Sequence record: PQ863256.1
Length of the DNA: 64,000 nt
Strand: one strand, 5' to 3'
DNA from: Escherichia phage Ptacy1479
Shown: positions 1 to 64,000 of the stretch, one piece after another
Numbering within the stretch: the first letter of the stretch is position 1
How the letters are laid out: each line of letters starts with the position of its first letter
Program-made: the position numbers and the translations under genes
The notes under the pieces: generated by a model
The model's database searches: none
What the model saw: the letters and a program-made list of their open reading frames with translations, nothing else
What the model was told of the DNA's origin: nothing

Positions 1-130
1 AATATGACTAGTGACATGCCCTTAATGTGATGGTGCCTTTATGACATGCCCTTTACTTCAGCGTACACGGGTTGTTGGTATGAGGGTGCCTTTACGGGTA
101 GGTCTTATGATGTGCCCTTTATACTCTTAT
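1..130. repeat. array of five RTGCC(C)TTTA words (three as TGAYRTGCCCTT) upstream of the first ORF; possible packaging, terminal-repeat or regulator-binding array
   Basis: copies read directly at ~12-23, 32-41, 42-54, 85-94, 107-119. Confidence 0.4.
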
Positions 131-146
131 TCAGAGGAGAAGAATT

Positions 147-413
147 ATGAATTTAGTATTAGACTTTTTATCAGAGTTGATTCCACGGTTCAGAACGGAG
201 AAATGTGCCTTCATTAAAGAATCCTCTGATAAGTATGGAGATGGTGAGATGATGGAACTCACTTGCATTGGTCGTCTGGTTGATTTGGATGATGAAACAG
301 ATTTTGATGTTACGATGGATGTTAGCAGTTTAGGTTGGTTATTCTTCAGAGCATTCGTATCGTACAAATATGAAACATTTAAAGATTACAGTAAGGGAGA
401 TACAGATGAATAA
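147..413 (+). CDS. hypothetical acidic protein
   Basis: ATG with GAGGAGAAG Shine-Dalgarno; 88 aa ORF. Confidence 0.45.
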   Translation: MNLVLDFLSELIPRFRTEKCAFIKESSDKYGDGEMMELTCIGRLVDLDDETDFDVTMDVSSLGWLFFRAFVSYKYETFKDYSKGDTDE

Positions 414-981
414 TTTAATTAAAGCGATGGACCTTAACGAGTATAATTCACAGCTGTGTCGCTCTGGCTGTAGCTTACAACATTTAGAGACTATGGGAAA
501 TGTTTCAGGACTGGCTGTACAAGATTTATATAGTGGAAGTATTCTTAAACCAAATATTACGGAGAACAAAAACATGTTAGATTTGATTCATACTACTCGC
601 CCTAACTCTAAAACTAAAACTAAAACACAACCATCTACTCTGGAAGTAGTTGAATATGAGTCTACTAAACATGATCACCTCCCTGACTATGCTCGTGCAA
701 TGATTGAGATGATTGAAGAAGCTGAATATGAAATGCTCCATGATTACATTACCTCCAAAGATGAATGGCATCGTGATGTTCGAATCGAAGAGGATGGTAC
801 AGAAACAATTACGTGGATTCACAAGAGTGAGCTAGTAGACGACGCACTGCGAGACTACGAAAAATTTTTGGTCGACGGCTCTATTCTTTTAGAGGAAGAG
901 AAGGGTGTAGAACTTCCGTGGGAGGGTGAGACGGTTGCTCTTGGTAAAATGTTTAACCTGTCCGTTGGTGATTGTAAGTAA
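406..981 (+). CDS. hypothetical protein (start revised from track 370 to in-frame ATG 406)
   Basis: AGGGAG 8 nt upstream of ATG 406, which overlaps the stop of the previous ORF; terminator follows. Confidence 0.5.
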   Translation: MNNLIKAMDLNEYNSQLCRSGCSLQHLETMGNVSGLAVQDLYSGSILKPNITENKNMLDLIHTTRPNSKTKTKTQPSTLEVVEYESTKHDHLPDYARAMIEMIEEAEYEMLHDYITSKDEWHRDVRIEEDGTETITWIHKSELVDDALRDYEKFLVDGSILLEEEKGVELPWEGETVALGKMFNLSVGDCK

Positions 982-986
982 TGTTT

Positions 987-1007
987 GCCTCCGTTGGGAG
1001 GCTTTTT
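987..1007 (+). terminator. intrinsic terminator-like hairpin (GCCTCC-GTTG-GGAGGC + TTTTT)
   Basis: perfect 6-bp GC stem plus T-run read directly. Confidence 0.55.
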
Positions 1008-1037
1008 GTGTTGTTGATAATGTAGAAGGAGTATAAA

Positions 1038-1511
1038 ATGTTTGGAGAAAACGGAGAACTCACGCCTGCACAGGTAGCTGAGATTACAGGAAGACTACCC
1101 GGAGTAACGGAAGAACTCGAAAGCCGTGGTATGAACCCAAGCAATGGGAAGTTTCAAAAGGGAAATAAATTCGGACGACCCAAAGGTAGTAGAGGTAAAC
1201 TGACACAATTAATGTTGGACCGTGTTGCTGCAAGTCATTTGTCTCCTGATGAAGTGTTAATTCAAATTTACGAAGATCCTAATATTCCACCTGATCTTAG
1301 ATTCAAGGCTGCATCAAAAGTTGCAGATCTGGTATATCCTAAGGCGGCCTCTGTTGAAGTTAAGATTGAGGAAGAGAATGTAATCAACGAAGAATCATTG
1401 AATGCACAAATCAAGGACTTCTTGACTGGAGCACTTGGTATCGACGTTATGCCTCCAGAAGAAGACAACTCTGAGGACGCTGAAAAGGGGGAGGAAGCGG
1501 ACGAGAGTTAA
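1038..1511 (+). CDS. putative terminase small subunit
   Basis: 157 aa, basic N-terminal segment, directly upstream of large terminase; assignment by position. Confidence 0.4.
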   Translation: MFGENGELTPAQVAEITGRLPGVTEELESRGMNPSNGKFQKGNKFGRPKGSRGKLTQLMLDRVAASHLSPDEVLIQIYEDPNIPPDLRFKAASKVADLVYPKAASVEVKIEEENVINEESLNAQIKDFLTGALGIDVMPPEEDNSEDAEKGEEADES

Positions 1512-1580
1512 GTAAAGGAAAGAAGGGGAGGTTCTTTGACGAAGGGACTTTCCCTTTTCTATTTTTAAACTGGAGGAAGT

Positions 1581-3122
1581 ATGTCATTAGATAAACAAAT
1601 TTATGAAGCTCTAACTGGTAACAATCTTAGTGTAAATGAAAAGAAAGCACTATTGAATATGTTGAAAGAGCGTGACCAATGGAGGAAGTATAATAGGATT
1701 TTGTCTTTCAAGGCGTATGACTTCCAAAAGAAATTTTATGCAGCAGGATTGAAGCATCGCTTTAGATTCTTGTGTGCAGCGAACCGTGTTGGTAAATCTT
1801 ACAGCGAGGCATACGAGTTTGCTTGTCATGTCACAGGTCGCTACCCAACTTGGTGGACAGGATATAAATTTAAAAGACCTATCTTAGCATGGGCAGTTGG
1901 TATTACAGGGGATTCCACAAGGAAAGTATTGCAAAAGGAGTTGTTTGGTACACCTATCGGAAAGGATACAAATTTATTGGGGACAGGTGTCATTCCTCGT
2001 GATGCTATCGTCATTGACACGATAGAACGAGATGGTAACAAACTTCAAATCGTACAAATTAAACATCAAAATGAAAGAGGAGAGTTTGACGGTTTAAGTA
2101 CATTAGAATTCCGTTCAACCCAACAGGGTGAACACACATTGATGGGTGCAACAGTTGACTACATTTGGTTAGACGAAGAAGATCCATACGAGTCTATGGC
2201 TATATTCGCACAGTGCGTCACACGTACACTCACAACTAAAGGTCTAGTTACAATTACGGCTACACCAGAGAACGGTTTAACTGAACTGGTAGATAAATTT
2301 ATGAAAGGTGAAGGGGATGAGAACACAGGTTCTCTATATTTCCAGAATGCTTCTTGGTGGGATGCTCATGCAGACCTAGGTGGACATATCACTGACCAAG
2401 ATATAAAAGATATGACTGAAGGTATTCCAGCGTGGCAATTAGAAATGCGTTCGAAAGGTATGCCATTGTTGGGAAGCGGTTTGATATATGATGTATCGGA
2501 TGACACAATTAAATGTGAACCATTCGAAATTCCGGATACGTGGAAACGTGTCTGTGCAATTGATATTGGTATTGATCACCCAACTGCTGCTGTTTGGACA
2601 GCTTACGATGCAAACACGGATACTATCTATGTTTACGACTCATATAAAGAAGGTGGCTTTACTCCAGTGTATCATGCTCCAGCTATTAATGGTCGTGGTC
2701 AGTGGATTCCTGTCATCCTACCGCATGATGCGGACAATATTGAGAAAGGCAGTGGCTCATCTGTTGCTCAATTCTATAAGAATGCAGGAGTTAATGTGCA
2801 GAGTGAGACCTTCTACAACAAAATTGGAATGGATGGTAAAAAGAACTTCTTTGTAGAACCCGGAATCACAGATATCCGAGAAAGAATGATGAGTGGACGC
2901 TTTAAAGTCTTTAACACAGCCGCTAACGCTAAGCTATTCGAAGAGAAAGCTAGATATCACCGTAAGGTTGGTAAGATTATTAAAGAACATGATGACTTAA
3001 TGGATGCAATGCGCTATTCAGCGTGCTCTGTTACACATCGTGGTCGCTCTAAGCATGACGTTAGCTACGGAAGTGCTTCTCTATATGAGGCAAACGTAAG
3101 CAGATGGAATCAGAGCTACTAA
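1581..3122 (+). CDS. terminase large subunit
   Basis: 513 aa; Walker-A-like AANRVGKS near N-terminus, acidic nuclease-type C-terminal half; precedes portal. Confidence 0.85.
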   Translation: MSLDKQIYEALTGNNLSVNEKKALLNMLKERDQWRKYNRILSFKAYDFQKKFYAAGLKHRFRFLCAANRVGKSYSEAYEFACHVTGRYPTWWTGYKFKRPILAWAVGITGDSTRKVLQKELFGTPIGKDTNLLGTGVIPRDAIVIDTIERDGNKLQIVQIKHQNERGEFDGLSTLEFRSTQQGEHTLMGATVDYIWLDEEDPYESMAIFAQCVTRTLTTKGLVTITATPENGLTELVDKFMKGEGDENTGSLYFQNASWWDAHADLGGHITDQDIKDMTEGIPAWQLEMRSKGMPLLGSGLIYDVSDDTIKCEPFEIPDTWKRVCAIDIGIDHPTAAVWTAYDANTDTIYVYDSYKEGGFTPVYHAPAINGRGQWIPVILPHDADNIEKGSGSSVAQFYKNAGVNVQSETFYNKIGMDGKKNFFVEPGITDIRERMMSGRFKVFNTAANAKLFEEKARYHRKVGKIIKEHDDLMDAMRYSACSVTHRGRSKHDVSYGSASLYEANVSRWNQSY

Positions 3123-3127
3123 AGTAA

Positions 3128-3157
3128 GGGGGAGGTTTGTCCTCCCTTCTTTTATTT
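3128..3157 (+). terminator. terminator-like hairpin (GGGAGG-TTTGT-CCTCCC + T-rich tail)
   Basis: stem-loop plus TTCTTTTATTT read directly between terminase and portal. Confidence 0.45.
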
Positions 3158-3183
3158 AAGCTATCAACCGAGGGAGAGAATAG

Positions 3184-5427
3184 ATGGCTAAGCAAAAATA
3201 TAGTGAAGAGGTGTTGGACGAGTTACGTGTTGACCTTCAACGTCGTTTTAATTACGCTCAAGGATACGTGGACATGGCTGTTAAGGGCTATGCTCGTGAA
3301 GCTTGGGAATATTTCTATGGTAACTTACCTGCACCAGTAACTGCTGGCAGCTCTAGTTGGGTAGATCGTACTGTTTGGGAATCTGTTAACGGTACATTGC
3401 AAGATATTATTAACGTATTCTGTTCTGGTGATGAAGCAGTTACTTTCGTAGCTGACAACCAACAGGATTCTGATGCTGCTGATGTAGCAACTAAGTTAGT
3501 TAACCAAATTCTTCTGCGTGATAATCCGGGATACAATATTATCTCTTCTGCTGCACAAGAATGTCTGGTTACTCGTAACTCTTTTATCAAATATTATTGG
3601 GATGAGCAAACTTCTACCCAAACTGAAGAGGCTGAAGGTGTACCACCGGAAGCACTGGCTGCATATGTTCAGGGGTTAGAAGCTGGTGGACTCAAGAATC
3701 TGGAAATCTTCACTGAAGAAAATGAAGACGGTACAGTAGATGTTAGAGTTACTTACGAACAAACTGTTAAACGTGTGAAAGTTGAATATGTTCCTTCAGA
3801 GCAAATCTTTGTTGATGAACATGCTACCTCTTTTGCAGATGCACAATATTTCTGTCATCGTGTACGTCGTTCTAAAGAAGATCTGGTTGCTATGGGCTTC
3901 CCTAAAGACGAGATTGAAGCATTCAACGACTGGACAGACACGATGGATACTACTCAATCTACAGTTGCTTGGTCTCGTACTGACTGGCGTCAGGATATTG
4001 ATGCTGATATTGGTACAGATACCGAAGACATTGCTTCTATGGTTTGGGTTTATGAGCACTACATTCGTACTGGTGTTCTAGATAAGAATAAAGAGTCTAA
4101 ACTCTATCAGGTTATTCAAGCTGGTGAGCATATCCTTCACACTGAAGAAGTAACTCACATTCCGTTTGTAACCTTCTGCCCGTATCCGATTCCGGGTTCC
4201 TTCTATGGTCAATCGGTCTATGACATTACGAAAGATATTCAAGATTTACGTACCGCGTTAGTTCGTGGTTATATTGATAACGTCAACAATGCTAACTATG
4301 GTCGATATAAAGCTCTTGTTGGTGCATACGACCGTCGCTCTCTGCTTGATAACCGTCCCGGTGGAGTGGTTGAAATGGAACGTCAGGACGCTATTGACCT
4401 GTTCCCATACCATAACCTACCTCAAGGTATTGACGGCCTCCTAGGTATGTCTGAGGAGCTTAAAGAGACTCGTACAGGTGTAACTAAACTTGGCATGGGT
4501 ATCAACCCTGATGTGTTTAAGAATGATAACGCTTATGCAACTGTAGGCTTGATGATGAATGCTGCACAGAACCGTCTCCGTATGGTATGTCGTAACATTG
4601 CTCACAACGGTATGGTTGAATTGATGCGTGGTATTTACAATCTTATCAGAGAAAATGGTGAAGTTCCTATCGAGGTACAAACCCCTCGTGGTATGATTCA
4701 GGTAAATCCAAAACAATTACCAGCTCGTCACAATCTTCAAGTTGTTGTAGCTATCTCTCCTAATGAGAAAGCAGAACGTGCACAGAAATTGATTAGCTTG
4801 AAACAGTTGATTGCAGCAGATGCACAGTTAGCACCTCTCTTTGGTTTGGAGCAAGACCGTTACATGACTGCACAGATCTTTGAGTTGATGGGTATTAAAG
4901 ATACTCATAAATACCTTCTGCCTCTGGAACAGTATCAGCCTCCAGAACCTTCTCCGATGGAAATCCTCCAGCTTGAGATGACTAAAGCACAGGTTGAGAA
5001 CGTACAGGCTTCTTCTCAGAAGATGATTGCTGATGCATTCGACCAACGTGAACGTACTACATTCGAACAGCAGAAAGCTGCGGATGAATTAAGTCTGCGT
5101 CAGGAAGAGTTGCAGTTCAAGCAAGAAAATGCAGCAGATGCAATGACTCTGGAAAACCGTAAAGAAGATAACAATGCTACTCTGGAACAAGCTAAGCACA
5201 AGTTAGCTCTTATGCAACAGCAGGTCCGTCAGTATGAATCTGTACTGAAAGAATTGCAGATGGTTATGTCTCATCAAGTAGACCAAGAGAAGATTGTTCA
5301 GCAAACTCGTGTTCAGGATAAAACTTTGGAACTCCAAAAGAAAGAGGCTAATGTAACTAAGAAAGAGCAACAAGCTTCTCTCAAAGATTCACGGATTCCA
5401 GGCAAACGTCTTGGAAGTAAAAACTAA
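3184..5427 (+). CDS. portal protein
   Basis: 747 aa between terminase and scaffold; C-terminal coiled-coil; size and position typical of portal. Confidence 0.8.
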   Translation: MAKQKYSEEVLDELRVDLQRRFNYAQGYVDMAVKGYAREAWEYFYGNLPAPVTAGSSSWVDRTVWESVNGTLQDIINVFCSGDEAVTFVADNQQDSDAADVATKLVNQILLRDNPGYNIISSAAQECLVTRNSFIKYYWDEQTSTQTEEAEGVPPEALAAYVQGLEAGGLKNLEIFTEENEDGTVDVRVTYEQTVKRVKVEYVPSEQIFVDEHATSFADAQYFCHRVRRSKEDLVAMGFPKDEIEAFNDWTDTMDTTQSTVAWSRTDWRQDIDADIGTDTEDIASMVWVYEHYIRTGVLDKNKESKLYQVIQAGEHILHTEEVTHIPFVTFCPYPIPGSFYGQSVYDITKDIQDLRTALVRGYIDNVNNANYGRYKALVGAYDRRSLLDNRPGGVVEMERQDAIDLFPYHNLPQGIDGLLGMSEELKETRTGVTKLGMGINPDVFKNDNAYATVGLMMNAAQNRLRMVCRNIAHNGMVELMRGIYNLIRENGEVPIEVQTPRGMIQVNPKQLPARHNLQVVVAISPNEKAERAQKLISLKQLIAADAQLAPLFGLEQDRYMTAQIFELMGIKDTHKYLLPLEQYQPPEPSPMEILQLEMTKAQVENVQASSQKMIADAFDQRERTTFEQQKAADELSLRQEELQFKQENAADAMTLENRKEDNNATLEQAKHKLALMQQQVRQYESVLKELQMVMSHQVDQEKIVQQTRVQDKTLELQKKEANVTKKEQQASLKDSRIPGKRLGSKN

Positions 5428-5436
5428 GGACGTCGA

Positions 5437-5673
5437 ATGAACATTAGACATCAATTTAATAAAGAGCACGCCGCCGCTTTGGCGGCTCTCAACCTTAACG
5501 GCAGTCTTGACGCAGCATTAGAGGCATTGAAAGAAAGACTCATGACAGAGATAGTTCAAACAGAACCTCATGAGAATAAGAAACGCGAAGATTGTTATCA
5601 AAAGTATAAAATGGTTGGTAGCTTAAAAGAGGTCATAAAAGCTGCTATCAATAGTGCAGGAGATGTTTCATAA
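5437..5673 (+). CDS. hypothetical small protein
   Basis: TAAGGA 7 nt upstream of ATG; 78 aa. Confidence 0.45.
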   Translation: MNIRHQFNKEHAAALAALNLNGSLDAALEALKERLMTEIVQTEPHENKKREDCYQKYKMVGSLKEVIKAAINSAGDVS

Positions 5674-6758
5674 TGCCACAAGATAATTATATTGACCCGA
5701 ACGATTTTAAATCTTTCCTCCAACTGGATGACCTGAAAGGTTCTTTCAAAGAAGAACTCGGTCGATTAGAATCTGAACAAGAACCAGAAGTGGACATTGA
5801 CGATGAGTTCCCGGAAAAAGACGGTGACGATTTCGACTTTGATACCGACCTTCTCGGTGAAAGCGATGAGCTTAAGTTCGAAGATGAAGATGGTTGGGAA
5901 GGTCGTGAAGAGGAAGGCGAAGTCGAACAAGATGAGGAAGAATTTGATGAATCAGACGAAAGCTCTGAAGCAGATGAGGACGACTCAAGCGATGCAGGAT
6001 ATGAAGATGATTCTGCTGACGGTGAAGGTGAAGTCTTTGATGTAGACTACGAAACCGTTATCACCCTTCCTGATGGACGTGAGATGACTATTGAAGAACT
6101 TTCTAATGGCTATCTTACTGGTGCTGATATGACAGAACGAGAGACTACTCTTCAGCGTCATATGGAAGCATTCGAGGAACGTGTAGTAGGTTTGAAGGAT
6201 GTATTAGAACTAGCGTCTTTAGAAGCAGACCGAGTAATTGAAGATTATAACGGTTTTGATTGGGACAAGCTTGCAGTAGAAGATCCTCAAGCGTATGTTG
6301 AAAACAAACGTTTCTTAGAGAAGTACACAGCTCGCCGTCAACAGCTTGAACAGGCTCAGGTCCGTATTAAGCAGGAAGCAGCAGCTAAAGAGCAGGAAGC
6401 TTTCCAAGCCAAGAGCATTGAATGTGTTAATATTCTGAAACGTGAGATTCCAAATTGGGATGAAAACTTATATCAAAACTTAATGCAATACGCAATTGAC
6501 TTAGGTGCTACTGAAGAAGAAGTATTGAAGGAAAACCGTCCGTCTATTTTCCTAGCTCTCCATAAAGCATACCAATTTGATAAAGGTAAGCAACAGGTGA
6601 TGGCTAAGATTAAACGTCCCGGTGCTCCACGCAAGGTTGTGAAGTCTGATGCTGCAAAGTCTCGTACTTCCAATAAGCCCGACAACGCTAAGGTTGCCAA
6701 GGCATTCGCAGAGGGTCGCGTTAGTCACGAAGACGCATTCAAATTCCTCGTAGATTAA
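5673..6758 (+). CDS. scaffolding protein (putative)
   Basis: very acidic D/E-rich N-terminal half, coiled-coil C-terminus, located between portal and capsid. Confidence 0.65.
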   Translation: MPQDNYIDPNDFKSFLQLDDLKGSFKEELGRLESEQEPEVDIDDEFPEKDGDDFDFDTDLLGESDELKFEDEDGWEGREEEGEVEQDEEEFDESDESSEADEDDSSDAGYEDDSADGEGEVFDVDYETVITLPDGREMTIEELSNGYLTGADMTERETTLQRHMEAFEERVVGLKDVLELASLEADRVIEDYNGFDWDKLAVEDPQAYVENKRFLEKYTARRQQLEQAQVRIKQEAAAKEQEAFQAKSIECVNILKREIPNWDENLYQNLMQYAIDLGATEEEVLKENRPSIFLALHKAYQFDKGKQQVMAKIKRPGAPRKVVKSDAAKSRTSNKPDNAKVAKAFAEGRVSHEDAFKFLVD

Positions 6759-6798
6759 TCGACAAATTAATTATTAATAGTATAGGAGCTAACATAAC

Positions 6799-7860
6799 AT
6801 GGCTAATCCAACTTTATTTGTATCGTATGACCAGAATGGTAAAAAACTTTCTTTTGCTAACTGGATTTCTGTTCTGTCCCCTCAGGATACCCCGTTCGTA
6901 TCTATGACCGGTAAAGAGTCTATCAACCAGACCATCTTTAGCTGGCAGACCGATGCATTGGCAAGCGTTGACGCTAATAACGCACACGTCGAAGGCTCTC
7001 GTGCTGAAGACGGCGAAATGAAACCGACTGTTATCAAATCTAACGTTACTCAGATTCTGCGTAAGGTTGTTCGTGTTTCTGATACTGCTAACACCACCGC
7101 TAACTACGGTCGTGGTCGTGAACTGATGTATCAGCTGGAGAAGAAAGGTAAAGAGATCAAACGTGATCTCGAGAAGATCCTTCTGTCCGGTCAGGCTCGT
7201 ACCGACGTTCTGGCGGACCAGTACCTGACTAACTCTGCAACTGATCCTGATGTTGTTGGTCTGAACGACACCCATGCAGCTCGTAAGACTGGTGCTTTCC
7301 AGTTCCTGTGTGCTCACGGCGGTCTGTCTGGTGGTTTTGTTGACAAGACCAAAAATGGTCCTGCTGACCCAGATACTGGTGCAGTAACTGTTAAAGTTGC
7401 ACAGAATGCTTCTAACCCGACCACTAACATTGGTTTCGACGAAGCTGATATCTTTGATATGACTCTGCAACTGTACACCGCTGGTTCTGAAGCAGATATC
7501 ATCATGATTAACCCGGCTCATGCTAAGATCTTCGCTGGTCTGCAAGAAAATACTCAGGGTTCACGTAAGCGTATCTTTGAGAACACCAAGCAGTTCATCT
7601 ACGAAGTTAACAGCATCACTGACCCGCTGGGCCAGAGCTACAAAATCATCGTTAACCGTTGGATGCCTACCGATGCAGTTTACTTCTTCCGTAGCGCTGA
7701 CTGGACTCAGATGGTTCTGCGTGCTCCGAAACGTACTGAACTGGCTAAAGATGGTTCTTACGAGAAGTGGATGATTGAGATGGAAGTTGGTCTGCGTCAC
7801 CGCAACCCGTATGCTTCCGGCGTTCTGTTCACTGCTGCGGGAAAGGTAGCGGCGGCGTAA
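6799..7860 (+). CDS. major capsid protein
   Basis: 353 aa after scaffold; followed by strong terminator; carries frameshift site at 3' end. Confidence 0.8.
   Translation: MANPTLFVSYDQNGKKLSFANWISVLSPQDTPFVSMTGKESINQTIFSWQTDALASVDANNAHVEGSRAEDGEMKPTVIKSNVTQILRKVVRVSDTANTTANYGRGRELMYQLEKKGKEIKRDLEKILLSGQARTDVLADQYLTNSATDPDVVGLNDTHAARKTGAFQFLCAHGGLSGGFVDKTKNGPADPDTGAVTVKVAQNASNPTTNIGFDEADIFDMTLQLYTAGSEADIIMINPAHAKIFAGLQENTQGSRKRIFENTKQFIYEVNSITDPLGQSYKIIVNRWMPTDAVYFFRSADWTQMVLRAPKRTELAKDGSYEKWMIEMEVGLRHRNPYASGVLFTAAGKVAAA
7839..7845 (+). other. -1 programmed ribosomal frameshift slippery heptamer G GGA AAG
   Basis: X XXY YYZ in capsid frame, 13 nt before capsid stop; -1 frame open from 7779 to 8639. 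Confidence 0.6.
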
Positions 7861-8639
7861 CAGTAGATACCGTAACTGTTAGTCCTTCGTCGGTTGCAAG
7901 CCTTCCGACGGGGGCTACTCAGCAGTTTACAGCTACAGCAGAAATGAGCGACGGCTCCACAAGCACAACTGGATTTAATTGGTCCGTTGAAGGCGGTGGG
8001 GCTGTTTCTGTTTCTGGGCTATACACTGCACCGAGTGCGTCGCAAGAAACCCCAGCAACTATTACGGCTACTAAGGGTGGTAAAACAGGTACTGCTACAG
8101 TTCAGTCTATTTTTGAACCTGCTACTATCGAAGCCAAAGCTAACATTACTGGTAAAGTTGGTGGAAGCACTACAGCCTTTACTACAATGTTCACAGCAAC
8201 TAACTCCTCAGCAGAAGATTATACTTTTGTTGTAGCTCCAACGTCAGCAGGAACTGTTAGCGCAGCAGGAGTTTTAACTTTAAGTAACAGTGCAACAGGT
8301 ACAGTCACTGTTAAGGCTACCCATAAAACTCAGTCAGATGTTGAAGCCACTGTAACCTTTACAGGTGTTGTTGCTAAAGCTACCATCACAGCTAAAACTG
8401 TAGAGGCTAAAGTTGGTGGTGATGTAGTACCTTTTGCTGATATGTTTACGAGTAATAATGCTGCAACTAACTTCAACTATGTAGTAACTCCAACTGCTGC
8501 TGGTACAGTGGATAGCTCTGGTAATCTCACTCTTGCAGATGATCCGGGTGCTGAAACTGTTACAGTTAAGGCAACACATAAAACTCAAACTACAGTTACA
8601 GCTACTTGTTCTATTCCTGCTACTCCTAAAGCAGTATAA
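7845..8639 (+). CDS. Ig-like (BIG2-type) domain extension, predicted to be made only as a -1 frameshift fusion to the major capsid protein
   Basis: -1 frame has no ATG/GTG/TTG before 7944, yet the Ig-like domain begins upstream of that Met (VDTVTVSPSSVASLPTGATQQFTATAE). Confidence 0.6.
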   Translation, partial: GSGGVTVDTVTVSPSSVASLPTGATQQFTATAEMSDGSTSTTGFNWSVEGGGAVSVSGLYTAPSASQETPATITATKGGKTGTATVQSIFEPATIEAKANITGKVGGSTTAFTTMFTATNSSAEDYTFVVAPTSAGTVSAAGVLTLSNSATGTVTVKATHKTQSDVEATVTFTGVVAKATITAKTVEAKVGGDVVPFADMFTSNNAATNFNYVVTPTAAGTVDSSGNLTLADDPGAETVTVKATHKTQTTVTATCSIPATPKAV

Positions 8640-8675
8640 TGTACAGTAACTAGTGAAGAGATTGCATAAGAATAA

Positions 8676-8704
8676 AGCCGCCTTCGGGTGGCTTTTCTTG
8701 TTTT
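8676..8704 (+). terminator. rho-independent terminator after capsid module
   Basis: AGCCGCC-TTCG-GGTGGCT followed by TTTCTTGTTTT. Confidence 0.7.
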
Positions 8705-8726
8705 AAGACCTATACAAGCTAGTGTG

Positions 8727-8735
8727 TAATGTATA
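8727..8735 (+). promoter_or_regulatory. TAATGTATA phage promoter-like element, 33 nt upstream of ATG 8769
   Basis: exact 9-mer recurring upstream of several genes; recalled as the phiEco32-type middle/late promoter motif (unverified). Confidence 0.5.
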
Positions 8736-8768
8736 TTCTTTGTCTACATATAACAAGGAGGACAACCT

Positions 8769-9521
8769 ATGGCAATGCCAGATGTTCAATATCCCATCAA
8801 TACCTATGGGTGGCTAAAGAAGGCCGTGGCCCTCTGGGCGGATAGGGACGATGATGAATTTGTTAATCAAATTCCAAACTTTATTAACTTTGCAGAGAAA
8901 GAGATTTACCGTAACTTACGTATTCCTCCTCTGGAAAAAGAAGTGTATCTCAGCATTAAAGACGGAGTGGCTTTTATTCCTCCGGATTATTTACAAGCTC
9001 AGTGGATGATGAGAGCTAAAGATGGATCGATATTTCAAGTAACCTCTCCAGAAGAGATCAGCTATCGAAAACAACATGGTACAATAAATCCGTCTCACTG
9101 GAACAATCAACCAGTTAACTATGCTCGTTTTGGTTCTCGCTTTTTATTCTATCCGCTGATTAATGCCGACACCCCTGTCTATCCTGATGATGGGAGTCCT
9201 GCCATTCCAGCAGAGAATTCTGTGATTCTGAGTTATTATGCAGATCCTCCAGAGTTTCATGCAGATGAAGATACTAGTGCAATATTAACCATTGCCCCAG
9301 AGCTTCTTCTATATTTTACCCTTAGACATGCATGTCTTTTTGTTCAGGATGATAATGGTGTTCAAAAATGGTCTGCGTTAGGTAAGGCTATTCTTGATGA
9401 AATGGTTGAGCAAGATAAGAAACAAGAGTACTCAGGCTCTCCTATTGCGATACCTAATAATATGACCAGACTTCAGAGTAGCCTACCAGATATTTATGGA
9501 ATACGTACCTCTAGAGTATAA
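8769..9521 (+). CDS. hypothetical virion protein (adaptor/tail candidate)
   Basis: AAGGAGG Shine-Dalgarno; 250 aa between capsid and tail fiber. Confidence 0.5.
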   Translation: MAMPDVQYPINTYGWLKKAVALWADRDDDEFVNQIPNFINFAEKEIYRNLRIPPLEKEVYLSIKDGVAFIPPDYLQAQWMMRAKDGSIFQVTSPEEISYRKQHGTINPSHWNNQPVNYARFGSRFLFYPLINADTPVYPDDGSPAIPAENSVILSYYADPPEFHADEDTSAILTIAPELLLYFTLRHACLFVQDDNGVQKWSALGKAILDEMVEQDKKQEYSGSPIAIPNNMTRLQSSLPDIYGIRTSRV

Positions 9522-9530
9522 GGAGATTTT

Positions 9531-12500
9531 ATGATCAGTTACAACAACTCAGCACCTAATGCGGTTAATAACGTAGGTCAGTTTGGTGCTACAGAAGGCT
9601 CTATCGGTGCTTACAAATCAGCAGCTGAATATGCAGCTGATTCCAAGTATTGGGCGATGCTCTCTCAAAAGAACTATAACAACATTGGTGAGATTCTTAA
9701 AGAAGTAGAAAGGCTTTATGTAGAAGGTAATTTATTAAAAGAAGATATTGAACAACTCAAATCTGATTTTGAAAACCAAAACCAAATACTTCTCGGACTT
9801 ATTCAGCAAACTGGTGAAGCCATTGACAACACTAATACTGCTATTGGCGAAGCTAATGCAGCAACAGATCGAGCTAACCAAGCAGTGCAAGATGTTCTTA
9901 CTCAATTAGATAAGATTTCTAACATGTCTGTTGTTGCCACAACACTTCCTCCGGGAACTCCTGCAACTGGGAGTTTTGATAACAGTACAGGAGTTTTCTC
10001 TTTTGGTATCCCTGAAGGCCAGCCCGGTAAAGACGGCAAGGATGGTACAGATGGCACAATTTCTGACATTGGAGATGTTGCTATAAGTACTCCTGTCTTG
10101 GATGACTATGGGTTCTTTGTGGACAAAGATAATGGAGGCTTGTATCGAACTCCGATGAGTGAGATTGCTAAGCTGGTTCCGGCAGTGGTCAGTTTCAACG
10201 GTCGTACTGGTACTGTTGTTCCAGCTGCTGGAGACTACACAGTAAGTCAAGTTACTGGCGCAGCTGCTTCTGGGGTTAACAATGATATTAACCAGATTCG
10301 CGGGTTAACCACTGCCCTATCTGTGGCTCAGGGTGGTACGGCTGCTAAGAATGCAGATGACGCTAGAACTAACCTATCTGCAATGCTTGACTCTAAAACA
10401 GGGCTTGACGGAACAACAAATCTCAATGACTTAAACGGATTAAAGGCTGGGTTTTATTACCAACCTGCTTCTGCTAACGCAAAACCAGAACTTAATTACC
10501 CTATACAATTGGCAGGTTCTTTAGTAGTAGTCAAGACAGGTGCAGGTACAGGATATTCATGTAAGCAAGTTTATAGTCTATACAACAACCCTAACGTAAC
10601 ATACTCTCGTGCACTTAACGCCAGTGTAGGCCCAACCTCTCCTTGGTCTGAATGGAGACGTCACACCGCTATTGATAGAGTAGAAGAAGGTACTACTACA
10701 ACTAACCTCTACTCTCCGGGAGATGCTAAGATTCAAGTAGGAACATCAGGATTGTGGGGTTGTACTAATGGAATTAATTGGATTCCTTTGGCCTTGGCTC
10801 AAGGTGGTACTGGGGCAACAACAGCAGCTGGTGTTCGAACTAATTTAAGTTTGGATAGGGTTAGTCAAAATGAATCGACAACACGCTTGTATGGCCCAAC
10901 CGTGGGTCGCTTCTTTGAGTTACACACTAATGGAAATTGGGGTGTTTATGATTCCTCCTCTAGTAAATGGGTTCCGTTAGGTATATCTCAGGGGGGTACT
11001 GGTGCAACTACTGCTGACGCGGCTCGTATATCTCTTGTTGCTGCTAAGAGTGGGGCTAACTCTGATATAACCTCTATGACTAATGTGGTTAATTTCACTC
11101 AGTCTCCAACAATCCCTGATGCAGTGTCATCTAATGAACCTGTTGCTCTTGGACAACTTTCTACAGAAACTGCCGCTTTGGATACGAAGATAACAGAAGC
11201 TAAGGATGCTGCTGCTGCTGCTAACACCAATGCTAATAGCAGAGTTCTCACTTCACAGTTATCAGATACGTCTGAAGTTGCTCAAGGTGATGCTTTAGTG
11301 GGGGTTATGGCTCCTTTTACTGGTGCTACTGCTCGTACTCAGCATGACAAGAACCTTGATATAATCTCCATATCCGATTTTGGTGGTGGTACAAACTGGT
11401 CAGATAACGGTCCAGCTCTTCAGAGAGCAATTACATATGCAGCTTCTGCATCTGGTAACAATCGTGGCATGGTCTATATCCCTCCGGGAGTGTGGAATTT
11501 CACCTCTGGTGTAACTGTTCCGGGAAACGTCTCTATTAGAGGGGCTGGTGTTGGTTCAACCCAATTAAAAATAAATGCTGCTAACTTAGTTTTATTTGAT
11601 GTTGGTAACGGAACAAATAACCCGAACAACGTCAGTATCTCTGATTTGCATGTTCTTGTAAGTTCTACTTGCACAGCAAACCCTTTATTCCGTTTTAGAA
11701 ATGGATATAATTGTGGTATTGATAATATCCGTGTTGATGGACCTTGGTATGACCTTATCCACTTCCGTGGTGGCTCTGCTCAGTTCGTCTACCGAGTCTC
11801 GGATAGCATCCTAAACGGTACTTCAGCGAGCCGTCATACAATTACCATTGGTGAATCTTCATCAGACGGTGTTGTTCAAGATGTTTTCTTAACAAACTTA
11901 GTCCTTGGTGGAAGAACTACCGGATACGGTGTTTATGAAAAATACTCTTCTGGAGTTTATGCGACTAATGTTGATTCTCTCAACGTTAACGTAGGTTGGG
12001 CTTGGGAACCTGCTACTGGATGTTACTGTAAAGGAAGTTTCTACACTGCAATTCTTGGTGATACCAACTCTACAGCTGGTCTTAGAATTAGACCTCAGGC
12101 TGGTACGACAGTTAATGACCTAACCTTCAATGGGTGTTGGGCAAGCTCCGCTGGGTCTAACAGCTCTCATCACGGTTTGATCATTGACAGTTCTGCTGGA
12201 ACTGTGGCAAATATTAGTTTTAACGGACTTACTGCTGTGAACAATAAAGGTCATGGTGTTTACATTAATGGGTCTACTACTGGGTATGGTTATGAGTTCA
12301 CAAACCTTAGTGTCTCTAATAATAGTCAGGCTGGTGCCTCTCTGTGTAGTGGTGTAAAAATCGTAGCTGGTTCTTCTCACATAAACATTTCTAATGGACA
12401 TGCGGGTGGTACACTCGGTTTAGGTACAAATAACCAAGCCTATGGTATTGATGTTGAGGCTGGTACCGGTAACTCTATTAAGATTGTAAATATGGAAATG

Positions 12501-12809
12501 AACAATAACAAGCTCGGTGCCATGAACTTTGGAGCAACTGGTCCTTTCAACAGGATTGAAGGGTGTTCTCCTTTCAGAACTCGTATGAAAGGTGCTGTTG
12601 AATTAAAGAATGGTACATCTTCTATAACAGTCAACCCCGGACTGAACAGGCCATTCGGTGGTGCTGATGTACAGGTTACTCCTACTACTGACCTAGGCGC
12701 TTTGCGTTATTGGGTTACTCAGAGTGGCAATAGCTTCACTATCAACACCAACGCTAATGTTAGTGGTGGTCAATGGTTCTCTTGGGCTGTCGATGCATCT
12801 TATAGTTAA
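9531..12809 (+). CDS. tail fiber / tailspike protein with beta-helix (pectate-lyase-like) domain
   Basis: 1092 aa; three copies of QGGT(G)A..A..AR.NLS motif; Gly/Ser/Thr/Asn-rich C-terminal region typical of beta-helix. Confidence 0.75.
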   Translation: MISYNNSAPNAVNNVGQFGATEGSIGAYKSAAEYAADSKYWAMLSQKNYNNIGEILKEVERLYVEGNLLKEDIEQLKSDFENQNQILLGLIQQTGEAIDNTNTAIGEANAATDRANQAVQDVLTQLDKISNMSVVATTLPPGTPATGSFDNSTGVFSFGIPEGQPGKDGKDGTDGTISDIGDVAISTPVLDDYGFFVDKDNGGLYRTPMSEIAKLVPAVVSFNGRTGTVVPAAGDYTVSQVTGAAASGVNNDINQIRGLTTALSVAQGGTAAKNADDARTNLSAMLDSKTGLDGTTNLNDLNGLKAGFYYQPASANAKPELNYPIQLAGSLVVVKTGAGTGYSCKQVYSLYNNPNVTYSRALNASVGPTSPWSEWRRHTAIDRVEEGTTTTNLYSPGDAKIQVGTSGLWGCTNGINWIPLALAQGGTGATTAAGVRTNLSLDRVSQNESTTRLYGPTVGRFFELHTNGNWGVYDSSSSKWVPLGISQGGTGATTADAARISLVAAKSGANSDITSMTNVVNFTQSPTIPDAVSSNEPVALGQLSTETAALDTKITEAKDAAAAANTNANSRVLTSQLSDTSEVAQGDALVGVMAPFTGATARTQHDKNLDIISISDFGGGTNWSDNGPALQRAITYAASASGNNRGMVYIPPGVWNFTSGVTVPGNVSIRGAGVGSTQLKINAANLVLFDVGNGTNNPNNVSISDLHVLVSSTCTANPLFRFRNGYNCGIDNIRVDGPWYDLIHFRGGSAQFVYRVSDSILNGTSASRHTITIGESSSDGVVQDVFLTNLVLGGRTTGYGVYEKYSSGVYATNVDSLNVNVGWAWEPATGCYCKGSFYTAILGDTNSTAGLRIRPQAGTTVNDLTFNGCWASSAGSNSSHHGLIIDSSAGTVANISFNGLTAVNNKGHGVYINGSTTGYGYEFTNLSVSNNSQAGASLCSGVKIVAGSSHINISNGHAGGTLGLGTNNQAYGIDVEAGTGNSIKIVNMEMNNNKLGAMNFGATGPFNRIEGCSPFRTRMKGAVELKNGTSSITVNPGLNRPFGGADVQVTPTTDLGALRYWVTQSGNSFTINTNANVSGGQWFSWAVDASYS

Positions 12810-12817
12810 TTCTAATA

Positions 12818-12837
12818 ACCCTCTTCGGAGGGTTTTA
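12818..12837 (+). terminator. terminator-like hairpin after tail fiber gene
   Basis: ACCCTC-TTCG-GAGGGT followed by short T-tract. Confidence 0.5.
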
Positions 12838-12905
12838 GTAGTACTTAAGTGCTACAGCTAATGAATTCAATATGAATGAAAGGTTAATATATAGGAGACA
12901 CTAAG

Positions 12906-13124
12906 ATGAAAATGATGAAACAAGCTGTATATGGTTTAGTTTGCTTAGGTGCTGGGGTTGCTGTATCAACAGCAGTTCCTGTTAGTGCAGTCCATCCATT
13001 AGTCACTACCCCTGCTCCAGTGGAGAAACTTAGTTCACAATGCAAGCAGCGAACCATTCAAAACAATTTGGTTGTTATTTGCCCTGATGCTGAATCTAAC
13101 GCTCTGAGAAAGATACTACCTTAA
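12906..13124 (+). CDS. small protein with N-terminal hydrophobic segment (holin or lysis-accessory candidate)
   Basis: 72 aa; MKMMKQAVYGLVCLGAGVAVSTAVPVSA hydrophobic stretch; directly upstream of endolysin. Confidence 0.4.
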   Translation: MKMMKQAVYGLVCLGAGVAVSTAVPVSAVHPLVTTPAPVEKLSSQCKQRTIQNNLVVICPDAESNALRKILP

Positions 13125-13153
13125 TTTAAAGGGACCATGAAAGGAGGTTAGAA

Positions 13154-13645
13154 ATGGATAACGTCGCATTGCCACCTGTACAATTAAACTTAAGCCCAGC
13201 TGGAATGGAATTCATCATGAAGCATGAGGGTATGAGAACCAAGGCTTATAAAGATTCCGCAGGTATCTGGACGATATGTGTAGGGGCTACGCGCGATATG
13301 AATGGTTATCCGGTTAGGCAAGGATTAACATATTCTATAGAGGATTGTCTAGCTCTGCTAGATAGAGACACACAAGACTCTGTTCGTGCTACTCAGAAAA
13401 ACATAAGGGTTCCTTTGCTAGTTCATGAATTTGATGCACTCACATCCTTCAATTTCAATGTTGGGGGCGGTGCACTAAGCACATCTAAGCTGAGGAAAGT
13501 TATCAATGGAGAAGTTAAGGGTGACATATACTCAGAGTTTCTTCGTTGGGATAAAATTACGGTGAAAGGAAAGAAGCAGAGAAGTCAGGGTCTTCATAAC
13601 AGAAGGGTTGCGGAAGCTGATCTTTATACCGAAGGTAAATATTAA
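13154..13645 (+). CDS. endolysin, T4-type lysozyme (GH24)
   Basis: E..KD..G.WTIGVG catalytic pattern (HEGMRTKAYKDSAGIWTICVG); 163 aa. Confidence 0.85.
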   Translation: MDNVALPPVQLNLSPAGMEFIMKHEGMRTKAYKDSAGIWTICVGATRDMNGYPVRQGLTYSIEDCLALLDRDTQDSVRATQKNIRVPLLVHEFDALTSFNFNVGGGALSTSKLRKVINGEVKGDIYSEFLRWDKITVKGKKQRSQGLHNRRVAEADLYTEGKY

Positions 13646-13657
13646 TGGAGGTGCCTT

Positions 13658-14461
13658 TTGGCTATTGAAACTAATGCGGTCGTCATTACTGACCTGAACC
13701 CGCTCTATCCCAGAGATAGGGATTATATCTACGAAGGGGCGGCTCAAATCCGCCTCATCAAACAAACACTAAAGAACACATTCCCTAATGTCACTGAACC
13801 TGTTGAGATTGATTCTGATACCTTTAAGATCATGTCAGAGAAACTCAAATTTACCGGTGATGCAATGGATGTTGGCGGTCTTATGATTAAGAACGCTGCT
13901 CCGGGAACTGGAGATAAAGATGTTGTTACTAAAGGCCAGATGGAGGCTTTTATGAACAACTGGATGGAAAATAAAGTATTCCGTATTGGGTCTTACTATA
14001 TCACTGAAGAAGATGTTAATCCAGGTGATTCTGTCTCTCTTGGATTTGGCTCTTGGGCTAAAGTTACTGGCGTTATCATGGGTACTGGTGTGGTCAACCC
14101 TGATGGTACAGTTCCTAATGCCTCTAGGGTTGAGTTTACTTCTGGGGCTACTGGTGGTAGGATCTTCAACACAGTTCAGACAGAGAACTTACCGTTGATG
14201 ACTATTAATGGTTCGAGCTTTTCTGTTTCCAGTAACACTCACGCACACAACATTAACTTTGGTCGTGGGGATGCTAGCGGTCACAACAGTTCCCCTAACT
14301 GGTATAGTCCCGGTTCTGGATTTACCCACAGAACAGAGTCTGATACTCACACCCACACAATATCTGGTTCTGTTAGTTTTGGACGTGACGACATATCTCG
14401 TCAACCTATTAACACTTTGCCACCATTCAGAGCGGCTCATATTTGGAGACGTATTAGCTAA
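13658..14461 (+). CDS. hypothetical tail protein (TTG start)
   Basis: GGAGGTG upstream of TTG; Gly/Ser/Thr-rich, His-rich C-terminus. Confidence 0.5.
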   Translation: MAIETNAVVITDLNPLYPRDRDYIYEGAAQIRLIKQTLKNTFPNVTEPVEIDSDTFKIMSEKLKFTGDAMDVGGLMIKNAAPGTGDKDVVTKGQMEAFMNNWMENKVFRIGSYYITEEDVNPGDSVSLGFGSWAKVTGVIMGTGVVNPDGTVPNASRVEFTSGATGGRIFNTVQTENLPLMTINGSSFSVSSNTHAHNINFGRGDASGHNSSPNWYSPGSGFTHRTESDTHTHTISGSVSFGRDDISRQPINTLPPFRAAHIWRRIS

Positions 14462-14470
14462 GGAGGAATT

Positions 14471-17400
14471 ATGGCGTTGTATCCAATAAAATCACTCGGT
14501 GCTGTCGGTGTTATTGCTGACCAAGCACCTACTGATTTAGCTCCTAATGCTTTCACTAACGCTATAAACGCTCGGTTTGTTGAGCAGAGAGTTTTTAAGA
14601 CGGGGGGCAACGCCCCTCTTTCTTACGTAGATGAAGATAAAGATTTAACTCCTCTGTCTTTCATATCTATGCCTTTCGATTACTATAGTGCAGGTAATAG
14701 CTTTCTTATTGTAGGCACTGACAAGAAGCTATATAAACTGACAGATGAAAGCTTGACTGATATCAGCAGAAAAGTCGCTACGGTGACTAAAAAAGCCTCT
14801 GCTACTATCAAAATATATCCTGTAGTCTCTAAGATTACCCCTAAAGAGTCTACTATTTCCATGAACTTCAATCAAACTAAATCTTTAGAAGTTACAATCT
14901 CTCCGGAAGATGCTAATAACCCTGAACTTGTTTGGAGTGTTAGTAACTCTTCTTACGGTCAGGTTACTGTAGACCCTACTGACTCTAAGAAAGCCTCTTT
15001 GACCTCTTTGAATAAAGAAGGCAATCTTGTAGTGACAGTCCAGACTAAGGATGAATCTGTATCAGCTCAGATTGCTGTCAACATCATCGATGGGGATTCA
15101 GGTATTTTCTTGAGTCAAGATACCATAACCGTTCGTAAAGGTGGGAATACCACGATAACTGCGGTGACTGGTAAGACTCCTGTAAGTTGGTCTACTACCA
15201 ATGGTTCTATCGTTTCTGTGACCCCTAATGCTAACACACTCACGGCAGTACTTGTAGCTAATGGAGAAGGGACAGCAACTATTACAGCGGATAATGGAAC
15301 AAAAGCTGCATCATGTGTTGTTAATGTAATCCCACAGATTGATAGCATCACTCTGAGCCAAACAGATGTTACCATTAACAGAGGGACTCAATATATCCTT
15401 ACAGCTACAGTATCTCCAACGAATGCTCCTAATAAAAACATAACATGGACTTCCTCTAACCCGAATATTGCTACAGTATCTGGTACAGGTACAGAGGCAA
15501 CCATTACTGCGATTACAGCTGGCTTCACTGAGATTACCGCTACTACTCAAGAAGGCAACAGAACCGCTGTCTGTATAGTTCGTGTAGATTTGTCTGGAAG
15601 GATGATGAGAACCTCTCTTATGGCTACGTCTTCTACTGAACCAGATGCTCCAGAAGTGGTTGAGGATATAGTAGTTCCTGAGTCAGAAGAGGTTTTGTAT
15701 TTTGCATCACCTTCCTCTGGGATATATACTACTGGAATGTCTGAAGGAAATAGCTTCTATGATTACTCAAACGTGGATGACATGGAGGGTTTTGCAAGAG
15801 CTTCTCTTTTTGCCACCCCTTTAGATTCTGTAACGTTAGATGTAGTTAGTGCTTCTCTGGATGTAGGGGAGGAGATTGTTATTACAGCTACAGCTTCTCC
15901 AGAGGGTGATTATTCTTACTTGTGGTCTGTGGATAAGACTGGGTATGTCTCCACTACTTCTGTAACTGGCAAGTCTATCAAACTTACAGCTCTTCGTAAA
16001 GGTGAGATTAACATAACATGTTCTGTCAGTCAAATGACGCAGAGGGATTATGATGCGTTTGATGATTACCCTTGGTATCATGCTGTTATATCAAACTGTG
16101 TTGTTGCTACCACTCACTATGAAACCCCTCAAGTAAAAGAGTTCGAATCTGAATATTTTACCGATCTTCCGGGATGGGGAGAACAAACAGTAGTGGATAA
16201 CGATGGGAACCCCTCGGTTAAGAAGTTCAACTGGAAGTGTGAAAGGGTTCGCTCTTTTAATAACAGACTCTTTGCTCTGAATATGAGGGAGTCAAACGCT
16301 TCTGGTGTTACAACTAACTACCCGCTTCGTCTTCGTTGGTCTAATTTTGCTAATGAGAACAAAGCTCCTACTCTGTGGGATGACTTTGCCTATGATCGTT
16401 TAGTAACATCTGACTTGGCTTCGAACATAGTGGGACAGACTGAGGCTCTAGAAAATGGTTATGCTGGTTACATTGATTTAGCAGACTCTAACGGGAGTTT
16501 AATTGATATCCTACCTCTTAAAGATTACTTATTCGTTTACACAGAGTTTGAAACGTATATTGGTTCTCCAACTAATAACACGTACCAACCACTGATGTTC
16601 AAGAAACTCTTTAATGATTCTGGTATCCTTGCCCCAGAGTGTGTAGTAGAAGTTGAAGGCAGTCATTTCGTTGTTACTCAGAATGATGTGATCTTGCATA
16701 ATGGTGCAACTAAGAAGTCAATTGCTTCCAACCGTGTTAAGAATATGTTGATTAACGAGATATGTCTGGTCAACCCGTTAGCTACCAGAGTTCACTTACA
16801 TCAAGATAAAAAGGAGGTTTGGATTCTTTATGTAGGTCCGGGAGAGCCTAAGGAAAGCTATGCTTGTACTAAAGCCGCTGTATGGAATTATGAGTTTGAT
16901 ACTTGGTCTTTCCGTACTATTCCTTATGCCCAATGCATCGGTTTGGTTGATCCTCCTGTTCTTGAAAGAGGTCCAATTTGGGCTGACTTCCAAGAGATTT
17001 CTTGGGATGACCCATCAATCAAGGAGCTTGTCTGGAGAAAAGATGCAACAAACTTCCGTCAGAGGATAACCATAGTAGGTTCTTTCTTACGTGGATTCTA
17101 TCAAGTGGATATTGGTGCTTTAGATTATTTCTATGATAGGCTCAATGACACTGTTATAGAAAAACCCTTGGAGATGAGGTTAGAGAGAACAGGCATTGAT
17201 TTTGATAACGTCACTAATGAATGGAATCAGAAGCATGTCAACAGATTCAGACCTCAAACCACAGGTTCTGGGACTTACATATTCGAAGCAGGAGGTAGTC
17301 AATTCTCAAACGAATATGGTCATCCACACACATCTAAAACATACACAATCGGTGTTGATAGGCATGTCTCTGTGAGACTGAACCATCCATACCTTTTCTA

Positions 17401-17482
17401 TAATGTTATAGATAATGATGTTAACAGTAATGCTGCTATCAATGGTTTAACGATAGAGTTTGCTGTTGGCGGGCGGAGATAA
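14471..17482 (+). CDS. structural protein with tandem Ig-like (BIG2) domains
   Basis: 1003 aa; at least three BIG2-like repeats in N-terminal third. Confidence 0.6.
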   Translation: MALYPIKSLGAVGVIADQAPTDLAPNAFTNAINARFVEQRVFKTGGNAPLSYVDEDKDLTPLSFISMPFDYYSAGNSFLIVGTDKKLYKLTDESLTDISRKVATVTKKASATIKIYPVVSKITPKESTISMNFNQTKSLEVTISPEDANNPELVWSVSNSSYGQVTVDPTDSKKASLTSLNKEGNLVVTVQTKDESVSAQIAVNIIDGDSGIFLSQDTITVRKGGNTTITAVTGKTPVSWSTTNGSIVSVTPNANTLTAVLVANGEGTATITADNGTKAASCVVNVIPQIDSITLSQTDVTINRGTQYILTATVSPTNAPNKNITWTSSNPNIATVSGTGTEATITAITAGFTEITATTQEGNRTAVCIVRVDLSGRMMRTSLMATSSTEPDAPEVVEDIVVPESEEVLYFASPSSGIYTTGMSEGNSFYDYSNVDDMEGFARASLFATPLDSVTLDVVSASLDVGEEIVITATASPEGDYSYLWSVDKTGYVSTTSVTGKSIKLTALRKGEINITCSVSQMTQRDYDAFDDYPWYHAVISNCVVATTHYETPQVKEFESEYFTDLPGWGEQTVVDNDGNPSVKKFNWKCERVRSFNNRLFALNMRESNASGVTTNYPLRLRWSNFANENKAPTLWDDFAYDRLVTSDLASNIVGQTEALENGYAGYIDLADSNGSLIDILPLKDYLFVYTEFETYIGSPTNNTYQPLMFKKLFNDSGILAPECVVEVEGSHFVVTQNDVILHNGATKKSIASNRVKNMLINEICLVNPLATRVHLHQDKKEVWILYVGPGEPKESYACTKAAVWNYEFDTWSFRTIPYAQCIGLVDPPVLERGPIWADFQEISWDDPSIKELVWRKDATNFRQRITIVGSFLRGFYQVDIGALDYFYDRLNDTVIEKPLEMRLERTGIDFDNVTNEWNQKHVNRFRPQTTGSGTYIFEAGGSQFSNEYGHPHTSKTYTIGVDRHVSVRLNHPYLFYNVIDNDVNSNAAINGLTIEFAVGGRR

Positions 17483-17486
17483 CAAC

Positions 17487-17514
17487 AAGGGGCTTCGTGC
17501 CCCTTTTATTGTTT
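17487..17514 (+). terminator. rho-independent terminator
   Basis: GGGGC-TTCGT-GCCCC followed by TTTTATTGTTTT. Confidence 0.65.
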
Positions 17515-17525
17515 TGGAGGAACTT

Positions 17526-18536
17526 ATGGGTGCAGGTGGTTTTCGTAAGAACACAGGTCGCAACAACACCACACTCCCGTACAACGTTGGGTTTCTCAAT
17601 AATGTACAGGATACAGAAAATTATAACGTAGCCGTATACGATGAATTACAGAAAGTAAGTACAGCTACTAATCAGATGTTCCAAGCTATAGATGAAATTC
17701 ATGATGAAATAGATGTTCGTATCAAAGCTCTAAATGCGATGAATCTACAGTTTGATGAACTTGAGAATAGAATCACTACAGAGATTGAAACTGCTATTGC
17801 AGATATTCAAACACAGATGGGTAATCTATCCACTGATGACATTTGGGATAACTCGGTACAACCACCTGTCAAGCTTGAAAGTTCTATCTCAGGGATTAAG
17901 ACTAGCATTGAAGGGAATGATCTAAAGATTCAAACTGTGCAAGGTATCGTCAATGACCAAGGGGAGGAGATAGCTCTAGTTCAAACAGAACTCACTTCAC
18001 AAGGGCAACAGATTACCGATGTTGATGGAAGAGTAACTACAGTTCAGAACTCTCTTTCTCAGTATATGAAGCTATCTGAATATGAAGCTACTTGGGGTGT
18101 TAACTCTTCTGTAAACGGAAAATATGCTGGTGTTAAATTAACTAACAATGGAGTTAACAGCCAATTCCAAGTAACAGCAGATAAATTTGTTGTTGGTAAT
18201 GGAACAACAGGGAACACTCCTTTTGTTTTTGAAAACGGTAGAGCAAAAATGGAGTTTGCTGACATAAAGAACGTCAACATAACTACTGCTCAGATCGCTA
18301 ACGCTAGAATACAGTGGGCCCAAATTGATAATGTCAACATCACAAACGCACAGATTCAGAGTTTGTCCGCTGATAAAATTACAGCTGGTTCTATGAGTGG
18401 GTCTAATTGGAGACTAACTGTTGGTGGTGATTTTGTCATGGGTGGTACGGGTGGTTCTCAGTTGTGGATGAATGGAAACAGAATAGATTTTTATGATGGA
18501 AGTGGTGTTCTCAGAATAAGAATAGGGAGTTGGTAA
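17526..18536 (+). CDS. tail fiber-like protein (start revised from track 17460)
   Basis: GGAGG 6 nt upstream of ATG 17526; track start lies inside previous gene and terminator; coiled-coil plus NVNIT repeats. Confidence 0.5.
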   Translation: MGAGGFRKNTGRNNTTLPYNVGFLNNVQDTENYNVAVYDELQKVSTATNQMFQAIDEIHDEIDVRIKALNAMNLQFDELENRITTEIETAIADIQTQMGNLSTDDIWDNSVQPPVKLESSISGIKTSIEGNDLKIQTVQGIVNDQGEEIALVQTELTSQGQQITDVDGRVTTVQNSLSQYMKLSEYEATWGVNSSVNGKYAGVKLTNNGVNSQFQVTADKFVVGNGTTGNTPFVFENGRAKMEFADIKNVNITTAQIANARIQWAQIDNVNITNAQIQSLSADKITAGSMSGSNWRLTVGGDFVMGGTGGSQLWMNGNRIDFYDGSGVLRIRIGSW

Positions 18537-18537
18537 C

Positions 18538-19572
18538 ATGGCTTATGGAATATGGACAAGACCTGTCGGTCCCGGACCTGCGGCAGCTTCTGATATTTAC
18601 ATTGACAGTAATTCTACTTTCCCTCAATTTAAGAACAGGGTTAGTGGTAATTACAACTTTAATGGGGGTAGTAGAGATTTCCCTATTTCTGGATGGGATG
18701 GCTCAGGCCAAATCGTTGTAGTTCCTACCGGCTCTTTGTGTTGGCAATGGGAAGTACCTCCTAATCTTGTCCCTGATGTGTATGTTGTAAACAATATCAG
18801 TATTGTAAATAACTCAACTTTCAGGGTTAGCATAAACATGAATCCCGGAAGTAACCCGCTGTTTGACGTAGCTTTCAACGTGTATCAAATATGGCCTAGA
18901 GCCAATAGAAACTATGGTATAACCTTTTCAAACACAGCTGATTACTTCTCTATATCAGATGCTGGAGTTGTTGGTCAATGCATTTGGGCTTGGGAAGGAA
19001 ATATTAATGGCTCTATGCAAGTTCCTGCCATTAGTGGTTTTGATATGTCAAGAGCTTCGGTATTTGCTAATTGGTCTGGAGGGCAAGGTTTACTATACGA
19101 TGCAGGTAGTCGTAATATCAGAGTTTATCAAAATAGGACATACGACAATGGAAACAACAACCAAACAGGTACAATTAATAATGTTAGGGTTGCAGTATTC
19201 TGTGACGGGGCTGGAGTCCCTACGCACAACGGTGGATTGAATATCTACTCACCTAATGGATCTCAATGCGTATTTTCTACCTACAGGACGCCTTTTATAG
19301 TTGATCGTTTTATGGCGATGAGTGGAGGGAATACTGGATTATCATACCCTATGATTCCTCTGACAAATGGGGCTGGTTCGATTAGAGGTCAAGCTGGTAG
19401 TTGGTATTTCCAACACGCAAGATCCCATATAATGAACGGGTCTTCTTTTGGCACAGGGTATGGTCGATATATGTTCCAGTGGGATAGAAGTTACGATATG
19501 GGTGGTGGTGGAGCTATCTCCCTTCAGGTTCCAGTGCTAGATGCTAGGAAGATTTTTAGAAGCATACAATAA
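18538..19572 (+). CDS. hypothetical virion protein
   Basis: 344 aa; start coupled to previous stop. Confidence 0.5.
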   Translation: MAYGIWTRPVGPGPAAASDIYIDSNSTFPQFKNRVSGNYNFNGGSRDFPISGWDGSGQIVVVPTGSLCWQWEVPPNLVPDVYVVNNISIVNNSTFRVSINMNPGSNPLFDVAFNVYQIWPRANRNYGITFSNTADYFSISDAGVVGQCIWAWEGNINGSMQVPAISGFDMSRASVFANWSGGQGLLYDAGSRNIRVYQNRTYDNGNNNQTGTINNVRVAVFCDGAGVPTHNGGLNIYSPNGSQCVFSTYRTPFIVDRFMAMSGGNTGLSYPMIPLTNGAGSIRGQAGSWYFQHARSHIMNGSSFGTGYGRYMFQWDRSYDMGGGGAISLQVPVLDARKIFRSIQ

Positions 19573-19581
19573 GGAGAACTT

Positions 19582-20364
19582 ATGGCAATTAGAATGGGTA
19601 TAGAAGAACTAGACCCGATGGTTCAACAGGCTTCAAAGAAGTATGGTATACCAGCTGCTTTGATTCATGCTGTAATTCAAAGGGAGTCTAGTGGTCGTCC
19701 TAAGGTGGCTTCCGGAACTGGTCCTGTTGGTTTGATGCAGATCAGTAAAGGATTAGCCAAAGATTATGGTTACAAGCTAGAAGATAGGCTTGACCCAGCC
19801 AAGAATATCGATATGGGTGTTCGTTACATCAGAGATAACCTGAAAGCTTTTAATGGTGATGTTAGGAAGGCAATGGTTGGCTACTCAGAGGGAACTGGTG
19901 GTGCTAAGCAGATGTTCGCTGGTAAGAAAGGATTTACCCCTCAGGCTCTTGACTCAATGAACAACAAACACTTTCTTCCTTTCTATGGTGATGCAGCTTC
20001 TCAGATTGCTAACCCTATTGGGGCTTTACAAGCTGTTCAACCAGTTAATCAGTTTAATCCTGACTTGTTAGACAGAGAGAAGGCTGCACAAGCTCCAACT
20101 CAGGCAGAGATTGCTGCTTCTAAGACAGGTGCTTTAGGAGGTAATCCTGTAGAGTTCTACTCTGATGAAGTGCAGGAAGGAGAAGATCAGAAGCCTCGAC
20201 AGAACTTTGGTAATGCAGTATTAGGGGTAGCTGCTATGCTTGCTGGTAAACCTCCTACTTCTCAAACAGTTCAGAGGGCAAGTGCACCACATGCAGCAGG
20301 TTCTCAGTACAGTCCACAAACACAAGCAGTGCTCAGACGTTTGGCTAGCATTGGTGTAAAGTAA
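19582..20364 (+). CDS. virion-associated lytic transglycosylase (SLT domain)
   Basis: RESSGRP...GLMQI SLT motif. Confidence 0.75.
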   Translation: MAIRMGIEELDPMVQQASKKYGIPAALIHAVIQRESSGRPKVASGTGPVGLMQISKGLAKDYGYKLEDRLDPAKNIDMGVRYIRDNLKAFNGDVRKAMVGYSEGTGGAKQMFAGKKGFTPQALDSMNNKHFLPFYGDAASQIANPIGALQAVQPVNQFNPDLLDREKAAQAPTQAEIAASKTGALGGNPVEFYSDEVQEGEDQKPRQNFGNAVLGVAAMLAGKPPTSQTVQRASAPHAAGSQYSPQTQAVLRRLASIGVK

Positions 20365-20383
20365 TAATCTTTAAGGAGGACTT

Positions 20384-21436
20384 ATGTCTTTATTTGGAAA
20401 ATCAGCTTCTAGCAAAACCACAGTGGCTCCTTCCTCTCAGGTTGATGCCCTGCTGAAGCAGATTGTTGCTAATGCTCAGAATATGCAGAACAACGATCCG
20501 GGATTCATTTCCCAACAGCTGGCTGGGTTTAATGGCAACCAACAGGGTGCTCTGAATAATTTGGCAGCTTCTACAACTCAGAAGCAACTAGCTGATATGT
20601 ACACGCCTCGTACTCAGCAAGGGTTGGACCAACTAAACTCTCTTGCCCAACAGTATCAGGATATCATAAACGGTGGCGGTATAACTGCTGATGGTGTTAA
20701 TAACTTTAATAAAGGGTTGAATAATTCAGCTCTTGCTCAAGCCACTAGTAAAGCAGCTTCCAACGTATCTCTCGGGAATGGCTCTGATTCAGGTTCTCTT
20801 CGTAGAGCTGCTGCTCAGGGTGCTGCTTTGAATGGTGCTAATACAAACCTAGCTCGAACTATCAATGGAAAGAATATGGGAATTAATGCCCTTCAACAAG
20901 ACCAAAACTTCCAGAGAGGGTTACTTGGTGCTCAGTCGGGGTTAGCTGGACAGAATCTTAATCTTGGTGCACAAGGTGTTCAGGAAACCCAACAAGCTAT
21001 CCAGAATCAACTCTTGGCTGGTAATTTACAACAGCGACAAGATCAAGCTCAAGCTGACATTAATTGGCAGAATGCTATTGGCTCTAGGCAGTATGGATGG
21101 AATCAGCTTAACAACCAGCTTAATGTATTAAACAGTGTAAGTCCAATGGCTGGATATACAATTAAGAATGCCGCTCCGGGTGTTAACACAGGACAGCAGA
21201 TTCTTGGTGCTGGTATTACTGGATTAGGTATTGCAGGTCGTATGGGCGCTTTCTCTCCTAACCAGCAGACTCAAAATGCTTGGAGTTCCTATAACAACTC
21301 AGGTGGGCAATCTGGAATGGCTGGTCCTATGATTGGAGGTTCTAATCTCTCTCAACAGAGAGGTCAGTCTAACTGGTTATCCACAGCAGGTAGTAATATC
21401 TTAGGTGGTGTCTTAGGGGCATTCGGAGCAAACTAA
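20384..21436 (+). CDS. Gln/Asn/Gly-rich internal virion protein, paralog 1
   Basis: 350 aa; N-terminus MSLFGKSASSKTT and NNLAAS motif shared with next gene. Confidence 0.55.
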   Translation: MSLFGKSASSKTTVAPSSQVDALLKQIVANAQNMQNNDPGFISQQLAGFNGNQQGALNNLAASTTQKQLADMYTPRTQQGLDQLNSLAQQYQDIINGGGITADGVNNFNKGLNNSALAQATSKAASNVSLGNGSDSGSLRRAAAQGAALNGANTNLARTINGKNMGINALQQDQNFQRGLLGAQSGLAGQNLNLGAQGVQETQQAIQNQLLAGNLQQRQDQAQADINWQNAIGSRQYGWNQLNNQLNVLNSVSPMAGYTIKNAAPGVNTGQQILGAGITGLGIAGRMGAFSPNQQTQNAWSSYNNSGGQSGMAGPMIGGSNLSQQRGQSNWLSTAGSNILGGVLGAFGAN

Positions 21437-21448
21437 AGGAGATTTGAT

Positions 21449-22417
21449 ATGGGACTTTTCGGAGGCGGGGGTAGTAAAACTACTTCCCAAATGATTCGCC
21501 CTGAATACATTCAACAGTATATTGACCAGCTTAACAAGCAGATTGGTAATACCAGTTCAGGGGATTATGTTTATCGAGATAATGTAGGGTTTAATAACAA
21601 CCAGACAGAGGCACTTAACAACTTAGCACAATCTGGTGCTCTAGGAACTCTCTCACAGCAGTACATGGATGCAGCAGGTCAAGGGTTAGGGTATCTAGAT
21701 AATGCTTATAAAGGCTATCAGAGCCTCTCTGGACAAGGTGGGATTACTGGAGAACAGATTGGTGCTCTCGCTGGTCAACTGTATGATGATGACGCTGTGC
21801 AAGCAGCTATAACAGCTAATAACGAGCAGGTTCAACAGAACTTGGCACGTAATGCTCTTCCTCAGTTAGCTCAACAGTTTGCTGGTCAACAAGGATCAGG
21901 TGCTCGTATGGCTAAGTCTTTTGCCCAAGGTGATGCTCTGAATCAGATGCAAGGGCAAGCAACAGATATTACCAACAGTGCCTATAACTCGGCTATTAGC
22001 CAAGCTGAAAGCATCCTCTCTGGTAATAGACAGAATCAGGCAGCTGCTCTCTCAGGTCTTTCTAATATTGGTTCTAACCTTTCTAACCTAGGTCAGCAGG
22101 GTGCTAATTTGTCTCAACAGCAAATGATGAATCAATGGAATGCAGGGTTGCAGCAACAACAGCAACAACAGAATGAATATGATAATGCCTACCAGAATGC
22201 TCAGAACGCAGCTAATTGGGGATGGCAGGATATCAACAACCAACTCGGTGCAGCAGGCGTACTTAACGGTGCTCTCGGACAAACCACAACTACTAAAACA
22301 TCTGGTGGCAAAGGTGGTTTCCTTGGTGGAGCTATGAGTGGTGCAGCAGCTGGCTCTTCCTTTGGGCCTTGGGGCGCATTAGCTGGGGGTGTAATCGGTG
22401 GGTTGGCTAGTACTTAA
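21449..22417 (+). CDS. Gln/Asn/Gly-rich internal virion protein, paralog 2
   Basis: 322 aa; N-terminus MGLFGGGGSKTT; Gly-rich hydrophobic C-terminus. Confidence 0.55.
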   Translation: MGLFGGGGSKTTSQMIRPEYIQQYIDQLNKQIGNTSSGDYVYRDNVGFNNNQTEALNNLAQSGALGTLSQQYMDAAGQGLGYLDNAYKGYQSLSGQGGITGEQIGALAGQLYDDDAVQAAITANNEQVQQNLARNALPQLAQQFAGQQGSGARMAKSFAQGDALNQMQGQATDITNSAYNSAISQAESILSGNRQNQAAALSGLSNIGSNLSNLGQQGANLSQQQMMNQWNAGLQQQQQQQNEYDNAYQNAQNAANWGWQDINNQLGAAGVLNGALGQTTTTKTSGGKGGFLGGAMSGAAAGSSFGPWGALAGGVIGGLAST

Positions 22418-22430
22418 TTAGGAGATAAAT

Positions 22431-24086
22431 ATGCAACAGACAACTTACGCTCAGGTCAGAAGTCGTGACCCGAGAAATACTTTCTATGGTGTTAATCCGG
22501 GAGCGGCTTCGGCCTCTCCTTATATGGCTAGACCAACTCAGACAGCAGATATTTCTATGTACCAACGTCCTGCTGTACCTTCATCTCTTGCGGGTCTTGT
22601 CTCTCAGGCAGAAGAAGATCAGAATGCTATGATTAATCCTGGATTCCAGCAACGTCTTATGGAACAGCAGAATCAAGGAACCCCTACCAGTCTTCAGGGT
22701 ATTGACATTGGAGCACCAGCCCCTGTAGTGGCTAATCCTAACCTATCCACTGATCAAGGTTTACAAGATGCAGGGCTTATGCCTAGTGACCCTCTTCCGG
22801 TAACACCTCCCCCTAAACCACTAGAAGCTGGTCCTATGGAGTTTACTCCCTCTCAGGTGGAACAGGCACAAGGTGTGATTAACACTCTTGCTCAAGGACA
22901 AGACACTGGTGATGGGATGGCTGCTGCTACTCGTGCTAAAGATCAAGAACGTGTTAACAATGATATCTTACAGGTTGCGAAAGCTAAAGACCCCTCAGAA
23001 GCTTGGAACAAACTACAGAAAGAACCATTCTACCAAAACTCTAGTTTCTATACAGGTTTGATGGGTGTAGGTCTTTCAATCATGTCAGGTAAGTCTCCTA
23101 TCGAAGCTTTCCAGATTGGTCAGGGAATGGCTAATCAGGATGAGACTAAGAAACAACTAGAAGCTAACCGTGATGCTCTGATAGAACAAGGTTTCTCTCA
23201 AGACTCAATTGCAGCTGCTATTGCTAATGGAGACCCGTCCCTGCTGAAGATGAAGGCTGTAGACCCTGCTCAGAAAGAAGCGTTGTATGCTGCTCGTGAA
23301 GAACGACAGAATGCTGAATGGGATAGACGTCAGCAGATTCAAGAACAGACTATGCGTGAGCGTGCTGATGAAACTCGTCGTGCCGCTGAAGAAAGAGCCA
23401 ACATGAACTTCGAACGTCAGAAAGAACTTATTGGTTATCGTGATCAAGTTAAGGCTGAACGTGCTGAACAAGCTGCTCAGAGTTTTAACTTTAACCCGAA
23501 AGAAGTTCGTCTTGCTCAGAACACAGCTGAAGGTACAGTTGCTAAGCAGTGGGCAGAGAAAGGTGGTCTGTTTAACCAGTCCAACAAAGACTTGGATTTG
23601 GCTGACAAGGCTGTTAAGGATAAAGATTACCAGACAGCTCGTTCTGCTTACATGCAGGCTATCATGAACTCCGCAAGGGCTGAAATCGGTGCTACTCGTT
23701 CTCTTACCGAAGAAGACTTGGGGCACTTTGCAGAAGACCCATCAATCTTTGTTCGTGTTGGCAACAAGTTTGCACTGAAATCTGGGTGGCGTCCTACTGA
23801 TTCAGCTCTTGCTTATGCTCGCAAGCAAGCTAACGTTGGTCACACCTCTGCAATGAAAGGCGTTGCTGATGCTAAGAGAGCTACTATCGAAGCGTACATT
23901 GGTTCAGGTATGGATAAGAAGAGAGCTACTGCATTGGTTAACCGTGCAATTCCTTCTGGCGGTTTCTATGACCCTCTCGGTGTTTTCTCTGATGAAGCAG
24001 AAGAGTATGTTGGTGGTGCAGCAACCAACCCTAAACTGAACGGTGCTTTATCGGCTGTTGAAGACACTAGCTGGTTCACGCAATAA
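22431..24086 (+). CDS. hypothetical internal virion protein
   Basis: 551 aa within structural block. Confidence 0.5.
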   Translation: MQQTTYAQVRSRDPRNTFYGVNPGAASASPYMARPTQTADISMYQRPAVPSSLAGLVSQAEEDQNAMINPGFQQRLMEQQNQGTPTSLQGIDIGAPAPVVANPNLSTDQGLQDAGLMPSDPLPVTPPPKPLEAGPMEFTPSQVEQAQGVINTLAQGQDTGDGMAAATRAKDQERVNNDILQVAKAKDPSEAWNKLQKEPFYQNSSFYTGLMGVGLSIMSGKSPIEAFQIGQGMANQDETKKQLEANRDALIEQGFSQDSIAAAIANGDPSLLKMKAVDPAQKEALYAAREERQNAEWDRRQQIQEQTMRERADETRRAAEERANMNFERQKELIGYRDQVKAERAEQAAQSFNFNPKEVRLAQNTAEGTVAKQWAEKGGLFNQSNKDLDLADKAVKDKDYQTARSAYMQAIMNSARAEIGATRSLTEEDLGHFAEDPSIFVRVGNKFALKSGWRPTDSALAYARKQANVGHTSAMKGVADAKRATIEAYIGSGMDKKRATALVNRAIPSGGFYDPLGVFSDEAEEYVGGAATNPKLNGALSAVEDTSWFTQ

Positions 24087-24106
24087 GACCTAAGTCCTGC
24101 CTTCTA

Positions 24107-24115
24107 TAATGTATA
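24107..24115 (+). promoter_or_regulatory. TAATGTATA promoter-like element, 38 nt upstream of ATG 24154
   Basis: exact 9-mer; the track ORF start at 24109 is the ATG inside this motif. Confidence 0.5.
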
Positions 24116-24153
24116 TAGGGGGTAGGACATTTTTATTTATAAAAGGAGACGTT

Positions 24154-27100
24154 ATGGCTAACATTAAACCGTGGGAAGAAGCTTCCAAAGCTCCTGCGTA
24201 TCTGAATGCCTCTCCGGAGCAACAAGCTCAAATGAGAGAACAATATAAGGCAGCAGGTGGCTCTATTCCTGAGGAACAACCAGTAGCACAACCACAACAA
24301 GAAGAACGTGGTGCTATAGGTGAGTTTGCTCAAGGTGTGTCAAATGCTCTTCAATCTGGTGGTGCAAATATTGCAGCTAGTGCTGCTAAAGGTATTGGTG
24401 GTTTAGTTGAGATTGGTGAGAATCTAGCTGGAACACAAACTAGTTATGGTAAGCGTATCCAAGAGAACTCTCAGAACCTTCTGAAAGAGCGTATGGATAA
24501 GATTGAGGATGGGGTTGGTAAAACTGTTGGTCAGTATGCTGGCGTTGCTGGTGATATTGGTATGACTGTTGCTAACCCATTGGCTGCTGCTGCTATCATC
24601 GCAGGTCGTGAGACAGGCCGTGCATACGCAGACCAAACCCCTGAAGAGGGAGAAGATAAGTCTATTCTAGATGCGGCCTTAGTGGGTGGTGCTAACTATG
24701 CGGCTCAGAGAATCCTTCCGGGTGCTGTTGGTACGGCTGAGTCCACACTTGGACGTATTGGTCAGAACGTTGCTAGTAACGCAGTGGCTGGTGCTAAAGG
24801 TGGCGCTCTTGTCGGTGCTGCTGAAGTTCAGAACAAGTATGGCGATGATAATGATCTAGCTAAGACATTGGAAGGTGTTATCGAAGAAGGTGCTATGGGT
24901 GCTGCATTCGGTGGTGCAGTTGGTGGGGTTCATGGTTTGATTAGCCGTCCGGATTCTGCTGTCTTCAAGAATACTCCAGAGTATGCGAAGACTGATATTG
25001 CTGCTGATGATGAACTAATTCGCAGTGCTAAGAATATTGATGAATTGAAAGAAGCCTATTCTAAAGCTGAAACTGCTAACGCTGCTTCTGCTCTGAATCT
25101 TCTGGATGAGAATGGATTCCGTATTACAGATGCTGTTGCTGTAGATTCTCCTGCTGCTCAGCGTATTCTTAATACTGACCAAGCTCGTGCTGAGAAGGCT
25201 GCTTCCGTTCAGAAAGAACATTCCAACATTCCGGGCCTTAATCCTTTAGCTTCTCCTGCTAAGACTCGTGGTAAAGCCTTCGCTGATAACGAGCACAACC
25301 AGAAGCAGGCTGTTGCTATGAAGGATGCAATGGCTGATTACACCAAAGACAACACTAAAGCTCTTACGGATGTTCTAGATAACCTAGACCGTGAATTAAC
25401 ATCTCTCCGAGCTTCTGGTGATTTTACTGGTAGTCCGATTGATATTAAGAATCGTACACAAGCCGACCGTGACTTCATTGATGCTTACAAGACTTTCTAC
25501 AACGAAGCAAACAGATTCAAAGCTCGTGAAGGTGAAGACTTTAACAACTTTGTAGAGAAAGCTGCTGAACTACAGAAGATGGCTGATAATGTCTCTCCAG
25601 AGATGAAGAAAGCTATCAGTGGGTTGAAGAAACTGAAAGGTATGCCTGAAGGTTTTAATCCTATCCAAGATGCTTACACTCTGAACAATACAGCTAAGTT
25701 CATGAGCAACCAAGATCGTGGTTGGACTTCCCTGACTGATGATGGATTCCGTGAGGCTTCTTCACCTAGTCTGGTAATGAATACTCTTGGTGCTGCTAAG
25801 TATGCTCTGAATCGCTTCTCTTCTCAGCGTGCTCGCTCTCAACGTGTTAAGCAACAAGAGTCTAACAGTGAAGCTATCCGCTCTCTTGCTCGTGGTGATT
25901 TGGAAGTTGCTCGTGCTAAATCTACTGCCGAGGAAGCTCGTGCTAGGATGGAAGAAGAACCAGTTGTTGATGACATTAAATTTAAGACGCAAAATGACGT
26001 AGAAACCGAACCGGTTCGGGAGCCTTCTTCTAGTACTGTGACGGAAGAAAATCTTCCTTCTTCTGCTCCTCAAGAAACTCCTCTTACAGCTCGTGATTTA
26101 GTTGCTCAAAGACGTGCTATCCGTCAGGCTGAACAGCGTCGCGCTGAAGAAGAGGCAGCTGCTGCTCAAGAAGCTCCGGTCGAACAAGCTCCACAGGCTG
26201 AACCTCTCCCTGCTCGTAACCCTCTAGAGGAGCGTCGTGCAATGGAACAGCAACGTGCTCAAGAAGAGGCCGCACAGGCTCCAGAACCAGCCGTAGAGGA
26301 ACCAACAGTCAAAGCTGAGCCATTACCTGCTCGTGCTCCTAAAGCTCCTAAGGAAGCTGTACAGGACGTTAAACCGGCAAGTGGTGTAGAACGTTTAGCT
26401 GCTATGTCTAGTGCTGCTCGTCAGGCTACCAAAGATCGTGCAGAACGTTTTGCCCGTTCTCTGTACTCTAAGGCTGCTAAGGCTAAAGCTACTGCTGAAA
26501 ACTTCTTGGCTTATAAGGGTGATCCTAAGGAATTGATGCGTCGTATTCGTCAGGAAGACAATGCTATCAATACTGAACGTCATGAAGAAATGGCTCGTAA
26601 CCAGCTGGCTTCTCAGCAAGGTATTGCTACTGCTAAGAACAACACTGTACGAACTAATTTTGCTGAATGGGTTAAAGAACGTGGTCTGCCAGAAGACATT
26701 GCTACTAAGGCATTACGTGCTGAAGAGAAAGGTTTAGGTGGGAACGTAACTAACTTGGATAGTCTGAAACGCCGTGCTGAAAGGTTGTATCAGAAGCAGC
26801 GTGAGGATGAATTTGATAGACTGTACCAACAGGCTCTAGAAGAGAACAAAGCTTTCGATAACAAGAATGCTCCTAAACTGATTGACCAGAAGAAAGAGCT
26901 TCAGTCCGAGATTGACGCTTTGATTGATTCAGAACCTTTACGTCCTGCTCAGAAAGATGCTATGCGTAAGCTGATGAATGATTTTGTAGATGGGAAGTTT
27001 AAATCTTCAGAGAAGGCTGGTAGGGAAGAGGCTTTGGAAGTTGGTCAGATGAAGGATATTTGGGATGGGTTTATTAATACCTACAACAGAGAAGTGAATG

Positions 27101-28575
27101 CCTTCAACAAAGCTAACAAGAACTCTCAGTACGAAGCTGCTGCTAAGCACTTACAGGCTCGTGAAGAACGTCTTGCTACCCTCAGGAAAAAGGCTCAGGC
27201 TCGTTCAGATGCTAAGGCTGCTGTTGAGAATGAACGTAAAACTCTAGAGGCTATTGCAGCTCAGAAGAGTGAGATTGAGAAGATGATGGAAGGTTTACCT
27301 AAACCTGTTCGTGAGGCTCAGGAATCTCGTACATTGAAACAGTTGGCTGCTCACCACGATAAGAATTCTCCAGTTCCTCCAGAGAAATTCCGTAGTTATA
27401 TTGAACGTATCCACAACGCCGAGTCAGATTACCTTGATCGTCAGCGTCGTTTAACTGATGCAGAGGAAGATGCTCGTCAGGCTAAGTGGAATAAGATGTA
27501 TGAGCAAGCGGAAGAGATGAACCGTAAGTTTGATGTGGACAAGAGAGTTAAGCGCAGTGAAGAGCTTAAAGCGGCCCAAGAGCGTGAGAATGACCTTATG
27601 GCAGTACAACGTCAACGTGATGACATTCATCGCCGCCTGATGCGTACTATGGAAGATAAGGGCATATCTAGAGAGGATGCTGAAGCATTTGCTGGTTCCT
27701 ATATGGACAACCGTTATGCACTTCTTGAGAAGCCTATGACTCCTACTGAACATCAGAATGCTCGCTCTCGTATCGAAGCTGATGTTGAGAAGTTTGCTAA
27801 GAAGTACGAATCAATGACTCCTATCGAGAAAGAGATTGTTAAGGTTACTGGAGATACTGAAGGTAAGCTTGATAACTTGGATGCGGATACTAGGAAGGCT
27901 ATTGAGGAGGCTCAGAAGGTTGACTCTGATATTAAGAAACTGCAAGAGGAAGAGATGGAGATGGAGAAGATTCGTTCTGCTCTGCCTGACGATGAAAGAT
28001 CTCAAGCAAATTCTGATATCTTGGAAAGCATTAAACAACAGGAAGAGGTCTTTGCTGATAAAGTAGAGAAAGCTTTCTTGAGTGGGAAAAGCTTGGATGA
28101 ATTGGTTAGTGTGGCTGAAGTTTTAGACAGGGTTCATGGTGCAGATAAGGCTGGTAACAACCGTCGCTTTGTACGTGCATTGCAGACTGCTGCTGAAAAC
28201 AAGAAGAAGTATGGTGATAATCCGGTAGCTTGGTTTAGTGCTGATGATTACTCTGCCATTGCTAAACTTGGTGCTTCTTCCGCAGGTGGTAACAAATCCA
28301 GAGCACTGGAGAAGATCTTTGGTTCTACAGCTGAACAGGCTAAGAGTAAGTTGCTTGGTAGGGATGATGTAGCGAAGATGAGACGTGTGATTGAAGAGAA
28401 CCCTGATATTAAGATTCCTTCTTACAAGACAACGAATCGTACTGAGTACTTGCAGTTCTTGGAGAAGTTTAATGACGAAGGGAAGCCGAAGATTAAACGT
28501 GGCTCATTGTCAGAGAAGCTTGAACGCAGTAAGCGTCAATCGAGACTCCGTGTAAGAGTTCGACCTAAGGAGTGA
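24154..28575 (+). CDS. large internal virion / ejection-type protein (1473 aa; start revised from 24109)
   Basis: AAGGAG upstream of ATG 24154; long coiled-coil and Ala/Glu/Arg/Gln-rich low-complexity regions. Confidence 0.6.
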   Translation: MANIKPWEEASKAPAYLNASPEQQAQMREQYKAAGGSIPEEQPVAQPQQEERGAIGEFAQGVSNALQSGGANIAASAAKGIGGLVEIGENLAGTQTSYGKRIQENSQNLLKERMDKIEDGVGKTVGQYAGVAGDIGMTVANPLAAAAIIAGRETGRAYADQTPEEGEDKSILDAALVGGANYAAQRILPGAVGTAESTLGRIGQNVASNAVAGAKGGALVGAAEVQNKYGDDNDLAKTLEGVIEEGAMGAAFGGAVGGVHGLISRPDSAVFKNTPEYAKTDIAADDELIRSAKNIDELKEAYSKAETANAASALNLLDENGFRITDAVAVDSPAAQRILNTDQARAEKAASVQKEHSNIPGLNPLASPAKTRGKAFADNEHNQKQAVAMKDAMADYTKDNTKALTDVLDNLDRELTSLRASGDFTGSPIDIKNRTQADRDFIDAYKTFYNEANRFKAREGEDFNNFVEKAAELQKMADNVSPEMKKAISGLKKLKGMPEGFNPIQDAYTLNNTAKFMSNQDRGWTSLTDDGFREASSPSLVMNTLGAAKYALNRFSSQRARSQRVKQQESNSEAIRSLARGDLEVARAKSTAEEARARMEEEPVVDDIKFKTQNDVETEPVREPSSSTVTEENLPSSAPQETPLTARDLVAQRRAIRQAEQRRAEEEAAAAQEAPVEQAPQAEPLPARNPLEERRAMEQQRAQEEAAQAPEPAVEEPTVKAEPLPARAPKAPKEAVQDVKPASGVERLAAMSSAARQATKDRAERFARSLYSKAAKAKATAENFLAYKGDPKELMRRIRQEDNAINTERHEEMARNQLASQQGIATAKNNTVRTNFAEWVKERGLPEDIATKALRAEEKGLGGNVTNLDSLKRRAERLYQKQREDEFDRLYQQALEENKAFDNKNAPKLIDQKKELQSEIDALIDSEPLRPAQKDAMRKLMNDFVDGKFKSSEKAGREEALEVGQMKDIWDGFINTYNREVNAFNKANKNSQYEAAAKHLQAREERLATLRKKAQARSDAKAAVENERKTLEAIAAQKSEIEKMMEGLPKPVREAQESRTLKQLAAHHDKNSPVPPEKFRSYIERIHNAESDYLDRQRRLTDAEEDARQAKWNKMYEQAEEMNRKFDVDKRVKRSEELKAAQERENDLMAVQRQRDDIHRRLMRTMEDKGISREDAEAFAGSYMDNRYALLEKPMTPTEHQNARSRIEADVEKFAKKYESMTPIEKEIVKVTGDTEGKLDNLDADTRKAIEEAQKVDSDIKKLQEEEMEMEKIRSALPDDERSQANSDILESIKQQEEVFADKVEKAFLSGKSLDELVSVAEVLDRVHGADKAGNNRRFVRALQTAAENKKKYGDNPVAWFSADDYSAIAKLGASSAGGNKSRALEKIFGSTAEQAKSKLLGRDDVAKMRRVIEENPDIKIPSYKTTNRTEYLQFLEKFNDEGKPKIKRGSLSEKLERSKRQSRLRVRVRPKE

Positions 28576-28576
28576 T

Positions 28577-28624
28577 AAAAGAAAAGCCCTCAAGGAGAAA
28601 TCCAAGAGGGCTTTATTTGTTTCT
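28577..28624. terminator. bidirectional terminator at convergence of + and - modules
   Basis: AGCCCTC...GAGGGCT stem flanked by A-run on one side and T-run on the other. Confidence 0.55.
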
Positions 28625-28769
28625 AAGTTTTAAAAACCATCAAATTCGTCATACATCCCAATTCTCTTCAGAGGTCTGGATGTTCATCTTCAAAGCACCC
28701 TGAGATGCCTCCGTAGAACCAATCTGATTTACTTCCAAGAATAACAACCTCTTCATTCATATAACCCCC

Positions 28770-28931
28770 TTAGATTGTGTTTATAAAATTAATAAGCTTC
28801 TCTTCACTTTCATCAAAAGCTTTTCCAGCTGCTTCCATCTCCCAAGTATCGGCATTGTCAATAAAGCTCTGAGCTTCTAATAGATCGTGGATTAAGTCGA
28901 AGAGTTTATTTTTATCTGATTGTGTGATCAT
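28770..28931 (-). CDS. small hypothetical protein (53 aa, not in track)
   Basis: AGGAA Shine-Dalgarno 6 nt upstream of ATG, 8 nt after upstream stop. Confidence 0.3.
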   Translation of the reverse strand: MITQSDKNKLFDLIHDLLEAQSFIDNADTWEMEAAGKAFDESEEKLINFINTI

Positions 28932-28939
28932 GTCAGTTC

Positions 28940-29167
28940 CTAGATTAAATCGTAATACTGAATAATGTCAGAGAGTTTGAACTCTCGAACCTCATCTTTC
29001 TCTACATCTATCGCTGTCATAATCCAACAAGGTTTGCCACCATTATGAAAACGGGAGCTAGCAACGGAGGTTCGGAGTGGAATAACGGACCGGTCAGCAA
29101 CCTCGCCTCTCCAATTGCGATAGCGAAAGCGAAGCACTTGTTGCGTAGATTTTTGATCATCACTCAT
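28940..29167 (-). CDS. hypothetical protein (start revised to Met36 of track ORF)
   Basis: AAGGAA upstream; overlaps stop of HNH gene. Confidence 0.4.
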   Translation of the reverse strand: MSDDQKSTQQVLRFRYRNWRGEVADRSVIPLRTSVASSRFHNGGKPCWIMTAIDVEKDEVREFKLSDIIQYYDLI

Positions 29168-29561
29168 TTCCTTTTTTGAATTGTTTTCTTGCATCATTTT
29201 CCATCTTAGTTTTAATCTTATGACAAGGGTCTTTACACAGAACTTGAAACCCATCTTTCTCACACAGAGCACGAGAGATTATTTCATCCCAAGTGGCTTC
29301 ATGGTCAAGAGGAACTATAGGCTCTATGTGATCAATAGCCATATCCTTTACAGGGTGGTCAGAACCACACATGGCACACTTAAAGTGCATTGCCAGTCTA
29401 CCTGTCTTTGGATTAATCTTCTGCTCTGTCTTGGCGTCTGCTAGTGCATCGAACATGGGCTTCCACTTTCTAGTCAGAGAACGAATCCCTGACTTGATGA
29501 AAGAGTTGTAACGAGCTTCAGTCCACATTCCACTACAGCGAGTCTTCTCAGACTTCGCCAT
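29160..29561 (-). CDS. HNH endonuclease
   Basis: CAMCGS...AIDHIEPI...LCKDPCHK motif arrangement. Confidence 0.6.
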   Translation of the reverse strand: MAKSEKTRCSGMWTEARYNSFIKSGIRSLTRKWKPMFDALADAKTEQKINPKTGRLAMHFKCAMCGSDHPVKDMAIDHIEPIVPLDHEATWDEIISRALCEKDGFQVLCKDPCHKIKTKMENDARKQFKKGNE

Positions 29562-29727
29562 AATCAGCTTCTTCCCAAACTCGTTTGTTTACACGATGGC
29601 TCACTTTGCCCTCACGAGGAATACGACCAGTTCGCTGATCAAACAGTTGATGTTTAATCTTTTGGTCTTTACGAGATTCACGATTGGAGGAGTTTTCATC
29701 ATATGAACGATAATCAAATTTACCCAT
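29548..29727 (-). CDS. small basic hypothetical protein (59 aa, not in track)
   Basis: AAGGAT 8 nt upstream of ATG; fills gap between flanking genes; stop overlaps next start. Confidence 0.4.
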   Translation of the reverse strand: MGKFDYRSYDENSSNRESRKDQKIKHQLFDQRTGRIPREGKVSHRVNKRVWEEADYGEV

Positions 29728-29740
29728 TATAATATCCTTA

Positions 29741-30559
29741 TTACCAAGATTTATCTAACCATGTCCAGTCGAACAGGTCTTCCGGAGTCTGACCAACAAA
29801 GAGTAGCCGAGCATTCTCAAGCATCTTCTCTTCATCTTCAGTATCGAACTTCTTATAATATTCCATTCGTACTATATGATACATGGTCCACTTATCTGTA
29901 ACACCAGCCAATAGTTTAGCTGCTGCTTTCTTCCCTATTCCTTGACGTCGAAGCTGGAGCTTACCACCCCACATAACTTCTTTACGTTCTCCACACCCGG
30001 GGATATTATCTGTACCATCTCCAATAAGCATCTGATAGAAGAAATTTTGCCATGAAACTAAATCAGATACGTAGTGAGGAGGAACCTCTTTCTGTCTTTC
30101 TCCACAAGCCCAACGATAATGCCATCCGGGAGTTATCAACAAATCTTTGTCTCTAGTACAGATGATAGTGTTCTTATCTCTACGTTGCCTTTCAGCTAGT
30201 GCATCATCAGCCTCTCTCCCAAATACATCTATGTATTCATATTTACCTTTAATGTAATCACCAACGTTTTGCCAGTGAAAAGGCCTTTCTCCGGGAGGTC
30301 TATTTGCTTTGTAGTCTTGCTGCTTAGCAACATCGAAACGGAAGTTACCACCTTCGCTGAAGTAGAACACAATCTTACTACAACCTGATCGAGCTATGAT
30401 TGTATCAATCTTATACTGAAGTCGTTCAATCATGAAATTGTAATCAACTGGAACACGTCCTGTGTCAAGAAAGGGATGCTCCTGAGTAAGAGCACCCACT
30501 TCATATCGAAGAACGTCAGCATCCACTATAGCTACTTCAGGGAGCTTAACGTCTTCCAT
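29741..30559 (-). CDS. 5'-3' exonuclease / flap endonuclease (FEN family)
   Basis: ICTRDKDLL and GDGTDNIPGCGERK...AAAKLL (H3TH) motifs. Confidence 0.8.
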   Translation of the reverse strand: MEDVKLPEVAIVDADVLRYEVGALTQEHPFLDTGRVPVDYNFMIERLQYKIDTIIARSGCSKIVFYFSEGGNFRFDVAKQQDYKANRPPGERPFHWQNVGDYIKGKYEYIDVFGREADDALAERQRRDKNTIICTRDKDLLITPGWHYRWACGERQKEVPPHYVSDLVSWQNFFYQMLIGDGTDNIPGCGERKEVMWGGKLQLRRQGIGKKAAAKLLAGVTDKWTMYHIVRMEYYKKFDTEDEEKMLENARLLFVGQTPEDLFDWTWLDKSW

Positions 30560-30560
30560 A

Positions 30561-31087
30561 TTATTCTCCTAGCAGCTTACGTATTCCATTGCGGAAATTA
30601 TCGTACTCTTCAGGGTATTCAAACCCACACTCAAGAAGAGCATAGTGAACAACCTTCAACAAATCCTGAACCTTATTCTTATCTTTGTGTCGATAAGCAT
30701 ATTTGATCATGTTGGTTTGTTGGAAGTTCAACTGTGGGTTTGCATGATAAAACTCAACAGGTTGAATGATTTTAGATTCCGGGTTATAGTGTGCCCCACC
30801 AACCATAGTATCTAAAGCTGGACTTCTTTTGCTGGTTTGTTCGGTTGTAGGCTTAAAACTAACCACAGGAACAGATGAGTAGATTGGGTATTCTTCGCCT
30901 ACTGGTGGTTTTACTATCAACCTTTTCATTGTATACCGAATCTCTGTATCAGAGGAACCGGATGAAATCTCTTCAATAGATTTACGATAACTGTCAATAA
31001 TTGCACGTAACATAGAGATTGTTTTAGTCTTCTCTTTTAATTTCTCTGTTAGTACAATAACTTCTGCTTTTTTGGATTCAAACTCGG

Positions 31088-31097
<10 letters not shown>
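30561..31097 (-). CDS. hypothetical protein with DUF3310-like C-terminal domain
   Basis: GGAHYNP...IKYAYRHKDK...HYA pattern recalled from phage DUF3310 proteins. Confidence 0.4.
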
Positions 31098-32381
<1,284 letters not shown>

Positions 32382-32626
32382 AATGCATCTCTTTATAAAC
32401 AGTTTCCGTGTTCTTCTTCCAGTTAGATAAACCGGTAAGAACTCTCTGAGCAACTTCATCAGCTGCCCTACTTCTTTCAATCTCTAACTCTTGTTGATGC
32501 TTTTCTTTATCCAGATTGTTACTGTCTGTTCTGTACTCATTAAACTTCATGCCACCAAAGAATACAAGAGCTGAAAAGATAACAAATCCTAGATTATCAC
32601 TTAAAGTGCTTTGCATATTGTCTCCA

Positions 32627-32652
32627 ACGAAAAAAGCCACCCGGAGGTGGCT
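32627..32652 (-). terminator. rho-independent terminator after SSB-like gene
   Basis: AGCCACC-TCCG-GGTGGCT followed by TTTTTTCGTT on - strand. Confidence 0.7.
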
Positions 32653-32673
32653 AAGCTATAACAAGGAGAGTTA

Positions 32674-33420
32674 TTAGAATGGGCTATCGTTGTCGTCTTC
32701 ATAAGTAGAAGCAGGCTCTTTATCAATCGTAGGGATTGAAGGGGTAGCTTCTTTCTGCTCTGTTTCAGAAGCACGAGTAATTTCACGACCAGCCAGAGGC
32801 ATGTTCTTAGCGTCATTAGCTTGAGTAAGCAGGTTGCGCTGGAACGGGAACATCAGTTGATAGGATGCTACGTTCTCATCGGTTTCAGCATACGGTTCGA
32901 AGAATACCAGAGGACTACGAGCTTCACCAACTGCTGCACGATATTTGGTTGGGATTGGAGAAATGGTCTTGATGGAGTTTTTAACTTCACCAGCTTTGTT
33001 AGTATAAGAGTTAACCAGAATGTTAACAGGCTGACCTAACAGAACATCCTTGAACCAAGACAGATCACCTTTCAGTGCTTGAATGCTTGGGTCAATCATC
33101 TTGCAAAGATCAAGAATACCAGAGTTCTTAGCTCGTGGGTTTACATCATAGCTCTTGAACTGGCAAGCCGGACGTGGTTCTAATGCCTTACCATCGGAAT
33201 CTTTACCAGTAGCATCAACACCAATCAGCTCGAAAGCCAAATCCATACGGAAAGCCGGATTCTTAGGGGTTACTGCTTTGGTCTTCGGGTCAATCCAAGG
33301 GTCACGATTGTGAACACCCAAACCTACTACACGAACGATACGTGCTTCGTATTCACCATCAGGGATTACATCGTAGTTGGATTTACGGGAAGCAGTTGCG
33401 ATAGTTGGAATCATAGACAT
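32674..33420 (-). CDS. single-stranded DNA-binding protein (putative)
   Basis: 248 aa; acidic C-terminal tail ending ...EDDNDSPF, typical of SSBs; own promoter and terminator. Confidence 0.5.
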   Translation of the reverse strand: MSMIPTIATASRKSNYDVIPDGEYEARIVRVVGLGVHNRDPWIDPKTKAVTPKNPAFRMDLAFELIGVDATGKDSDGKALEPRPACQFKSYDVNPRAKNSGILDLCKMIDPSIQALKGDLSWFKDVLLGQPVNILVNSYTNKAGEVKNSIKTISPIPTKYRAAVGEARSPLVFFEPYAETDENVASYQLMFPFQRNLLTQANDAKNMPLAGREITRASETEQKEATPSIPTIDKEPASTYEDDNDSPF

Positions 33421-33479
33421 ATTGTAATTTCCTTATTTAGTTTGAAAGATTGTTGCTCTCTTTGAGCGGTTATGTATAG

Positions 33480-33488
33480 TATACATTA
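33480..33488 (-). promoter_or_regulatory. TAATGTATA promoter-like element about 60 nt upstream of SSB-like gene
   Basis: exact 9-mer on - strand. Confidence 0.45.
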
Positions 33489-33551
33489 CGCTTATACCGA
33501 TAAGAGTACTATATAATATAAGTATCTTTGGTAGTAGATATAACACACTAG

Positions 33552-33560
33552 TAATGTATA
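33552..33560 (+). promoter_or_regulatory. TAATGTATA element on + strand, divergent from the 33480 element, facing a non-coding AT-rich region
   Basis: exact 9-mer; no + strand ORF downstream. Confidence 0.4.
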
Positions 33561-33836
33561 TATTGTATAGCTGATAAAGTTATTGCAGGCTTGTATATTG
33601 GGCAATTCACAGAATCCCTTGCAAGTACCGAAGGGCAGGAGCCACCTGCGAGATAAAAATAGAGAATTAAGGAATCCTTGATTTAGGTTGTAGGGACTCC
33701 TAGGGACTTTGATTCTCTAATTAAAAGAATAATAATTACTTATTACCCAAATAATTAACTAACTTACTTAAACCAAATTCAAGAATAATAGATAAAAAGA
33801 TTATTCCTAATAAAGCCAAGAAGTAAACAATATAAG
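33561..33836. other. AT-rich non-coding region with tandem TAGGGACT repeat and hairpins; candidate origin or regulatory region
   Basis: no ORF of 60 aa or more on either strand; flanked by divergent promoter-like motifs. Confidence 0.3.
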
Positions 33837-34001
33837 TTACCATTCAAGTAAACCTTTAAAATTAGATTTTTCTACTATCCTCTGATAACGAAGATTAGAA
33901 TCAGCTTGTTTCTTTAACATCTCATTATATTGATCTCTGATAGAGTCTTTATGAATTACAGGTTCTTTAAATAATGAGATCTTGTTCTTTTCTTCTTTCA
34001 T
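33837..34001 (-). CDS. small hypothetical protein (start revised to Met29)
   Basis: AGGAAGG 8 nt upstream of ATG 34001. Confidence 0.45.
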   Translation of the reverse strand: MKEEKNKISLFKEPVIHKDSIRDQYNEMLKKQADSNLRYQRIVEKSNFKGLLEW

Positions 34002-34470
34002 CGAAAACCTTCCTAATCTCTTGCAGAGAAACAGCTTTATAATTAATTTGCTCCATTGATGTACAGAAATATCTCCAATCATCAATTACATGATTATGTG
34101 TATGAGCATAAATATTAAACTTCCCTCTCATCTCATCAGAGTGAATAGGAATGTGAGTTATCCAAAACTCTTTATATTTATAATCACCAGAGATTCTACG
34201 GAAGACTTTCATCATATCAGGGAGAAGTTCTAATCTGTCATGATTTCCTAAGACCAGATGTTTCTCTCCTTTTACTTCAGCGATGATATCAAGGGCATAC
34301 TTTTCAAACACCCAATCACCAGTAAAGAAAATTTTATCACGCTTAGTTACATGATCAAATGCAGCTAGAATTGCTTTGTCATGTTCTTCGATGGTTTTAA
34401 ATTGCTTACGAAAACTACAGATGTTGCGATGGCCTAAGTGACCGTCTCCTGCAAAATAAACTTCAGCCAT
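33967..34470 (-). CDS. calcineurin-like metallophosphoesterase
   Basis: GDGHLGH, GDWV, GNHD, HTHNH motifs in order. Confidence 0.8.
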   Translation of the reverse strand: MAEVYFAGDGHLGHRNICSFRKQFKTIEEHDKAILAAFDHVTKRDKIFFTGDWVFEKYALDIIAEVKGEKHLVLGNHDRLELLPDMMKVFRRISGDYKYKEFWITHIPIHSDEMRGKFNIYAHTHNHVIDDWRYFCTSMEQINYKAVSLQEIRKVFDERRKEQDLII

Positions 34471-34479
34471 AAAGACCTC

Positions 34480-34695
34480 TTAGATAGTACACCCATCGCA
34501 AGTTAAATCACCTAGAAGGGATAGAGAAAGTAATCTGGATTGCTCATCACTGTATAATTGATCAATCTCTTCTTTAAGTTTTGCCAACTCTGTGAAATTG
34601 ATAAGTTGACCATGTTCAAGACAGTCTGTTTTTAGTATAAATAAAACTTCAGCGTCTGTTGAATCTTCACTTGAATATTTATCAATGTATTCCAT
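34480..34695 (-). CDS. hypothetical acidic protein
   Basis: TAGGAG upstream of ATG; 71 aa. Confidence 0.5.
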   Translation of the reverse strand: MEYIDKYSSEDSTDAEVLFILKTDCLEHGQLINFTELAKLKEEIDQLYSDEQSRLLSLSLLGDLTCDGCTI

Positions 34696-34710
34696 TTTTA
34701 CTCCTATTAA

Positions 34711-34854
34711 TTATGACCAAGATTTAGCTTTTACTTCGACGTATGTTTTAACTTCACCTTTCAAGACTTCCTGAGAAGTCTTTGCACTTTCCTCAGAGTG
34801 ATGTACAACGGTGATCTCTTTCTTTCCAATCTTATAAGTGTGAATCCAAATCAT
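34711..34854 (-). CDS. small hypothetical protein (47 aa, not in track)
   Basis: ATGA start/stop overlap with upstream gene; fills gap. Confidence 0.35.
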   Translation of the reverse strand: MIWIHTYKIGKKEITVVHHSEESAKTSQEVLKGEVKTYVEVKAKSWS

Positions 34855-35018
34855 ACTTCTTCCTTATATTCCCAATTTCTTTCATAATACCCAGAGTTGT
34901 AGTTTAGGGCGCACTTCTCGGCCTCTTCTATGTCGTCAGTGTTTAGGATATTTACCCATCCTCCAACTTCATCAAAACCTTCTTCTACTTCGTTAAACCA
35001 TACGCTATACTTTTTCAT
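34851..35018 (-). CDS. small acidic hypothetical protein (start revised to Met12)
   Basis: ATG overlaps stop of upstream small ORF (ATGA). Confidence 0.4.
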   Translation of the reverse strand: MKKYSVWFNEVEEGFDEVGGWVNILNTDDIEEAEKCALNYNSGYYERNWEYKEEV

Positions 35019-35191
35019 CGAGAAGTTCTTCCCCAATCTTTTACATAGCATCGCCCGTTAACCCACTTTGTCTCTGACTTAAACTCTTGAGACAATCTCA
35101 CTTCACAGTCTTCTCTACTGGCATCTCCTCCGATATCAATCAGATATAGGAATAGGGCTATACCTAAAGACCAAAGAATTATCTTCTTCAT
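35015..35191 (-). CDS. small membrane/secreted protein (58 aa, not in track)
   Basis: MKKIILWSLGIALFLYLI hydrophobic N-terminus; ATGA overlaps at both ends. Confidence 0.4.
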   Translation of the reverse strand: MKKIILWSLGIALFLYLIDIGGDASREDCEVRLSQEFKSETKWVNGRCYVKDWGRTSR

Positions 35192-35580
35192 CGAATCACC
35201 AAAGGCTCTTCAGAGTACACAGGAGCGGCTATTTCTACAGGAGGTGCTGCCCTAAGGTCATTAAGTCTTACGCCCTTCAGCATACCGTCTAGGTGGTCCT
35301 TTTTGGGGATTCCAACAGGGAAGTCGTCAATCCAGATATCTACAAAGAAACCTAGCTGCCGACATACCTCATCCTTCTGGACACCATTGCAAAAGATGAT
35401 AGGAATTTGCAAACACTCTGCATCAATCTTAATATCGTGATTATCATACCCATTAGGTTCTGCAAAGCGATAAGTTACAAAACGTACATCATAGCCTTTT
35501 TCTTGCATTAAAGCCACCACAGAGCGCCACAGCTTTTTATCTGAGGTGTAAGTGTCATCGTAATCTAAACCAATATTCAT
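35188..35580 (-). CDS. HAD-superfamily phosphatase / 5'(3')-deoxyribonucleotidase-like
   Basis: N-terminal IGLDYDDT (DxDxT) and WIDD motifs. Confidence 0.55.
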   Translation of the reverse strand: MNIGLDYDDTYTSDKKLWRSVVALMQEKGYDVRFVTYRFAEPNGYDNHDIKIDAECLQIPIIFCNGVQKDEVCRQLGFFVDIWIDDFPVGIPKKDHLDGMLKGVRLNDLRAAPPVEIAAPVYSEEPLVIR

Positions 35581-35714
35581 TCCCCTAACTCCTCATGTTC
35601 GTGACCACAAATAGGGCATTTGTATAAATGGACAGGTGTTTCGAAGATCTCTGACCATTGAGTATCTATCCTTTTAGATACCGAGCCACATTTATCACAT
35701 TCAGATTCTAACAT
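35577..35714 (-). CDS. small zinc-ribbon protein (45 aa, not in track)
   Basis: CDKCG...CPICG; AGGAT Shine-Dalgarno; ATGA overlap with downstream gene. Confidence 0.4.
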   Translation of the reverse strand: MLESECDKCGSVSKRIDTQWSEIFETPVHLYKCPICGHEHEELGE

Positions 35715-35726
35715 TTCTAAATCCTT

Positions 35727-35756
35727 TAGACAAGAAAAGCCGCCCGAAGGCAGCTT
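35727..35756 (-). terminator. terminator-like hairpin
   Basis: AAGCTGCC-TTCG-GGCGGCTT then TTTCTTGTCT on - strand. Confidence 0.5.
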
Positions 35757-35761
35757 CTTAT

Positions 35762-35938
35762 TTAACTGTTCACTTTAGCTTCAAGTGTTTCATTTTCAAT
35801 ACTCAAGTCAATCACTACACCAGTAAGCTCAACGACTGCTTGGCGAAGTGCATCTTTACCCATAGAGTGTACTTGAGATAAGAAGAAAGCTTTACCTTCT
35901 TCCGTGGATAGGGTTTCTTTCAGTTCAGTTGCAGTCAT
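35762..35938 (-). CDS. small hypothetical protein (58 aa, not in track)
   Basis: GAGAGGAAAAGA upstream of ATG; coordinates approximate. Confidence 0.3.
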   Translation of the reverse strand: MTATELKETLSTEEGKAFFLSQVHSMGKDALRQAVVELTGVVIDLSIENETLEAKVNS

Positions 35939-36117
35939 TCTTTTCCTCTCTCTCTTTCCATAATTCAGCCAGTTCTAAATAATATTGTGCTTCATCAGCA
36001 CGTCCTTGTTCACTACAGATGGCGCTTTGACGATAACACCAATCCGATGGCATCTCTTCCACTTCAATCTCCTTGTTACGAACTAATCAATAAGAATAGT
36101 TCATTCGTCTTGTTTGT

Positions 36118-36309
36118 TCACTCTGCCAATGCAGGTATCTCTAATCTCTTAATTGTGAATGCTTTGTCTGGAAACTTTCGAACTAGCTCCGCTGCTTTGC
36201 TAATCGCTAAGTTCTCTGTTTCAAAGATACAGAATTGACCATTCAGAGCGGTAATAGTGGAGCCACCACTGAAGATGGCCCAAGATTTATAATAACCACG
36301 AACACTCAT
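36118..36309 (-). CDS. hypothetical protein (start revised to Met16)
   Basis: AAGGTGG 4 nt upstream of ATG 36309, just after polymerase stop. Confidence 0.45.
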   Translation of the reverse strand: MSVRGYYKSWAIFSGGSTITALNGQFCIFETENLAISKAAELVRKFPDKAFTIKRLEIPALAE

Positions 36310-36317
36310 AACCCACC

Positions 36318-38162
36318 TTAGTGCGTATGCATCCAGTTGAGTCCAATCTGACAATCAGAGGCCAGAGGACATTCCATGTTCAAGTACTCACCCGCTTTCT
36401 TAACACAAAGCTCAGTGTGTTCTTTGAGTTTCTGTACATCATTACGATTCACTGAGAATTGGCCCTCATCATGCATATCAATTACCTTAGCACAACGAAC
36501 CCCATCCCTCTCAATCCACTTGTTTAGGAACATCATAGCATATTTCATAACAACAGCACCAGCACATTGCAGTAGAGTGTTAAGTGCTTTATGAACCATA
36601 ACCTTACCAGTGGCATCTCGTCTCATTGTAATCTTACGACCATCAACACCAATCAAGTATCCTTGAGCAGCTTTCTCTGTCATACGATCAATGAGGATTG
36701 CAATACATGGGTTCTCTGCCAAGAAACGTGCTCGCATCACTGAACCTTCTTCAGCCCCACCACCTACAATTGAACCAAGCTTAGCGTCGCCAGCACCGTA
36801 GTTGAATGCATAGATAAATGTTTTAGCGTTGTCACGAGTAGGAAGACCAGCAAGTTTCTGGTTATGGGAGTGGATATCACCTTCAAGGAGAATATCACGA
36901 TACATAATAGCAGAAGCTAAACCACGTTCTGCCAGAGCTTTCTTAGCCGGATTGTTCTCTTCAATTGCCTCAGCAAGCATATCTCTACACTCTTTAATGA
37001 GGTAGTGAGCGAGCATACGAAGTTCAAGTCCAGAACCATCATACCCTAAGAATACTTCTTTACCAGCGGGTATGTAATATTTGTAAGCACCTACAGGTTT
37101 GTCTTTCTTCCTCGGCTTACCTTTCTCATAAATTACGTTAGTACCTTTTCGTATATAACAACCATCAGGAACAACGTTAGTAATAACGAAAGGACGAGAA
37201 TGATCACTGTCTGAGTTATAGTCAGACTCAAACAAACTGCGACACTCGTGACCAAACAAACCACGGGAGGGAATATTAACCACGATACGATGTTTGAATC
37301 GAAAAGTTGGCGTAGCGCAGCTGTTAGCTTCTGCCGAAAGTTTACCATCTTCGCGTTCCTTTGCTATGAGTCCACTGATAAGACCTAGCCTGTGAGCCGC
37401 TACAACGCGTCTCTTAAGCAAACTTCCGACACTCCCTAGATCACCCCCTAGCCCCTCTTCAAGAGTCTCCTCGAGGTTTGTAGGAGCTGTAGGCCACTTA
37501 TTTGATGTGGCTAGTGCTTTCTTAATCTCATCAAACGTTACAGGATTACGGCGATTAGGGTTCAATCCCAAACCAAATACGTAAGCCTTCATATAGTTCT
37601 TAGTTTTAAACCTGAAATGCTTTTCTAAGAACTTCTTAATATCAGCGTCAACCATCTCGGCTGTCTGCTTTTGCTTAGCATTGCCTCTCATCCAAGCAGT
37701 ATACCATGCTTGGTATGTTCCATACTTTCGCATATCTTTCTTAATTTCGAAAGTATTCCAAGGTTTCTTAGATACGTTAAACTCTGGAGGAAGAAAGCCC
37801 TCATCCATAAGAGCCTCTTTAACTCGTGCATCTTTCGATGGGTCAAAGTCTACGTATTCGACACAGGTGAATGCTCCACCAATATCTTCTCTCTTCAGCC
37901 CAACCCTATCACAATAGGCTTGAGGCCACTTCTGTAAAGCTCCAGACTTCTTAAACGGCTTCATGTAAGTAGAGCCATCTAATCTCATCTTAGGTAAGAG
38001 AGGAATCAACTCTCTGTCAATATTAACAATAATCTCTTTAAGGAGGTGAACATACCACCGAGCATTTCTTCGGTTGAAACTCACTCCGTGCTTTGCTTGC
38101 TTAGAGATTATATCAGCGACAGTCATCTCTGTCAAAAATGGAAGAGCGTCCGGGTTGCTCAC
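36318..38162 (-). CDS. DNA polymerase, family A, polymerase domain only
   Basis: motif A DGSGLELRMLAHY, motif B RDNAKTFIYAFNYG, motif C VIDMHDEGQF; no exonuclease motifs in this ORF. Confidence 0.8.
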   Translation of the reverse strand: MSNPDALPFLTEMTVADIISKQAKHGVSFNRRNARWYVHLLKEIIVNIDRELIPLLPKMRLDGSTYMKPFKKSGALQKWPQAYCDRVGLKREDIGGAFTCVEYVDFDPSKDARVKEALMDEGFLPPEFNVSKKPWNTFEIKKDMRKYGTYQAWYTAWMRGNAKQKQTAEMVDADIKKFLEKHFRFKTKNYMKAYVFGLGLNPNRRNPVTFDEIKKALATSNKWPTAPTNLEETLEEGLGGDLGSVGSLLKRRVVAAHRLGLISGLIAKEREDGKLSAEANSCATPTFRFKHRIVVNIPSRGLFGHECRSLFESDYNSDSDHSRPFVITNVVPDGCYIRKGTNVIYEKGKPRKKDKPVGAYKYYIPAGKEVFLGYDGSGLELRMLAHYLIKECRDMLAEAIEENNPAKKALAERGLASAIMYRDILLEGDIHSHNQKLAGLPTRDNAKTFIYAFNYGAGDAKLGSIVGGGAEEGSVMRARFLAENPCIAILIDRMTEKAAQGYLIGVDGRKITMRRDATGKVMVHKALNTLLQCAGAVVMKYAMMFLNKWIERDGVRCAKVIDMHDEGQFSVNRNDVQKLKEHTELCVKKAGEYLNMECPLASDCQIGLNWMHTH

Positions 38163-38178
38163 TTTATACTCCTTTAAA

Positions 38179-38601
38179 TTATTGGTAAAGTAAATCTGTA
38201 AATGCTTGGTTATCTTCTACTACATTCAGCATGGTTGCTTCATCACTATAAGCCCTAACTGTCCCGTTGACAACTGTCCAAGGAGGGGGCGGAGGAGGTG
38301 TATGTGCAGCTCTGGCTTCACGAGGTTGTTCTCGTACTAGATGATCCACAACCCTCTGACCAGCAAGTTCCTCTCTTTCTCTAATAGATCTTTGGATGTA
38401 AGCCAGCTTCATACCCCAAGCTTCTTCAAACTCTTGAGGGTGCTTATCACTGATAACCACATACTGTCGCTCTGGGCGTCCTGCCCTAATATCTGACAAT
38501 AATTCATGGAACAAGTCAAGCTCATGTTCAGTGAGACTTTCTTCGATATCATCCCACTTGAGAACTAGGAAACGGTTTTGATATCTAGTTGGTAATGGCA
38601 T
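38179..38601 (-). CDS. hypothetical protein with poly-Pro tract
   Basis: 140 aa; PPPPPP segment. Confidence 0.45.
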   Translation of the reverse strand: MPLPTRYQNRFLVLKWDDIEESLTEHELDLFHELLSDIRAGRPERQYVVISDKHPQEFEEAWGMKLAYIQRSIREREELAGQRVVDHLVREQPREARAAHTPPPPPPWTVVNGTVRAYSDEATMLNVVEDNQAFTDLLYQ

Positions 38602-38604
38602 AAC

Positions 38605-38889
38605 TCAACCTTTTGGGAATGGCATTAAAGATTCCATAGCAGCTTTAATTTCGCTATTGATCCGTGAATCTCGATAAGAGATAAACTTACCTTTGCTGTC
38701 ACGTAGCATCACATGGGTTCTGGCTGTTTTGTGAGGGAGTAATGTGATACTGGTCGGGATAGCATCAACCCCCACAGAGTATTTGTCAATAGTCTTGCTT
38801 TCAGCCAACAGATAAGACCAAGTACGCGGTTTCTGCTCCGGGCGGTTGGGGTATGTATCTCGAATCTGTACCATAGCTAACATATTCAT
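38605..38889 (-). CDS. hypothetical small protein, tandem paralog A
   Basis: shares KTARTxVxLR...GKFISY...E.L.PFP.G with next gene. Confidence 0.5.
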   Translation of the reverse strand: MNMLAMVQIRDTYPNRPEQKPRTWSYLLAESKTIDKYSVGVDAIPTSITLLPHKTARTHVMLRDSKGKFISYRDSRINSEIKAAMESLMPFPKG

Positions 38890-38890
38890 A

Positions 38891-39145
38891 TTAAACTCCT
38901 TCAGGGAATGGGATGAGATTTTCTACTGCAACACGGAAAGATTTTTCTACGTTCTTATTCTTATAAGAGATGAATTTTCCATCAGCTCCGCGAAGGAGTA
39001 CATTAGTGCGAGCTGTTTTTGGGTTTTGTTGAATCATAGAACGAATGATGTGCTCTGAACCTCTGTGGTTATTGGTGAATTTCCAACTGGTGGTTTTACC
39101 GGTACGGGTTACATCAACGATATTTACGATTTTTACAATAGACAT
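38891..39145 (-). CDS. hypothetical small protein, tandem paralog B
   Basis: paralog of 38605..38889. Confidence 0.5.
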   Translation of the reverse strand: MSIVKIVNIVDVTRTGKTTSWKFTNNHRGSEHIIRSMIQQNPKTARTNVLLRGADGKFISYKNKNVEKSFRVAVENLIPFPEGV

Positions 39146-39214
39146 ATTTATTACCTAAGAAGTTTATTTTGGTTTATATAAAAGAAAAGGCCACCTGATT
39201 AGGCAGCCTTTGTT

Positions 39215-39508
39215 CTAGAGACGAAGCCAAGTTTGATAGTCAGCTTCAGTGTAATGGTTGTTCCGAGAGTTGTTTTTCATTTCCTTGAGAGTAGCTCTCA
39301 GGTCGATGTTATGCTCTCTCCTTGTTCTATTCGGGTCTGTATCTTCTAATAGATGGGAGTGATCACTACAAGAGTAGTGCTTATAGTGGTCCCTGTACCC
39401 CCTATTTGTAGAATACTTGGTCATTAAAGTTGCAACTCTTTTTACACCCTCTGCTTTACAGAATTTACAGTAAGTGTGAATTGTACATCTTTTTGTTTCT
39501 GCTGACAC
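39215..39508 (-). CDS. Cys/His-rich small protein (putative zinc-binding)
   Basis: 97 aa; CTIHTYCKFCK...HYKHYSCSDHSH. Confidence 0.45.
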   Translation of the reverse strand: MSAETKRCTIHTYCKFCKAEGVKRVATLMTKYSTNRGYRDHYKHYSCSDHSHLLEDTDPNRTRREHNIDLRATLKEMKNNSRNNHYTEADYQTWLRL

Positions 39509-39518
39509 TATAACCTCT

Positions 39519-39833
39519 TTATGAGCTTAAAGCTCCTTTGCGTGCTCCAGCTGCTTTTCCAGCTCGATCACCACTTTTGCCGCCGTTTGAACGGTTTGAG
39601 CTGACTGATTCAACACGTAAGTTGCTTGACGCATTAGAACCTCCAGACTTGACAGCTCGTTTGTGTCCAACATCTTTACCTCTGACAGCAGCTTTTCCAT
39701 CGCGCTTTTCAACGATGCGACGTGCACGGTGGCGCTGAGCATCTCCGCTCTTGCTCCCAACGCCTGTCTCACCACGGGCAATTGCGGTACGTCTTTCTTG
39801 TGCATAATCTCTCTTTCCTACATGATCTGCCAT
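39519..39833 (-). CDS. small highly basic Gly/Arg/Lys/Ser-rich protein (DNA-binding candidate)
   Basis: AAGGAG 7 nt upstream of ATG; promoter-like motif upstream; codon third positions fit genome better than the overlapping frame. Confidence 0.5.
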   Translation of the reverse strand: MADHVGKRDYAQERRTAIARGETGVGSKSGDAQRHRARRIVEKRDGKAAVRGKDVGHKRAVKSGGSNASSNLRVESVSSNRSNGGKSGDRAGKAAGARKGALSS

Positions 39834-39869
39834 TTAAAACTCCTTAATATATCAGTGTACACTAAGGAG

Positions 39870-39878
39870 TATACATTA
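39870..39878 (-). promoter_or_regulatory. TAATGTATA promoter-like element, 36 nt upstream of ATG 39833
   Basis: exact 9-mer on - strand. Confidence 0.5.
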
Positions 39879-39887
39879 TGAATGATG

Positions 39888-40076
39888 TTAAAACTCTGCT
39901 AAGTACTTAATATCAGAGGCATATACCTCATCAAAAGAAATAGGCTCTCCGTTGTAGAGGAGTTCTATTTTCAGTATACCAGAGCATTTGGTGTCTTTAG
40001 AGTCAACTCTGATAGAGAGTTTATCAACTATATGAGCTTTAATCTCTTCTATCATTAACTCTTGAGTATTACTCAC
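39888..40076 (-). CDS. hypothetical small protein (start uncertain: GTG 40076 or ATG 40055)
   Basis: GGGAGG 5 nt upstream of GTG; track start 40136 overlaps upstream gene by 68 nt. Confidence 0.3.
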   Translation of the reverse strand: MSNTQELMIEEIKAHIVDKLSIRVDSKDTKCSGILKIELLYNGEPISFDEVYASDIKYLAEF

Positions 40077-40254
40077 TCCACCCTCCCGGTGGTACAAAAT
40101 CATCAGGAACGTCAATGATAGTAGGTTCTCCATCATTCATGCAGGTGTCTTCATTGAACTCTTCACACTCAAAACATGCTCGTTCGATATTTTTGTAGAA
40201 GTCGATGGTTGCTGAACCATCACCACAATCTCGGATAACTAAAGCGACTTTCAT
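40069..40254 (-). CDS. hypothetical small acidic protein
   Basis: 61 aa track ORF coupled to PhoH stop. Confidence 0.4.
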   Translation of the reverse strand: MKVALVIRDCGDGSATIDFYKNIERACFECEEFNEDTCMNDGEPTIIDVPDDFVPPGGWSE

Positions 40255-40994
40255 TTATCTTGTTCCTTTTCCATAGCTTTAACAATGGCTTTACAGAAAC
40301 CAGAACGAACAATGTCATCTGACTCACCGTCTACAATCTCAGCAAACTCATACAGATCATGTTCATCAATAAAGTTAGTAGCCCAAGTCAGGCCACTCTC
40401 ACGACCACGCATATCATGCTGGTTTGTATCACCCATGCAAAACAGCTGAGAGGTTTCTCCCAATCGAGTCATGATGGAGAAGGCTTCATCCTTAGTTGTG
40501 TTCTGGAACTCATCTACGATAACAATAGCATCATTGAAAGAACGACCACGGAGGTATTCCAGAGGTACGAACTCGATGTTGCTATTACCAAGTTGGCATT
40601 CATAGAACCCCTTACCATATCGCTGAGTAATAACATCAATGATAGGCATCAGGTAAGGTTCAAACTTCTCACGCATTCCTCCCGGAAGTAACCCAAGAGA
40701 ATTGCCCATGCCAACCGAAGGACGACTCAGAATGATCTTCTGAATCTTACCACTCTTCAGTGCATCGATAACCGTGGAAGTGATTACAAAGGTCTTACCA
40801 CAGCCCGCAGGAGCGTCTGTGAACACAACTTGTTTAGTCTTAATAGCATTGAGTAGCTCAGACTGAAACTGGTTCTGAGGGACTACAGGCTTTGCTAAAA
40901 CCACCTCTTCATACTCTCGCTTACCTTTACGAGTAACAAGTGCTTCCCGACGAAGGTCTTTCCGTGATTCTTTCCGTGATTGACGACGACTCAT
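40251..40994 (-). CDS. phoH: PhoH-like ATPase
   Basis: Walker A APAGCGKTF; MGDTNQHD motif. Confidence 0.8.
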   Translation of the reverse strand: MSRRQSRKESRKDLRREALVTRKGKREYEEVVLAKPVVPQNQFQSELLNAIKTKQVVFTDAPAGCGKTFVITSTVIDALKSGKIQKIILSRPSVGMGNSLGLLPGGMREKFEPYLMPIIDVITQRYGKGFYECQLGNSNIEFVPLEYLRGRSFNDAIVIVDEFQNTTKDEAFSIMTRLGETSQLFCMGDTNQHDMRGRESGLTWATNFIDEHDLYEFAEIVDGESDDIVRSGFCKAIVKAMEKEQDK

Positions 40995-41188
40995 TTACGC
41001 TCTCCAATTTCTTCGTAATGACACTCAGTAGTTAAGCAGTCTTTACAGATTGCTGTATAAACCCTGACGTTAGTAAATCGTTTGTTCTTCCCTTTGGTTG
41101 GAGAGCCTTTGGCAAGCTCTCTGATAACCTTGTTACTTAAATGAAGGTTTGTTCCTTCACATCTAGAGCACTTCACCACAATGTCCAT
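40991..41188 (-). CDS. small zinc-ribbon protein
   Basis: CSRCEG...CKDCLTTEC. Confidence 0.4.
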   Translation of the reverse strand: MDIVVKCSRCEGTNLHLSNKVIRELAKGSPTKGKNKRFTNVRVYTAICKDCLTTECHYEEIGERK

Positions 41189-41373
41189 TCAGTAAGAGAC
41201 CACAGGGAGTCACCTATGTGGGCATTGTCATTCCTGATGAGGTCTTTGATTTTATCAACATCAGTTAAGTGAGTCACATTCAAAATATCCTCAACATCCG
41301 GGGTATATTTAAATATGGCAATAATACTGTTGTGATCTTCAGCATATCTTTCTAGAACATAAACTACACTCAT
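41173..41373 (-). CDS. hypothetical small protein
   Basis: 66 aa track ORF. Confidence 0.4.
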   Translation of the reverse strand: MSVVYVLERYAEDHNSIIAIFKYTPDVEDILNVTHLTDVDKIKDLIRNDNAHIGDSLWSLTEWTLW

Positions 41374-41576
41374 AAGGCATCAACCTCTCTCAGATACCAC
41401 CATTTAAACTCAACACCTTTACGACCACCACCATTCATAACCCAACGCATCATCTCATCAGGTATTCCAAAAGGTTTAAGTTTCGCATAGTTAGGTTTTT
41501 CTAAGAACACAGCTTCAAAATACTCACCATCTTGATCATACTGGTTGATTGCTCTTGTTAGTACCCATACTTTCAT
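41370..41576 (-). CDS. hypothetical small protein (start revised to Met38)
   Basis: purine-rich AAAGAGAAGAG upstream of ATG 41576. Confidence 0.35.
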   Translation of the reverse strand: MKVWVLTRAINQYDQDGEYFEAVFLEKPNYAKLKPFGIPDEMMRWVMNGGGRKGVEFKWWYLREVDAL

Positions 41577-41892
41577 TACTCTTCTCTTTATGAAGTCTAT
41601 AAACAGCTGTCGCCATGCAAGCAACAGCTTCATTATGCGGAAGGTGCATCCCTGTAGAACCATCCCAATCTTTGAACTCATTGTCAAAGACTCCGGTAGG
41701 TTCTGGATACAGAGCTTGCAGCTCCACTAGATCATTAGCAACTTGTTGCCATTTATCATCAGACCAGATAGGGTCATCCAACCAGTAATACAAATAGGAA
41801 TGGATGATCAATTGCCTTCTATGCCGATTGATTACTTCAGCGGGACTTATTTCACTTCCATTTGAAGTCCTAAATGTATTACCGTCGATCAT
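41536..41892 (-). CDS. hypothetical protein
   Basis: 118 aa track ORF. Confidence 0.45.
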   Translation of the reverse strand: MIDGNTFRTSNGSEISPAEVINRHRRQLIIHSYLYYWLDDPIWSDDKWQQVANDLVELQALYPEPTGVFDNEFKDWDGSTGMHLPHNEAVACMATAVYRLHKEKSNESMGTNKSNQPV

Positions 41893-42095
41893 TATGAAAA
41901 TTTCCGTTCTGTTAAAAAGTATATAACTTCACTATCTGGAGACCGAACTTTCTCTCCATTTACTAATTTCTTAGCATCTTCATATGAAGCACAATCCAAA
42001 GCAGGGTTATCAGGTGTTGGCTTCCCTAGGAAATATTTCCAAGTCCAACGCTCTCCGTCATCATCTTGACAGTCAAGAGTCCACAATGTTTTCAT
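41892..42095 (-). CDS. hypothetical small protein
   Basis: 67 aa; ATGA coupling at both ends. Confidence 0.4.
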   Translation of the reverse strand: MKTLWTLDCQDDDGERWTWKYFLGKPTPDNPALDCASYEDAKKLVNGEKVRSPDSEVIYFLTERKFS

Positions 42096-42277
42096 TTAAC
42101 AACCTTAAATTTGAATGTTGTTGGGTGATAATAGTGCAACCTGTTGATAGTATGCTTTGTTTCAAGGTATGTCCTACAGGAGTGGCACATAACATGAGAC
42201 AAACCAGTCACAGGATTGGGCTTAAAATTGATGATAAGCTTCTCTTTCTTACAGAAGCTACAGACTTTCTTTTCCAT
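42092..42277 (-). CDS. small Cys-rich (CxxC...CxxC) protein (start revised to Met24)
   Basis: GGAGAAAAG upstream of ATG 42277. Confidence 0.4.
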   Translation of the reverse strand: MEKKVCSFCKKEKLIINFKPNPVTGLSHVMCHSCRTYLETKHTINRLHYYHPTTFKFKVVK

Positions 42278-42491
42278 CTTTTCTCCAGTGGTCAACGAAT
42301 TGCTGAAACACTTTATGGTCGAAGGTGAAACCACGAGCAATCCCACACTCTACGAAAGTAGAAGGCATATAGTCTACATCACCTTTAGATGTATGACCAT
42401 AAACTTGAATAAGCTTTTTAATCTTACCCTTCTCTCTTCGAGGAAGCATCCTAAATGCCTCCTGAATATCTGTAATATGTTTGACTTTCAT
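42258..42491 (-). CDS. hypothetical small protein
   Basis: AGGAAT upstream of ATG. Confidence 0.45.
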   Translation of the reverse strand: MKVKHITDIQEAFRMLPRREKGKIKKLIQVYGHTSKGDVDYMPSTFVECGIARGFTFDHKVFQQFVDHWRKDGKESL

Positions 42492-42503
42492 CAGAAATTC
42501 CTG

Positions 42504-42635
42504 CTAATCCTCTGGATTATGAGAACAGCAATACTCACATACTCCGCAACATGGACAAATTTCTACACTTGGGTCATATGCATCATCCACTGTCATTCCG
42601 CACTTGGTACAGAACACGTCGTCATCTTCTTCCAA
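42504..42635 (-). CDS. small zinc-ribbon protein (43 aa from TTG; not in track)
   Basis: 8 Cys (CTKCG...CPCCGVCEYCC); GGAG 9 nt upstream of TTG; fills gap after ThyX-like gene. Confidence 0.3.
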   Translation of the reverse strand: MEEDDDVFCTKCGMTVDDAYDPSVEICPCCGVCEYCCSHNPED

Positions 42636-42637
42636 TA

Positions 42638-43294
42638 TTAAATCTCCAATGTTTTCTTCAGAGCTGCCCACGAGATTGGGTAGATCTTAGTCATCTCTTC
42701 GTCTACAGATTTAGCAAACACTCGAACTTCATATTGAGCGTGAGAGGAGAGTCGCTGACGACACAACTCAAACCAGCCATACAAAGAACCGGTCCACACC
42801 CACTCAGTGATCATCCCCTGAGGAAGAACAAATCGAGCTTGCTCTGGTGCAATAAATTCAATCAACTTGTCATATGCTGCTAGAGAAGCTTCATATGCAT
42901 CATTAATCAGCATTAATGCTTCAGCTCGTTCTCCGTCGATGAGTTGAATCCCTGAACCTGCATGGAGGTCCGAAGGTCTCGCAAAAATCTCTTTAGGGAT
43001 GAAGACTTCAACTGCTCCATCTTTATACCGCCGGGACATTTCGTTCCACGAGAATCCAACCTGATGCTTGCCCAACTGTCTCGCAATTGCGATAGGTGCT
43101 TTGCATCGGAAACTGACTTGCGGGTGTCGGAATGGGGTAACATGCTTCTCTCTTGCGAGGAAGTTGATGAGACGTTCATCACGTTCATTTAAATCACCTT
43201 CACGGGTTACGCCAAAGGAAACTCGAGCTGCGTTTACTACGCTACGATCACTTCCCATAGCTTCGATTAATGTTGCTTGTAATTGTTCATTCAT
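42638..43294 (-). CDS. thyX: flavin-dependent thymidylate synthase ThyX-like, with KHQ in place of the RHR signature
   Basis: ThyX-like along its length (ARVSF, KAPIAIARQ, SHAQYEVR) but RHRX7S position reads KHQX8S. Confidence 0.65.
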   Translation of the reverse strand: MNEQLQATLIEAMGSDRSVVNAARVSFGVTREGDLNERDERLINFLAREKHVTPFRHPQVSFRCKAPIAIARQLGKHQVGFSWNEMSRRYKDGAVEVFIPKEIFARPSDLHAGSGIQLIDGERAEALMLINDAYEASLAAYDKLIEFIAPEQARFVLPQGMITEWVWTGSLYGWFELCRQRLSSHAQYEVRVFAKSVDEEMTKIYPISWAALKKTLEI

Positions 43295-43309
43295 CCGTGA
43301 ATTTCCTTA

Positions 43310-43519
43310 TTAATATTCCTTGATTGGGGATACCACAAAACCACCAAGAGGTGAGGTAAAAGATTTATGTAAGCTTATTTTGCTATAAATCTTTGGAGCC
43401 ATCTTAAGAGCCTTCTTAAAACGACGAGCATCTTTACGAGTAGCAAAATGCTCTGTAACAGGTATAGAATGGTCTTGGTAGATATAATACATCACCGTCC
43501 AGTATTTTCCCATAATCAA
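43310..43519 (-). CDS. small basic protein, member of 4-copy paralog family
   Basis: shares W.V...F.TRK.AR.FKK...H pattern with 44996/45205/45414. Confidence 0.45.
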   Translation of the reverse strand: MIMGKYWTVMYYIYQDHSIPVTEHFATRKDARRFKKALKMAPKIYSKISLHKSFTSPLGGFVVSPIKEY

Positions 43520-43788
43520 ACACCTAGTGCAGTAGTTAAAAATGCTTTCAGGTTTGCCTCAGTCTGCATACCAGAGAGGCTGTAGTGTGCGCCACTGTTA
43601 CGGTCAGGTACGACGAAAGCGGGTATGCTTCGTACACCATATTTAACAGCTTGTTCACGACCATCTCCTTCAAGGATATTGATCTCTTCCACTTCTACAT
43701 CAAACTCCCTAACAACCCTCTCAAAGGTGGGAGCCATTGCTTTACATGGAGCACACTGATCACTATAAAACTTAATTACTTTAGACAT
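43516..43788 (-). CDS. thioredoxin
   Basis: 90 aa; CAPC active-site CxxC at residues 12-15, thioredoxin-like size. Confidence 0.7.
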   Translation of the reverse strand: MSKVIKFYSDQCAPCKAMAPTFERVVREFDVEVEEINILEGDGREQAVKYGVRSIPAFVVPDRNSGAHYSLSGMQTEANLKAFLTTALGV

Positions 43789-43796
43789 GTAAATCC

Positions 43797-43976
43797 TTAT
43801 GCAGTCAGGAGGTGAAGCAGGAACGGGATAACAACAGCTACGATAACCATGATGGTTGATGCTGTTTGAATCTCACCTTTCTTATCAGGGGTTTCTTCAA
43901 TAAGCTTACCAGAAGCCCAATAAATACCACCACCAATAAAGATAGCCCAAATACCCCATACGATTGCTGATAACAT
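43797..43976 (-). CDS. small two-TM membrane protein (59 aa; not in track)
   Basis: MLSAIVWGIWAIFIGGGIYW and IMVIAVVIPFLLHLL helices; TAAGGA upstream of ATG. Confidence 0.4.
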   Translation of the reverse strand: MLSAIVWGIWAIFIGGGIYWASGKLIEETPDKKGEIQTASTIMVIVAVVIPFLLHLLTA

Positions 43977-44037
43977 ATATCTATATCCTTATAAATAAGT
44001 TCGCCCCACCTCGGGTTAGGAGACAGGGCGGAGGTTT

Positions 44038-44601
44038 TTAGTAAGACACGTCGCCACTTGAATGGGACATGTTGCTCTTGACGAAGTAGCAATACTTGCC
44101 AAGACCTTCATTAATTTCTTGAAGCATACTCTGATCGACAGGGTAGGATGCTAAATCGCCATCAAACTCATCCATCTTCTCAATAATACACATCAAGGTC
44201 ATGCACATATCAGAGAGCATACCGTCCATGTCTAGATCAGCATTACCCTCTGAAAACCAAGCATGGGAGAGGTAGTTAGCCGCTGTAGCATCCACCTTAA
44301 CACAGTGATATCGCATACGTTCAGCAATACGATCTCCTACTTGTCGTGCGTAATCTTCCATCTCATCAAACATACCATGAACACCCTGAAATCCTGCACC
44401 AGAGACGTTCCAGTGGTAGTTTTTAGCTTTGATATGCAAGAGTTCCATGTTAGCTTGTAAGCAGCTCAGGATGTGTTCTAGGCTGTTTCCACTAATCATA
44501 CCCTGCATTGTTTCAAGGCGAGAGATTGAAAGCTCAGACCGGTCTAACACACTATAGCTGTCACGACCAATCTCAGGTAAATCAAAAACATTCTTATGCA
44601 T
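44038..44601 (-). CDS. dps: Dps-family ferritin-like protein (start revised to Met17)
   Basis: KAKNYHWNVSGAGFQGVHGMFDE...DRIAER with ferroxidase-position His, His, Asp, Glu conserved. Confidence 0.7.
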   Translation of the reverse strand: MHKNVFDLPEIGRDSYSVLDRSELSISRLETMQGMISGNSLEHILSCLQANMELLHIKAKNYHWNVSGAGFQGVHGMFDEMEDYARQVGDRIAERMRYHCVKVDATAANYLSHAWFSEGNADLDMDGMLSDMCMTLMCIIEKMDEFDGDLASYPVDQSMLQEINEGLGKYCYFVKSNMSHSSGDVSY

Positions 44602-44923
44602 TTGGGTTTTCTCCATCAAGTTCAACTGAATTAGCAACATTACGTGCAATATTATCCATTACCTGCTGGGTAATTACGATGCAGTTCTGCGGGTCTACTG
44701 ACTTAGAACGCCCCATTTCAGGGTCATACACCTTAACTCGTTTAGCAGTTGAACCTGTAACCTGAAGAACCTTCAATAGATATCCCTGATTACCAATAGA
44801 CCAAGCAACAACATCACGATTCTTGATAAAGCGACCAAGCATATCACGATGATAAAACTGTTGCATCACCTTGGATTTTGTAATCTCTTCAGTGGGCGGG
44901 GCCACTTTACTCAAATCTAACAT
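44594..44923 (-). CDS. hypothetical protein
   Basis: AATGTATA-containing element about 39 nt upstream; 109 aa. Confidence 0.5.
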   Translation of the reverse strand: MLDLSKVAPPTEEITKSKVMQQFYHRDMLGRFIKNRDVVAWSIGNQGYLLKVLQVTGSTAKRVKVYDPEMGRSKSVDPQNCIVITQQVMDNIARNVANSVELDGENPNA

Positions 44924-44962
44924 AACTCTCTCCTGTAAAATACAAATTCTTATTGTACTCTA

Positions 44963-44971
44963 TATACATTT
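44963..44971 (-). promoter_or_regulatory. AAATGTATA variant of the promoter-like element
   Basis: 8/9 match to TAATGTATA, similar spacing to ATG 44923. Confidence 0.35.
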
Positions 44972-44995
44972 GAGAGTTACCATATCTACTACCAA

Positions 44996-45205
44996 TCAGT
45001 AGTAAATTACTTTAGACATAAAAGAACCCGAGCTAGGGTCTTCGTACCAGCGATGAATGTCAGCACTTTTAACAGTTCCTATTAGAGCTTTCACATTCTT
45101 TTTAGCGACACGAGCCTCTTTGCGAGTGTTAAACAGTTTGATATTATCTTTACCTAAGTGTTGTTTCTGTTCCCAAACAACACGAACAGCCCACATCTTT
45201 TTCAT
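44996..45205 (-). CDS. small basic protein, tandem paralog 1
   Basis: 69 aa; TRKEARVAKK motif. Confidence 0.5.
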   Translation of the reverse strand: MKKMWAVRVVWEQKQHLGKDNIKLFNTRKEARVAKKNVKALIGTVKSADIHRWYEDPSSGSFMSKVIYY

Positions 45206-45414
45206 TAGTAATGTACCTTTCCGCTGATATAAATACGACCAGAGGAATACTCCTTGGCCTTATGGATACTAATGCTCTTAGTTAAGTCCATATTGAACAT
45301 AGACTTTTTAAAATCTCGAGCTTGTTGACGGGTGGGCAGTGCAGTCATAGTCATACCACCTGATGCCCACTTAATCTTCGCTAACCAGAACTGTCTCATG
45401 GTGATTGGTCTCAT
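45205..45414 (-). CDS. small basic protein, tandem paralog 2
   Basis: 69 aa; TRQQARDFKK motif. Confidence 0.5.
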   Translation of the reverse strand: MRPITMRQFWLAKIKWASGGMTMTALPTRQQARDFKKSMFNMDLTKSISIHKAKEYSSGRIYISGKVHY

Positions 45415-45611
45415 TAATAATAAACCTTACTATTTGCCATAAAAGCACCTTCGCTATTCATGAAAGCTTTACCAATACTAACCTTGTTAAGTCTAAAAGT
45501 AGACTTGTATTGATTTTTGACCCTACGTGCGTGCTCTCGAGTATTAACAAAATCTACAGCTACCAACTCTCCAGACGTGTTATCATGTACACGAACAATC
45601 CACTTTTTCAT
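45414..45611 (-). CDS. small basic protein, tandem paralog 3
   Basis: 65 aa; TREHARRVKN motif. Confidence 0.5.
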   Translation of the reverse strand: MKKWIVRVHDNTSGELVAVDFVNTREHARRVKNQYKSTFRLNKVSIGKAFMNSEGAFMANSKVYY

Positions 45612-45835
45612 TTTACTAAACCCTTCATATAATCATAAAGATCATTAGAGGCTTTACCCCATTCAAGGTGCTTCTTATCCATATAACTCTTACAGGCTTC
45701 TTTACTGCTCTCAACGCATATATCAAATTGATGACATGCTCGACCAAAAGTTATAGCTTTTAACTGAACTTCGGTAGTTAAACCTTTAAGCTCTTGAAAC
45801 TCTTCTTCAGTCATTTTACACACCTTTGGATGCAA
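45608..45835 (-). CDS. hypothetical small protein
   Basis: 75 aa track ORF. Confidence 0.4.
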   Translation of the reverse strand: MHPKVCKMTEEEFQELKGLTTEVQLKAITFGRACHQFDICVESSKEACKSYMDKKHLEWGKASNDLYDYMKGLVK

Positions 45836-46349
45836 CTACACCTTCAGAGTTATTATAACGACCCTTCACTGCATAGGAATCATCACCAGCGTGAGAGTGT
45901 TCAAACATAACCATTTGACCAACACGCATCCCAGCACGAACTCGTAAGCTGTGGTGCTTGGTTACGTTGTGGAATTCAAATGTCAGCTTACTACTATTAA
46001 ATCCTGCATCAGCCCAACCGGCATGGAGGTGGTTCAGGCCACAACGAGCCATAGATGAACGCAGAACAAATAGACTTGAGATATTATCTGGAAGATTAAA
46101 CTCCTCCATAGAGTGAGCCAAGAAGAACTGACCCGGAGTGATAACCAAACCCTCTTCAGGAATCTTTACTTCCTTCCACTGAAGATTCTCTTTCGCATCA
46201 ATATCAACGATGCCATCAGCCTGTTCTTCAACAAGGATAGTATCACCAATACGGATATCCACACTAGCAGCGTTAACATACTTATGCTCCGCATCCAGAT
46301 AGCCATTGTCAATTACATCATGCAGTTCAATACTTCCTAGTAAACTCAT
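45816..46349 (-). CDS. dcd: dCTP deaminase (dUTPase superfamily)
   Basis: HAGWADAGFNSSKLTFEFHN...GMRVGQMVMF pattern. Confidence 0.75.
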   Translation of the reverse strand: MSLLGSIELHDVIDNGYLDAEHKYVNAASVDIRIGDTILVEEQADGIVDIDAKENLQWKEVKIPEEGLVITPGQFFLAHSMEEFNLPDNISSLFVLRSSMARCGLNHLHAGWADAGFNSSKLTFEFHNVTKHHSLRVRAGMRVGQMVMFEHSHAGDDSYAVKGRYNNSEGVVASKGV

Positions 46350-46361
46350 TCTTTTTCCTTA

Positions 46362-47708
46362 TTAGCGAATGTTTTGTGAATTTATTAAGTGGTCCAGTTC
46401 TCCACCAACCTGAGGCTCTAATACTTCAGGATTGTTGGCAACAAACCGATCAGCGAGACTGCGGCTGACAGTCTCAGCAAGTTCGTCATGAGAAGGAGTA
46501 TCAAGATCGGAGAGACTACCTACCACATCTTGAGCCACGCCTTCATCAGTCCAGATAACACGAGAAGGGGCGTTGATATCACCAACAGCGAAACCTTGAC
46601 CAGAGAACTGGTGACGGCTAACAGTAAAACCATTTGATCGACCACGAGAAGGACTAGATATCCATCTCTCCATAGAATCCCTTGTAATACCAAGAGCTTC
46701 TTCAAAAGATGTTCTACGAGTAGGGCTTTCTCTTCGTGACTCTTGTGCTCGACGCATTGCAGGGGCTACAAACACCCCTTCAATTGCATTGTGTCGGTTA
46801 GGTTCTTCCCGACCAAGCAGATCACCACCCGTGTTGGTTGTTAAGTTTGTCAACCCTTCAGACCAATATGCTCTTATCTGACTAGAGCCATGAACACTTG
46901 ACATTAACTGAATCTCTTCATAAGGGATTCCAAAGAATCGACTCATGTCACGATTAACACAATACTGAGCACTTGTTGTGTCCTCAATAAGAGCAACCTG
47001 ACCTCGTTCGTTGACCAGATGACTAACTGGTTGAGGTGTGGGAAGGTATCGAGTTTGGGCCATGTATTGATGTGCAGCTGCTGGAGAGGAAAATCTCAAC
47101 ACTTGCGAGTTAGGCCACTTCTTGTGAACATACCTGATTTCACGACTAGAAACAACCACTGGACAAGGGGCGGTCATAGCCAAATATCCATGAGAAGTCA
47201 TGAATAAGTTGTCAAGAGTCATCGCACCACGACACATCATAGGAAAATTATCCAATACCTCTTCAATAGAAGTAGGATAATTAAACATGAATTGGATACG
47301 AACCCCATTCCACTGAAACTCAATAATATCAGTGAATGTTAATTGAGAACTCCCAGCATAGGATTCGTTTGTAGCTTCAGCAAGAAGGGATGCATATTCA
47401 ACATCTTGTGACTCTAGCCATTCCTTCACATTACTTTCAATCTCTCTTCCAAGAGCTTGCCAACGATCAGTTGGGACGAAAGTATTTTGAGTTCTTGGTG
47501 TTTGTCCTCTGACAATAAAGATATCAATGTCATGTGGAGCTGTGTTATTAAGCACAGCATCACGAACAGCCCCACCAGTAATGATGGGACAGATACCGTC
47601 TGGAACTAAATTGTTGTTAATCAACTGTTCAATGAAGTGACGACCAACAGTGATATCAGGTTGTTGAGCAACCTTATCTTCAATTTGGTTAATCGGGATA
47701 ACAATCAT
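46362..47708 (-). CDS. nucleotidyltransferase with CCA-adding / poly(A) polymerase-type head domain (start revised to Met20)
   Basis: IITGGAVRDAVL...HDIDIFI matches GGxVRD...DxD head motif; C-terminal half Ser/Arg-rich, unassigned. Confidence 0.55.
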   Translation of the reverse strand: MIVIPINQIEDKVAQQPDITVGRHFIEQLINNNLVPDGICPIITGGAVRDAVLNNTAPHDIDIFIVRGQTPRTQNTFVPTDRWQALGREIESNVKEWLESQDVEYASLLAEATNESYAGSSQLTFTDIIEFQWNGVRIQFMFNYPTSIEEVLDNFPMMCRGAMTLDNLFMTSHGYLAMTAPCPVVVSSREIRYVHKKWPNSQVLRFSSPAAAHQYMAQTRYLPTPQPVSHLVNERGQVALIEDTTSAQYCVNRDMSRFFGIPYEEIQLMSSVHGSSQIRAYWSEGLTNLTTNTGGDLLGREEPNRHNAIEGVFVAPAMRRAQESRRESPTRRTSFEEALGITRDSMERWISSPSRGRSNGFTVSRHQFSGQGFAVGDINAPSRVIWTDEGVAQDVVGSLSDLDTPSHDELAETVSRSLADRFVANNPEVLEPQVGGELDHLINSQNIR

Positions 47709-47709
47709 T

Positions 47710-48264
47710 TTACATTTTCCAATATAATGAAGGTGGGTCGTAAGGGTCAAATCCCGTGAGTTCACACAAGAAAAGATAAACCTTAACAGTTAAGTTAACG
47801 TCCTGTTCACAATAAGTAAACATATCTTCAGTGAAAGCATCCCATGCTTCCTCTTGCTCACCGTAATCACCTTTAAGTTCCTCTAAGAACTCACCCCATT
47901 GCTTCAAACCATGACCTCTTGGGCCACGTCTAGGGTCGCCTTTCGGGTACTCAGGACTGTCACCAATACGGTCAGGTTTAAGATATCGACTAAGACATAA
48001 AGTGTCAAAGACGTTAAAATGATATTTAATCAAAGAAGGATACATCTTCTTCAGAGCAGGTAAGTCGAAGTCAATGATATTATGACCAACGAGCACATCA
48101 GCTTCTGTAAGTTTACGAATCCCATCTTCAATTTGGTGAGGCCGATAGCCCCACCTTTCACCAGATTCAACATCGAAGATATAAATACACCATACTCTAG
48201 TTATGTCATCGTACAGTGCATTACTCTCGATATCAAATGCAAACACTTTCTTTTTCTTTACCAC
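47710..48264 (-). CDS. 3'-5' exonuclease (DnaQ-like), stand-alone proofreading domain
   Basis: FDIES (Exo I), GHNIIDFD (Exo II), YCEQD (Exo III). Confidence 0.7.
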
Positions 48265-58448: not shown

Positions 58449-59642
58449 TTATTTTCCTAAAAATAATCCGCTCATAACACCATCCCACTCAGAGGACGGA
58501 ATCACTGAATACTCCGAACTTTGGTCCAGAGTTCCACTACTAAATCGCTGAACAATGTTATAGATGTTGAACAGATCTTTAGTCTCAGCACGAATGCCGT
58601 AGATTAACCTGTCAGCTGTTCTTTCATTTTTAGACACGCGACGGGTAAAGTTAACCAAAAGATTATCACCTTTAAGTATCTCTGACCCATCTTTTACTAG
58701 ATCGGGGTGCATCACTGGCAAGAACATTGAGTTGTTAACTCGCAATTCTGCTGTTTCGTCGTTCTCATAATGAATCCACTTAAAGTCTTCATCACGGAAG
58801 TGACCGCATCCATCTCTGTATGACTGTTGACGCCAAGGAACTTGAAATGCTTCAGCGTATTTATCAGCCATGCCGACTGTAAACAGCGACGCTGGGAAGA
58901 TACAAGCATCCCAATCGTTACCAACCAGAGTTGCTTTCTTTTCCCCTAAGAGGTTAGTGTAAGTGCTAACCATTCGTGAGTAAGCATAAGCCTGAAGGAT
59001 TGTCCAGCCTTCAACCAACCATTTATGAAGGAAGGTTTCAACTTGACTCTCTTCATCTTCACAATAGAAGGTTCGGTCTAGCATCAAATAGAACAGACAA
59101 CGATCAGCAGGGATGTTCTCAGTTGCTACCCCCATAAAACCTTTCTCGTGCCAGCGTAAACAGGAGGGACGATCTTTATCCACAAATGCTTCCATAGCTT
59201 CCAGTACAGCACGAGGTGTGGTTCGATGTTCAGGGTTTTTGTCGTTCCAACGTTCGATGTTATTTTTAAGCTCGCCTTCATGATCAATTGCACCCCAACC
59301 TAAAGCTGCGGATATAGGTTTTTCATCACGCCAACGTCTAAAACCTAACATCTTCATGTGAGTTCCGGAGTTCCAGATATGCTTGATTTTACACATATCC
59401 ATCTCTCGGCTTAATAAGAACTCTTCCCCATCAGCACTACGAACGTTAGCTTCTTCATGCCACACTCGAACGTGCATATTCCACCCATGAGTTGCCTCAT
59501 ACATGTTAGGGTCGAAGTATTCATCTTCGTCATCATCTTCATCAACGCCACCATTATAGTTGCGAAGCTGAAGGAACCCATAACAAGGAGGATTGACCGT
59601 TAAAACATTACCTTCAGTATCTTCTAATGTTACTGGAAACAT
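58449..59642 (-). CDS. hypothetical protein in enzyme cluster
   Basis: 397 aa; acidic N-terminal tract, Cys/His/Trp-rich; no motif recognised. Confidence 0.45.
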   Translation of the reverse strand: MFPVTLEDTEGNVLTVNPPCYGFLQLRNYNGGVDEDDDEDEYFDPNMYEATHGWNMHVRVWHEEANVRSADGEEFLLSREMDMCKIKHIWNSGTHMKMLGFRRWRDEKPISAALGWGAIDHEGELKNNIERWNDKNPEHRTTPRAVLEAMEAFVDKDRPSCLRWHEKGFMGVATENIPADRCLFYLMLDRTFYCEDEESQVETFLHKWLVEGWTILQAYAYSRMVSTYTNLLGEKKATLVGNDWDACIFPASLFTVGMADKYAEAFQVPWRQQSYRDGCGHFRDEDFKWIHYENDETAELRVNNSMFLPVMHPDLVKDGSEILKGDNLLVNFTRRVSKNERTADRLIYGIRAETKDLFNIYNIVQRFSSGTLDQSSEYSVIPSSEWDGVMSGLFLGK

Positions 59643-59653
59643 TACACCAACCT

Positions 59654-60016
59654 CTATTGGTTTTTAATCAACTCAATCGATTTACGGATATAGAGAATAT
59701 CTCGGAAGTTTCGATAGTTGTTCATAAATTGATGCTTCTGGAAAGTAGCTTCTTCCAGAGCTTTCTTTGCGTCTGCGTAGCTTTTACGGGCAAGATGTAC
59801 AACCCGTTCTGGTAGCATGTTTGCATGACGGATGACATACTTGTGAGCTTTCATGTTGCTTTGCTCACGAGCAATCTTACCTTTAGCAACTTTGATACCA
59901 TTTGCAATCCAAGCAAGTTCCTGCTCAAGCTCATCGTTGGACATTCCACCGAGGTTTGATGCAACCTTGTTCAGAGTTTCAATATTAACGTTGCCCTTGA
60001 TGGGACGTGTATTCAT
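59654..60016 (-). CDS. hypothetical protein
   Basis: 120 aa; CAGGAG upstream of ATG. Confidence 0.45.
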   Translation of the reverse strand: MNTRPIKGNVNIETLNKVASNLGGMSNDELEQELAWIANGIKVAKGKIAREQSNMKAHKYVIRHANMLPERVVHLARKSYADAKKALEEATFQKHQFMNNYRNFRDILYIRKSIELIKNQ

Positions 60017-60018
60017 AC

Positions 60019-60171
60019 TTACTCCTGTTGTTTACACTCGTCAATAACCCACTGATAAGTGGATTGCTCAGAAAAGAAACACTGAATAAATCCAGATGTT
60101 CTCTGCGTTACCAGTGCTAGTGCACAAATCACTACCGCTGCTGCTAGCAGTTTTAAATCTAATTTAGACAT
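60019..60171 (-). CDS. small membrane protein (50 aa; not in track)
   Basis: GAGAGGAAAT upstream of ATG; hydrophobic LLAAAVVICALALV; terminator hairpin just upstream. Confidence 0.4.
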   Translation of the reverse strand: MSKLDLKLLAAAVVICALALVTQRTSGFIQCFFSEQSTYQWVIDECKQQE

Positions 60172-60624
60172 ATTTCCTCTCATTGAATTTAAAAAAGGAC
60201 TCTCCGAAAAGAGCCAAGCTTTAAATCCAAAAAAAAGATATTACCCAATATCTGTGGATAACCTGCTCTTAAAATATCTATCCGACGGATGTTTGAGGAA
60301 CACTCCTCGCCCTAGCATCGGCCCCATACGGGAAATATATTAAGATTAGGTTAGTTGAGTCAGAATAACTCACATAGCCCTCCGAGGAAGGCTATAGGCG
60401 TTACTACAACTAAAAATCACCTGATTTTACAAAACTATCACTAAGAATTTCGTCAATCTCTTTGCTAGTCAAATCTTTCCTGAACCAGCAACAAGGAACA
60501 TCCACTCATTGACCAGAGTTGTTCTCTACAGAACATCGATTCCCTGTCTTACTCTTGCATTTATAGGATTTTCCTTTATCTAGGCGATAGTGTAATCTGT
60601 AAACGACAGACACAAGTGTTATCA

Positions 60625-60858
60625 TCACTCGCCTTTCTTAGCACGATCTTTGGCAGTTTTGCCAGTGCGGATTCGATGAGAAACGTTAACCAGAGTGCCA
60701 CCATCAACTACGGTAACGCTCTTGTTTTTAGCCAGATCGAACACAGTCTTCTCTGTGCCGCCCAAGCGAATTTGCTTAGGCTCGCTGAAGGTTTGGGTTG
60801 ATTTGGATTGGAACTGGAACGGTTGACGGATTGCGTCGATTGCGCTTACTTTAGACAT
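60625..60858 (-). CDS. hypothetical small basic protein
   Basis: 77 aa track ORF. Confidence 0.4.
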   Translation of the reverse strand: MSKVSAIDAIRQPFQFQSKSTQTFSEPKQIRLGGTEKTVFDLAKNKSVTVVDGGTLVNVSHRIRTGKTAKDRAKKGE

Positions 60859-61090
60859 AGGGGAAATTCCTTAAAAAGTCATGGCTGCGTAGAGGGAATT
60901 CCCTACGCAAATTGGGCTGCCCACAGAGAGGCGTCATAGTACTAAAAGGAGGAGAGAAGAGGGCTTATTTAGTTACCTTTTTTCTGTCCGTTTACAAACC
61001 AGATAATTGAGCCGTCAGGCTGTCGTTGACCGAAGCCTTTTTGGTTAATCATATCGTCATAAGAATATGCTTTACGTCTCATTTGTTTTC

Positions 61091-61333
61091 CTATGGAGTT
61101 AAGATAATTTCAGCCTTACTAAACTTCTCACCAACTTCAAGAGTATCAGCAACAGGACGAGGCACACCTGTACCCAAACAAACAGCCCTTCGATACCCTC
61201 CAGTCACAGGCATCATCAAATAGATGACCTGATTATCATCTTCTTTTAAAGTGAAGATATCAGCGATCGCTAGATCTTTAACAAAGAGTTTCTTTTCTTC
61301 TTCATGATGAACTTTGATATGTATTGTGCTCAT
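61091..61333 (-). CDS. small protein, tandem paralog array member 4
   Basis: shares V.L.TL..G..F...R.V.L..G...V.PV pattern with neighbours. Confidence 0.5.
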   Translation of the reverse strand: MSTIHIKVHHEEEKKLFVKDLAIADIFTLKEDDNQVIYLMMPVTGGYRRAVCLGTGVPRPVADTLEVGEKFSKAEIILTP

Positions 61334-61335
61334 GC

Positions 61336-61587
61336 CTACTCCTGAACCACTGACATACGAATCATTTCTACCTGATCATCAAGACCTTTAACAGATAATA
61401 CACCTGTGGAAAGGTTTATCACAGGAACCCAGCCACTGGCTATGCGAATGTTACCAGAAGCATTTTCAACCCTCATGTAATACTGAGGAGAAGCACTTCC
61501 GTTCTGAACTACGAAGGGGTTTCCGGGAATGATTGTTTCCAATCGTACCGTAGTATCCTTTTTCTTAGGGATGATTTTCATTAGCAA
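61336..61587 (-). CDS. small protein, tandem paralog array member 3
   Basis: same family pattern. Confidence 0.5.
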   Translation of the reverse strand: MLMKIIPKKKDTTVRLETIIPGNPFVVQNGSASPQYYMRVENASGNIRIASGWVPVINLSTGVLSVKGLDDQVEMIRMSVVQE

Positions 61588-61829
61588 TCACTCACTAAAA
61601 GTTCTGCCGACACAGGAATAACTTGGCACCAGCTAGACGGTGCTGTTACGTTACCATCAGATAGACGGAGAGAGAGTACTCGATCAGAGTTAACGGTTAC
61701 ATTAGGACTTTCAGATACAGTCCCTTTGACATAGAGAGTAGCACTCTCGGGGAATTTAAACACTGCTCCGCTGGGAAGGGTGTTGAGATCAACCTTGGTC
61801 ACTTCTTCTTTCTTGTGAGTAATCTTCAT
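61581..61829 (-). CDS. small protein, tandem paralog array member 2
   Basis: same family pattern. Confidence 0.5.
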   Translation of the reverse strand: MKITHKKEEVTKVDLNTLPSGAVFKFPESATLYVKGTVSESPNVTVNSDRVLSLRLSDGNVTAPSSWCQVIPVSAELLVSDC

Positions 61830-62080
61830 TTAGAATCCTTAATAACGTTAGCTTCAACCTTAACAGGAATAACAGAGATGCCCTCAACGGGGCCACTTAA
61901 GTGTCCATCTTCCAGTCTAACACACACGACTCGATCTCGTGCAACTTCTACCCAATTAGTAGATGCCGCAGTACAGACCATATGAATTGGACCGTTCTCT
62001 TCCAGCCGGAAGGTATCGCCCTTCTTCAGAGTGTGGAGTTTCACAGTCTTGATAGTTTTGTTCAATTCGTTAACTTTCAT
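61826..62080 (-). CDS. small protein, tandem paralog array member 1
   Basis: same family pattern; ATGA coupling to next gene. Confidence 0.5.
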   Translation of the reverse strand: MKVNELNKTIKTVKLHTLKKGDTFRLEENGPIHMVCTAASTNWVEVARDRVVCVRLEDGHLSGPVEGISVIPVKVEANVIKDSK

Positions 62081-62088
62081 ATTGATTC

Positions 62089-62400
62089 CTATTTGAGTTT
62101 CAGGCTAATATTAAGGTGCATACATGCCCTGTTCTGTACAGCAGCATAGCTTCTGCCGAGCATGTCAGCCATTCTCTGAATAGACATAAACCCGGCATTA
62201 CGGATAAGGAACTGGTCTTCTTCTTTAGACCACTTAACTCGGATTACAGCTCTAGAGATACCAAACTTAGTGCAAGCTGTATTAACTGCATTCTCCGTTA
62301 CATTCATAATCTGAGCAACCTCTTGAACAGAGTACTCTTTGATTAGTCTCCGAAGATTTTCAATCTGTATCGGAGTCCATATAGTTCTTCGAGCTTTCAT
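62089..62400 (-). CDS. DNA-binding protein with two HTH-like segments (putative transcriptional regulator)
   Basis: YSVQEVAQIMNVTENAVN and MSIQRMADMLGRSYAAVQNR. Confidence 0.5.
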   Translation of the reverse strand: MKARRTIWTPIQIENLRRLIKEYSVQEVAQIMNVTENAVNTACTKFGISRAVIRVKWSKEEDQFLIRNAGFMSIQRMADMLGRSYAAVQNRACMHLNISLKLK

Positions 62401-62692
62401 ACATCCTCCAATTAAATATTTATATAAGACTTGCTTAGATAAAGATTCAATAAAATAGGGGGAGGGGACGAATCCTCCCTTATCCTATTAATTAATATTG
62501 CATGTAAGATCTAACAATCGGTTGCCTTTGTAGGAATAAGCGTTATGCTAATCCAGCACTAAACTCCCGCCCCCCTTAGTGGGCTGGGTTATTAAAGGGT
62601 AACGCCCTTATGGGCTAGTTACGTGAATGTTAGTTTGATAGGAGATCTGAAGTCCTATCTCAAAGGACTCTCGTAAGAATCCTTCACGATAG

Positions 62693-62878
62693 TCACGCTT
62701 TGAGCGTGGTACAGATTAATGTTGCATGTCTTTGGTTATACAGTTCGAAGTAACGAGGCTTGCTCCAGTCTCTGTCTCTGGTAAATGATTGAAGGATGAA
62801 GTGTCTGTCACACCCAAGCCACTCAGAAACATCCATCGCTAGACGTATAGGAGAACCTCTGAACTCTTTCCTTTCCAT
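62693..62878 (-). CDS. hypothetical small protein
   Basis: 61 aa track ORF. Confidence 0.35.
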   Translation of the reverse strand: MERKEFRGSPIRLAMDVSEWLGCDRHFILQSFTRDRDWSKPRYFELYNQRHATLICTTLKA

Positions 62879-62887
62879 CCTAACCTC

Positions 62888-63121
62888 TTACTTTTTGACG
62901 GGAAGAATCATATCCCACAGCCATGCCCACAAAATAATGGATATAAGAATCACAGCAACGATGGGCCATAGAAAAACTATAATCGCTATCTTTGATAAGT
63001 TTGGTTCGTTACCCCACCCTCTGAACTCGACACTACCTTTTACATCGAGGAGTTTTATCAGAGCTGAAACTGTCACCATACCTATCAAGTAGACAATCAA
63101 GATACTAACAAGACTGGTCAC
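62888..63121 (-). CDS. two-TM membrane protein (GTG start)
   Basis: LVSILIVYLIGMVTVSALI and IAIIVFLWPIVAVILISIILWAWLW helices; GGAG 9 nt upstream of GTG. Confidence 0.45.
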   Translation of the reverse strand: MTSLVSILIVYLIGMVTVSALIKLLDVKGSVEFRGWGNEPNLSKIAIIVFLWPIVAVILISIILWAWLWDMILPVKK

Positions 63122-63278
63122 AAGGTTGATCTCCGCATGTTTTACAAATTACTGGTGAATAACTACAGGCAGGGTAGACAGAAACCCCATCCCACGTCTC
63201 ACACCCACAATCAGGACATGTGCCGTTTGATTCCATGTCATCATCGTCATCTACTTCACCGCCACCAAAACAACTCAT
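63105..63278 (-). CDS. small Cys-rich protein (57 aa; not in track)
   Basis: AGGGAG 7 nt upstream of ATG; CPDCGCE...CKTCGDQPC. Confidence 0.4.
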   Translation of the reverse strand: MSCFGGGEVDDDDDMESNGTCPDCGCETWDGVSVYPACSYSPVICKTCGDQPCDQSC

Positions 63279-63287
63279 ATGAACTCC

Positions 63288-63509
63288 CTAGTAATTTACG
63301 CCGGTGAGAGTAGCATGTTTCATGGGAACTACTTTAGCGTGTGGAAGAAACCCATCCGTTTCACCATTGGTCAGGTTTACAGCTTTCTGATACCCACCGC
63401 GAAAGGTTGTTGTTTTTATCCAAAAACACCCATTCCATTTAAACACATCACCTCCTGAGAGAGTGGACATTTCTACCGGAGGTATTCCCTCAGTTGCATT
63501 AATTATCAT
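63288..63509 (-). CDS. small protein, fifth member of the ~80-aa paralog family (start chosen at Met18)
   Basis: VEMSTLSGGDVFKW aligns with VKLHTLKKGDTFRL of 61826..62080; start uncertain. Confidence 0.4.
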   Translation of the reverse strand: MIINATEGIPPVEMSTLSGGDVFKWNGCFWIKTTTFRGGYQKAVNLTNGETDGFLPHAKVVPMKHATLTGVNY

Positions 63510-63747
63510 AGCATGTATCCCAATACATATAGTTAACATACGTTCTCGGTTTGAGTCCATATATAATGAAGTGAGTCTTCTTAATTCTTTCCTTCAGTGT
63601 GTAATAAAGGCCATCACTGAAGTTACCAATCTTCACTTGGAAACGTAAGGAGCGAGCATCCATTCGAAGCATAGAGTTTAACTGGAACTTACTACTCCCA
63701 GCCATCTCTTCAAGAAGCTTCTTCGTATTCCAATAATGAGCTGTCAT
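63499..63747 (-). CDS. hypothetical small protein (start revised to Met26)
   Basis: AAGGAG 8 nt upstream of ATG 63747, 1 nt after upstream stop. Confidence 0.45.
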   Translation of the reverse strand: MTAHYWNTKKLLEEMAGSSKFQLNSMLRMDARSLRFQVKIGNFSDGLYYTLKERIKKTHFIIYGLKPRTYVNYMYWDTCYDN

Positions 63748-63748
63748 A

Positions 63749-63982
63749 CTACCACTCCTTACCGGTCGTAGTCGTAGAACCACCACACCACTGCGCATCT
63801 GACAAGGTTTTAGTTTCCTCATCTACTGCTGCACCGTTCAGGCATGAGATACCATTGTAACGCATATCAATTTCACCAGAAGGAACCTTCTCGCCTTTGT
63901 GCCAACGAGAAACACAAACACCTTCCACTGCTACTGCACACCATCCATCAGGACGGCTCTGTACGCAGCCTGTAAGGGCCAC
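63749..63982 (-). CDS. hypothetical Cys-rich small protein near window edge
   Basis: 77 aa track ORF; upstream context truncated by window. Confidence 0.35.
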   Translation of the reverse strand: MALTGCVQSRPDGWCAVAVEGVCVSRWHKGEKVPSGEIDMRYNGISCLNGAAVDEETKTLSDAQWCGGSTTTTGKEW

Positions 63983-64000
63983 ACAGACAAGGAAGATACA

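Follow-up and report, generated by a model that had tools for sequence, protein, structure and literature searches.

Escherichia phage Ptacy1479 was analysed over a window of 64,000 nucleotides (record PQ863256.1), the term denoting this whole stretch of DNA. The phage is a phiEco32-like E. coli podophage with a prolate head (Kuravirus, Gordonclarkvirinae), and positions 20000-40000 of the window are about 96% identical to Kuravirus records. The ORF order is the same as in phages Paul, SGF2 and phiEco32, namely scaffold, capsid, Ig extension, terminator and adaptor. The capsid ORF is matched by the Pfam family SU10_MCP (5.6e-77), by the SU10 major head protein in the PDB (7z45, E=5e-233) and by the PHROG family phrog_1328, major head protein, and it ends at a TAA stop codon at 7858-7860. 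The elements of the locus are the following:

6784..6788, plus strand: Shine-Dalgarno sequence AGGAG preceding ATG 6799 of the major capsid gene (anti-SD duplex, -6.5 kcal/mol)
6799..7860, plus strand: major capsid protein gene, 0-frame, HK97-fold SU10_MCP family (353 aa, 38.9 kDa)
7833..7857, plus strand: small hairpin with most of the heptamer in its loop (7833-7840 pairs with 7850-7857)
7839..7845, plus strand: slippery heptamer G_GGA_AAG, -1 shift site according to register, conservation, the Paul record and the literature
7845..8639, plus strand: -1 frame extension, 264 codons and stop (long isoform, 6799-7845 joined to 7845-8639)
7845..8108, plus strand: GSGG linker and Ig-like domain 1 (Big_2, 28.7 bits), spanning the internal ATG 7944
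7872..7930, plus strand: conserved, extended stem-loop starting 26 nt past the heptamer, within the sequence that codes for domain 1
8109..8369, plus strand: Ig-like domain 2 (Big_2, 23.4 bits, barely over the cutoff)
8370..8636, plus strand: domain 3, paralogue of domain 2 (51% identity, E=6e-20)
8674..8704, plus strand: terminator-like hairpin with a T run (intrinsic type), closing the capsid transcription unit after the extension

The AGGAG at 6784..6788 would serve the short and the long capsid isoforms alike. In the records of Paul, WFI101126 and SU10, terminators are annotated at the place equivalent to 8674..8704.

Reading frames at the capsid 3' end

The capsid gene ends in ...gct gcg gga aag gta gcg gcg gcg taa, in which position 7839 is the third base of a codon, which gives the heptamer the register G_GGA_AAG. 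Twelve bases intervene between the last base of the heptamer and the capsid stop, which starts 13 nt after it. The open stretch of the -1 frame extends from 7779 to 8639, with the ATG at 7944 as its first ATG, GTG or TTG; past the heptamer the frame runs for 105 nt without any start codon, and GSGGVTVDTVTVSPSSVASLPTGATQQFTATAE is encoded upstream of ATG 7944. On all of these points (the placement of GGGAAAG in the capsid frame as G GGA AAG, the distance to the stop and the open, startless -1 frame), sequence, register and frame reading bear out what the first-pass annotation had claimed. The junction motif that it gave, GGKG, has to be corrected to AGKG, since the fusion would read ...FTAAGK before the shift and GSGGVTVD after it; a junction-spanning peptide would carry FTAAGKGSGGVTVD or span VLFTAAGKGSGGVTVD.

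The abundance of the heptamer in the window is not unusual, with four copies of GGGAAAG against 7.07 expected from shuffles, and the count is uninformative as a test of chance. It was replaced by a test of in-frame context, covering the 23 heptamers of the X_XXY_YYZ type that lie in frame in mechanical ORFs of at least 100 aa in the window. Only one of them, GGGAAAG at 7839-7845, enters a long -1 frame, of 266 codons, that continues 779 nt beyond the stop. The runner-up, AAATTTC at 42557 with 108 codons in the -1 frame, was rejected, as it falls in a spurious plus-strand ORF opposite minus-strand genes.

Conservation points to the same site. The heptamer, its register and the relationship between the frames are invariant across 14 of 14 relatives, which span Kuravirus, Nieuwekanaalvirus, Suseptimavirus and Privateervirus, and the columns TGCTGCGGGAAAG of their alignment are invariant. 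Among the E. coli and Shigella relatives, capsid proteins share 93-99.7% identity; in Proteus phage Privateer and Cronobacter phage 009 the capsid protein is 57% identical and the extensions are unrelated, and the heptamer is kept. Wherever a relative has an intact extension, its -1 frame is open all the way back to the heptamer. The site shows three of the features expected of an X_XXY_YYZ -1 frameshift, namely the zero-frame register, an open -1 frame without an initiation signal of its own, and conservation.

Programmed -1 frameshifting at GGGAAAG, yielding a capsid-Ig fusion of 613 aa, is in all probability the best explanation of the locus. Most ribosomes translating 6799-7860 would stop at the TAA and give the 353-aa capsid protein, whereas a minority would slip back by one base on the heptamer, the tRNA-Gly in the P site and the tRNA-Lys in the A site pairing anew with GGG_AAA, and would then read GGT AGC GGC GGC and onward in the -1 frame to the TAA at 8637-8639. 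The long subunit would end in a GSGG linker and three Ig-like domains. Its computed size (613 aa and 64.5 kDa, with 264 residues past the shift) agrees with the fusion of about 613 aa and 65 kDa, with a 264-aa extension, that had been proposed at the outset, and the fusion itself is supported by the register, by the absence of a separate start for the tail, by the domains encoded and by the conservation. The same junction model, when applied to phage Paul, gives its annotated 894 aa. Judged from the DNA, the fusion is well supported, every computationally testable point agreeing with it.

The Ig-like tail and its internal start codon

The extension matches the PHROG family phrog_13745, 'Ig domain containing protein' (1.1e-72), and its domains were assigned with the bacterial Ig-like domain group 2 (Big_2, PF02368), for which the Pfam gathering cutoff is 22.8 bits. 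Within an 88-aa segment taken from 7845 onward, the match of domain 1 covers profile positions 2-77 of 79; it starts 18 nt past the heptamer and runs through the Met of ATG 7944, as claimed beforehand for a BIG2-type domain, with E=1e-8 for a query that takes in the -1 codons upstream of the Met. If the translation begins at ATG 7944, the sole Big_2 match is the second domain (E=1.1e-3). Domain 1 spans ATG 7944 and therefore cannot be made whole from that start.

The description of the tail as an Ig-like array holds for three domains, two of which reach the Big_2 cutoff; the third, taken alone, gives no significant match to Pfam Big_2 (9.3 bits), yet it is half identical to the second. BLASTP finds no significant similarity between domains 1 and 2, which rules out three copies of one repeat, and the array therefore combines one Big_2 domain with another type of Big_2-like unit, more divergent and present twice. 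Searches of PDB sequences with the tail return only weak or partial Ig-like matches, namely the Ig-like region of a teneurin-like protein for domain 1 (1e-7) and, weakly, residues 378-459 of the phage T5 tail tube protein pb6 for domain 2 (E=0.016). A single-sequence AlphaFold2 model of the 266-aa tail is almost all beta-strand but unreliable (mean pLDDT 48, pTM 0.26).

These data bear on the possibility that the Ig-like ORF stands as a gene of its own, with translation starting at ATG 7944 and giving a free decoration protein, or another protein, of 231 aa and 22.9 kDa with the N-terminus MSDGSTS. Most depositors of related phages do annotate a stand-alone 'Ig domain containing protein', the PHROG family profile begins at the Met, and in the SU10 structure paper gp10 is considered a possible minor capsid protein in its own right (PMC9509320). 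However, ATG 7944 has no Shine-Dalgarno sequence (anti-SD duplex of -0.5 kcal/mol, versus -6.1 to -11.4 kcal/mol in six neighbouring genes), the codon is not conserved, being Lys in phiEco32-type phages, and the annotated starts vary from record to record (ATG at +105, GTG at +30 or farther downstream). The product would also miss roughly the first third of the Big_2 domain, and in all relatives with an intact extension the frame is unbroken back to the heptamer. A separate gene is thus very improbable.

Among relatives, the extensions differ not only in sequence and length but even in the type of Ig domain. The fusion of 613 aa in the window compares with 526-532 aa in the phiEco32 type, 700 aa in SGF2, 725 aa in EP335, 812 aa in KarlSchell and 894 aa in Paul, a range of 526 to 894 aa for the relatives which, if about 87 aa is assumed per unit, corresponds to tails of about two to six Ig-like units among the close ones. 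The linker reads GKGSGGVTVD in the window phage and GKGGGVTVD in phiEco32. The window tail is the SGF2 tail minus its third 87-aa repeat, its domains being 87-98% identical in protein sequence to those of SGF2, and domain 3 being 90% identical to the last SGF2 domain. Compared with the phage collection, the extension has no full-length match, the best record being EP335 (86% identity over 82% of the extension). The capsid gene of the window is WFI101126-like and is joined to a three-domain tail of the SGF2/EP335 type; in sequence comparison, this combination is the only feature specific to the window.

RNA structure around the heptamer

Two RNA structures accompany the shift site. In the small hairpin at 7833..7857, 94% of the alignment cells are paired, with zero compensatory changes. 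Once the ribosome occupies the heptamer, this hairpin must melt. The extended stem-loop at 7872..7930 lies in a 100-nt fold of -34.1 kcal/mol (z=-2.1), and its consensus fold includes three pairs with compensatory changes, helices 2 and 3 being paired in 96-99% of the cells, in an alignment whose covariation rests on about two clades. A scan of IMG/VR for the junction motif returned only five loci and added no diversity to the covariation analysis. With compensatory changes from about two clades and a spacer of 26 nt instead of the usual 5-9 nt, the stem-loop was not accepted as an established stimulator; as a candidate modulator of frameshifting it is possible but unproven. At GGGAAAG 7839-7845, neither a stimulatory structure at the usual 5-9 nt spacing nor an upstream SD-like element was seen. 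Such elements are common but are not required for the GGGAAAG heptamer in E. coli. A hairpin enclosing the same heptamer has been noted in SU10 (PMC4281155).

A broader reading, which we consider doubtful, combines two propositions: that the tail is a swappable module of variable copy number at the frameshift junction, and that the stem-loop at 7872-7930 is an unusually distant modulator setting the fraction of long subunits. If both were true, the number and the length of the surface adhesin domains would be tuned independently of the capsid lattice.

Known systems and protein data from relatives

The capsid frameshift at GGGAAAG is not new, but an already published feature of the phiEco32-like group. 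The long isoforms of this group (phiEco32 gp11-gp12, SU10 gp9+10, Paul CPT_Paul_010 and the YF01 gp8 long form) share the capsid family and the gene order, an identical heptamer at the same codon position and a G-rich linker followed by Big_2, and only the tail differs. In the window, likewise, the gene order around an SU10_MCP capsid, the codon position of GGGAAAG, the Gly-rich linker and Big_2 are all found. The GenBank record of Paul joins both frames with the comment 'Frameshift at GGGAAAG', citing phiEco32 (PMID 18294652), and the YF01 paper describes the frameshift site for the whole group (PMC9965538), as do the papers on SU10 (PMC4281155) and Privateer (PMC7881722) for their own phages. 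Privateer (Privateervirus, Grimontviridae) is alike in carrying GGGAAAG at the 3' end of an SU10_MCP-family gene with an Ig-like -1 product, and unlike in the more distant capsid mentioned above and in a stop that directly abuts the heptamer; its tail of 171 aa consists of I-set and Big_2 domains unrelated in sequence to the window tail. A minor capsid form has been detected in Privateer virions by mass spectrometry (PMC7881722). For phiEco32, a short and a long product are on record, as cited in the Paul entry and in PMC7881722.

In SU10, proteomics reported head protein forms of 38.5 and 55.4 kDa and a product named as a fusion of genes 9 and 10 (PMC4281155). This argues against termination-reinitiation, or translational coupling, after the TAA at 7858-7860, by which terminating ribosomes, brought close by a capsid stop that lies inside the -1 ORF, would produce a separate Ig-like protein. 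The nearest start in the -1 frame lacks a Shine-Dalgarno sequence and lies 84 nt past the stop, in Privateer the first one lies 186 nt farther than the stop abutting the heptamer, and the invariance of the heptamer would be unexplained; such a route is likewise very improbable.

Cryo-EM (2022) and SDS-PAGE of SU10, however, found no long isoform and no density for an Ig protein (PMC9509320; PMC9965538), in conflict with the earlier proteomics of 2014, which makes part of the published protein evidence weak. The absence of the long isoform from these data is accounted for by a 1-nt insertion near 8,415-8,425 of the deposited SU10 sequence, which shuts the -1 frame after 11 codons, and it means that the extension is dispensable. 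It is hardly credible that the window site is likewise a decaying remnant with negligible slippage and a functionless extension, as apparently in SU10, which is viable with a uniform capsid despite its broken frame, since the 264-codon frame is intact in the window, the tail domains stay close to those of SGF2, and intact extensions are kept by 13 of the 14 phages examined despite big changes in length.

Two classical systems had been invoked for comparison, and both are apt. Lambda G/GT has the same G_GGA_AAG, a -1 shift shortly before the upstream ORF ends and a minor longer product; unlike the window locus, it encodes a tail chaperone, and its product is not a virion component and carries no Ig-like domains. 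T7/T3 10A/10B follows the same logic, with a -1 frameshift late in the major capsid gene and a longer minor subunit that co-assembles into heads. T7 10A/10B uses another slippery sequence and adds a short extension only. As cited in PMC9965538, slippage at lambda G/GT is about 3.5% and the figure for T7/T3 about 10%. A different route to a similar pair of proteins is found in Salmonella phage SE131 (Moazamivirus), with a plain SU10_MCP capsid of 312 aa and a Big_2-extended capsid of 586 aa, where, unlike in the window, the long form is a second, paralogous gene with the extension in frame; in the long-form gene, to which the scan was limited, there is no heptamer within the last 150 nt.

Fraser et al. 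2006 (J Mol Biol 359:496, as cited in PMC9965538) described Big_2 and I-set domains on the C-termini of phage capsid and tail proteins, often added by programmed frameshift, and a weak adhesion role has been proposed for them. The window locus is real but ordinary, a further instance of this pattern with nothing in it new or different in kind. That the longer capsid form would be present in virions is taken from the literature on relatives rather than from the window phage. Long subunits would co-assemble with short ones and display their Ig-like domains on the head surface, where the domains probably act as weak adhesins for cell-surface or mucus carbohydrates; for the window phage, we infer the slip efficiency, the surface exposure and the adhesive role. 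Kuraviruses are under investigation as therapeutic agents against pathogenic E. coli, and Ig-like domains so placed on the prolate head could influence how such phages adsorb, bind mucus or provoke an immune response. In most deposited genomes of the phage group, the extension is still listed in truncated form, as a stand-alone 'Ig domain containing protein' whose start codon is chosen inconsistently, and the PHROG family built from those calls starts at an internal Met; the right gene model is a two-frame join, as in Paul and Privateer.

Frameshift site and predicted fusion product

When the regions 6700-8760 and 20000-40000 were compared with GenBank phages by megablast, about 100 phiEco32-like podophages of E. 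coli and Shigella were matched, which belong to Kuravirus and its sister genera within the Gordonclarkvirinae. The best records are 94-96.5% identical over 20000-40000, and for 6700-8760 no phage record reaches 99%. The gene order around the capsid gene, which is the same in Paul, SGF2 and phiEco32, comprises:

Features around the capsid gene, in order
3184-5427, portal
between portal and scaffold, a small ORF
5673-6758, scaffold
6799-7860, major capsid protein (ORF of 353 aa)
between major capsid protein and adaptor, an ORF in the -1 frame, then a terminator
8769-9521, adaptor
next after the adaptor, tail fibre

The capsid ORF matches Pfam SU10_MCP (5.6e-77) and the structure of the SU10 major head protein (7z45, 5e-233). 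Its 3' end is ...gct gcg gga aag gta gcg gcg gcg taa, and since the capsid codons read ...gct gcg gga aag, the heptamer GGGAAAG (7839-7845) lies in the register G_GGA_AAG, with the stop (7858-7860) four codons past it. In E. coli, heptamers of the form X_XXA_AAG are intrinsically prone to shifting, and GGGAAAG is also the heptamer of the lambda G/GT site. The open -1 frame spans 7779-8639, with ATG 7944 as its earliest candidate start. A shift at the heptamer gives ...FTAAGK-GSGGVTVDTVTVSPSS..., a product of 613 aa and 64.5 kDa with 264 post-shift residues. In all this the first-pass annotation was exact, both in what it read from the sequence (position and register of the heptamer, the open -1 frame, no start before ATG 7944) and, by the computed junction, in proposing a ~613-aa fusion with a 264-aa extension; its one slip was the junction motif, given as GGKG, which is actually AGKG. 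The junction model is validated by Paul, for which the identical construction yields 894 aa, the length of the annotated joined CDS and also the published one (PMC9965538).

The heptamer by itself is not beyond chance (4 copies in the window against 7.07 expected), but its context is. Among all mechanical ORFs of at least 100 aa in the window, it is the only one of 23 in-frame X_XXY_YYZ heptamers to open a long -1 frame, here of 266 codons and ending 779 nt beyond the capsid stop. The second-ranked in-frame heptamer was set aside, as it lies inside a spurious ORF facing minus-strand genes.

Regarding the RNA, the heptamer sits within a small hairpin (7833-7840 paired with 7850-7857), which is the one noted (CTGCTGCGGGAAAGGCGGCGG) by Mirzaei et al. 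(2014) in describing the SU10 site (PMC4281155); the hairpin cannot coexist with a ribosome positioned on the heptamer. A fold of -34.1 kcal/mol (z=-2.1) is computed for the 100 nt past the heptamer, and a consensus stem-loop at 7872-7930 is paired in 96-99% of cells over 12 relatives, with compensatory changes in three pairs. Its role is unproven, because these relatives represent roughly two clades, the protein coding is itself conserved and the spacer to the heptamer is 26 nt instead of the usual 5-9 nt.

Domains and initiation of the extension

Divided into three segments of ~88 aa, the extension scores above the Big_2 cutoff (22.8 bits) in segments 1 (28.7 bits) and 2 (23.4 bits) and below it in segment 3 (9.3 bits). 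Segment 3 is 51% identical to segment 2 (E=6e-20), and BLASTP detects no similarity between segments 1 and 2. PHROGs labels the extension an 'Ig domain containing protein' (phrog_13745, 1.1e-72). A single-sequence AlphaFold2 model is nearly all beta-strand, at an unreliable pLDDT of 48. The Big_2 match of segment 1 covers profile positions 2-77 of 79 and begins 18 nt past the heptamer, so ATG 7944 sits about one third into the domain, which bears out the earlier claim that an Ig-like domain spans this internal Met.

Separate initiation of the Ig-like ORF is unlikely. The 21 nt upstream of ATG 7944 pair with the anti-Shine-Dalgarno at -0.5 kcal/mol, a weaker pairing than at the window's median ATG (-2.5) or at any of six flanking structural genes (-6.1 to -11.4), and the position is AAA (Lys) in the phiEco32, WFI101126, SU10, KBNP1711 and UKE3 types. 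Most GenBank/RefSeq records give homologues of 7944-8639 as a separate 'Ig domain containing protein', whose start varies between records (ATG +105, GTG +30, or further downstream). The phrog_13745 profile starts exactly at the internal Met, so this family was built from truncated gene calls; together with the inconsistent starts, this means that the truncated gene model has reached family databases.

On the best explanation, programmed -1 frameshifting would give a minority of capsid subunits three Ig-like domains behind a flexible GSGG linker, presumably on the outer head surface. Slip rates cited for analogous sites are ~3.5% in lambda and ~10% in T7 (PMC9965538). By analogy with the general proposal for phage Ig-like domains of Fraser et al. 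(2006), as cited there, the tail may have a weak adhesive role.

Conservation and previous descriptions

GGGAAAG is found at the capsid gene 3' end, in identical register, in 14/14 phages: the window, Paul, SGF2, phiEco32, WFI101126, SU10, XT73, EP335, KarlSchell, KBNP1711, 101114UKE3, JacquesWildberger, Privateer and Cronobacter phage 009. The capsids of Privateer and 009 are 57% identical to that of the window, yet keep the heptamer, whereas their tail (I-set plus Big_2) is unrelated. Fusion lengths are 526-532, 613 (window), 700, 725, 812 and 894 aa. In JacquesWildberger_Bas92 (L017:4038-4062) the four 0-frame codons past the heptamer are changed (GGGAAAG TTGGATCCGCAACAG) and the usual TAA is gone, the capsid stop lying 3 nt further downstream, with heptamer and -1 frame preserved; the heptamer and the -1 reading seem to be what is under selection, not the C-terminal capsid residues.

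The site is documented for Paul, SU10, Privateer and YF01, and the finding is therefore a correct rediscovery: the observation is confirmed, its interpretation supported, and both already known apart from a minor variant in domain number. The joined CDS of Paul is annotated 'Frameshift at GGGAAAG; Frameshift in PhiEco32 major capsid protein product as well (PMID: 18294652)'. By mass spectrometry of Privateer virions, Corban and Ramsey (2021) detected the minor capsid form, stating that it had been seen in phiEco32 and SU10 (PMC7881722), and the YF01 paper describes short and long isoforms for the entire Kuravirus-like group, comparing them with lambda and T3/T7 (PMC9965538).

The -1 frame of SU10 ends after 11 codons owing to a 1-nt insertion, as previously recorded (PMC9965538). 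The extra base follows the heptamer region (L005:3391-3540, KM044272; GACACTGTCTACTG against GACAGTGT-GACTG in relatives) and moves the Ig ORF into the capsid 0 frame, past the stop. The broken frame fits the absence of Ig protein density in SU10 cryo-EM (PMC9509320), and SU10 shows that a head can be made without the tail. The insertion is at odds with the proteomics of Mirzaei et al. (2014), which list head protein forms of 38.5 and 55.4 kDa, the latter the fusion (PMC4281155), which leaves room for either a sequencing error or phage stocks that differ.

Tail type and other long capsid forms

The nearest capsid protein is that of WFI101126 (99.7% identical), whose tail is shorter, of phiEco32 type, with a GGG linker instead of GSGG. 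From the first bases past the heptamer, linker and tail belong to the SGF2/EP335/Paul type, so the tail type switches right at the frameshift junction. Compared domain by domain, the tail is that of SGF2 minus its third repeat: domains 1 and 2 are 98% and 87% identical to their SGF2 counterparts, and domain 3 is 90% identical to the fourth and last. The two tails (7846-8639 against SGF2) thus differ in length by exactly one repeat unit of 87 aa. None of the phage records covers the whole tail; EP335 comes nearest, at 86% identity over 82% of it. These comparisons suggest that the tail is swapped or resized as a module, with repeats gained or lost at the frameshift junction.

Longer capsid forms may also arise by other routes. 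Salmonella phage SE131 has tandem SU10_MCP capsid genes (L009:1985-2923 and L009:3001-4761), of which the second (586 aa) is extended in frame at its C-terminus by sequence with a Big_2 domain, and its last 150 nt contain no slippery heptamer; judging from these genes, the short-plus-long pair is reached through gene duplication. Escherichia phage ECO319P1 has two capsid paralogues (L010:2992-3930 and L010:4011-5096). Aeromonas phage APT65 (L012:1069-5263) has three successive genes labelled 'major head protein', followed by a 428-aa ORF labelled hypothetical (SU10_MCP, 5.9e-76); these may be four tandem paralogues, the last with a ~120-aa extension, the Pfam scan covering the fourth. In Aeromonas phage LAh_6, a short 'putative tail protein' ORF (L011:3900-4190) occupies the capsid gene's -1 frame, appears I-set Ig-like by eye, and its domain-like sequence (PPVVTTQPATPVSVAVGAT...) begins upstream of the annotated GTG. 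The 3' end of this capsid gene, ...GTA AAG CCC TAA, lacks the canonical heptamer, and a shift at A_AAG adjoining the stop may yield a fusion.

Follow-up and report, generated by a model that had tools for sequence, protein, structure and literature searches.

The 9-mer TAATGTATA occurs at 8727-8735 (+) of the window, that is, of the whole 64-kb stretch of DNA analysed in this article, and returns at several other places on both strands. This raises the question of what the element is, by which protein it is read, and whether all of its copies serve the same purpose. An earlier note, made from the letters alone, had taken the copies for middle/late promoters that depend on a phage sigma factor. 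Written generally as [T/A]AATGTA[T/G]A, the 9-mer is identified here with near certainty as the phiEco32-type promoter element, six times by homology and a seventh time most likely as well.

Placement of the 9-mer and its phiEco32 counterparts

Exact copies of TAATGTATA are found five times in the window and nowhere else in it, namely at 8727-8735 (+), 24107-24115 (+), 33480-33488 (-), 33552-33560 (+), and 39870-39878 (-), just where the earlier note had placed them. The variant it had given for 44963-44971 (-), with eight of nine letters in common, is present as well and reads AAATGTATA. The element TAATGTAGA at 1018-1026 (+), termed P6, was overlooked there, so that the earlier set comprised five of the six published promoters. 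All seven promoter-type sites lie inside the 6.55% of the window left uncovered by dominant-strand ORFs, which agrees with the intergenic placement originally described. At the five gene-proximal sites listed before, the end of the motif is separated from the start codon by 33, 41, 59, 36, and 39 nt, within the 33-60 nt that had been claimed. The copy at 33552-33560 (+) was said to face non-coding DNA, and a downstream ORF is indeed absent. One gene length has to be revised: the site at 24107 does precede a long gene, but this gene comprises 1472 aa instead of 1473 aa and begins with a Shine-Dalgarno-preceded ATG at 24157. An ATG within the 9-mer itself creates a spurious ORF of 1488 aa.

Six phi32_gp36-dependent promoters have been described for phiEco32; they have one common element, tAATGTAtA, and transcription starts 6-8 bp downstream of it (PMC8948821; Lavysh et al. 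2022, in part a summary of Pavlova et al. 2012 on gp36-dependent promoters). The consensus given in the earlier note is right: the supplementary table of that article gives P6 as TAATGTAgA, P13, P26, P40, and P58 as TAATGTATA, and P68 as aAATGTATA (PMC8948821, Table S3). The same six promoters are given there for NJ01, ECBP2, KBNP1711, SU10, and 172-1, and Table S2 of the SU10 study contains the same six. When positions 1-50000 of phiEco32 were scanned for the motif, it was located at 1677, 9101, and 26014 and, on the minus strand, at 36640, 42945, and 46870. The flanks of these positions are identical or nearly identical to those at 1018, 8727, 24107, 33488, 39878, and 44971 of the window. 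Hence, six window sites correspond one-to-one to the late promoters P6, P13, and P26 and the middle promoters P40, P58, and P68.

The P6-type late element TAATGTAGA (1018-1026 (+), occupying -15 to -7) has its counterpart at phiEco32 1677-1685, before phi32_6 (Table S3), and is followed by an ATG at 1038, 11 nt past the motif. The P13-type late element at 8727-8735 (+) matches phiEco32 9101, upstream of phi32_13; the gene behind it (8769-9521) belongs by its Pfam match (PF24175) to the SU10 adaptor family. The P26-type late element at 24107-24115 (+) matches phiEco32 26014, upstream of phi32_26. On the minus strand, the P40-type middle element (33480-33488; phiEco32 36640, upstream of phi32_40) precedes an SSB-like gene at 32674-33420, and the P58-type middle element (39870-39878; phiEco32 42945) stands at the position upstream of phi32_58. 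The P68-type middle element AAATGTATA (44963-44971; phiEco32 46870, before phi32_68) represents the promoter that was used for cryo-EM. Orthology with phiEco32 thus supports six of the window sites as promoters. Transcription starts 6-8 nt past these 9-mers, dependence on gp36, and middle/late kinetics would carry over from the phiEco32 experiments. The six sites being positional orthologues of gp36 promoters, and gp36 and gp79 both being encoded in the window, the initial reading as phage-sigma middle/late promoters holds. The six-promoter finding is already published, close relatives included; since the 9-mer is the published gp36 element, the finding is correct but ordinary.

Some local arrangements around these sites can be added. 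Intrinsic terminators at 987-1002 (+) and 8674-8695 (+) stand directly 5' of P6 and P13 and form terminator-promoter cassettes with them. At P6 (1018-1040 (+)), the Shine-Dalgarno sequence AGGAG occupies -6 to -2, and phiEco32 is arranged alike (1677/1697). A start 6-8 nt downstream of the motif would therefore leave a leader of only ~3-5 nt devoid of a Shine-Dalgarno sequence, meaning a near-leaderless gene 6 mRNA. In the P58 leader (39840-39869 (-)), CTCCTTA at -6 to +1 is a perfect inverted repeat of TAAGGAG, the Shine-Dalgarno sequence found 16 nt farther on. In read-through RNA, this Shine-Dalgarno sequence could be masked, and RNA started at P58 would be free of the 5' arm. A weaker form of this repeat is seen at P13, with TTCTTTG facing CAAGGAG.

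Reading of the element by gp36 and the -35 region

Over a 12-kb slice of the window, DNA identity is 96-97% with the Escherichia phages WFI101126, Ptacy1532, and SU10 and 93% with NJ01, and the region 33400-33900 is 97% identical to phiEco32. The window is that of a phiEco32-like Kuravirus of the subfamily Gordonclarkvirinae. The ORF at 31477-32121 (-), for which a sigma factor had been proposed, gives only a weak Pfam match to Sigma70_r2 (18.3 bits, under the 24-bit cutoff) and no region 4 match. At 214 of 214 residues, however, it is identical to chain F of PDB 9M7Y and is thus the gp36 of the solved gp79-RNAP-gp36-P68 open complex, for which sigma2-like and sigma4-like folds were reported (PMC12276001). 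The gp79 gene is located at 50939-51187 (-), and all 82 residues of its product match chain G of the same entry (E 1e-51). This product also shows weak PDB sequence matches to TAL-effector repeats (3ugm_A, E 1.4e-8); no single stretch passes alone, and the effect may be compositional. A tblastn search with gp36 of the phage collection found this sigma solely in ~100 Escherichia and Shigella phages; it was missing from the Klebsiella phages that had matched the 12-kb query.

The open complex of RNAP, gp36, and gp79 on P68 was solved at 3.4 Å (PDB 9M7Y; Xu et al. 2025, PMC12276001). Therein, the N-terminal domain of gp36 reads A-14, A-13, T-12, and G-11, the bubble opens from -11, and the C-terminal domain contacts the -35 region at G-37 and A-34. 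Region 4 of the host sigma is displaced by gp79, which also stabilises the C-terminal domain of gp36, inhibits sigma70 transcription, and co-activates gp36. In vitro, the gp36 holoenzyme transcribes P26, and gp79 stimulates P26 4-fold and P68 3-fold (PMC12276001). In the phage of the window, whose proteins are identical or near-identical, gp36 would likewise join the host RNA polymerase core, as is established in phiEco32. Its N-terminal domain would recognise the same four bases with DNA opening from -11, its C-terminal domain would touch -37 and -34, and transcription would start ~7 nt past the 9-mer. By evicting host sigma region 4 and stabilising gp36, gp79 would bring about the switch from early to middle/late phage transcription. 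Judged by homology, the plus-strand copies would serve as promoters for the orthologues of genes 6, 13, and 26, which are late and concerned with the virion and packaging, and the minus-strand copies those of genes 40, 58, and 68, which are middle and on the replication side.

Because gp36 reads A-14 to G-11 in the published numbering, the 9-mer comes to lie at -15 to -7. The gp36 promoters are not purely single-element, the C-terminal domain reading -37G and -34A (PMC12276001), and the window sites show the corresponding letters. T-38, R-37, R-36, and A-34 are found in seven of seven; the purine at -37 is G in P6, P68, and the seventh site. The composite T-R-R-N-A-N18-N-AATGTA-N-A matches exactly the seven sites and leaves out all seven further occurrences of AATGTAnA, although the T-R-R-N-A pattern, save for -37 and -34, is post hoc, being derived from the same seven sites. 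These other occurrences (8637, 17600, 12267, 18603, 31256, 47717, and 54227) are all without the -35 pattern and all coding, except for that at 8637, which overlaps a stop codon. The latter, TAATGTACA at 8637-8645 (+), overlaps the stop of a gene whose last position is 8639 and lies 90 nt 5' of P13; it has no -38 to -34 pattern and is missing from phiEco32, whose gene 12 differs.

Longer stretches of the -35 region are common to pairs of promoters. TAAGACCTA occupies -38 to -30 of both P13 (8704-8712 (+)) and P26 (24084-24092 (+)). TTGGTAGTAGATAT occupies -39 to -26 of P68 (44982-44995 (-)), where it contains the gp36-contacted -37G and -34A, and is identical at the seventh site (33528-33541 (+)); these are its only two exact copies in the window, each 10 nt upstream of a 9-mer. 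That TAAGACCTA of P13/P26 differs from TTGGTAGTAGATAT of P68/seventh site suggests -35 subclasses. Within IMG/VR, TAAGACCTA-N14-TAATGTATA is present twice in four of five phiEco32-like genomes, once in NJ01, and in no other virus. The P68-type composite is present twice per phiEco32-like genome, and it has a few chance matches inside the genes of unrelated viruses. At -38 to -30, TAAGACCTA is also kept in ECBP2, KBNP1711, phiEco32, and a metagenomic relative.

Two further explanations of the recurrence have to be weighed. In an A+T-rich genome, a 9-mer such as this might return by chance, and sequences with at most one mismatch to TAATGTATA are indeed no more numerous than expected (18 observed, 18.7 expected), so that overall enrichment is absent and the signal comes solely from the exact and near-exact intergenic copies. 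For the exact copies, the count against a shuffled background that the earlier note had proposed gives a different picture: 100 dinucleotide shuffles of the window contain 0.62 copies on average and three at most, and none of them reaches the five that are observed. The same note had held that equal frequency in coding DNA would speak against promoters; the exact copies are all non-coding and fall within the 6.55% mentioned above. Moreover, all sites occupy orthologous positions in phiEco32. The six gene-proximal ones are found in six phages of the phiEco32 subgroup (PMC8948821, Table S3), the P40/seventh locus was checked in ~25 relatives, and the composites of P13, P26, and P68 are found in 4-5 IMG/VR genomes. 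Chance recurrence is refuted by exact-copy counts, placement, and conservation, and its probability is negligible. It is also very improbable that the 9-mers are host sigma70 promoters or the sites of another regulator instead of gp36 promoters. The SU10 authors did take TTGGTA...TATATA at P68 as a good -35/-10 pair, and in a simple scan sigma70-like matches at 9/12 positions overlap the seventh site and P6, yet such matches are no commoner than in shuffled sequence. Furthermore, gp36-dependent transcription from P26 and P68 was demonstrated in vitro, and the P68-gp36 structure shows base-specific AATG contacts (PMC12276001), the gp36 of this phage being identical.

The copy without a gene and the conserved block behind it

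The seventh site, an exact TAATGTATA at 33552-33560 (+), is divergent from P40, from which it is 64 bp apart on the opposite strand, and no ORF lies downstream. The same site exists in phiEco32 at 36704, and it is missing from the published promoter lists in Table S3 of PMC8948821 and Table S2 of the SU10 study. Among 25 relatives, 24 have kept it. The 18 phage genomes examined, which represent three genera, all contain it, as do one contig from IMG/VR and four of the five locus-spanning metagenomic contigs. The genera Kuravirus, Suseptimavirus, and Nieuwekanaalvirus have the site together with its -35 region, and the spacer diverges; the core GGTAGTAGATA is invariably placed 11 nt upstream of the 9-mer, and the spacer and flanks vary. 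The one metagenomic relative that departs from this, ERZ1034915 NODE-75, has TAATATATA at the site, with G-11, a base read by gp36, changed to A. Its ES17-type context CTATAATGTATA also holds a perfect sigma70 -10 hexamer, TATAAT. Among the features of the promoter class, a position upstream of an orthologous gene is lacking at the seventh site, since it faces no gene. Judged by both of its elements, it is most likely a gp36 promoter of P68 type that fires away from P40. As six promoters were published although phiEco32 has this seventh match, it may have been tested there and been silent. A terminator scan of 33000-34600 revealed no canonical terminator downstream of the site, and a literature search for phiEco32 antisense RNA or a Kuravirus transcriptome yielded nothing relevant.

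Directly behind the seventh site lies a conserved non-coding block at 33567-33730 (+), a candidate transcript of ~160 nt by alignments, folds, and pair counts. Across its 102-nt 3' part (33627-33728), identity stays at 92-99% in phages in which it falls to 83-87% in the neighbouring gene 40 and to 44-82% in the inter-promoter spacer. The block is predicted to fold into three parts, namely a 5' hairpin, a variable module enclosed by a stem, and, on the 3' side, a long hairpin. In the 5' hairpin, two pairs are changed on both sides (nine cells), which none of 500 shuffles reaches; the remaining helices are uninformative on covariation because they never vary. A metagenome scan with gp36 found only relatives at 83-100% and thus no deeper covariation data. 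The plus strand folds at -42.7 kcal/mol (z -1.8) and the minus strand at -32.9 kcal/mol (z -0.6), and several G.U pairs, including one from a lineage-specific A-to-G change in XT18, fit the plus strand only. The variable module has two unrelated forms, both closed by an invariant UUGCAGG/CCUGCGA stem. It spans 33584-33626, between an invariant TTGCA and ACCG(A/G)AAGGG. Type A (~40 nt) is found in this window and in phiEco32, and type B (~65 nt, with a 7-bp hairpin of its own) in MN05, ES17, and ECBP2. Which of the two types a phage has depends neither on its 5' hairpin variant nor on its genus.

A coding role for the block was rejected, since every frame contains stops, an ATG is missing, and relatives differ by 1-nt indels. 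Rfam gave no match at E≤1 on either strand of 33300-34200, and ARAGORN found no tRNA or tmRNA in the same interval. Neither did a blastn search of 5,426 E. coli genomes with the block find a match; hence, it is neither a mimic of a host RNA nor host-derived. The long hairpin at 33659-33728 is not an intrinsic terminator in the scan of 33000-34600, its stem being long and A+U-rich, and a U-rich tail follows it on the minus strand only. A direct repeat, TAGGGACT-CC-TAGGGACT, is contained in the block at 33691-33708 (+). ECBP2-type phages have a shorter form of each copy, with TTGAGGACT in place of TTGTAGGGACT and CTAGGACT in place of CTAGGGACT, and so retain an AGGACT repeat. Beyond the block, A+T-rich DNA at 33736-33843 (-) encodes, in some relatives too, a hydrophobic ORF of 35 aa that is the orthologue of phi32_41. 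This segment is cleanly deleted in ECBP2, TH42, EK010, Paul, Bas86, Bas88, and XT18.

Taken from sequence comparison, the seventh copy would give rise to a short structured RNA from near 33567. That the site is a functional gp36 promoter beyond the published six, serving a structured RNA of ~160 nt that has a swappable module A/B and is shared by Kuravirus, Suseptimavirus, and Nieuwekanaalvirus, is proposed tentatively, as a reading that may well prove wrong. The role of such an RNA may be regulatory, anti-host, or replication-priming.

Two other readings compete for the same locus. The primary origin of T7 consists of phage promoters and an AT-rich region, and oriF and oriG of T4 consist of a middle promoter and an unwinding element. 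The seventh site and the block might likewise be a replication origin, the promoter making a primer or R-loop transcript beside an A+T-rich stretch. The promoter faces no gene, such a stretch follows at ~33730-33835, and the locus adjoins the SSB-like gene within a replication cluster that includes a T7-like DNA polymerase and a primase/helicase. The TAGGGACT-CC-TAGGGACT repeat, whose copies jointly lose a G in some relatives, would fit an origin as well. However, origins of the R-loop or T7 type do not need a near-invariant structured segment of 100 nt, ECBP2, TH42, EK010, and Paul have lost most of the AT-rich stretch, and GC skew merely tracks gene orientation, all of which makes an origin rather unlikely. 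Alternatively, the block might serve the minus strand as a terminator or RNase processing site that ends transcripts of gene 41 and beyond, the plus-strand 9-mer being incidental or weakly used; this would explain why gene 40 needs a promoter of its own. On the minus strand, ATTTTTAT comes after the long stem AGAGAAT...ATTCTCT, the upstream A-tract and downstream U-rich tail resemble a bidirectional terminator, and terminators also precede P6 and P13. Against this stand the empty terminator scan, the poorer folding of that strand (by the energies given above), and the wobble pairs, XT18 A-to-G change included, which become A.C mismatches on it. Conservation of both promoter elements of the plus-strand site in 24 of 25 relatives would also be left unexplained, and a minus-strand role is accordingly held to be improbable.

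Comparison with known systems

With respect to the six sites, the window and phiEco32 represent the same system in sister phages: the consensus, the six positions, the sigma factor, gp79, and the -37 purine and -34 adenine are the same, and there is no difference. Only the seventh site is outside the published lists. T4 late promoters use gp55 and gp33 and the element TATAAATA, and T4 middle promoters rely on sigma appropriation by AsiA and MotA. In T4 as in the phiEco32 type, the host RNAP is redirected by a phage factor to a short element of the -10 type, and a small protein removes region 4 of the host sigma and doubles as co-activator. Unlike in T4, gp36 replaces the host sigma completely and brings a domain for reading the -35 region, and gp79 is unrelated to AsiA. 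No coupling to a sliding clamp is known for the gp36 system, again in contrast to T4. The late promoters of Salmonella phage 7-11 and Cronobacter phage GAP52 resemble those of the window in that a distantly related phage sigma directs the host RNAP, and they occupy equivalent genome positions (PMC8948821). They differ in being bipartite (GTAAtg-N16-aCTA) and read by the gp47 sigma, which is ~15% identical to gp36, and in that a gp79 homologue and a middle class are missing from these phages (PMC8948821). For the seventh site, the primary origin of T7, oriF/oriG of T4, and phage small RNAs offer the likeness of a phage-specific promoter that faces conserved non-coding DNA; the block itself has no sequence or Rfam similarity to described RNAs.

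By means of the six sites, the late and middle operons of this phage can be annotated by transfer from phiEco32, which serves as a structural model of how a sigma factor is replaced. As the result shows, a phage promoter class already in the literature can be recovered from raw sequence. The seventh, gene-less copy and its conserved block are a modest lead: if the site does drive a non-coding transcript through gp36, or does act as an origin promoter, the expression map of phiEco32 would gain a missing element.

Follow-up and report, generated by a model that had tools for sequence, protein, structure and literature searches.

The spacer between genes 40 and 41 of Escherichia phage Ptacy1479 probably carries a functional promoter for the phage sigma factor gp36, which is directed against all neighboring genes and makes a discrete functional RNA. 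This reading was obtained by sequence comparison within a window of 64,000 nucleotides (the whole stretch of DNA analyzed here, from PQ863256.1), to which all positions refer unless another phage is named. An earlier note on this region had considered it a candidate replication origin or a short non-coding RNA locus. The comparative evidence, namely the conservation of the region, a covarying hairpin at the 5′ end of the predicted transcript, and the lack of coding capacity, favors the short plus-strand non-coding RNA.

Genomic context of the gene 40/41 spacer

The window represents a Kuravirus (phiEco32-like) genome. In a megablast search with positions 32,600–34,600, the nearest database relatives were 97% identical, and 98 phage records were matched, all of which were Escherichia or Shigella phages of the phiEco32 group (genera Kuravirus, Nieuwekanaalvirus, and Suseptimavirus of the subfamily Gordonclarkvirinae). 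Positions 33,421–33,836 correspond to positions 36,573–36,988 of phiEco32, which comprise the spacer between phi32_40 and phi32_41 and most of phi32_41. The genes around the spacer are on the minus strand throughout. The neighborhood is the replication and nucleotide-metabolism arm of the genome.

The stretch 33,421–33,836 had been described as a 416-bp non-coding region with no ORF of at least 60 aa. No such ORF was found there, in agreement with this description. However, 33,736–33,843 on the minus strand is the homolog of gene 41, an annotated gene and a member of a PHROG family; therefore, the non-coding stretch is the 315-bp spacer (33,421–33,735) and not 416 bp, and the right 101 bp (33,736–33,836) belong to gene 41. 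With gene 41 the upstream minus-strand unit ends; the gene encodes a 35-aa hydrophobic peptide (MVTYIVYFLALLGIIFLSIILEFGLSKLVNYLGNK). It is annotated as a CDS in phiEco32 (phi32_41), WFI101126, MN03, SU7, and EP335, and it matches phrog_24970 with an E-value of 1.9e-23. Small ORFs of 32–37 aa in the spacer were also considered as genes and were rejected, since they are not conserved and phiEco32 has none of at least 25 aa. An ARAGORN scan found neither tRNA nor tmRNA, and the number of sigma-70-like sites was only at chance level.

The GC content is 27% in the promoter part of the spacer, 40–44% in 33,567–33,722 (40% in the first 156 nt past the promoter), and 20% in 33,723–33,836, with a genome mean of 42%. 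The AT-rich tract of ca. 280 bp that had been reported here was thus only partly recovered: two AT-rich flanks (27% and 20% GC) are present, but a core of 40–44% GC lies between them. Gene 41, whose GC content is 22%, forms most of the AT-rich tract seen to the right of the conserved block described below. An AT-rich stretch follows this block in every clade, including those in which its sequence differs.

Divergent gp36 promoter motifs in the spacer

As the earlier note had observed, the spacer contains two divergent copies of TAATGTATA, at 33,480–33,488 on the minus strand and at 33,552–33,560 on the plus strand. They are 63 bp apart. This motif was found 5 times in the 64-kb window against 0.62 expected, and five copies were reached in none of 100 shuffles. 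TAATGTATA is the published -10 consensus of promoters recognized by the core polymerase of E. coli when it carries the phage sigma factor gp36, in which AATGTA occupies -14 to -9 of the element tAATGTAtA (PMC4281155, PMC4331800, PMC12276001). The published set, as cited in three later papers, comprises six gp36 promoters, located upstream of genes 6, 13, 26, 40, 58, and 68 (PMC4331800), and all of them precede genes.

A TAATGTATA-type motif upstream of phiEco32 gene 40 is among the experimentally detected promoters (PMC4331800). Since the published gp36 set includes this promoter, the minus-strand copy in the spacer is identified as P40, a gp36-dependent middle promoter, with a predicted start at A33473. 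A sequence identical to the P40 motif is also given between CDS37 and CDS38 in the S2 Table of SU10, and the -10 element of P40 is nearly invariant among the relatives. Based on the position of the P40 motif and the numbering of PMC12276001, gene 40 is predicted to have a 53-nt 5′ UTR (33,421–33,473, minus strand). This leader contains a conserved hairpin, GCUC-AAAGA-GAGC (33,455–33,467; fold -5.2 kcal/mol, z -2.0), and 33,450–33,469 is nearly invariant, with 19 of 20 columns unchanged in 16 distinct sequences.

The first gene of the P40 transcription unit is the gene 40 homolog (32,674–33,420, minus strand), whose 248-aa product is 100% identical to that of phi32_40. The protein matches phrog_6599, a family of no assigned function in PHROG, and relatives in Pfam or PDB were not found. 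The earlier note had called gene 40 SSB-like, a label for which Pfam, PDB, and PHROG gave no support, although the protein is named as ssDNA-binding in one GenBank record. The C-terminus of gp40 is acidic (...DDNDSPF), and D-x-D-x-P-F is invariant in eight of eight homologs.

P40 and the plus-strand copy are best read as a divergent pair of gp36 promoters, with predicted starts 94 bp apart.

The plus-strand site resembles P68

We aligned the seven motif sites of the window and found that the plus-strand site and the site at 44,993–44,963 (minus strand) have TTGGTAGTAGATAT at -39 to -26 in common. The latter site, whose upstream block occupies 44,993–44,982 (minus strand), is P68, since its counterpart in phiEco32 is located between genes 68 and 69. 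The plus-strand site further agrees with P68 in the 10-nt length of the spacer between the promoter elements and in (T/A)AATGTATAT as the -10 region, and both have A at +1. The plus-strand -35 region GGTAGTAGATAT (-37 to -26; 33,530–33,541) matches the P68 block with the same 10-nt spacing, the -10 element (-15 to -7; 33,552–33,560) is the exact consensus, and the start is predicted at A33567, which corresponds to position 36,719 of phiEco32. Whereas P68 stands on the main coding strand in front of a gene for a protein, the plus-strand promoter is on the opposite strand, against every neighbor and with no gene downstream.

In the cryo-EM open complex of P68, gp36 recognizes -37G through R187 and, through Y186, the T opposite -34A; changes at -37G, -34A, or -14 to -11 cripple or abolish transcription from P68 (PMC12276001). 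Because TTGGTAGTAGATAT, the spacer length, and (T/A)AATGTATAT are common to both sites, the plus-strand site also has -37G, -34A, and AATG at -14 to -11. The numbering of the plus-strand start was fixed by the contacts at -14A, -13A, -12T, and -11G together with -37G and -34A on P68, and with a start at A33567, and no other numbering, positions -37 and -34 of P68 are also G and A. A different upstream block, AAGACCTA, is common to the late promoters P13 and P26, and for this reason the plus-strand promoter was assigned to the P68 class. With respect to the features of gp36 promoters, the plus-strand site thus has the -10 element and the -35 contacts and lacks a middle or late gene downstream. 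It does not appear in the three promoter lists covered here, those of PMC4281155, PMC4331800, and the S2 Table of SU10. The literature that was searchable reports no plus-strand promoter, antisense RNA, or origin for the spacer.

For the comparison among relatives, 22 distinct versions of the region were collected from GenBank phages, IMG/VR, and metagenomes. All 22 sequences, which represent three genera, keep GGTAGTA, the -10 element, and the 10-nt spacing, whereas the bases between the two elements are only 64% conserved. The retention of the -35 core, the -10 element, and their spacing while the intervening bases vary indicates that the plus-strand promoter is under selection. The -10 element is invariant except for -11G>A in one metagenome contig, and the ES17-type clade has GGTAGTATATCT as a -35 variant with unchanged spacing. 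ES17 and six environmental contigs have an insertion between the two promoters, a minus-strand ORF of 47 aa; the plus-strand promoter remains with the downstream block, and P40 remains with gene 40. Since this insertion leaves them joined, the plus-strand promoter and the downstream block appear to form one module.

Extent and coding capacity of the predicted RNA

Transcription from A33567 is predicted to produce a non-coding RNA of ca. 159 nt (33,567–33,725, plus strand), the end coordinate of which is the point where conservation stops. Canonical intrinsic terminators were found at no site on either strand in a scan of 33,200–34,100, and the plus-strand tail reads AUUUAAAAG; since the plus strand is without a canonical terminator, the length of the RNA is a guess from conservation. 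By this measure, the RNA would be 156–159 nt in relatives with the A-type central domain and 183–187 nt in those with the B-type, both of which are described below. In relatives with other upstream genes (LAMP, Paul, TH42, NC-B, and ECBP2), homology ends at ca. 33,726–33,742. AUG and GUG are absent from the ca. 159 nt following A33567. The whole predicted RNA folds at -42.7 kcal/mol, with a z-score of only -1.6, and the z-score of the minus strand is -0.3.

5′-terminal hairpin and central domain

The predicted RNA begins at +1 with the hairpin AUAGCU-GAUAA-AGUUAU (33,567–33,583, plus strand). All variants have a stem that begins at +1, even MN05, whose hairpin is of different sequence (AGAGUU...AACUCU), and slid registers lose pairing. 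Two of the six pairs change on both sides, one occurring as C-G, A-U, and U-A and the other as U-A and G-C. In a third pair, 11 of the 19 sequences have G-U and the other 8 have G-C. Because such G-U pairs turn into A-C on the other strand, the hairpin is ascribed to the plus-strand RNA. Its covariation score was reached by none of 500 column shuffles, although related sequences can beat all shuffles without any structure.

The hairpin is followed by a variable central domain (33,584–33,634, plus strand; A-type), which is replaced in some relatives (MN05, ECBP2, ES17, and six metagenome or IMG/VR contigs) by an unrelated and longer B-type domain. The A and B forms are mosaic relative to the promoter and 3′ variants. 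A CCCTT/AAGGG hairpin had been pointed out in this region. It is present in the A-type (33,616–33,620 and 33,631–33,635), where it shares G33635 with the better conserved GCAGG/CCTGC hairpin, but it is absent from the B-type relatives.

A nearly invariant 3′ domain

The 3′ domain consists of 97 nt (33,626–33,722) that are nearly invariant. In divergent clades, this block is 97–99% identical to the window, whereas the third codon positions of gene 40 are only 62–72% identical; between the same clades, the gp40 proteins are 83–86% identical. The block can form the hairpin GCAGG-AGCCA-CCUGC (33,635–33,649, plus strand), in which all five pairs are invariant in 19 sequences and the single variable base (C/A) is in the loop.

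It can also form a long composite hairpin (33,657–33,722, plus strand), an inverted repeat closed by a 16-bp helix of 33,657–33,672 with 33,707–33,722. This hairpin has an AU-rich base and, within the 16-bp helix, an interior of 34 nt with AAGGAAUCCUU and both copies of UAGGGACU (33,691–33,708). For the plus strand, the folding energy is -20.4 to -23.5 kcal/mol, with z-scores of -2.0 to -3.1; for the minus strand, where two G-U pairs of the 16-bp helix become A-C, it is -15.6 to -18.2 kcal/mol, with z-scores of -1.7 to -2.95. On both sides of the hairpin, the plus strand has A-runs and the minus strand accordingly U-runs; the hairpin is followed by five U on the minus strand, which are invariant, and by three U on the plus strand. 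On the minus strand, the sequence after the hairpin is AUUUUUAUCU, and gene-41 transcripts may end there. The 29 pairs outside the 5′ hairpin hardly vary, and none of them changes on both sides. Since the 3′ domain itself hardly varies, covariation says nothing for or against its helices.

The tandem repeat of the earlier note is formed by two copies of TAGGGACT at 33,691–33,698 and 33,701–33,708. The pair is kept in all relatives, but an exact 8-mer that recurs after 10 nt does not on its own exceed chance expectation. In one clade, both copies read AGGACT (AGGACU in RNA) instead of UAGGGACU. TAGGGACT is not enriched in the genome, and no other copy is in a regulatory position.

Distribution and similarity searches

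Each of the 98 phage records matching the region covers the 97-nt block, and a gp40 of at least 80% identity is present in 98 records. A covariance model of the 3′ domain found one copy in the window (121.5 bits) and no block beside the gene-40 homologs of 7-11, GAP52, LAh_8, Privateer, PKM.Lu.22.1, and PJNS034. Upstream of gene-40 homologs outside the subfamily, the spacer is mostly ca. 50–100 bp, with none in GAP52 and 201 bp in PJNS034. No copies of the block were found in 185,579 bacterial and archaeal genomes, and neither long matches nor complements of it were found in 5,426 E. coli genomes. In IMG/VR, only five contigs carry the region, and these are mostly the same isolates.

Rfam searches of the 64 kb at gathering thresholds gave no match. 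At permissive thresholds, the region and a B-type relative gave only snoR29, CRISPR-DR47, RsaA, and CopA, all at chance level (E 1.4–6.7); thus, the predicted RNA shows no likeness to the Rfam families, which include phage and enterobacterial sRNAs. Within the window, the predicted RNA has 13 perfect complementary runs of at least 10 nt, with a maximum of 11, and shuffled sequences gave the same range. A role as a CsrA sponge was also considered and rejected, since GGA motifs numbered 4 against 2.9 expected (p 0.31), with no enrichment.

Comparison with known systems and alternative explanations

Among known phage RNAs, the predicted RNA is similar to lambda OOP and P22 sar in that it is short, has its own promoter, is directed against the main operon where a convergent gene has its 3′ end, and lies in a replication neighborhood. 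OOP is 77 nt long, has a canonical terminator, overlaps the end of the cII coding region, and acts by antisense pairing; it was once proposed as a replication primer. Unlike OOP, the predicted RNA has no canonical terminator, its conserved part ends ca. 10 nt before the stop codon of gene 41, and its sequence constraint is far above the needs of antisense pairing. With regard to origins, T4 oriF and oriG consist of a middle promoter and an unwinding element, the primary origin of T7 consists of promoters and an AT-rich region, and ColE1 RNA II is a structured pre-primer. The spacer resembles the T4 and T7 origins in having a phage-specific promoter without its own gene followed, beyond a first 156 nt of 40% GC, by AT-rich DNA, and the predicted RNA resembles RNA II in being a structured transcript. 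However, the AT-rich part is a gene in this clade, and to our knowledge T4- and T7-type origins need no conserved RNA fold.

The earlier note had based its origin proposal on T7-type phages. This premise does not apply, because the phage is phiEco32-like and has no single-subunit polymerase of its own, and TAATGTATA is the -10 element of gp36 promoters. In a corrected form, closer to T4 oriF/oriG or ColE1 RNA II than to T7, the plus-strand RNA would serve a transcription-primed origin, either by staying hybridized to the template as an R-loop or by becoming a primer at the AT-rich DNA beyond. Our analysis gives this version a low probability, and the points in its favor are circumstantial. An orphan promoter of the same class as a middle promoter, located in the replication and nucleotide-metabolism arm and adjoining a possible SSB gene, would fit such an origin, as would the AT-rich stretch past the conserved block in every clade (20% GC here). 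The plus strand of the block is G-rich (GC skew +0.14 to +0.2), and G-rich RNA favors RNA-DNA hybrids; moreover, an RNA II-like structured pre-primer could account for the conservation of the RNA. On the other hand, a coding gene accounts for most of the AT-rich tract in this clade, the spacer has no DnaA boxes and no iteron arrays, and the searchable literature places no origin there. The cumulative GC skew, which is a weak test for a phage, tracks gene orientation and turns only at ca. 28.5 kb, with nothing at 33.5 kb. A simple promoter with an unwinding element also does not predict the covarying hairpin at +1 and the constrained 97-nt block.

A function of the conserved block in cis and mainly on the minus strand seems about as improbable as an origin. 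Here, the long hairpin with AUUUUUAUCU would be a terminator or an RNase III-type site insulating the gene-41 operon from the P40 unit, and the plus-strand promoter would only sharpen this boundary through antisense RNA or head-on transcription, in the manner of lambda OOP, which acts at the 3′ end of cII. A fold is likewise predicted for the minus strand, which has the invariant run of five U against three on the plus strand, and the promoter that serves gene 40, immediately downstream, would be in keeping with a unit boundary; in addition, the plus-strand RNA would be fully complementary to any read-through transcript. However, a terminator or antisense function needs no conservation of loops or linkers, yet 97 nt are nearly invariant. 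Next to the U-run, the stem is rich in AU and encloses an interior of 44 nt, and a standard terminator scan does not recognize it; two G-U pairs turn into A-C on the minus strand. A further point against full termination is the minus-strand ORF of ES17-type phages, which is located downstream of the block and has no obvious separate promoter. Less likely still is a DNA operator, in which the block, chiefly the two TAGGGACT copies one helical turn apart, binds a protein controlling both promoters. The repeat is kept as a pair, with AGGACT in both copies in one clade, and the block is conserved as a DNA sequence beyond its structure. Nevertheless, the repeats lie 124–141 bp past the plus-strand start and over 200 bp away from P40, the variant clade has them at a spacing of 9 instead of 10 bp, and TAGGGACT is neither enriched nor found elsewhere in a regulatory position. 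An operator would also leave the covarying +1 hairpin and the orphan promoter unexplained.

Proposed function and implications

In the favored reading, a plus-strand gp36 promoter making a discrete functional RNA, the rightward promoter would fire like P68 when gp36 (with gp79) is present and would produce a non-coding RNA of ca. 160 nt, while the leftward P40 would transcribe gene 40 onward. The RNA would consist of a 5′-terminal hairpin, a replaceable central domain, and a near-invariant 97-nt 3′ domain. Hairpins at the 5′ terminus typically shield RNA from 5′-end-dependent decay, and the 5′ stem and the large 3′ hairpin may stabilize the predicted RNA. The 3′ domain would be the working part and may bind a conserved partner, either a host or phage protein or an RNA. 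Since paired and unpaired bases alike are extremely conserved, this partner is presumed to be unchanging, either a factor of the host or a protein or RNA of the phage that is itself conserved. Together with the A/U runs on its sides, the long hairpin would mark the ends of both this RNA and the convergent gene-41 transcripts.

More tentatively, Gordonclarkvirinae may possess a seventh, orphan gp36 promoter whose family-specific RNA captures or mimics a host component through its invariant 3′ domain or, alternatively, is a structured pre-primer that founds the phage origin. A translation, RNA-decay, or defense factor would be an example of such a host component. Phage small RNAs with their own promoters are already known; notable here are the link to a phage sigma factor and the near-invariance. 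If true, either role of the RNA would define a new class of functional RNA, coupled to a sigma switch that the phage encodes. Resources for a test case exist, including purified gp36 and gp79 and their in vitro system, cryo-EM structures, and BASEL isolates that infect K-12. If the RNA primes replication, it would locate the origin of a therapeutically used group of phages (ES17 and SU10). Among phages that replace the host sigma factor, phiEco32 serves as the reference system, and a wrong-facing seventh promoter with a constrained RNA would, if true, add a non-coding player to its program. It would also explain why a 315-bp spacer has been kept in 98 of 98 matching records despite genomes that are otherwise tightly packed.

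Upstream elements and start sites of the gp36 promoters

We compared the upstream regions of the window promoters for gp36, the phage sigma factor, and distinguished two classes. AAGACCTA at −37 to −30 was common to the late promoters P13 and P26 (window 8705-8712 and 24085-24092, plus strand), and TTGGTAGTAGATAT at −39 to −26 was common to P68 (44995-44982, minus strand) and the new plus-strand promoter (33528-33541, plus strand). P40 and P58 carried neither AAGACCTA nor TTGGTAGTAGATAT, but A at −34 was present in all of the promoters.

The P26 motif TAATGTATA (24107-24115, plus strand) includes the ATG that opens a 1488-aa ORF (24109-28575), whose start at 24109 was taken from a mechanical ORF list. 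Since this ATG lies within the motif and transcription from P26 is predicted to start at ca. 24122, the true start codon must be located downstream of this position.

P40, the minus-strand promoter of gene 40, is contained in a near-palindrome, GGTTATGTATA-G-TATACATTAC (33468-33489). Therefore, a copy of the motif with one mismatch, TTATGTATA, is found in the opposite orientation, spanning the P40 start site. The left arm of the near-palindrome differs in the SU7/ECBP2 clade.

In one metagenome contig (L033, ERZ1034915 NODE-75), the plus-strand promoter reads TAATATATA, corresponding to −11G>A. This substitution is expected to cripple the promoter according to published mutagenesis (PMC12276001), and it may reflect either natural loss of the promoter or an artefact of assembly. 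In ES17 and in six contigs from IMG/VR or metagenomes, P40 and the plus-strand promoter are separated by an inserted 47-aa ORF (MKFNHKYAATEKARAYVTARQSRVYKRQSPTNNSKETFVWTKPTTFR), located for example at 1273-1416 of locus L030 (plus strand in that locus) and 427-570 of locus L042 (= ES17_37). The start codon of this ES17-type insert adjoins the −35 block of the plus-strand promoter, and no obvious promoter of its own was observed.

Central domain of the predicted RNA and the gene 40 region

The central domain of the predicted non-coding RNA occurs in two unrelated versions (window 33584-33634 versus 595-672 of locus L007 and 901-976 of locus L015). The B version holds a third GGGAC(U/C)GA copy and has its own hairpin, (U)CUCUCA...UGAGAG(A), in which a U-A pair is changed to U-G in one variant. 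Like the earlier wobbles of this kind, this change fits pairing in the plus strand only.

An HNH homing endonuclease gene is located directly downstream of gene 40 in WFI101126, SU10, Ptacy1532, YF01, and others (1576-1989 of locus L001, equivalent to a position just left of window 32674). It is missing from the window, and is thus a presence/absence polymorphism.

No function was found for gp40 in Pfam, PDB, or PHROG. Its C-terminal end is YEDDNDSPF (32674-32700, minus strand), of which D243, D245, P247, and F248 are unchanged even in homologues of Aeromonas, Proteus, Salmonella, and Cronobacter phages showing 41–48% identity. Bacterial SSB has a similar acidic tip at its C-terminus.

Follow-up and report, generated by a model that had tools for sequence, protein, structure and literature searches.

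The window analysed here, a 64,000-nucleotide stretch of Escherichia phage Ptacy1479 (PQ863256.1), is by its sequence a Kuravirus (phiEco32-like) genome. Its replication region includes the following features, given in the direction of the minus strand.

48258..50048, minus strand: T7 gp4-type primase-helicase, immediately upstream of the exonuclease gene (PF03796 and a weak Toprim_2 match)
47710..48264, minus strand: phiEco32 gp74 homologue of 184 aa, a stand-alone 3'-5' exonuclease subunit of the DEDDy type (PF01612, T7 gp5 matches)
48223..48237, minus strand: exonuclease motif FDIES
48064..48087, minus strand: exonuclease motif GHNIIDFD
47800..47814, minus strand: exonuclease motif YCEQD
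46362..47708, minus strand: nucleotidyltransferase, immediately downstream of the exonuclease gene (weak poly(A) polymerase head domain, phiEco32 gp73 annotation)
45816..46349, minus strand: dCTP deaminase (PF22769, E=3.6e-34)
44963..44971, minus strand: one-mismatch match AAATGTATA to the gp36-dependent promoter consensus, weak on its own
44038..44649, minus strand: ferritin/Dps-like protein, member of a ferritin-thioredoxin-ThyX cluster (PF00210)
43516..43788, minus strand: short phage thioredoxin, 90 aa, active site CAPC (PF00085, E=1.3e-12)
42638..43294, minus strand: ThyX flavin-dependent thymidylate synthase (PF02511, E=1e-43)
40251..40994, minus strand: PhoH-like ATPase (PF02562, E=4e-56)
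39870..39878, minus strand: exact match to the phiEco32 gp36-dependent middle/late promoter consensus TAATGTATA
36318..38162, minus strand: phiEco32 gp53 homologue of 614 aa, the polymerase-only subunit of a family A DNA polymerase of the T7 type (PF00476, T7 gp5 match)
37824..37994, minus strand: counterpart, in the thumb, of the T7 thioredoxin-binding domain (alignments)
37017..37046, minus strand: polymerase motif A, GYDGSGLELR, catalytic D375 (alignment)
36789..36836, minus strand: polymerase motif B, RDNAKTFIYAFNYGAG, with K447, and Y451 aligned with T7 Y526 (alignment)
36459..36479, minus strand: polymerase motif C, DMHDEGQ, catalytic D565 (alignment)

A preliminary description made from the sequence alone had assigned three of these ORFs to a polymerase bearing motifs A, B and C, a distant exonuclease and an intervening thioredoxin; all three lie there, on the minus strand, and domain searches on each of them agree with it. 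The polymerase gene starts with GTG, with the Shine-Dalgarno sequence AAGGAG 7 nt upstream. In Pfam, its PF00476 match (E=3.9e-23) is confined to residues 361-611, its best PDB sequence match is T7 gp5 (E=2e-33), and T7 DNA polymerase tops the Foldseek search with its AF2 model (pLDDT 92; E=3.6e-25). Exonuclease motifs within the 614-aa protein, which the preliminary description had held to be absent, were sought by comparing the first 360 residues with a profile of 53 exonuclease homologues, and no remnant was found (hhalign probability 0.14%). PF00476 is likewise the sole domain in polymerase homologues of 488-618 aa. Relative to T7, the window polymerase carries three lineage-specific insertions (about residues 136-240, 323-370 and 389-422), which may alter the surface on which the exonuclease would dock and so count against a T7-like assembly. 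An intron/HNH insertion is found at the motif C site in some relatives.

The 184-aa protein matches PF01612 (E=1.3e-8, Pfam), and its only PDB sequence matches at E<=1 are to residues 3-178 of T7 DNA polymerase (E=6e-11). A Foldseek search with its AF2 model (pLDDT 93.8) gives a T7 DNA polymerase chain as each of its best 27 matches (E from 2e-11 to 5e-9), and the next match stands at 6e-6. Membership of an RNase family was also considered and rejected, since both the PDB sequence matches and these best 27 fold matches are T7 DNA polymerase. The 54 exonuclease homologues, with identities as low as 35%, are without exception separate proteins of 105-212 aa, and D11, E13, N62, D67, Y151 and D155 are invariant across the 53 that were aligned. 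The gene is tightly packed: its GTG start shares bases with the stop codon of the primase-helicase gene, whose product ends in an acidic C-terminal tail with Trp as last residue, and its stop codon lies 1 nt ahead of the ATG of the nucleotidyltransferase gene. A longer ORF (46362..47765) overlaps the exonuclease gene only because a mechanical ORF call extends it to an upstream GTG; the ATG at 47708 is the likely start. The nucleotidyltransferase match to PF01743 (E=5e-4) falls under the Pfam cut-off.

Joined end to end, the exonuclease and the polymerase are collinear with residues 1-704 of T7 gp5, with the break near T7 residue 205; this alignment puts the break point within the interdomain linker of a T7-type polymerase. 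Catalytic residues are intact and conserved in the polymerase half as well as in the exonuclease half. Five unsplit relatives (597-618 aa), closer than T7, comprise both parts one after the other, at residues ~2-168 (exonuclease, 34-39% identity) and from residue ~165 to the end (polymerase, 40-44% identity). The interval from exonuclease stop to polymerase start measures 9,547 bp. On the minus strand, a greedy count finds in it 23 ORFs of 40 aa or more that do not overlap, and a hand count up to ~27; 20 genes are annotated in the corresponding phiEco32 interval, so that the earlier figure of some 25 genes over about 9.5 kb is a fair one. Also within this interval are a stand-alone ligase Ia domain and many small ORFs. 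The order primase-helicase, exonuclease and, further downstream, polymerase is kept in every related locus spanning both genes (phiEco32, phage 7-11, a LUZ24-like phage, a Vibrio phage and the metagenomic contig L009). In LUZ24-like, 7-11-like, phiEco32-like and Vibrio phages, the exonuclease-polymerase gap itself varies between about 2 and 20 kb, and the Vibrio phage, phage 7-11 and LUZ24-like phages likewise carry a PhoH gene within it.

The split replicase is thus a real feature, and it is not new, having been annotated and discussed for phiEco32-like phages since 2008. The gp53, gp74 and gp65 proteins of phiEco32 (Kuravirus, Gordonclarkvirinae; NC_010324, Savalia et al. 2008) are essentially the window polymerase (99% identity), exonuclease and thioredoxin, and the gene order is the same, with differences at strain level only, such as a few small ORFs between exonuclease and polymerase. 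The NC_010324 annotation states that the gp53 polymerase "lacks 5'-3' and 3'-5' exonuclease domains", and names gp74 "DNA polymerase exonuclease subunit" and gp65 "thiol-disulfide isomerase and thioredoxin". The split was remarked upon in LUZ24-like phages and phiEco32, with a parallel drawn between them, in 2012 (PMC3517423), split T7-like polymerases were analyzed in 2023 (PMC10201439), and the phage thioredoxin had already been put forward as a processivity factor in 2021 (PMC7881722). Both the observation made in the preliminary description and its inference of proofreading in trans, with possibly a phage-encoded processivity thioredoxin, had been published previously.

Among characterized systems, both halves match the T7 gene 5 polymerase (PDB 1T7P, 2AJQ, 6N7W) best, by sequence as well as by fold, and share with it motifs A, B and C, a tyrosine at the Y526 position, a C-terminal histidine, the DEDDy residues and, for the exonuclease, the position just after a gp4-type primase-helicase; in T7, however, the polymerase is one polypeptide, whereas here it is encoded by two genes 9.5 kb apart. 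The LUZ24/PaP3/tf group (Bruynoghevirus) presents the same split, annotated as 'DNA polymerase part I / part II', and the same order of helicase, exonuclease, PhoH and, later, polymerase (polymerase 40% and exonuclease 33% identical to those of the window), but its gap is only about 2 kb, its polymerase (about 545 aa) lacks 28 extra residues found at 389-422 of the window polymerase, and no homologue of the window thioredoxin was detected in it. The S-SBP1-like PolA of cyanopodophages (Czernecki et al. 2023, PMC10201439) is also T7-like, split at the interdomain linker and endowed with a shortened thioredoxin-binding element, as in the window; its exonuclease and polymerase genes, in contrast, are adjacent and overlapping, born of a +1 frameshift. 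A neighbour-joining tree of the polymerase domain places cyanophage S-RIP2 outside a group in which the phiEco32/LUZ24 split clade stands together with the unsplit relatives, which hints at independent fissions, with the deep nodes of the tree poorly supported.

Promoter-like motifs between the two genes bear on how the halves may be deployed. The exact consensus match at 39870..39878 lies upstream of the block ending with the polymerase gene, and the one-mismatch match lies upstream of the block holding the thioredoxin gene and downstream of the exonuclease gene. The consensus, and where the promoters lie (genes 58 and 68), come from PMC8948821; in the window the motif occurs as often as expected by chance, and the 39870..39878 call is made from position and literature only. 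Exonuclease and polymerase hence appear to belong to different transcription units, and their stoichiometry and timing need therefore not match. This apparent separation, together with a distance of 2-20 kb that differs by lineage, would suit an exonuclease that acts alone, in recombination, in the processing of ends or in degrading host DNA, leaving the polymerase to replicate without proofreading. Such independence is nevertheless improbable: the protein corresponds specifically to the N-terminal domain of T7 gp5 rather than to a generic DnaQ/TREX enzyme, with a Foldseek E-value gap of 5 orders of magnitude, and each of the loci checked that span both genes has it right behind the primase-helicase and also encodes a T7-type polymerase devoid of an exonuclease domain. 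Moreover, family A polymerases are said to need the exonuclease domain for stability (PMC10201439).

The thioredoxin aligns to residues 24-105 of E. coli thioredoxin (E=2.7e-7), lacking the N-terminal ~20 residues of TrxA, and it has neither of the two Trp residues found in the WCGPC region there. Across 13 homologues, C12, P14, C15, P56 and G73 do not vary, and the CxPC motif and cis-Pro are invariant down to 39% identity. It is present in every enterobacterial C3-morphotype phage examined; no Pseudomonas or Vibrio phage figures among 126 records, no homologue was detected in loci L003, L005 and L006, and no thioredoxin gene was seen within 10 kb in L009. T7 recruits host thioredoxin, and the phage-encoded, truncated protein of the window is a putative partner of its polymerase. 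As a dedicated processivity subunit on the thumb of the split polymerase, docked in the way that E. coli thioredoxin engages the T7 thioredoxin-binding domain, it would complete a three-gene replicase of exonuclease, polymerase and thioredoxin (PMC7881722). Consistent with this, the polymerase is T7-type and retains an insertion at the thioredoxin-binding site, comprising about two thirds of the T7 element, with the basic KPFKKSG loop, the GGAFTCVEYVDFDPSK segment and a stretch (REDIGGAFTCVEYVDF) that aligns against T7 R318-F334 (REYVAGAPYTPVEHVVF); the pervasiveness of the gene in the enterobacterial phages and the invariance of CxPC, cis-Pro and G73, which are partner-surface positions, point in the same direction. 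The element is, however, ~25 aa shorter than that of T7, and it has equal length and the same conserved residues in unsplit relatives and in LUZ24-like and Vibrio relatives with no detected thioredoxin homologue, the thumb region (residues 57-135) being constant at 74-81 aa in 88 homologues. The aligned segment of phage 7-11 looks closer to that of L009 than to that of the window, and therefore no thioredoxin-specific signature is visible. The truncation and the missing tryptophans also argue against a processivity role, as does linkage of the gene to ferritin/Dps and ThyX and not to the polymerase. The host, moreover, already supplies abundant TrxA. Finally, AF2 did not dock host thioredoxins onto a related split polymerase (PMC10201439). 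A processivity factor is thus possible but unsupported, and we deem it unlikely.

A role as a redox enzyme for nucleotide supply or redox balance, for instance in reducing host ribonucleotide reductase, with no part in polymerization, has roughly even chances. The invariant redox motif and cis-Pro fit such a role; the ferritin(Dps)-thioredoxin-ThyX cluster is kept in L008, whose polymerase is 69% identical, the same genes lie nearby in a different order in phage 7-11, and in the window the cluster is situated among dCTP deaminase, ThyX and PhoH. Phage thioredoxins and glutaredoxins also usually serve to reduce ribonucleotide reductase (PMC7881722). No phage ribonucleotide reductase, the usual client, was found within the window, which counts against the redox role and in favor of the processivity one, and gene neighborhood is weak evidence in phages. 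ThyX itself, moreover, is not known to use thioredoxin. The thioredoxin is most simply seen as a redox-active helper of the adjoining nucleotide-metabolism genes.

The locus is probably the replication module of a phiEco32-like phage whose T7 gp5-type replicase is split in the linker, with proofreading predicted to come from a separate subunit. An ancestral T7 gp5-type family A polymerase gene would have been broken between its exonuclease and polymerase domains; the exonuclease half would have remained directly behind the gp4-type primase-helicase gene, and the polymerase half would have come to lie 9.5 kb downstream as nucleotide-metabolism and accessory genes (nucleotidyltransferase, dCTP deaminase, ferritin/Dps-like protein, thioredoxin, ThyX, ligase Ia domain and PhoH) gathered in between. 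Proofreading in trans is a reasonable inference from these sequences because the catalytic residues of the exonuclease are invariant, the gene order is kept, and a published AlphaFold model of a split cyanophage exonuclease/polymerase pair superposes on an unsplit polymerase (PMC10201439). The two polypeptides would re-associate non-covalently into a T7-like, two-lobed enzyme, and the primer end may therefore shuttle between polymerase and exonuclease sites, so that proofreading would here be carried out by a separate subunit.

The 614-aa polymerase of the window is matched at 99% identity (tblastn) by dozens of Kuravirus genomes (Gordonclarkvirinae), phiEco32 included, and the phiEco32 reference record annotates gp53 as a DNA polymerase without 5'-3' or 3'-5' exonuclease domains, gp74 as a DNA polymerase exonuclease subunit with a 3'-5' exonuclease domain, and gp65 as a thiol-disulfide isomerase and thioredoxin. 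The preliminary description had located the polymerase, exonuclease and thioredoxin reading frames and their motifs at coordinates that agreed exactly on re-check. Since every gene in the region lies on the minus strand, transcription proceeds from high to low coordinates, in the following order:

48258..50048, minus strand: primase-helicase
47710..48264, minus strand: exonuclease (184 aa), its GTG start overlapping the primase-helicase stop codon and its own stop codon one base before the ATG of the next gene
46362..47708, minus strand: nucleotidyltransferase
45816..46349, minus strand: dCTP deaminase
44038..44649, minus strand: ferritin/Dps-like protein
43516..43788, minus strand: thioredoxin (90 aa)
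42638..43294, minus strand: ThyX
41536..41892, minus strand: stand-alone 118-aa protein consisting solely of the NAD+-binding Ia domain of NAD-dependent DNA ligase (PF22745, E=2.5e-35)
36318..38162, minus strand: polymerase (614 aa), with a GTG start and the ribosome-binding site AAGGAG 7 nt upstream

The exonuclease stop codon and the polymerase start codon are separated by 9,547 bp, an interval in which a greedy non-overlapping count finds 23 minus-strand ORFs (a hand count from the ORF list reaches at most about 27) and in which phiEco32 has 20 annotated genes. The genes listed between exonuclease and polymerase, together with a PhoH gene, are the nucleotide-metabolism and accessory genes of this interval. 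Matches to the promoter motif TAATGTATA (phiEco32 gp36 consensus) occur in the window at chance level (18 versus 18.7 expected), and for this reason only positions in agreement with published promoters were used. Matches fall at the expected published middle/late promoter sites, in front of the counterparts of genes 40, 58 and 68 (33480..33488, 39870..39878 and 44963..44971, all on the minus strand; also 8727, 24107 and 33552 on the plus strand).

The polymerase fits the T7-like family A DNA polymerases (CDD cd08643; cluster 5, Czernecki et al. 2023) in its motifs, in a characteristic tyrosine and in having T7 gp5 as its closest solved structure, and it departs from that group in one respect, its 3'-5' exonuclease being encoded by a separate gene and not carried in the same polypeptide. 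Motifs A, B and C (D375, K447, D565/E566) align to those of T7 and are invariant or nearly so among 88 homologues, and the C-terminal histidine is kept (...WMHTH versus ...WAICH in T7). Motif B, FIY451AFNYG, aligns with FIYGFLYG of T7, and its invariant Y451 occupies what we take, from the numbering of T7 motif B, to be the position of T7 Y526. A tyrosine at that position is a hallmark of cluster 5 (PMC10201439). Searches of PDB sequences with phmmer returned T7 DNA polymerase at E=2e-33 versus 2e-6 at best for Pol I, and T7 DNA polymerase chains were the top Foldseek matches (E=3.6e-25) of an AlphaFold model computed from the homologue alignment (pLDDT 92.0). The Pfam domain DNA_pol_A covers only residues 361-611, and the alignment to T7 begins at approximately T7 residue 206. 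A hidden or degenerate exonuclease in the 614-aa protein is ruled out, since residues 1-360 matched the profile of 53 exonuclease homologues with a probability of only 0.14% (hhalign), and the polymerase therefore lacks an exonuclease, as had been proposed. Three insertions (approximately 136-240, 323-370 and 389-422) account for its being longer than the T7 polymerase domain.

Interrupted polymerase genes were observed among relatives of the window phage. The close relatives 1-6af, 1-6bf and FH3 carry a 607-bp insertion (positions 1993-2599 of the locus from Escherichia phage 1-6af) exactly within motif C, between MH and DEGQ, which contains a 131-aa HNH-type ORF and a sub-threshold Rfam group I intron match (RF00028, 26 bits, E=6.5e-4); the window counterpart, between 36471 and 36470 (codons H564 and D565), is uninterrupted. 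In a second group of relatives the polymerase ORFs measure 437-460 aa and correspond to just the first 72-74% of the query, which implies a further break at about residue ~450 (motif B); in the list of polymerase homologues these are P0068-P0071, P0134, P0136-P0137, P0140, P0147, P0149, P0153 (Aeromonas phage BUCT695), P0155-P0156 and P0159.

The 184-aa protein was assigned by Pfam to DNA_pol_A_exo1 (PF01612, 35.3 bits against a cut-off of 23.6), and it contains the Exo I (DxE), Exo II (Nx3-4D) and Exo III (Yx3D) motifs. The residues involved (D11, E13, N62, D67, Y151 and D155) are invariant in an alignment of 53 homologues, which points to a functional DEDDy nuclease maintained by selection. 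Homologues ranging from 98% to 35% identity are stand-alone proteins in 54 of 54 cases (105-212 aa). Searched against all PDB sequences, the protein matched residues 3-178 of T7 DNA polymerase and nothing else (E=6e-11). The AlphaFold model obtained from the homologue alignment (pLDDT 93.8) gave T7 gp5 as each of the best 27 Foldseek matches (E 2e-11 to 5e-9), followed from 6e-6 onward by other polymerase exonuclease domains and TREX, so that model and structural matches together identify an RNase H-like exonuclease fold closest to the polymerase proofreading domain. Membership of an RNase family, to which a Pfam match to RNase_H_2 (E=1e-4) could point, is ruled out, given that the DNA polymerase exonuclease family outscores it and that the matches in both sequence and fold are specific to T7 gp5; the original reading of the protein as an exonuclease thus stands.

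Joined end to end, the exonuclease and the polymerase are collinear with residues 1-704 of T7 gp5, the junction lying at about T7 residue 205, within the linker that connects the exonuclease domain to the polymerase domain. Five closer relatives, unsplit proteins with lengths of 597-618 aa, align with the exonuclease through the first ~155-168 residues (34-39% identity) and with the polymerase from approximately residue 165 to the end (40-44% identity). At the level of sequence, these relatives, which cover the exonuclease and then the polymerase, are a direct Rosetta-stone argument for a common origin of the two halves and, with the collinear T7 gp5 alignment, they bear out the derivation of the separate genes from one T7-like PolA. 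The order primase-helicase, exonuclease, variable block, polymerase is kept in phiEco32, Salmonella phage 7-11, a LUZ24-like Pseudomonas phage, a metagenomic contig (L009) and Vibrio phage vB_VpaP_SJSY21, and the split is therefore old.

Distance between the exonuclease and polymerase genes, by lineage
LUZ24-like Pseudomonas phage (L005): ~2.1 kb
Metagenomic contig L009: 3.2 kb
Salmonella phage 7-11 (L004): ~6.7 kb
Window: 9.5 kb
Vibrio phage vB_VpaP_SJSY21 (L003): ~20 kb

The gap, which widens from lineage to lineage in the order tabulated, is a sink for nucleotide-metabolism and accessory genes. It includes class Ia ribonucleotide reductase genes in SJSY21, no ribonucleotide reductase being found in the window, and a PhoH gene in four of the five lineages, with none seen in the gap of L009. 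The topology of a neighbour-joining tree suggests two independent fissions; its deep nodes are poorly supported and its bootstrap values probably affected by rooting, and the tree is not relied on here.

Several other features of the interval were noted. The phiEco32 equivalent of the ligase Ia-domain protein carries the label 'DNA ligase'. Four small paralogous ORFs of 65-69 aa, hypothetical in phiEco32, have in common W-x-V at the start, TR-x-x-AR-x-x-KK in the core and Y at the C-terminal end; three are in tandem (45414..45611, 45205..45414 and 44996..45205) and one (43310..43519) lies directly after the thioredoxin gene, all on the minus strand. Another paralogous pair, of 94 and 84 aa (38605..38889 and 38891..39145, minus strand), sits side by side and shares ...KTART.V.LR...GKFISY... 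and ...L.PFP.G. The dCTP deaminase and nucleotidyltransferase genes lie directly downstream of the exonuclease gene (45816..47708, minus strand). The Gordonclarkvirinae are unusually resistant to restriction-modification systems, and these two enzymes may make a DNA modification (BASEL paper, PMC11990801); ThyX, encoded in the same block, speaks against simple dU-DNA.

Fission of exonuclease and polymerase has been described by Czernecki et al. (2023) in S-SBP1-like cyanophages, where the genes are adjacent (PMC10201439). These phages and the window share separate exonuclease and polymerase genes derived from one T7-like PolA, and differ in arrangement, the S-SBP1-like genes overlapping via a +1 frameshift whereas in the window 9,547 bp and 20-27 genes lie between the two. 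The S-SBP1-like thioredoxin-binding region is 32 aa shorter, AlphaFold docked no host thioredoxins, and an AF2 model of the S-SBP1 exonuclease-polymerase association has been published (PMC10201439). Judging from domain homology and from this published complex of a related split pair, the two polypeptides of the window phage would re-associate physically.

The 90-aa protein encoded between them is a thioredoxin by Pfam (PF00085, 48 bits), with a CAPC active site and a cis-proline (SIP56). Its alignment with E. coli TrxA spans residues 24-105 of the latter (E=2.7e-7), so that the first ~20 residues are missing, and AEWCGPC of TrxA is replaced by SDQCAPC. Across 13 homologues there is no variation at the CxPC cysteines, the cis-proline or G73. 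Homologues were found in 126 phage records, almost all from enterobacterial phages of C3 morphotype and none from LUZ24-like or Vibrio phages, and direct scans of LUZ24-like, Vibrio and cyanophage loci with both the phage thioredoxin and E. coli TrxA gave no match; thioredoxin has been reported as conserved in all C3 phages (Privateer paper, PMC7881722). The gene adjoins those for the ferritin/Dps-like protein and ThyX, and the three occur together in phiEco32-like phages (42638..44649 in the window) and in a relative with a 69% identical polymerase (L008, 751-2332), and rearranged in phage 7-11 (L004, 19992-22283).

The possibility that this thioredoxin acts on the polymerase, raised in the preliminary description, was assessed at the site of the T7 thioredoxin-binding domain. 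Across T7 236-352 the polymerase insertion has 94 residues versus 117, approximately 25 fewer; the first part of the T7 loop is absent, and a basic KPFKKSG stretch and a segment aligning with T7 R318-F334 are kept. Across all 88 aligned homologues, LUZ24-like and Vibrio-phage polymerases and unsplit relatives among them, this thumb element (polymerase positions 57-135) measures 74-81 residues and is conserved at the same positions; it is hence not linked to possession of a thioredoxin gene. Both the element and the 34-aa insertion at 389-422 are also present in Vibrio phages in which no thioredoxin homologue was detected, no polymerase feature co-occurring with the phage thioredoxin was found among the homologues, and a literature search on dependence of Kuravirus on host trxA returned nothing. 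These comparisons lend no specific support to a role for the phage thioredoxin as polymerase processivity factor, and such a role is judged unlikely. It is similarly doubtful that phiEco32-like phages internalised the T7 host factor, with a truncated phage thioredoxin seated on the retained two thirds of the element to form a self-sufficient three-piece replicase of polymerase, exonuclease and thioredoxin that would be independent of host trxA. In T7, the loop with its basic residues also binds gp4 and gp2.5 through the acidic C-terminal tails of these proteins. The window primase-helicase likewise has an acidic C-terminal tail, with Trp as its last residue (48258..48350, minus strand), resembling in its aromatic end the Phe-terminated acidic tail with which T7 gp4 docks on the polymerase; the homologue in cyanophage S-RIP2 ends in ...DFDPTTDF. 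By analogy with these tails, one may speculate that the conserved thumb element serves helicase docking.

The split polymerase is real, was correctly read, is the ordinary condition in phages of this group and had been known before. What the preliminary description observed and what it inferred are both in print, and their weight as a discovery is small, since database annotation and several papers already cover the split polymerase of the phiEco32-like and LUZ24-like phages. If the thioredoxin were a processivity subunit, the phage would have replaced a host factor by its own copy, possibly providing a compact, host-independent processive polymerase for biotechnology. The locus is a useful natural example of a family A replicase that can presumably operate when its proofreading domain is made as a separate subunit, and it illustrates that the exonuclease and polymerase genes can come to lie anywhere from 2 to 20 kb apart without a change in gene order.

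Follow-up and report, generated by a model that had tools for sequence, protein, structure and literature searches.

The window analysed here is the whole 64,000-nucleotide stretch of Escherichia phage Ptacy1479 (sequence record PQ863256.1), a phiEco32-like coliphage (Kuravirus, Gordonclarkvirinae). Its minus strand carries a gene of the flavin-dependent thymidylate synthase (ThyX) family, the features of which are as follows.

42638-43294, minus strand: thyX coding sequence, 218 aa, SRRY-type (KHQ) ThyX, assigned from the ORF list, Pfam, TIGR02170, PHROG, PDB and AF2.
43302-43308, minus strand: ribosome-binding site (RBS) AAGGAAA, 7 nt 5' of the thyX ATG, read directly from the sequence.
43025-43084, minus strand: variant motif A71-RQLG-K76-H77-Q78-VGFSWNEM-S87-R88-R89-Y90, equivalent to A73-Y91 of T. 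maritima ThyX, from the translation and the alignment with 1kq4/6j61.
42779-42781, minus strand: codon of Y172, which takes the place of the FAD-phosphate Arg (T. maritima R165, M. tuberculosis R190), from the MAFFT columns.

The thyX ORF starts with ATG, and the stop codon of the small ORF upstream lies only 15 nt ahead of it, which places the gene in a tight leftward operon. The surrounding 2 kb (42000-44000) share 96.9% DNA identity with Escherichia phage Paul, whose annotation also puts an RBS where AAGGAAA stands here. The ortholog in that phage, gp065, differs at 5 of 218 residues and has an identical motif. At the codon level there are 16 synonymous and 5 conservative non-synonymous differences, none of them in the motif, and this ratio points to purifying selection. 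The overlapping ORFs on the plus strand or in other frames (42551-42883, 42962-43192, 43068-43313 and 42913-43188) match no family and are regarded as shadows of the thyX frame. Scans near thyX for TAATGTATA, which we take to be the phiEco32 late-promoter word, and for sigma-70 promoters returned counts at chance level.

The product of 42638-43294 belongs to the ThyX family over its full length. Thy1 (PF02511) is its sole Pfam match (E=1e-43, 149.8 bits against a cutoff of 24.8) and is covered from profile position 1 to 190 of 191, the NCBIfam equivalog thyX (TIGR02170) scores 127.4 bits against a cutoff of 87.9, and PHROG 85, thymidylate synthase, matches at 1.8e-62. The curated profiles thus bear out the preliminary description, which had read the ORF as a ThyX homolog along its length, and the strings ARVSF, KAPIAIARQ, SRRY and SHAQYEVR that it had pointed to are all present. 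As a family match, however, SRRY holds only in part, since its first Arg belongs to the variant itself and the canonical sequences checked read S-G/Q/A-R-Y. Significant matches in a sequence search of the PDB are ThyX chains only, the best being Thermus Thy1 (6j61, 2.9e-31), with T. maritima ThyX (1kq4) at 7.6e-25. ThyX enzymes are homotetramers with bound FAD, in which three subunits contribute to each active site. The AF2 model of the phage protein, a ligand-free monomer, has a pLDDT of 89.1 and a pTM of 0.84. Its top 50 Foldseek matches are all ThyX structures (TM 0.75-0.83), the T. maritima structures 1o26/1o27 scoring about 0.8. A ThyA-family dUMP/dCMP hydroxymethylase, the class of enzyme with which the known pathways of thymidine hypermodification begin being classical ThyA-family (PMC8989533), can be ruled out here, as Pfam gives Thy1 only and the structural matches are to ThyX only.

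Translation of 43025-43084 (minus strand) gives ARQLGKHQVGFSWNEMSRRY. HMMER alignment with 1kq4 and 6j61 sets K76-H77-Q78 on T. maritima R78-H79-R80, and one additional residue precedes the conserved Ser (VGFSWNEMS against IA-SYNELS), making the spacing X8 instead of X7. T. maritima R78-H79-R80-X7-S88-G89-R90 thereby corresponds to K76-H77-Q78-X8-S87-R88-R89 in the phage. The literal signature RHR-X7-S, by which ThyX was defined in 2002, is consequently replaced by KHQ-X8-S, as had been noticed from the letters alone. An RHR motif located elsewhere can be dismissed, as the tripeptide is absent from the whole 218-aa protein and HMMER, MAFFT and Foldseek all set KHQ on RHR.

The three arginines that clamp the phosphate and ribityl portions of FAD in T. 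maritima (R78, R80 and R165; R95, R97 and R190 in M. tuberculosis, hereafter Mtb) are K76, Q78 and Y172 in the phage protein. Compared with T. maritima, it therefore carries Lys for R78, Gln for R80, Tyr for R165 and one residue inserted after the motif, together with Arg for G89 (giving SRRY), Arg for E58 and Ser for N163. The dUMP-binding and catalytic residues are all present, namely H51, R72, Q73, E85, S87, R89, Y90, R154 and R181, the counterparts of T. maritima H53, R74, Q75, E86, S88, R90, Y91, R147 and R174.

What these changes could mean depends on the roles of the residues in characterised enzymes. The RHR of one subunit, along with S71 and R190 (Mtb) from another subunit, forms hydrogen bonds with the ribityl of FAD and with its AMP and FMN phosphates, while the first Arg of RHR also hydrogen-bonds the isoalloxazine and contacts dUMP (PMC6514825). 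The substrate dUMP is held by Mtb R87, S105, R107, R172 and R199 (PMC6514825), all of which are kept in the phage ThyX. In a 3GWC-based docking paper, Mtb R95 touches the dUMP 3'-OH and Gln106 hydrogen-bonds the dUMP phosphate; by alignment, Gln106 corresponds to T. maritima G89 and to R88 of the query. The preliminary description had assigned the RHR arginines to both the flavin and the dUMP phosphate. The first of these contacts stands, but the second does not, the phosphate being held by Mtb R87, Q106, R107 and R172. Given the roles of RHR, R190 and Gln106 in known enzymes, the variant touches the flavin-phosphate clamp and one dUMP-phosphate contact, and not the surroundings of uracil C5 or flavin N5. 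The machinery that handles uracil, deoxyribose-phosphate and methylene transfer is unchanged. Judging from the residues aligned, Arg88 could supply positive charge in the dUMP/flavin phosphate region and substitute for the lost arginines, and Lys76 and, in the Kuravirus clade, Arg56 may join it in restoring charge near both phosphate groups.

The KHQ/SRRY motif is the signature of a subfamily and not a one-off. Its nearest homologs, the 120 best from 5.8 billion proteins with identity down to 54%, have KHQ-X8-S-[R/M]RY in 119 cases (119 being readable by pattern search), and 116 have SRRY. Their sources are Kuravirus, Salmonella phage SeKF_80, and Yersinia and other enterobacterial phages. One record in this set is named Staphylococcus phage Pel53. 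Further afield, 1.84 billion cluster representatives were searched exhaustively with HMMER, and 6,904 clusters matched ThyX. The 150 nearest (39-55% identity) follow the pattern [K/R]-[H/S/Y]-x-x-G-x-x-x-[N/S]-E-x-S-R-R-Y, with Q, K, T, H, V, E and others at the third motif position. RHR is found in only 1 of these top 150 representatives, so RHR-X7-S under-describes the ThyX family rather than excluding the phage protein from it.

Residue conservation was followed in a MAFFT alignment of 246 subfamily sequences, of which 126 are representatives, with T. maritima and Mtb ThyX; the Mtb sequence is identical to that of PDB 3gwc, by which the numbering was verified. In T. maritima numbering, which is used for the whole subfamily below, H53, Q75, E86, S88, R90, Y91, E144, R147 and R174 are essentially invariant among the 246, and R74 is nearly so (110 of 126 representatives). 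H79, T55 and S30 are likewise kept. The picture differs at the clamp. Lys occupies position 78 in every one of the 120 near homologs (among the representatives, 99 have Lys there and 26 Arg), only 7% of the subfamily have Arg or Lys at position 80, and position 165, Tyr in the query, is Arg in none of the 246. The basic residues R143 and R157 are also lost across the branch, and Arg has been gained at 43, 65, 89, 172 and 184, with position 89, a Gly in T. maritima, being Arg in 236 of 246. Arg in place of E58 is a property of the Kuravirus clade; in many other members it is position 169 that carries Arg or His. A strict rule by which R80 is lost and R89 gained does not hold, as about 10 of 246 sequences are without both and one has both. 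Because of those that lack both, Arg89 is not an obligatory substitute for R80.

In a rough NJ tree, the SRRY-type sequences form one clade, which is sister to the group of T. maritima, Thermus and Borrelia and not to the M. tuberculosis type. Two intermediates, P0242 (RHR with RRY) and P0237 (KHQ with SGRY), fall on the canonical side of the tree. The PDB contains no solved structure of a member of the SRRY-type branch, and we found no biochemical or genetic test of an SRRY-type ThyX in the searchable literature.

The branch extends beyond phages. When each GTDB species, represented by one genome, was scanned with a profile built from an alignment of 12 sequences, 87 loci were detected. The KHQ-type gene is chromosomal in Spirochaetia, Poribacteria and Chloroflexota, where it is located on large contigs or a complete chromosome and has the same neighbours in independent MAGs. 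It adjoins citrate synthase and dihydroorotate dehydrogenase in Spirochaetia, and other chromosomal neighbours, all of a housekeeping nature, include aldo-keto reductase, short-chain dehydrogenase, 2-oxoacid dehydrogenase E1/E2 and aminotransferase. On plasmids of S. aureus and Enterococcus, an SRRY-type thyX begins at the last codon of the DHFR gene dfrE, with which it overlaps; dfrE-thyX is thus an operon of the thymidylate cycle, found in a context of trimethoprim resistance. In IMG/VR, the motif occurs in at least 600 viral contigs. Among 80 of them, the recurrent neighbours are DNA polymerase A, class II ribonucleotide reductase, T7-type primase-helicase, endonuclease I, 5'-3' exonuclease, MazG and T7-type RNA polymerase, and DNA-modification enzymes are not recurrent.

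In the window, three more genes make up the nucleotide-related context of thyX.

43516-43788, minus strand: thioredoxin, two genes upstream of thyX (Pfam Thioredoxin, 1.3e-12).
45816-46349, minus strand: dCTP deaminase, the putative upstream source of dUTP and, through it, of dUMP, located in the same leftward block (Pfam PF22769, 3.6e-34).
30561-31097, minus strand: ortholog of phage Paul gp031, which its depositor annotated as a nucleotide (dNMP) kinase; Pfam gives only DUF3310.

The gene at 45816-46349 has an ortholog in phage Paul that is annotated as dCTP deaminase, and the combination of dCTP deaminase, Thy1 and thioredoxin is also present in N4-like Achromobacter phages (PMC3915230). 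Taken together, the gene very probably encodes a working flavin-dependent dTMP synthase that belongs to the SRRY-type branch and has a rebuilt flavin-phosphate clamp. A divergent but functional ThyX was one of the two readings offered initially. It is now supported by the conservation of the motif, purifying selection and the kept catalytic residues, as well as by the chromosomal housekeeping context, the DHFR-thyX plasmid operon and the replication neighbours in viruses. The predicted reaction would be dUMP + CH2-H4folate + NAD(P)H -> dTMP + H4folate. In the proposed pathway, the phage dCTP deaminase would make dUTP, which host dUTPase would turn into dUMP; ThyX would then convert dUMP into dTMP, and the annotated phage nucleotide kinase would phosphorylate dTMP to dTDP, on the way towards dTTP. 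The GC content of the window is 42%, and that of E. coli is about 51%. Such a shift of the pool to dTTP could suit a 42% GC genome replicating in a roughly 51% GC host. ThyX would also spare reduced folate, as it does not oxidise it to dihydrofolate and places no demand on DHFR. The motif itself is not tied to the deaminase, which is found in the flanks of only 2 of 160 other KHQ/SRRY loci.

A second possibility, which we consider unlikely though worth keeping in view, is that the same reaction is run with different cofactor handling: FMN in place of FAD, weak or exchangeable FAD, or another reductant. It is compatible with a working dTMP synthase and would refine that explanation, defining a biochemical subclass. 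The residues that have changed systematically are the contacts of the AMP phosphate, FMN phosphate and ribityl (PMC6514825), and the charge has been rewired through the loss of R80, R143, R157 and R165, the Arg residues at 43, 65, 89, 172 and 184, and Arg for E58 in the Kuravirus clade or, elsewhere, often Arg/His at 169. Against this, H79, T55, S30 and the general fold are kept, and Lys at 78 retains the charge. The RHR-type ThyX of Borrelia is also without R165, so the loss of R165 alone defines no new mode of cofactor use.

The other reading offered initially was an altered nucleotide substrate or chemistry, made relevant by a nearby amide-bond cluster and the dCTP deaminase.

50268-57474: amidoligase, GATase, ATP-grasp and GGACT cluster.

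In its most developed form, ThyX would make a 5-substituted dUMP, such as 5-hydroxymethyl-dUMP, instead of or in addition to dTMP. Water could capture the exocyclic methylene intermediate, and the product could feed a DNA modification, possibly one decorated by the amidoligase, ATP-grasp and GATase proteins. We regard both this product and this route as very improbable. They would offer an account of the Gordonclarkvirinae, which are remarkably resistant to restriction-modification without a known modification pathway and for which the BASEL paper suggests dU in place of T (PMC11990801). The cluster lies 8-14 kb from thyX in the same leftward gene block, and the distant phage-like contig L029 has an amidoligase cluster directly upstream of a KHQ-type thyX. 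L029 is, however, the only one of 160 other KHQ/SRRY loci with the cluster in its flanks, and it shares the whole order of the replication module, a sign of shared ancestry more than of a functional link. The link between the motif and the cluster is accordingly weak. An altered chemistry also received no positive support from the residues, as the changes hit the holders of the flavin phosphate and ribityl and those around uracil, C5 and flavin N5 are all canonical. The same motif is encoded in chromosomes among housekeeping genes and in the DHFR operon, and hundreds of viral contigs that have it show plain replication neighbours. In addition, phiEco32 DNA yielded to restriction mapping and subcloning, the termini having been mapped by restriction profiling and subcloning (phiEco32 paper), and a modified-base synthase derived from ThyX was not found in the literature.

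A catalytically dead ThyX-fold protein with some other role, be it nucleotide or flavin binding, structural or regulatory, is still harder to credit. The textbook RHR signature and R165 are indeed lost, but the catalytic and substrate residues are invariant over a very deep clade, the gene is under purifying selection, and relatives occur in chromosomal housekeeping contexts and in a DHFR operon. The least credible reading is an altered sugar or base specificity, either a UMP C5-methylase like PolB, which performs that step in polyoxin biosynthesis and illustrates that the scaffold can change substrate, or a dCMP-directed enzyme: PolB belongs to the same fold family and 4p5a is among the PDB matches, but its similarity is much weaker (1.3e-15 against 2.9e-31 for 6j61 and 7.6e-25 for 1kq4), R174 and R90, which read uracil O4, N3 and O2, are invariant and argue against cytosine, and the phage gene keeps company with dCTP deaminase and replication and nucleotide-metabolism genes, unlike PolB with its nucleoside-antibiotic cluster.

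The new element is modest: RHR-X7-S fails for a large, mainly viral ThyX branch with a rebuilt flavin-phosphate site and SRRY. The affected part of the family takes in a great many genes of phages as well as some on bacterial chromosomes, and motif-based annotation, or the reasoning that a missing RHR means an inactive or novel protein, would mislead there. The branch could be viewed as a natural experiment on FAD and dUMP binding in ThyX, in which two of the three flavin-phosphate arginines have been lost and a near-invariant Arg has been gained beside the Ser of the substrate loop, and it may be of relevance to inhibitor design and cofactor exchange. For the Kuraviruses, a conserved ThyX together with dCTP deaminase and the annotated nucleotide kinase argues that they need thymidylate. 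This weighs against the published proposal of U in place of T. The argument does not touch a 5-substituted dUMP product, which, if true, would account for the restriction resistance of Gordonclarkvirinae and be the first case of a DNA-modification route that begins with an enzyme of the ThyX fold.

Among characterised enzymes, T. maritima ThyX (TM0449; 1kq4, 1o26) and Thermus thermophilus Thy1 (6j61) share about 31-33% full-length identity with the phage protein. H53, R74, Q75, E86, S88, R90, Y91, R147, R174 and H178 are common to all three, whereas the former two have RHR-X7-SGRY in place of KHQ-X8-SRRY and R143 and R157 are gone in the phage branch. In records of phiEco32-like phages the gene is already annotated as thymidylate synthase, with its non-canonical motif unremarked.

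Phage thyX genes have been reported to be functional (PMC7725336 and its references 75-77). The ThyX proteins of mycobacteriophages Jovo and Catera, Clavibacter phage CMP1, cyanophage S-MbCM7 and Thermus phage phiLo share with the query the family and a role in phage nucleotide metabolism; they differ from it in having RHR, S-[G/Q/A]-R-Y and R165. A search for an experimentally tested SRRY-type member led to CMP1 (RHR, SGRY, R165), Jovo and Catera, all of them canonical, and the experimental precedents that could be traced are therefore of the canonical type. The lp54 and lp59 ThyX of Borrelia, considered for the same role, are RHR-type, yet they lack R165.

SRRY-type ThyX is also encoded by Streptomyces phage IchabodCrane, Bacillus phage BSTP5 and the dfrE-thyX plasmids. 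Like the query, they have SRRY, PFRH for PFEH and APEQAR, and are without R80 and R165. They differ in that the central His is Tyr (K-Y-x) and in an insertion of 7-19 residues between the motif and WNE, and in the rough NJ tree this type branches at the base of the SRRY-type clade.

Within the same Gordonclarkvirinae genomes, the presence of a dCTP deaminase together with a nucleotidyltransferase led the authors of the BASEL paper (PMC11990801) to suggest that dU may replace T. In the window, the corresponding region is:

45816-47765 (-), dCTP deaminase and nucleotidyltransferase

The sole match of this nucleotidyltransferase was a weak one to a poly(A) polymerase/CCA-adding head-domain (5.2e-4). 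ThyX is conserved in these genomes, which also retain a gene annotated as a nucleotide kinase; a T-free genome agrees poorly with this.

Two small features lie near thyX on the same strand:

42504-42671 (-), cysteine-rich ORF of 55 aa (CTKCG ... CPCCGVCEYCC)
44002-44030 (-), strong hairpin with an 11-bp stem and seven G-C pairs

The cysteine-rich ORF shares 34 nt with the 3' end of thyX and matches phrog_16989, annotated as a membrane protein, but its appearance is closer to that of a small zinc-ribbon protein. The hairpin separates the Dps/ferritin-like gene (44038-44649) from the small ORFs downstream; lacking a clear T-run, it may mark a site of processing or act as a weak terminator.

Many representatives of SRRY-type ThyX, the branch that lacks the textbook RHR, are far longer than 220 aa and were aligned in two or three separate stretches. 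The long examples are:

350-640 aa, SRRY-type ThyX cluster representatives P0122, P0135, P0165, P0172, P0188, P0233 and P0241

Their length and split matches suggest fusions or the insertion of inteins or homing endonucleases. In viral contigs, a GIY-YIG SegE-like endonuclease also recurs among the neighbouring genes.

SRRY-type thyX is also carried by plasmids:

L170:3471-4669, dfrE (DHFR; DHFR_1, 5.6e-53) and SRRY-type thyX, Staphylococcus aureus plasmid NZ_CP113048.1

Here thyX immediately follows dfrE, its start being the last codon of dfrE, and recombinases, IS1216, and genes for aminoglycoside resistance surround the two genes. Similar matches were found in plasmid records of Staphylococcus (n = 17) and Enterococcus (n = 3). 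DHFR and ThyX here form a mobile pair, in a setting of trimethoprim resistance.

Borrelia ThyX is another exception to the "conserved" active-site set:

L168:159-956, thyX, Borreliella burgdorferi lp54
L169:129-968, thyX, Borrelia hermsii lp59

Both retain RHR, but SGCY or SGSY occupies the site of S-x-R-Y in other ThyX proteins, leaving no arginine equivalent to Thermotoga maritima R90; R165 is likewise absent.

Among the 160 other KHQ-type thyX loci, a single one was accompanied by the phiEco32-type cluster, in a distant, phage-like contig:

L029:189-6705, phiEco32-type cluster, primase and KHQ-type thyX, MAG Cellvibrionaceae contig JAGKWU010000024.1

The cluster, directly upstream of the primase and thyX, comprises a COOH-NH2 ligase type 2, an unknown ORF, Amidoligase_2, GATase, and an ATP-grasp-like gene. 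Its proteins share 27-40% identity with those of the window, and the module order is identical to that of window 42638-57474 (-).

Follow-up and report, generated by a model that had tools for sequence, protein, structure and literature searches.

PHROG 4939 is a family of small phage proteins whose members include gp69, gp70 and gp71 of phage phiEco32 (phi32_69-71), along with gp066 and gp071-073 of Escherichia phage Paul. Of these, phi32_69 and phi32_70 are listed with the 69 genes that make up the core of the phiEco32 subgroup (PMC8948821, supplement). The family is catalogued with the label 'unknown function', its members being annotated as 'hypothetical protein', and no mention of a function for it was found in the literature searched. 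The site upstream of gene 68 in phiEco32 is the characterised middle promoter P68, which is dependent on the phage sigma factor gp36 (PMC8948821, PMC12276001). With regard to timing, CDS 69-125 of phage SU10 were classed as early and CDS 25-68 as middle by homology to phiEco32 (PMC4281155), though sources differ slightly on this matter, with the paper on phage 7-11 naming gp79 as a middle gene.

A second point of reference is the Pfam domain DUF2188 (PF09954, 'YdaT-like'; PDB 5JN6), described as possessing a HicB-N-like simplified RNase H fold. It has been seen beside CBASS, Thoeris, CapH/CapP-regulated operons and nucleotide-cyclase systems, and is itself uncharacterised.

The window examined here, being the whole stretch of 64,000 nt from Escherichia phage Ptacy1479 (PQ863256.1), was identified as that of a Kuravirus (Gordonclarkvirinae, phiEco32-like prolate podophage). 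Four members of PHROG 4939 are discussed below as paralogs A to D, and over the region of A to D the window shares 96% identity with phage Paul.

Gene content, junctions and promoter

The four ORFs were found on the minus strand. Three of these lie in tandem, with C as the first gene of the array (45414..45611, 65 aa, ortholog of phiEco32 gp71), B in the middle (45205..45414, 69 aa, ortholog of gp70) and A as the last (44996..45205, 69 aa, ortholog of gp69). The remaining paralog, D (43310..43513, 67 aa), is dispersed; its ortholog in Paul is gp066, and phiEco32 has none. The order on the minus strand is dCTP deaminase, an optional small ORF or HNH gene, C, B, A, an intergenic region of 72 nt, a gp68-like ORF, a Dps/ferritin-like gene, a membrane ORF, thioredoxin, D and ThyX.

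All four products matched PHROG 4939 over its full length (profile positions 1-67 of 67), with E-values of 1.8e-26 (A), 2.2e-27 (B), 5.4e-27 (C) and 8.5e-22 (D). Their alignment using MAFFT gave pairwise identities of 26-28%, with M1, W5, T27, R28, A31, R32, K35 and Y69 being invariant. When HMMs built from the orthologs of a single lineage were compared with 1004 six-frame segments of the window, the other three paralogs were the top non-self matches (E-values of 1e-5 to 0.02), the next match having an E-value of at least 0.1. Furthermore, the family HMM identified exactly four members over the 64-kb window. The profile matches, the cross-lineage comparison and this count all agree with the paralogous family that a preliminary description of this DNA had claimed, the similarity among the four being beyond chance. 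At the DNA level, a repeat was identified between the N-termini of A and C (16/20 nt, with a spacing of 409 nt).

As had also been described, the ORFs are of 65-69 aa, and their products are basic (pI 9.9-10.6, net charge +7 to +10) and end in tyrosine in each of A, B, C and D. When ranked by charge, all four were within the eight most positive of 45 small leftward ORFs. The motif that had been written for them proved to be approximate: its W, TR, AR, K and terminal Y are invariant, but other positions deviate, with B possessing WLA and LPTR, and C possessing EHAR and SIG.

Each of the four genes is preceded by its own Shine-Dalgarno sequence. D had been read as 43310..43519, but the TTG at 43519 is an unlikely start; ATG 43513 is the most likely start, since AGGTG is situated 7 nt upstream of it and this ATG is the annotated start in phage Paul and that of all orthologs. 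Some orthologs of B were found to start at an internal Met, resulting in a product of 64 aa. The three tandem genes had been proposed to be joined by ATGA overlaps, but the C/B and B/A junctions were instead found to be 1-nt overlaps of the form TAATG, in which the TAA stop shares one base with the ATG (TAC TAATG AAA for B/A and TAT TAATG AGA for C/B). A 4-nt ATGA overlap does occur at 45608-45611, formed by the ATG of C and the TGA of a 68-aa ORF outside the family (phrog_2347; 45608..45814, minus strand), which is situated between the dCTP deaminase gene and C and has no counterpart in phiEco32. Judging from these overlaps, the phrog_2347 ORF appears to be translationally coupled to C, and C, B and A would constitute an array with coupled translation, situated distally in a leftward unit.

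Values of dN/dS of 0.1-0.4 were obtained within each of the four lineages, indicating that the genes encode proteins and are under purifying selection. Genes on the opposite strand were ruled out, as it is the minus-strand frames that conservation and dN/dS fit. A to D are all genuine genes, belonging to the PHROG 4939 family, which is lineage-specific and amplified. That they are spurious ORFs or decaying, functionless remnants of duplication would fit with their very short length, with family proteins not being detected in the mass spectrometry proteomics of SU10, and with C and D being dispensable in many genomes. This is nonetheless exceedingly improbable in view of the above dN/dS values, frames that are intact in approximately 100 genomes, the confident AlphaFold2 fold described below, the near-universal presence of A and B, and the Shine-Dalgarno sequence possessed by each gene.

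The intergenic region of 72 nt (44924..44995, minus strand) lies directly downstream of A and contains the sequence TTGGTAG...AATGTATATA, which agrees with the gp36 promoter consensus tAATGTAtA, with the P68 core AATGTATA at 44963-44970. This P68 region was found to be better conserved than the coding sequence of the family in 8/8 aligned loci. Within the window, no further exact AATGTATA was found upstream on the minus strand; the array is thus the tail of the long leftward unit, and P68 marks the 3' boundary of the array transcription unit. By analogy with the classes assigned in related phages, the array (C, B and A) is likely to be early or delayed-early, this class being taken from secondary sources, with D lying within the middle-gene block. 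A virion or histone-like packaging protein was ruled out by the location in the early/middle block and by the absence of the family from the proteins of SU10 identified by mass spectrometry.

Predicted domain and conserved residues

An AlphaFold2 model of A, built with an alignment of 37 sequences, showed a single confident domain (pLDDT 85.4, pTM 0.70) consisting of beta1 (residues 2-11), beta2 (21-25), an alpha helix (28-39), beta3 (45-56) and beta4 (60-63). Independent models from BFVD were found to superpose on that of A, with TM-scores of 0.85 for the D type, 0.79 for the B type and 0.65 for the C type. Each family protein is thus predicted to be one compact domain of approximately 65 aa with the order beta-beta-alpha-beta-beta. 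A membrane protein was ruled out due to the absence of a hydrophobic segment.

Among 61 family sequences, W5, R28 and R32 were conserved at 100%, T27 and A31 at 98%, and K35 and Y69 at 97%. Within the helix, hydrophobic residues occupy positions 31, 34 and 38, which are probably buried, with basic positions 28, 32, 35, 36 and 39 sharing one helical face. Other conserved basic positions are 2, 3, 8 and 52, and no conserved acidic residue was found among the 61 sequences. In paralog A, the N-terminal 43 residues have a charge of +9 and the C-terminal part a charge of 0. In the model, the invariant basic residues R28, R32 and K35 are predicted to occupy the exposed side of the helix.

The reading that we favour, though only tentatively, is that these are small early-expressed nucleic-acid-binding modulators, and the nucleic-acid-binding or regulatory role put forward in the preliminary description is plausible. 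T27-R28-x-x-A31-R32-x-x-K35-K36 would form the N-cap and solvent-exposed basic stripe of the sole helix, and this stripe, along with basic positions 2, 3, 8, 39 and 52, may bind a polyanion, which would most likely be DNA or RNA. Polyanion binding is the best-supported inference, as a Thr-Arg N-cap followed by an Arg/Lys stripe is common to all paralogs. Such modulators would act during host takeover or at the switch from early to middle expression.

The same residues allow for another explanation, whereby the proteins act as a sponge that takes up immune signals derived from nucleotides, or other small anionic ligands, with different paralogs binding different messengers. Here bases would be held by stacking against W and Y, and phosphates by T, R, R and K; the invariant W, T, R, R, K and Y do have the composition of a nucleotide pocket, and the weakly similar DUF2188 occurs beside CBASS, Thoeris and nucleotide-cyclase systems. 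However, W5 and Y69 lie in a core-like hydrophobic pattern and are thus probably structural residues, no similarity to Acb2, Tad1 or Tad2 was found in sequence or fold searches of the PDB, and the DUF2188 relationship is itself only possible. A sponge of this kind is considered to be very unlikely.

Distribution, copy number and exchange

Searching 98 related GenBank/RefSeq records with TBLASTN identified B in 98/98, A in 94/98, C in 64/98 and D in 40/98. A word-indexed search of 5.8 billion proteins resulted in 99 clusters, all of which (99/99) fell into four orthologous groups with at least 63% identity to one of the paralogs of the window. When 1.84 billion representative proteins were searched exhaustively with an HMM, only 28 clusters were obtained at E < 1e-3, all of 47-79 aa, and the loci inspected from this search were all on contigs of phiEco32-like phages. 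These results indicate that the family is narrow and, as far as the inspected loci show, phage-specific. A scan of IMG/VR gave three loci only, all from known phages. Members were also present in BFVD from Salmonella phage SE131, Aeromonas phage LAh_8 and Cronobacter phages GAP52 and CsaP_009, and phage 7-11 was found to possess a single unannotated member at another location. The range of the family is the Gordonclarkvirinae podophages and a few relatives.

Gene order is kept in Paul, phiEco32, NJ01, KBNP1711 (Nieuwekanaalvirus) and ECBP2 (Suseptimavirus), and the same order was identified in three divergent metagenomic contigs (L009, L011 and L012). Copy number across relatives ranges from one to five. 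ECBP2 has B and A together with D, and is without C; phiEco32 has C, B and A. Contig L009 has one copy, L011 has four, one of these being a weak additional copy that is situated between the genes for the Dps-like protein and thioredoxin, and in L012 at least four lie in tandem, this array being cut by the end of the contig.

These features bear on whether the proteins could instead be subunits of a hetero-oligomeric accessory complex serving dCTP deaminase, the Dps-like protein, thioredoxin and ThyX, with the coupling of the genes setting stoichiometry. Such a complex would be consistent with the coupling of C, B and A via TAATG, with their fixed order at a deeply conserved site between the dCTP deaminase and gp68/Dps-like genes, and with the position of D between the thioredoxin and ThyX genes. 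Furthermore, in the predicted structure one face of the four-stranded sheet is left uncovered by the helix, suggesting oligomerisation. The number of copies is not fixed, however (ECBP2 being without C, phiEco32 without D, with one copy in L009 and at least four tandem copies in L012), and the single member of phage 7-11 is at a different location. This variation disfavours an obligate hetero-complex, and the reading is thought to be unlikely. As nucleic-acid-binding modulators, each paralog would be expected to work independently or as a homo-oligomer.

Variation was also found within lineages. Among A orthologs the first 52 residues are 75-88% identical, yet these are followed by at least four unrelated C-terminal tails (WYEDPSSGSFMSKVIYY, WIEFSEGTCMLSRNVYY, WFEFSGDRGSYISGDVYY and VCEDEKGLFLSKKVYY), one A-lineage tail resembling that of B (47-53% identity compared to the usual 24%). 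Two tail types were identified for D. It appears that the C-terminal hairpin is swapped in the manner of a cassette. Whole single paralogs are likewise exchanged between genera, as the A genes of KBNP1711 and phiEco32 share 98% nucleotide identity, whereas B and C of the same pair share approximately 60%. For the proposed modulators, a beta-hairpin that varies between paralogs and is exchanged in this manner suggests that the specificity or partner of a given paralog is probably determined by its C-terminal part.

The main rival explanation draws on the same variation, and holds that the proteins are inhibitors or modulators of host proteins, involved in host takeover or anti-defence, in which the scaffold and its variable hairpin bind differing, fast-evolving host targets and the basic helix would dock on an acidic target surface. 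In keeping with this are a lineage-specific, amplified family of one to five copies, the carriage of at least four C-terminal cassettes on the conserved N-terminal part of A, and the exchange of single paralogs such as A of KBNP1711 and phiEco32. The possible remote link to DUF2188 and HicB-N-like domains would also fit, the former being a defence-island domain and the latter a protein-binding antitoxin domain. In addition, Gordonclarkvirinae have been reported to resist restriction-modification systems to a remarkable degree, by a mechanism that is unexplained (PMC11990801). Against this, searches with PADLOC and of the PDB were without a match, and the only invariant polar residues in all paralogs are Arg, Lys and Thr, suggesting common rather than diverse ligands. 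The small phage inhibitors and DNA mimics that have been characterised are for the most part acidic, in contrast to the pI of approximately 10 of this family. Inhibition of host proteins is possible but doubtful.

Comparison with known systems

No match to the DUF2188 model of Pfam was found at E <= 1 for A to D, or at E <= 10 for 37 members of the family, with consensus sequences of DUF2188, used as a control, scoring 98-111 bits. Comparison using hhalign with 90 real DUF2188 proteins gave P = 1.8e-4 and a probability of 48% with the distant-member alignment, and P = 4e-3 and 0.044 with other alignments of the family. Column-shuffled templates attained the real scores in 0/150 cases (for the best score) and in 2/150 cases. 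The two families are in register for a W at the start of a strand, a T as the helix N-cap, E-A within the helix and an I-H that closes the next strand. An AlphaFold2 model of DUF2188 has the order beta-beta-beta-alpha-beta-beta, to which the phage family would fit as beta2-beta3-alpha-beta4-beta5, with the conserved W, T and H at equivalent positions. However, of the conserved elements of DUF2188 (an N-terminal HVVP strand, GW, T..EA, ELVIH and a DSHGNDP tail), the phage proteins possess counterparts of W, T..(E)A and IH alone, and are without the first strand and the tail. As judged from these alignments, a remote relationship is possible, rather than membership.

Should that relationship be real, the family may be a stripped-down DUF2188 captured by phages and amplified as decoys or sponges with differing hairpins, which would neutralise components of host immunity, the targets being DUF2188-linked effectors or nucleotide signals. 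If true, this would be one factor in the broad and unexplained resistance of Gordonclarkvirinae to immunity, but both the capture and these targets are regarded as highly improbable.

Other known families gave no counterpart. For the N-terminal domain of the HicB antitoxin, neither an adjacent HicA toxin gene nor a structural match was found, and a HicAB-type toxin-antitoxin pair was ruled out, the toxin partner being absent. No sequence or fold match was identified to HU/IHF, Alba, Sso7d, dsRBD, RHH, CsrA and other nucleic-acid binders, nor to Acb2, Tad1/2 and Ocr-like proteins. Scans of the family with Pfam, NCBIfam and PADLOC and a profile search of PDB sequences gave nothing informative, while Foldseek found no significant match in the PDB (best E-value of 0.13) and family members only in BFVD.

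Small phage-encoded regulators of host RNA polymerase offer a comparison within the same phage group. One of these, phiEco32 gp79, is likewise a small protein of the same leftward early/middle block, and with the array abutting P68 it is plausible, by this analogy, that the proteins of the family act at the early-to-middle switch. A and B are nearly core genes in a group of E. coli phages that is widespread and used therapeutically, and, lying where the early unit meets P68, they are candidates that could be investigated at little cost for involvement in host takeover, regulation or immune evasion. Features that lend themselves to testing are R28, R32 and K35 on one face of the helix and the swappable C-terminal hairpin, and the BASEL isolates Bas86-94 are members infecting E. 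coli K-12 that could be used for genetics.

At present the family is one of hypothetical proteins and is unremarkable as such, and its interest would rise only if the anti-defence or DUF2188-decoy reading were true. It is already catalogued, being annotated as hypothetical in approximately 100 genomes. In comparison to the catalogued PHROG 4939, the members in the window are alike in gene order and neighbours, and share 62-100% identity with their orthologs across approximately 98 GenBank phage records. Ptacy1479 possesses the four-copy version of the locus (C-B-A and D), as do Paul, NJ01 and KBNP1711, with phiEco32 possessing three copies, and nothing essential sets the members in the window apart from those of these phages.

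The slot beside the dCTP deaminase gene and a 467-aa ORF

An insertion hot spot separates the dCTP deaminase gene from the tandem array of three paralogs (C-B-A) of the PHROG 4939 family. This slot is filled in both Ptacy1479 and phage Paul by an ORF for a 68-aa protein (phrog_2347; 45608-45814, minus strand), is empty in phiEco32, and on the divergent metagenomic contig L011 is occupied by an HNH endonuclease gene (5367-5876).

Also identified was an ORF of 467 aa (46362-47765, minus strand), which is annotated in relatives as a nucleotidyltransferase, with that of SU10 described as being CCA-adding-enzyme-like. An NCBIfam scan of this ORF returned no match, and one relative gave no more than a faint Gad2 Pfam match. 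The authors of the BASEL collection have speculated that the nucleotidyltransferase-annotated gene and the dCTP deaminase are the basis of a DNA modification, and that this accounts for the restriction-modification resistance (PMC11990801).

Repeat and hairpin elements around the array

An exact direct repeat of 15 nt, AATTACTTTAGACAT, was found at positions 43774-43788 and 45005-45019. Its minus-strand translation is MSKVI, which forms the N-terminus of thioredoxin at one site and lies close to the C-terminus of paralog A at the other. This repeat may be due to chance, or may be microhomology from a rearrangement that seeded the dispersed copy D beside the thioredoxin gene.

A strong, G+C-rich stem-loop followed by a T-rich tail (44002-44030, minus strand; 11 pairs, seven of them G-C) was identified directly 3’ of the stop codon (44038) of the Dps/ferritin-like gene, inside the middle-gene block, and resembles either an intrinsic terminator or a hairpin that stabilises RNA. 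A weak terminator-like hairpin (five pairs and a T-run; 45025-45040, minus strand) lies within the 3’ end of paralog A, approximately 60 nt upstream of the core of the gp36-dependent middle promoter P68, and might attenuate read-through coming from the early unit. For SU10, the early genes were reported to end without a detectable terminator (PMC4281155).

The gp68-like ORF downstream of the array

At every locus examined, the array was invariably adjoined downstream by a gp68-like ORF (44594-44923, minus strand; 109 aa, phrog_10984), which was also the first gene after P68. Its product has been seen by proteomics in SU10, and this ORF and the array may be functionally linked.

Missed and misnamed family members in related phages

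Salmonella phage 7-11 was found to possess an unannotated family ORF (E 3e-5) between gp054 and gp055, its product containing ...WEVHF...KTRAEARAHKK...; this ORF lies on the minus strand at 949-1203 of locus L008, approximately 40948-41202 of NC_015938. Furthermore, the ortholog of copy D in NJ01 (JX867715; 51240-51440, 67 aa) is labelled as a ‘putative ABC transporter’, clearly in error.
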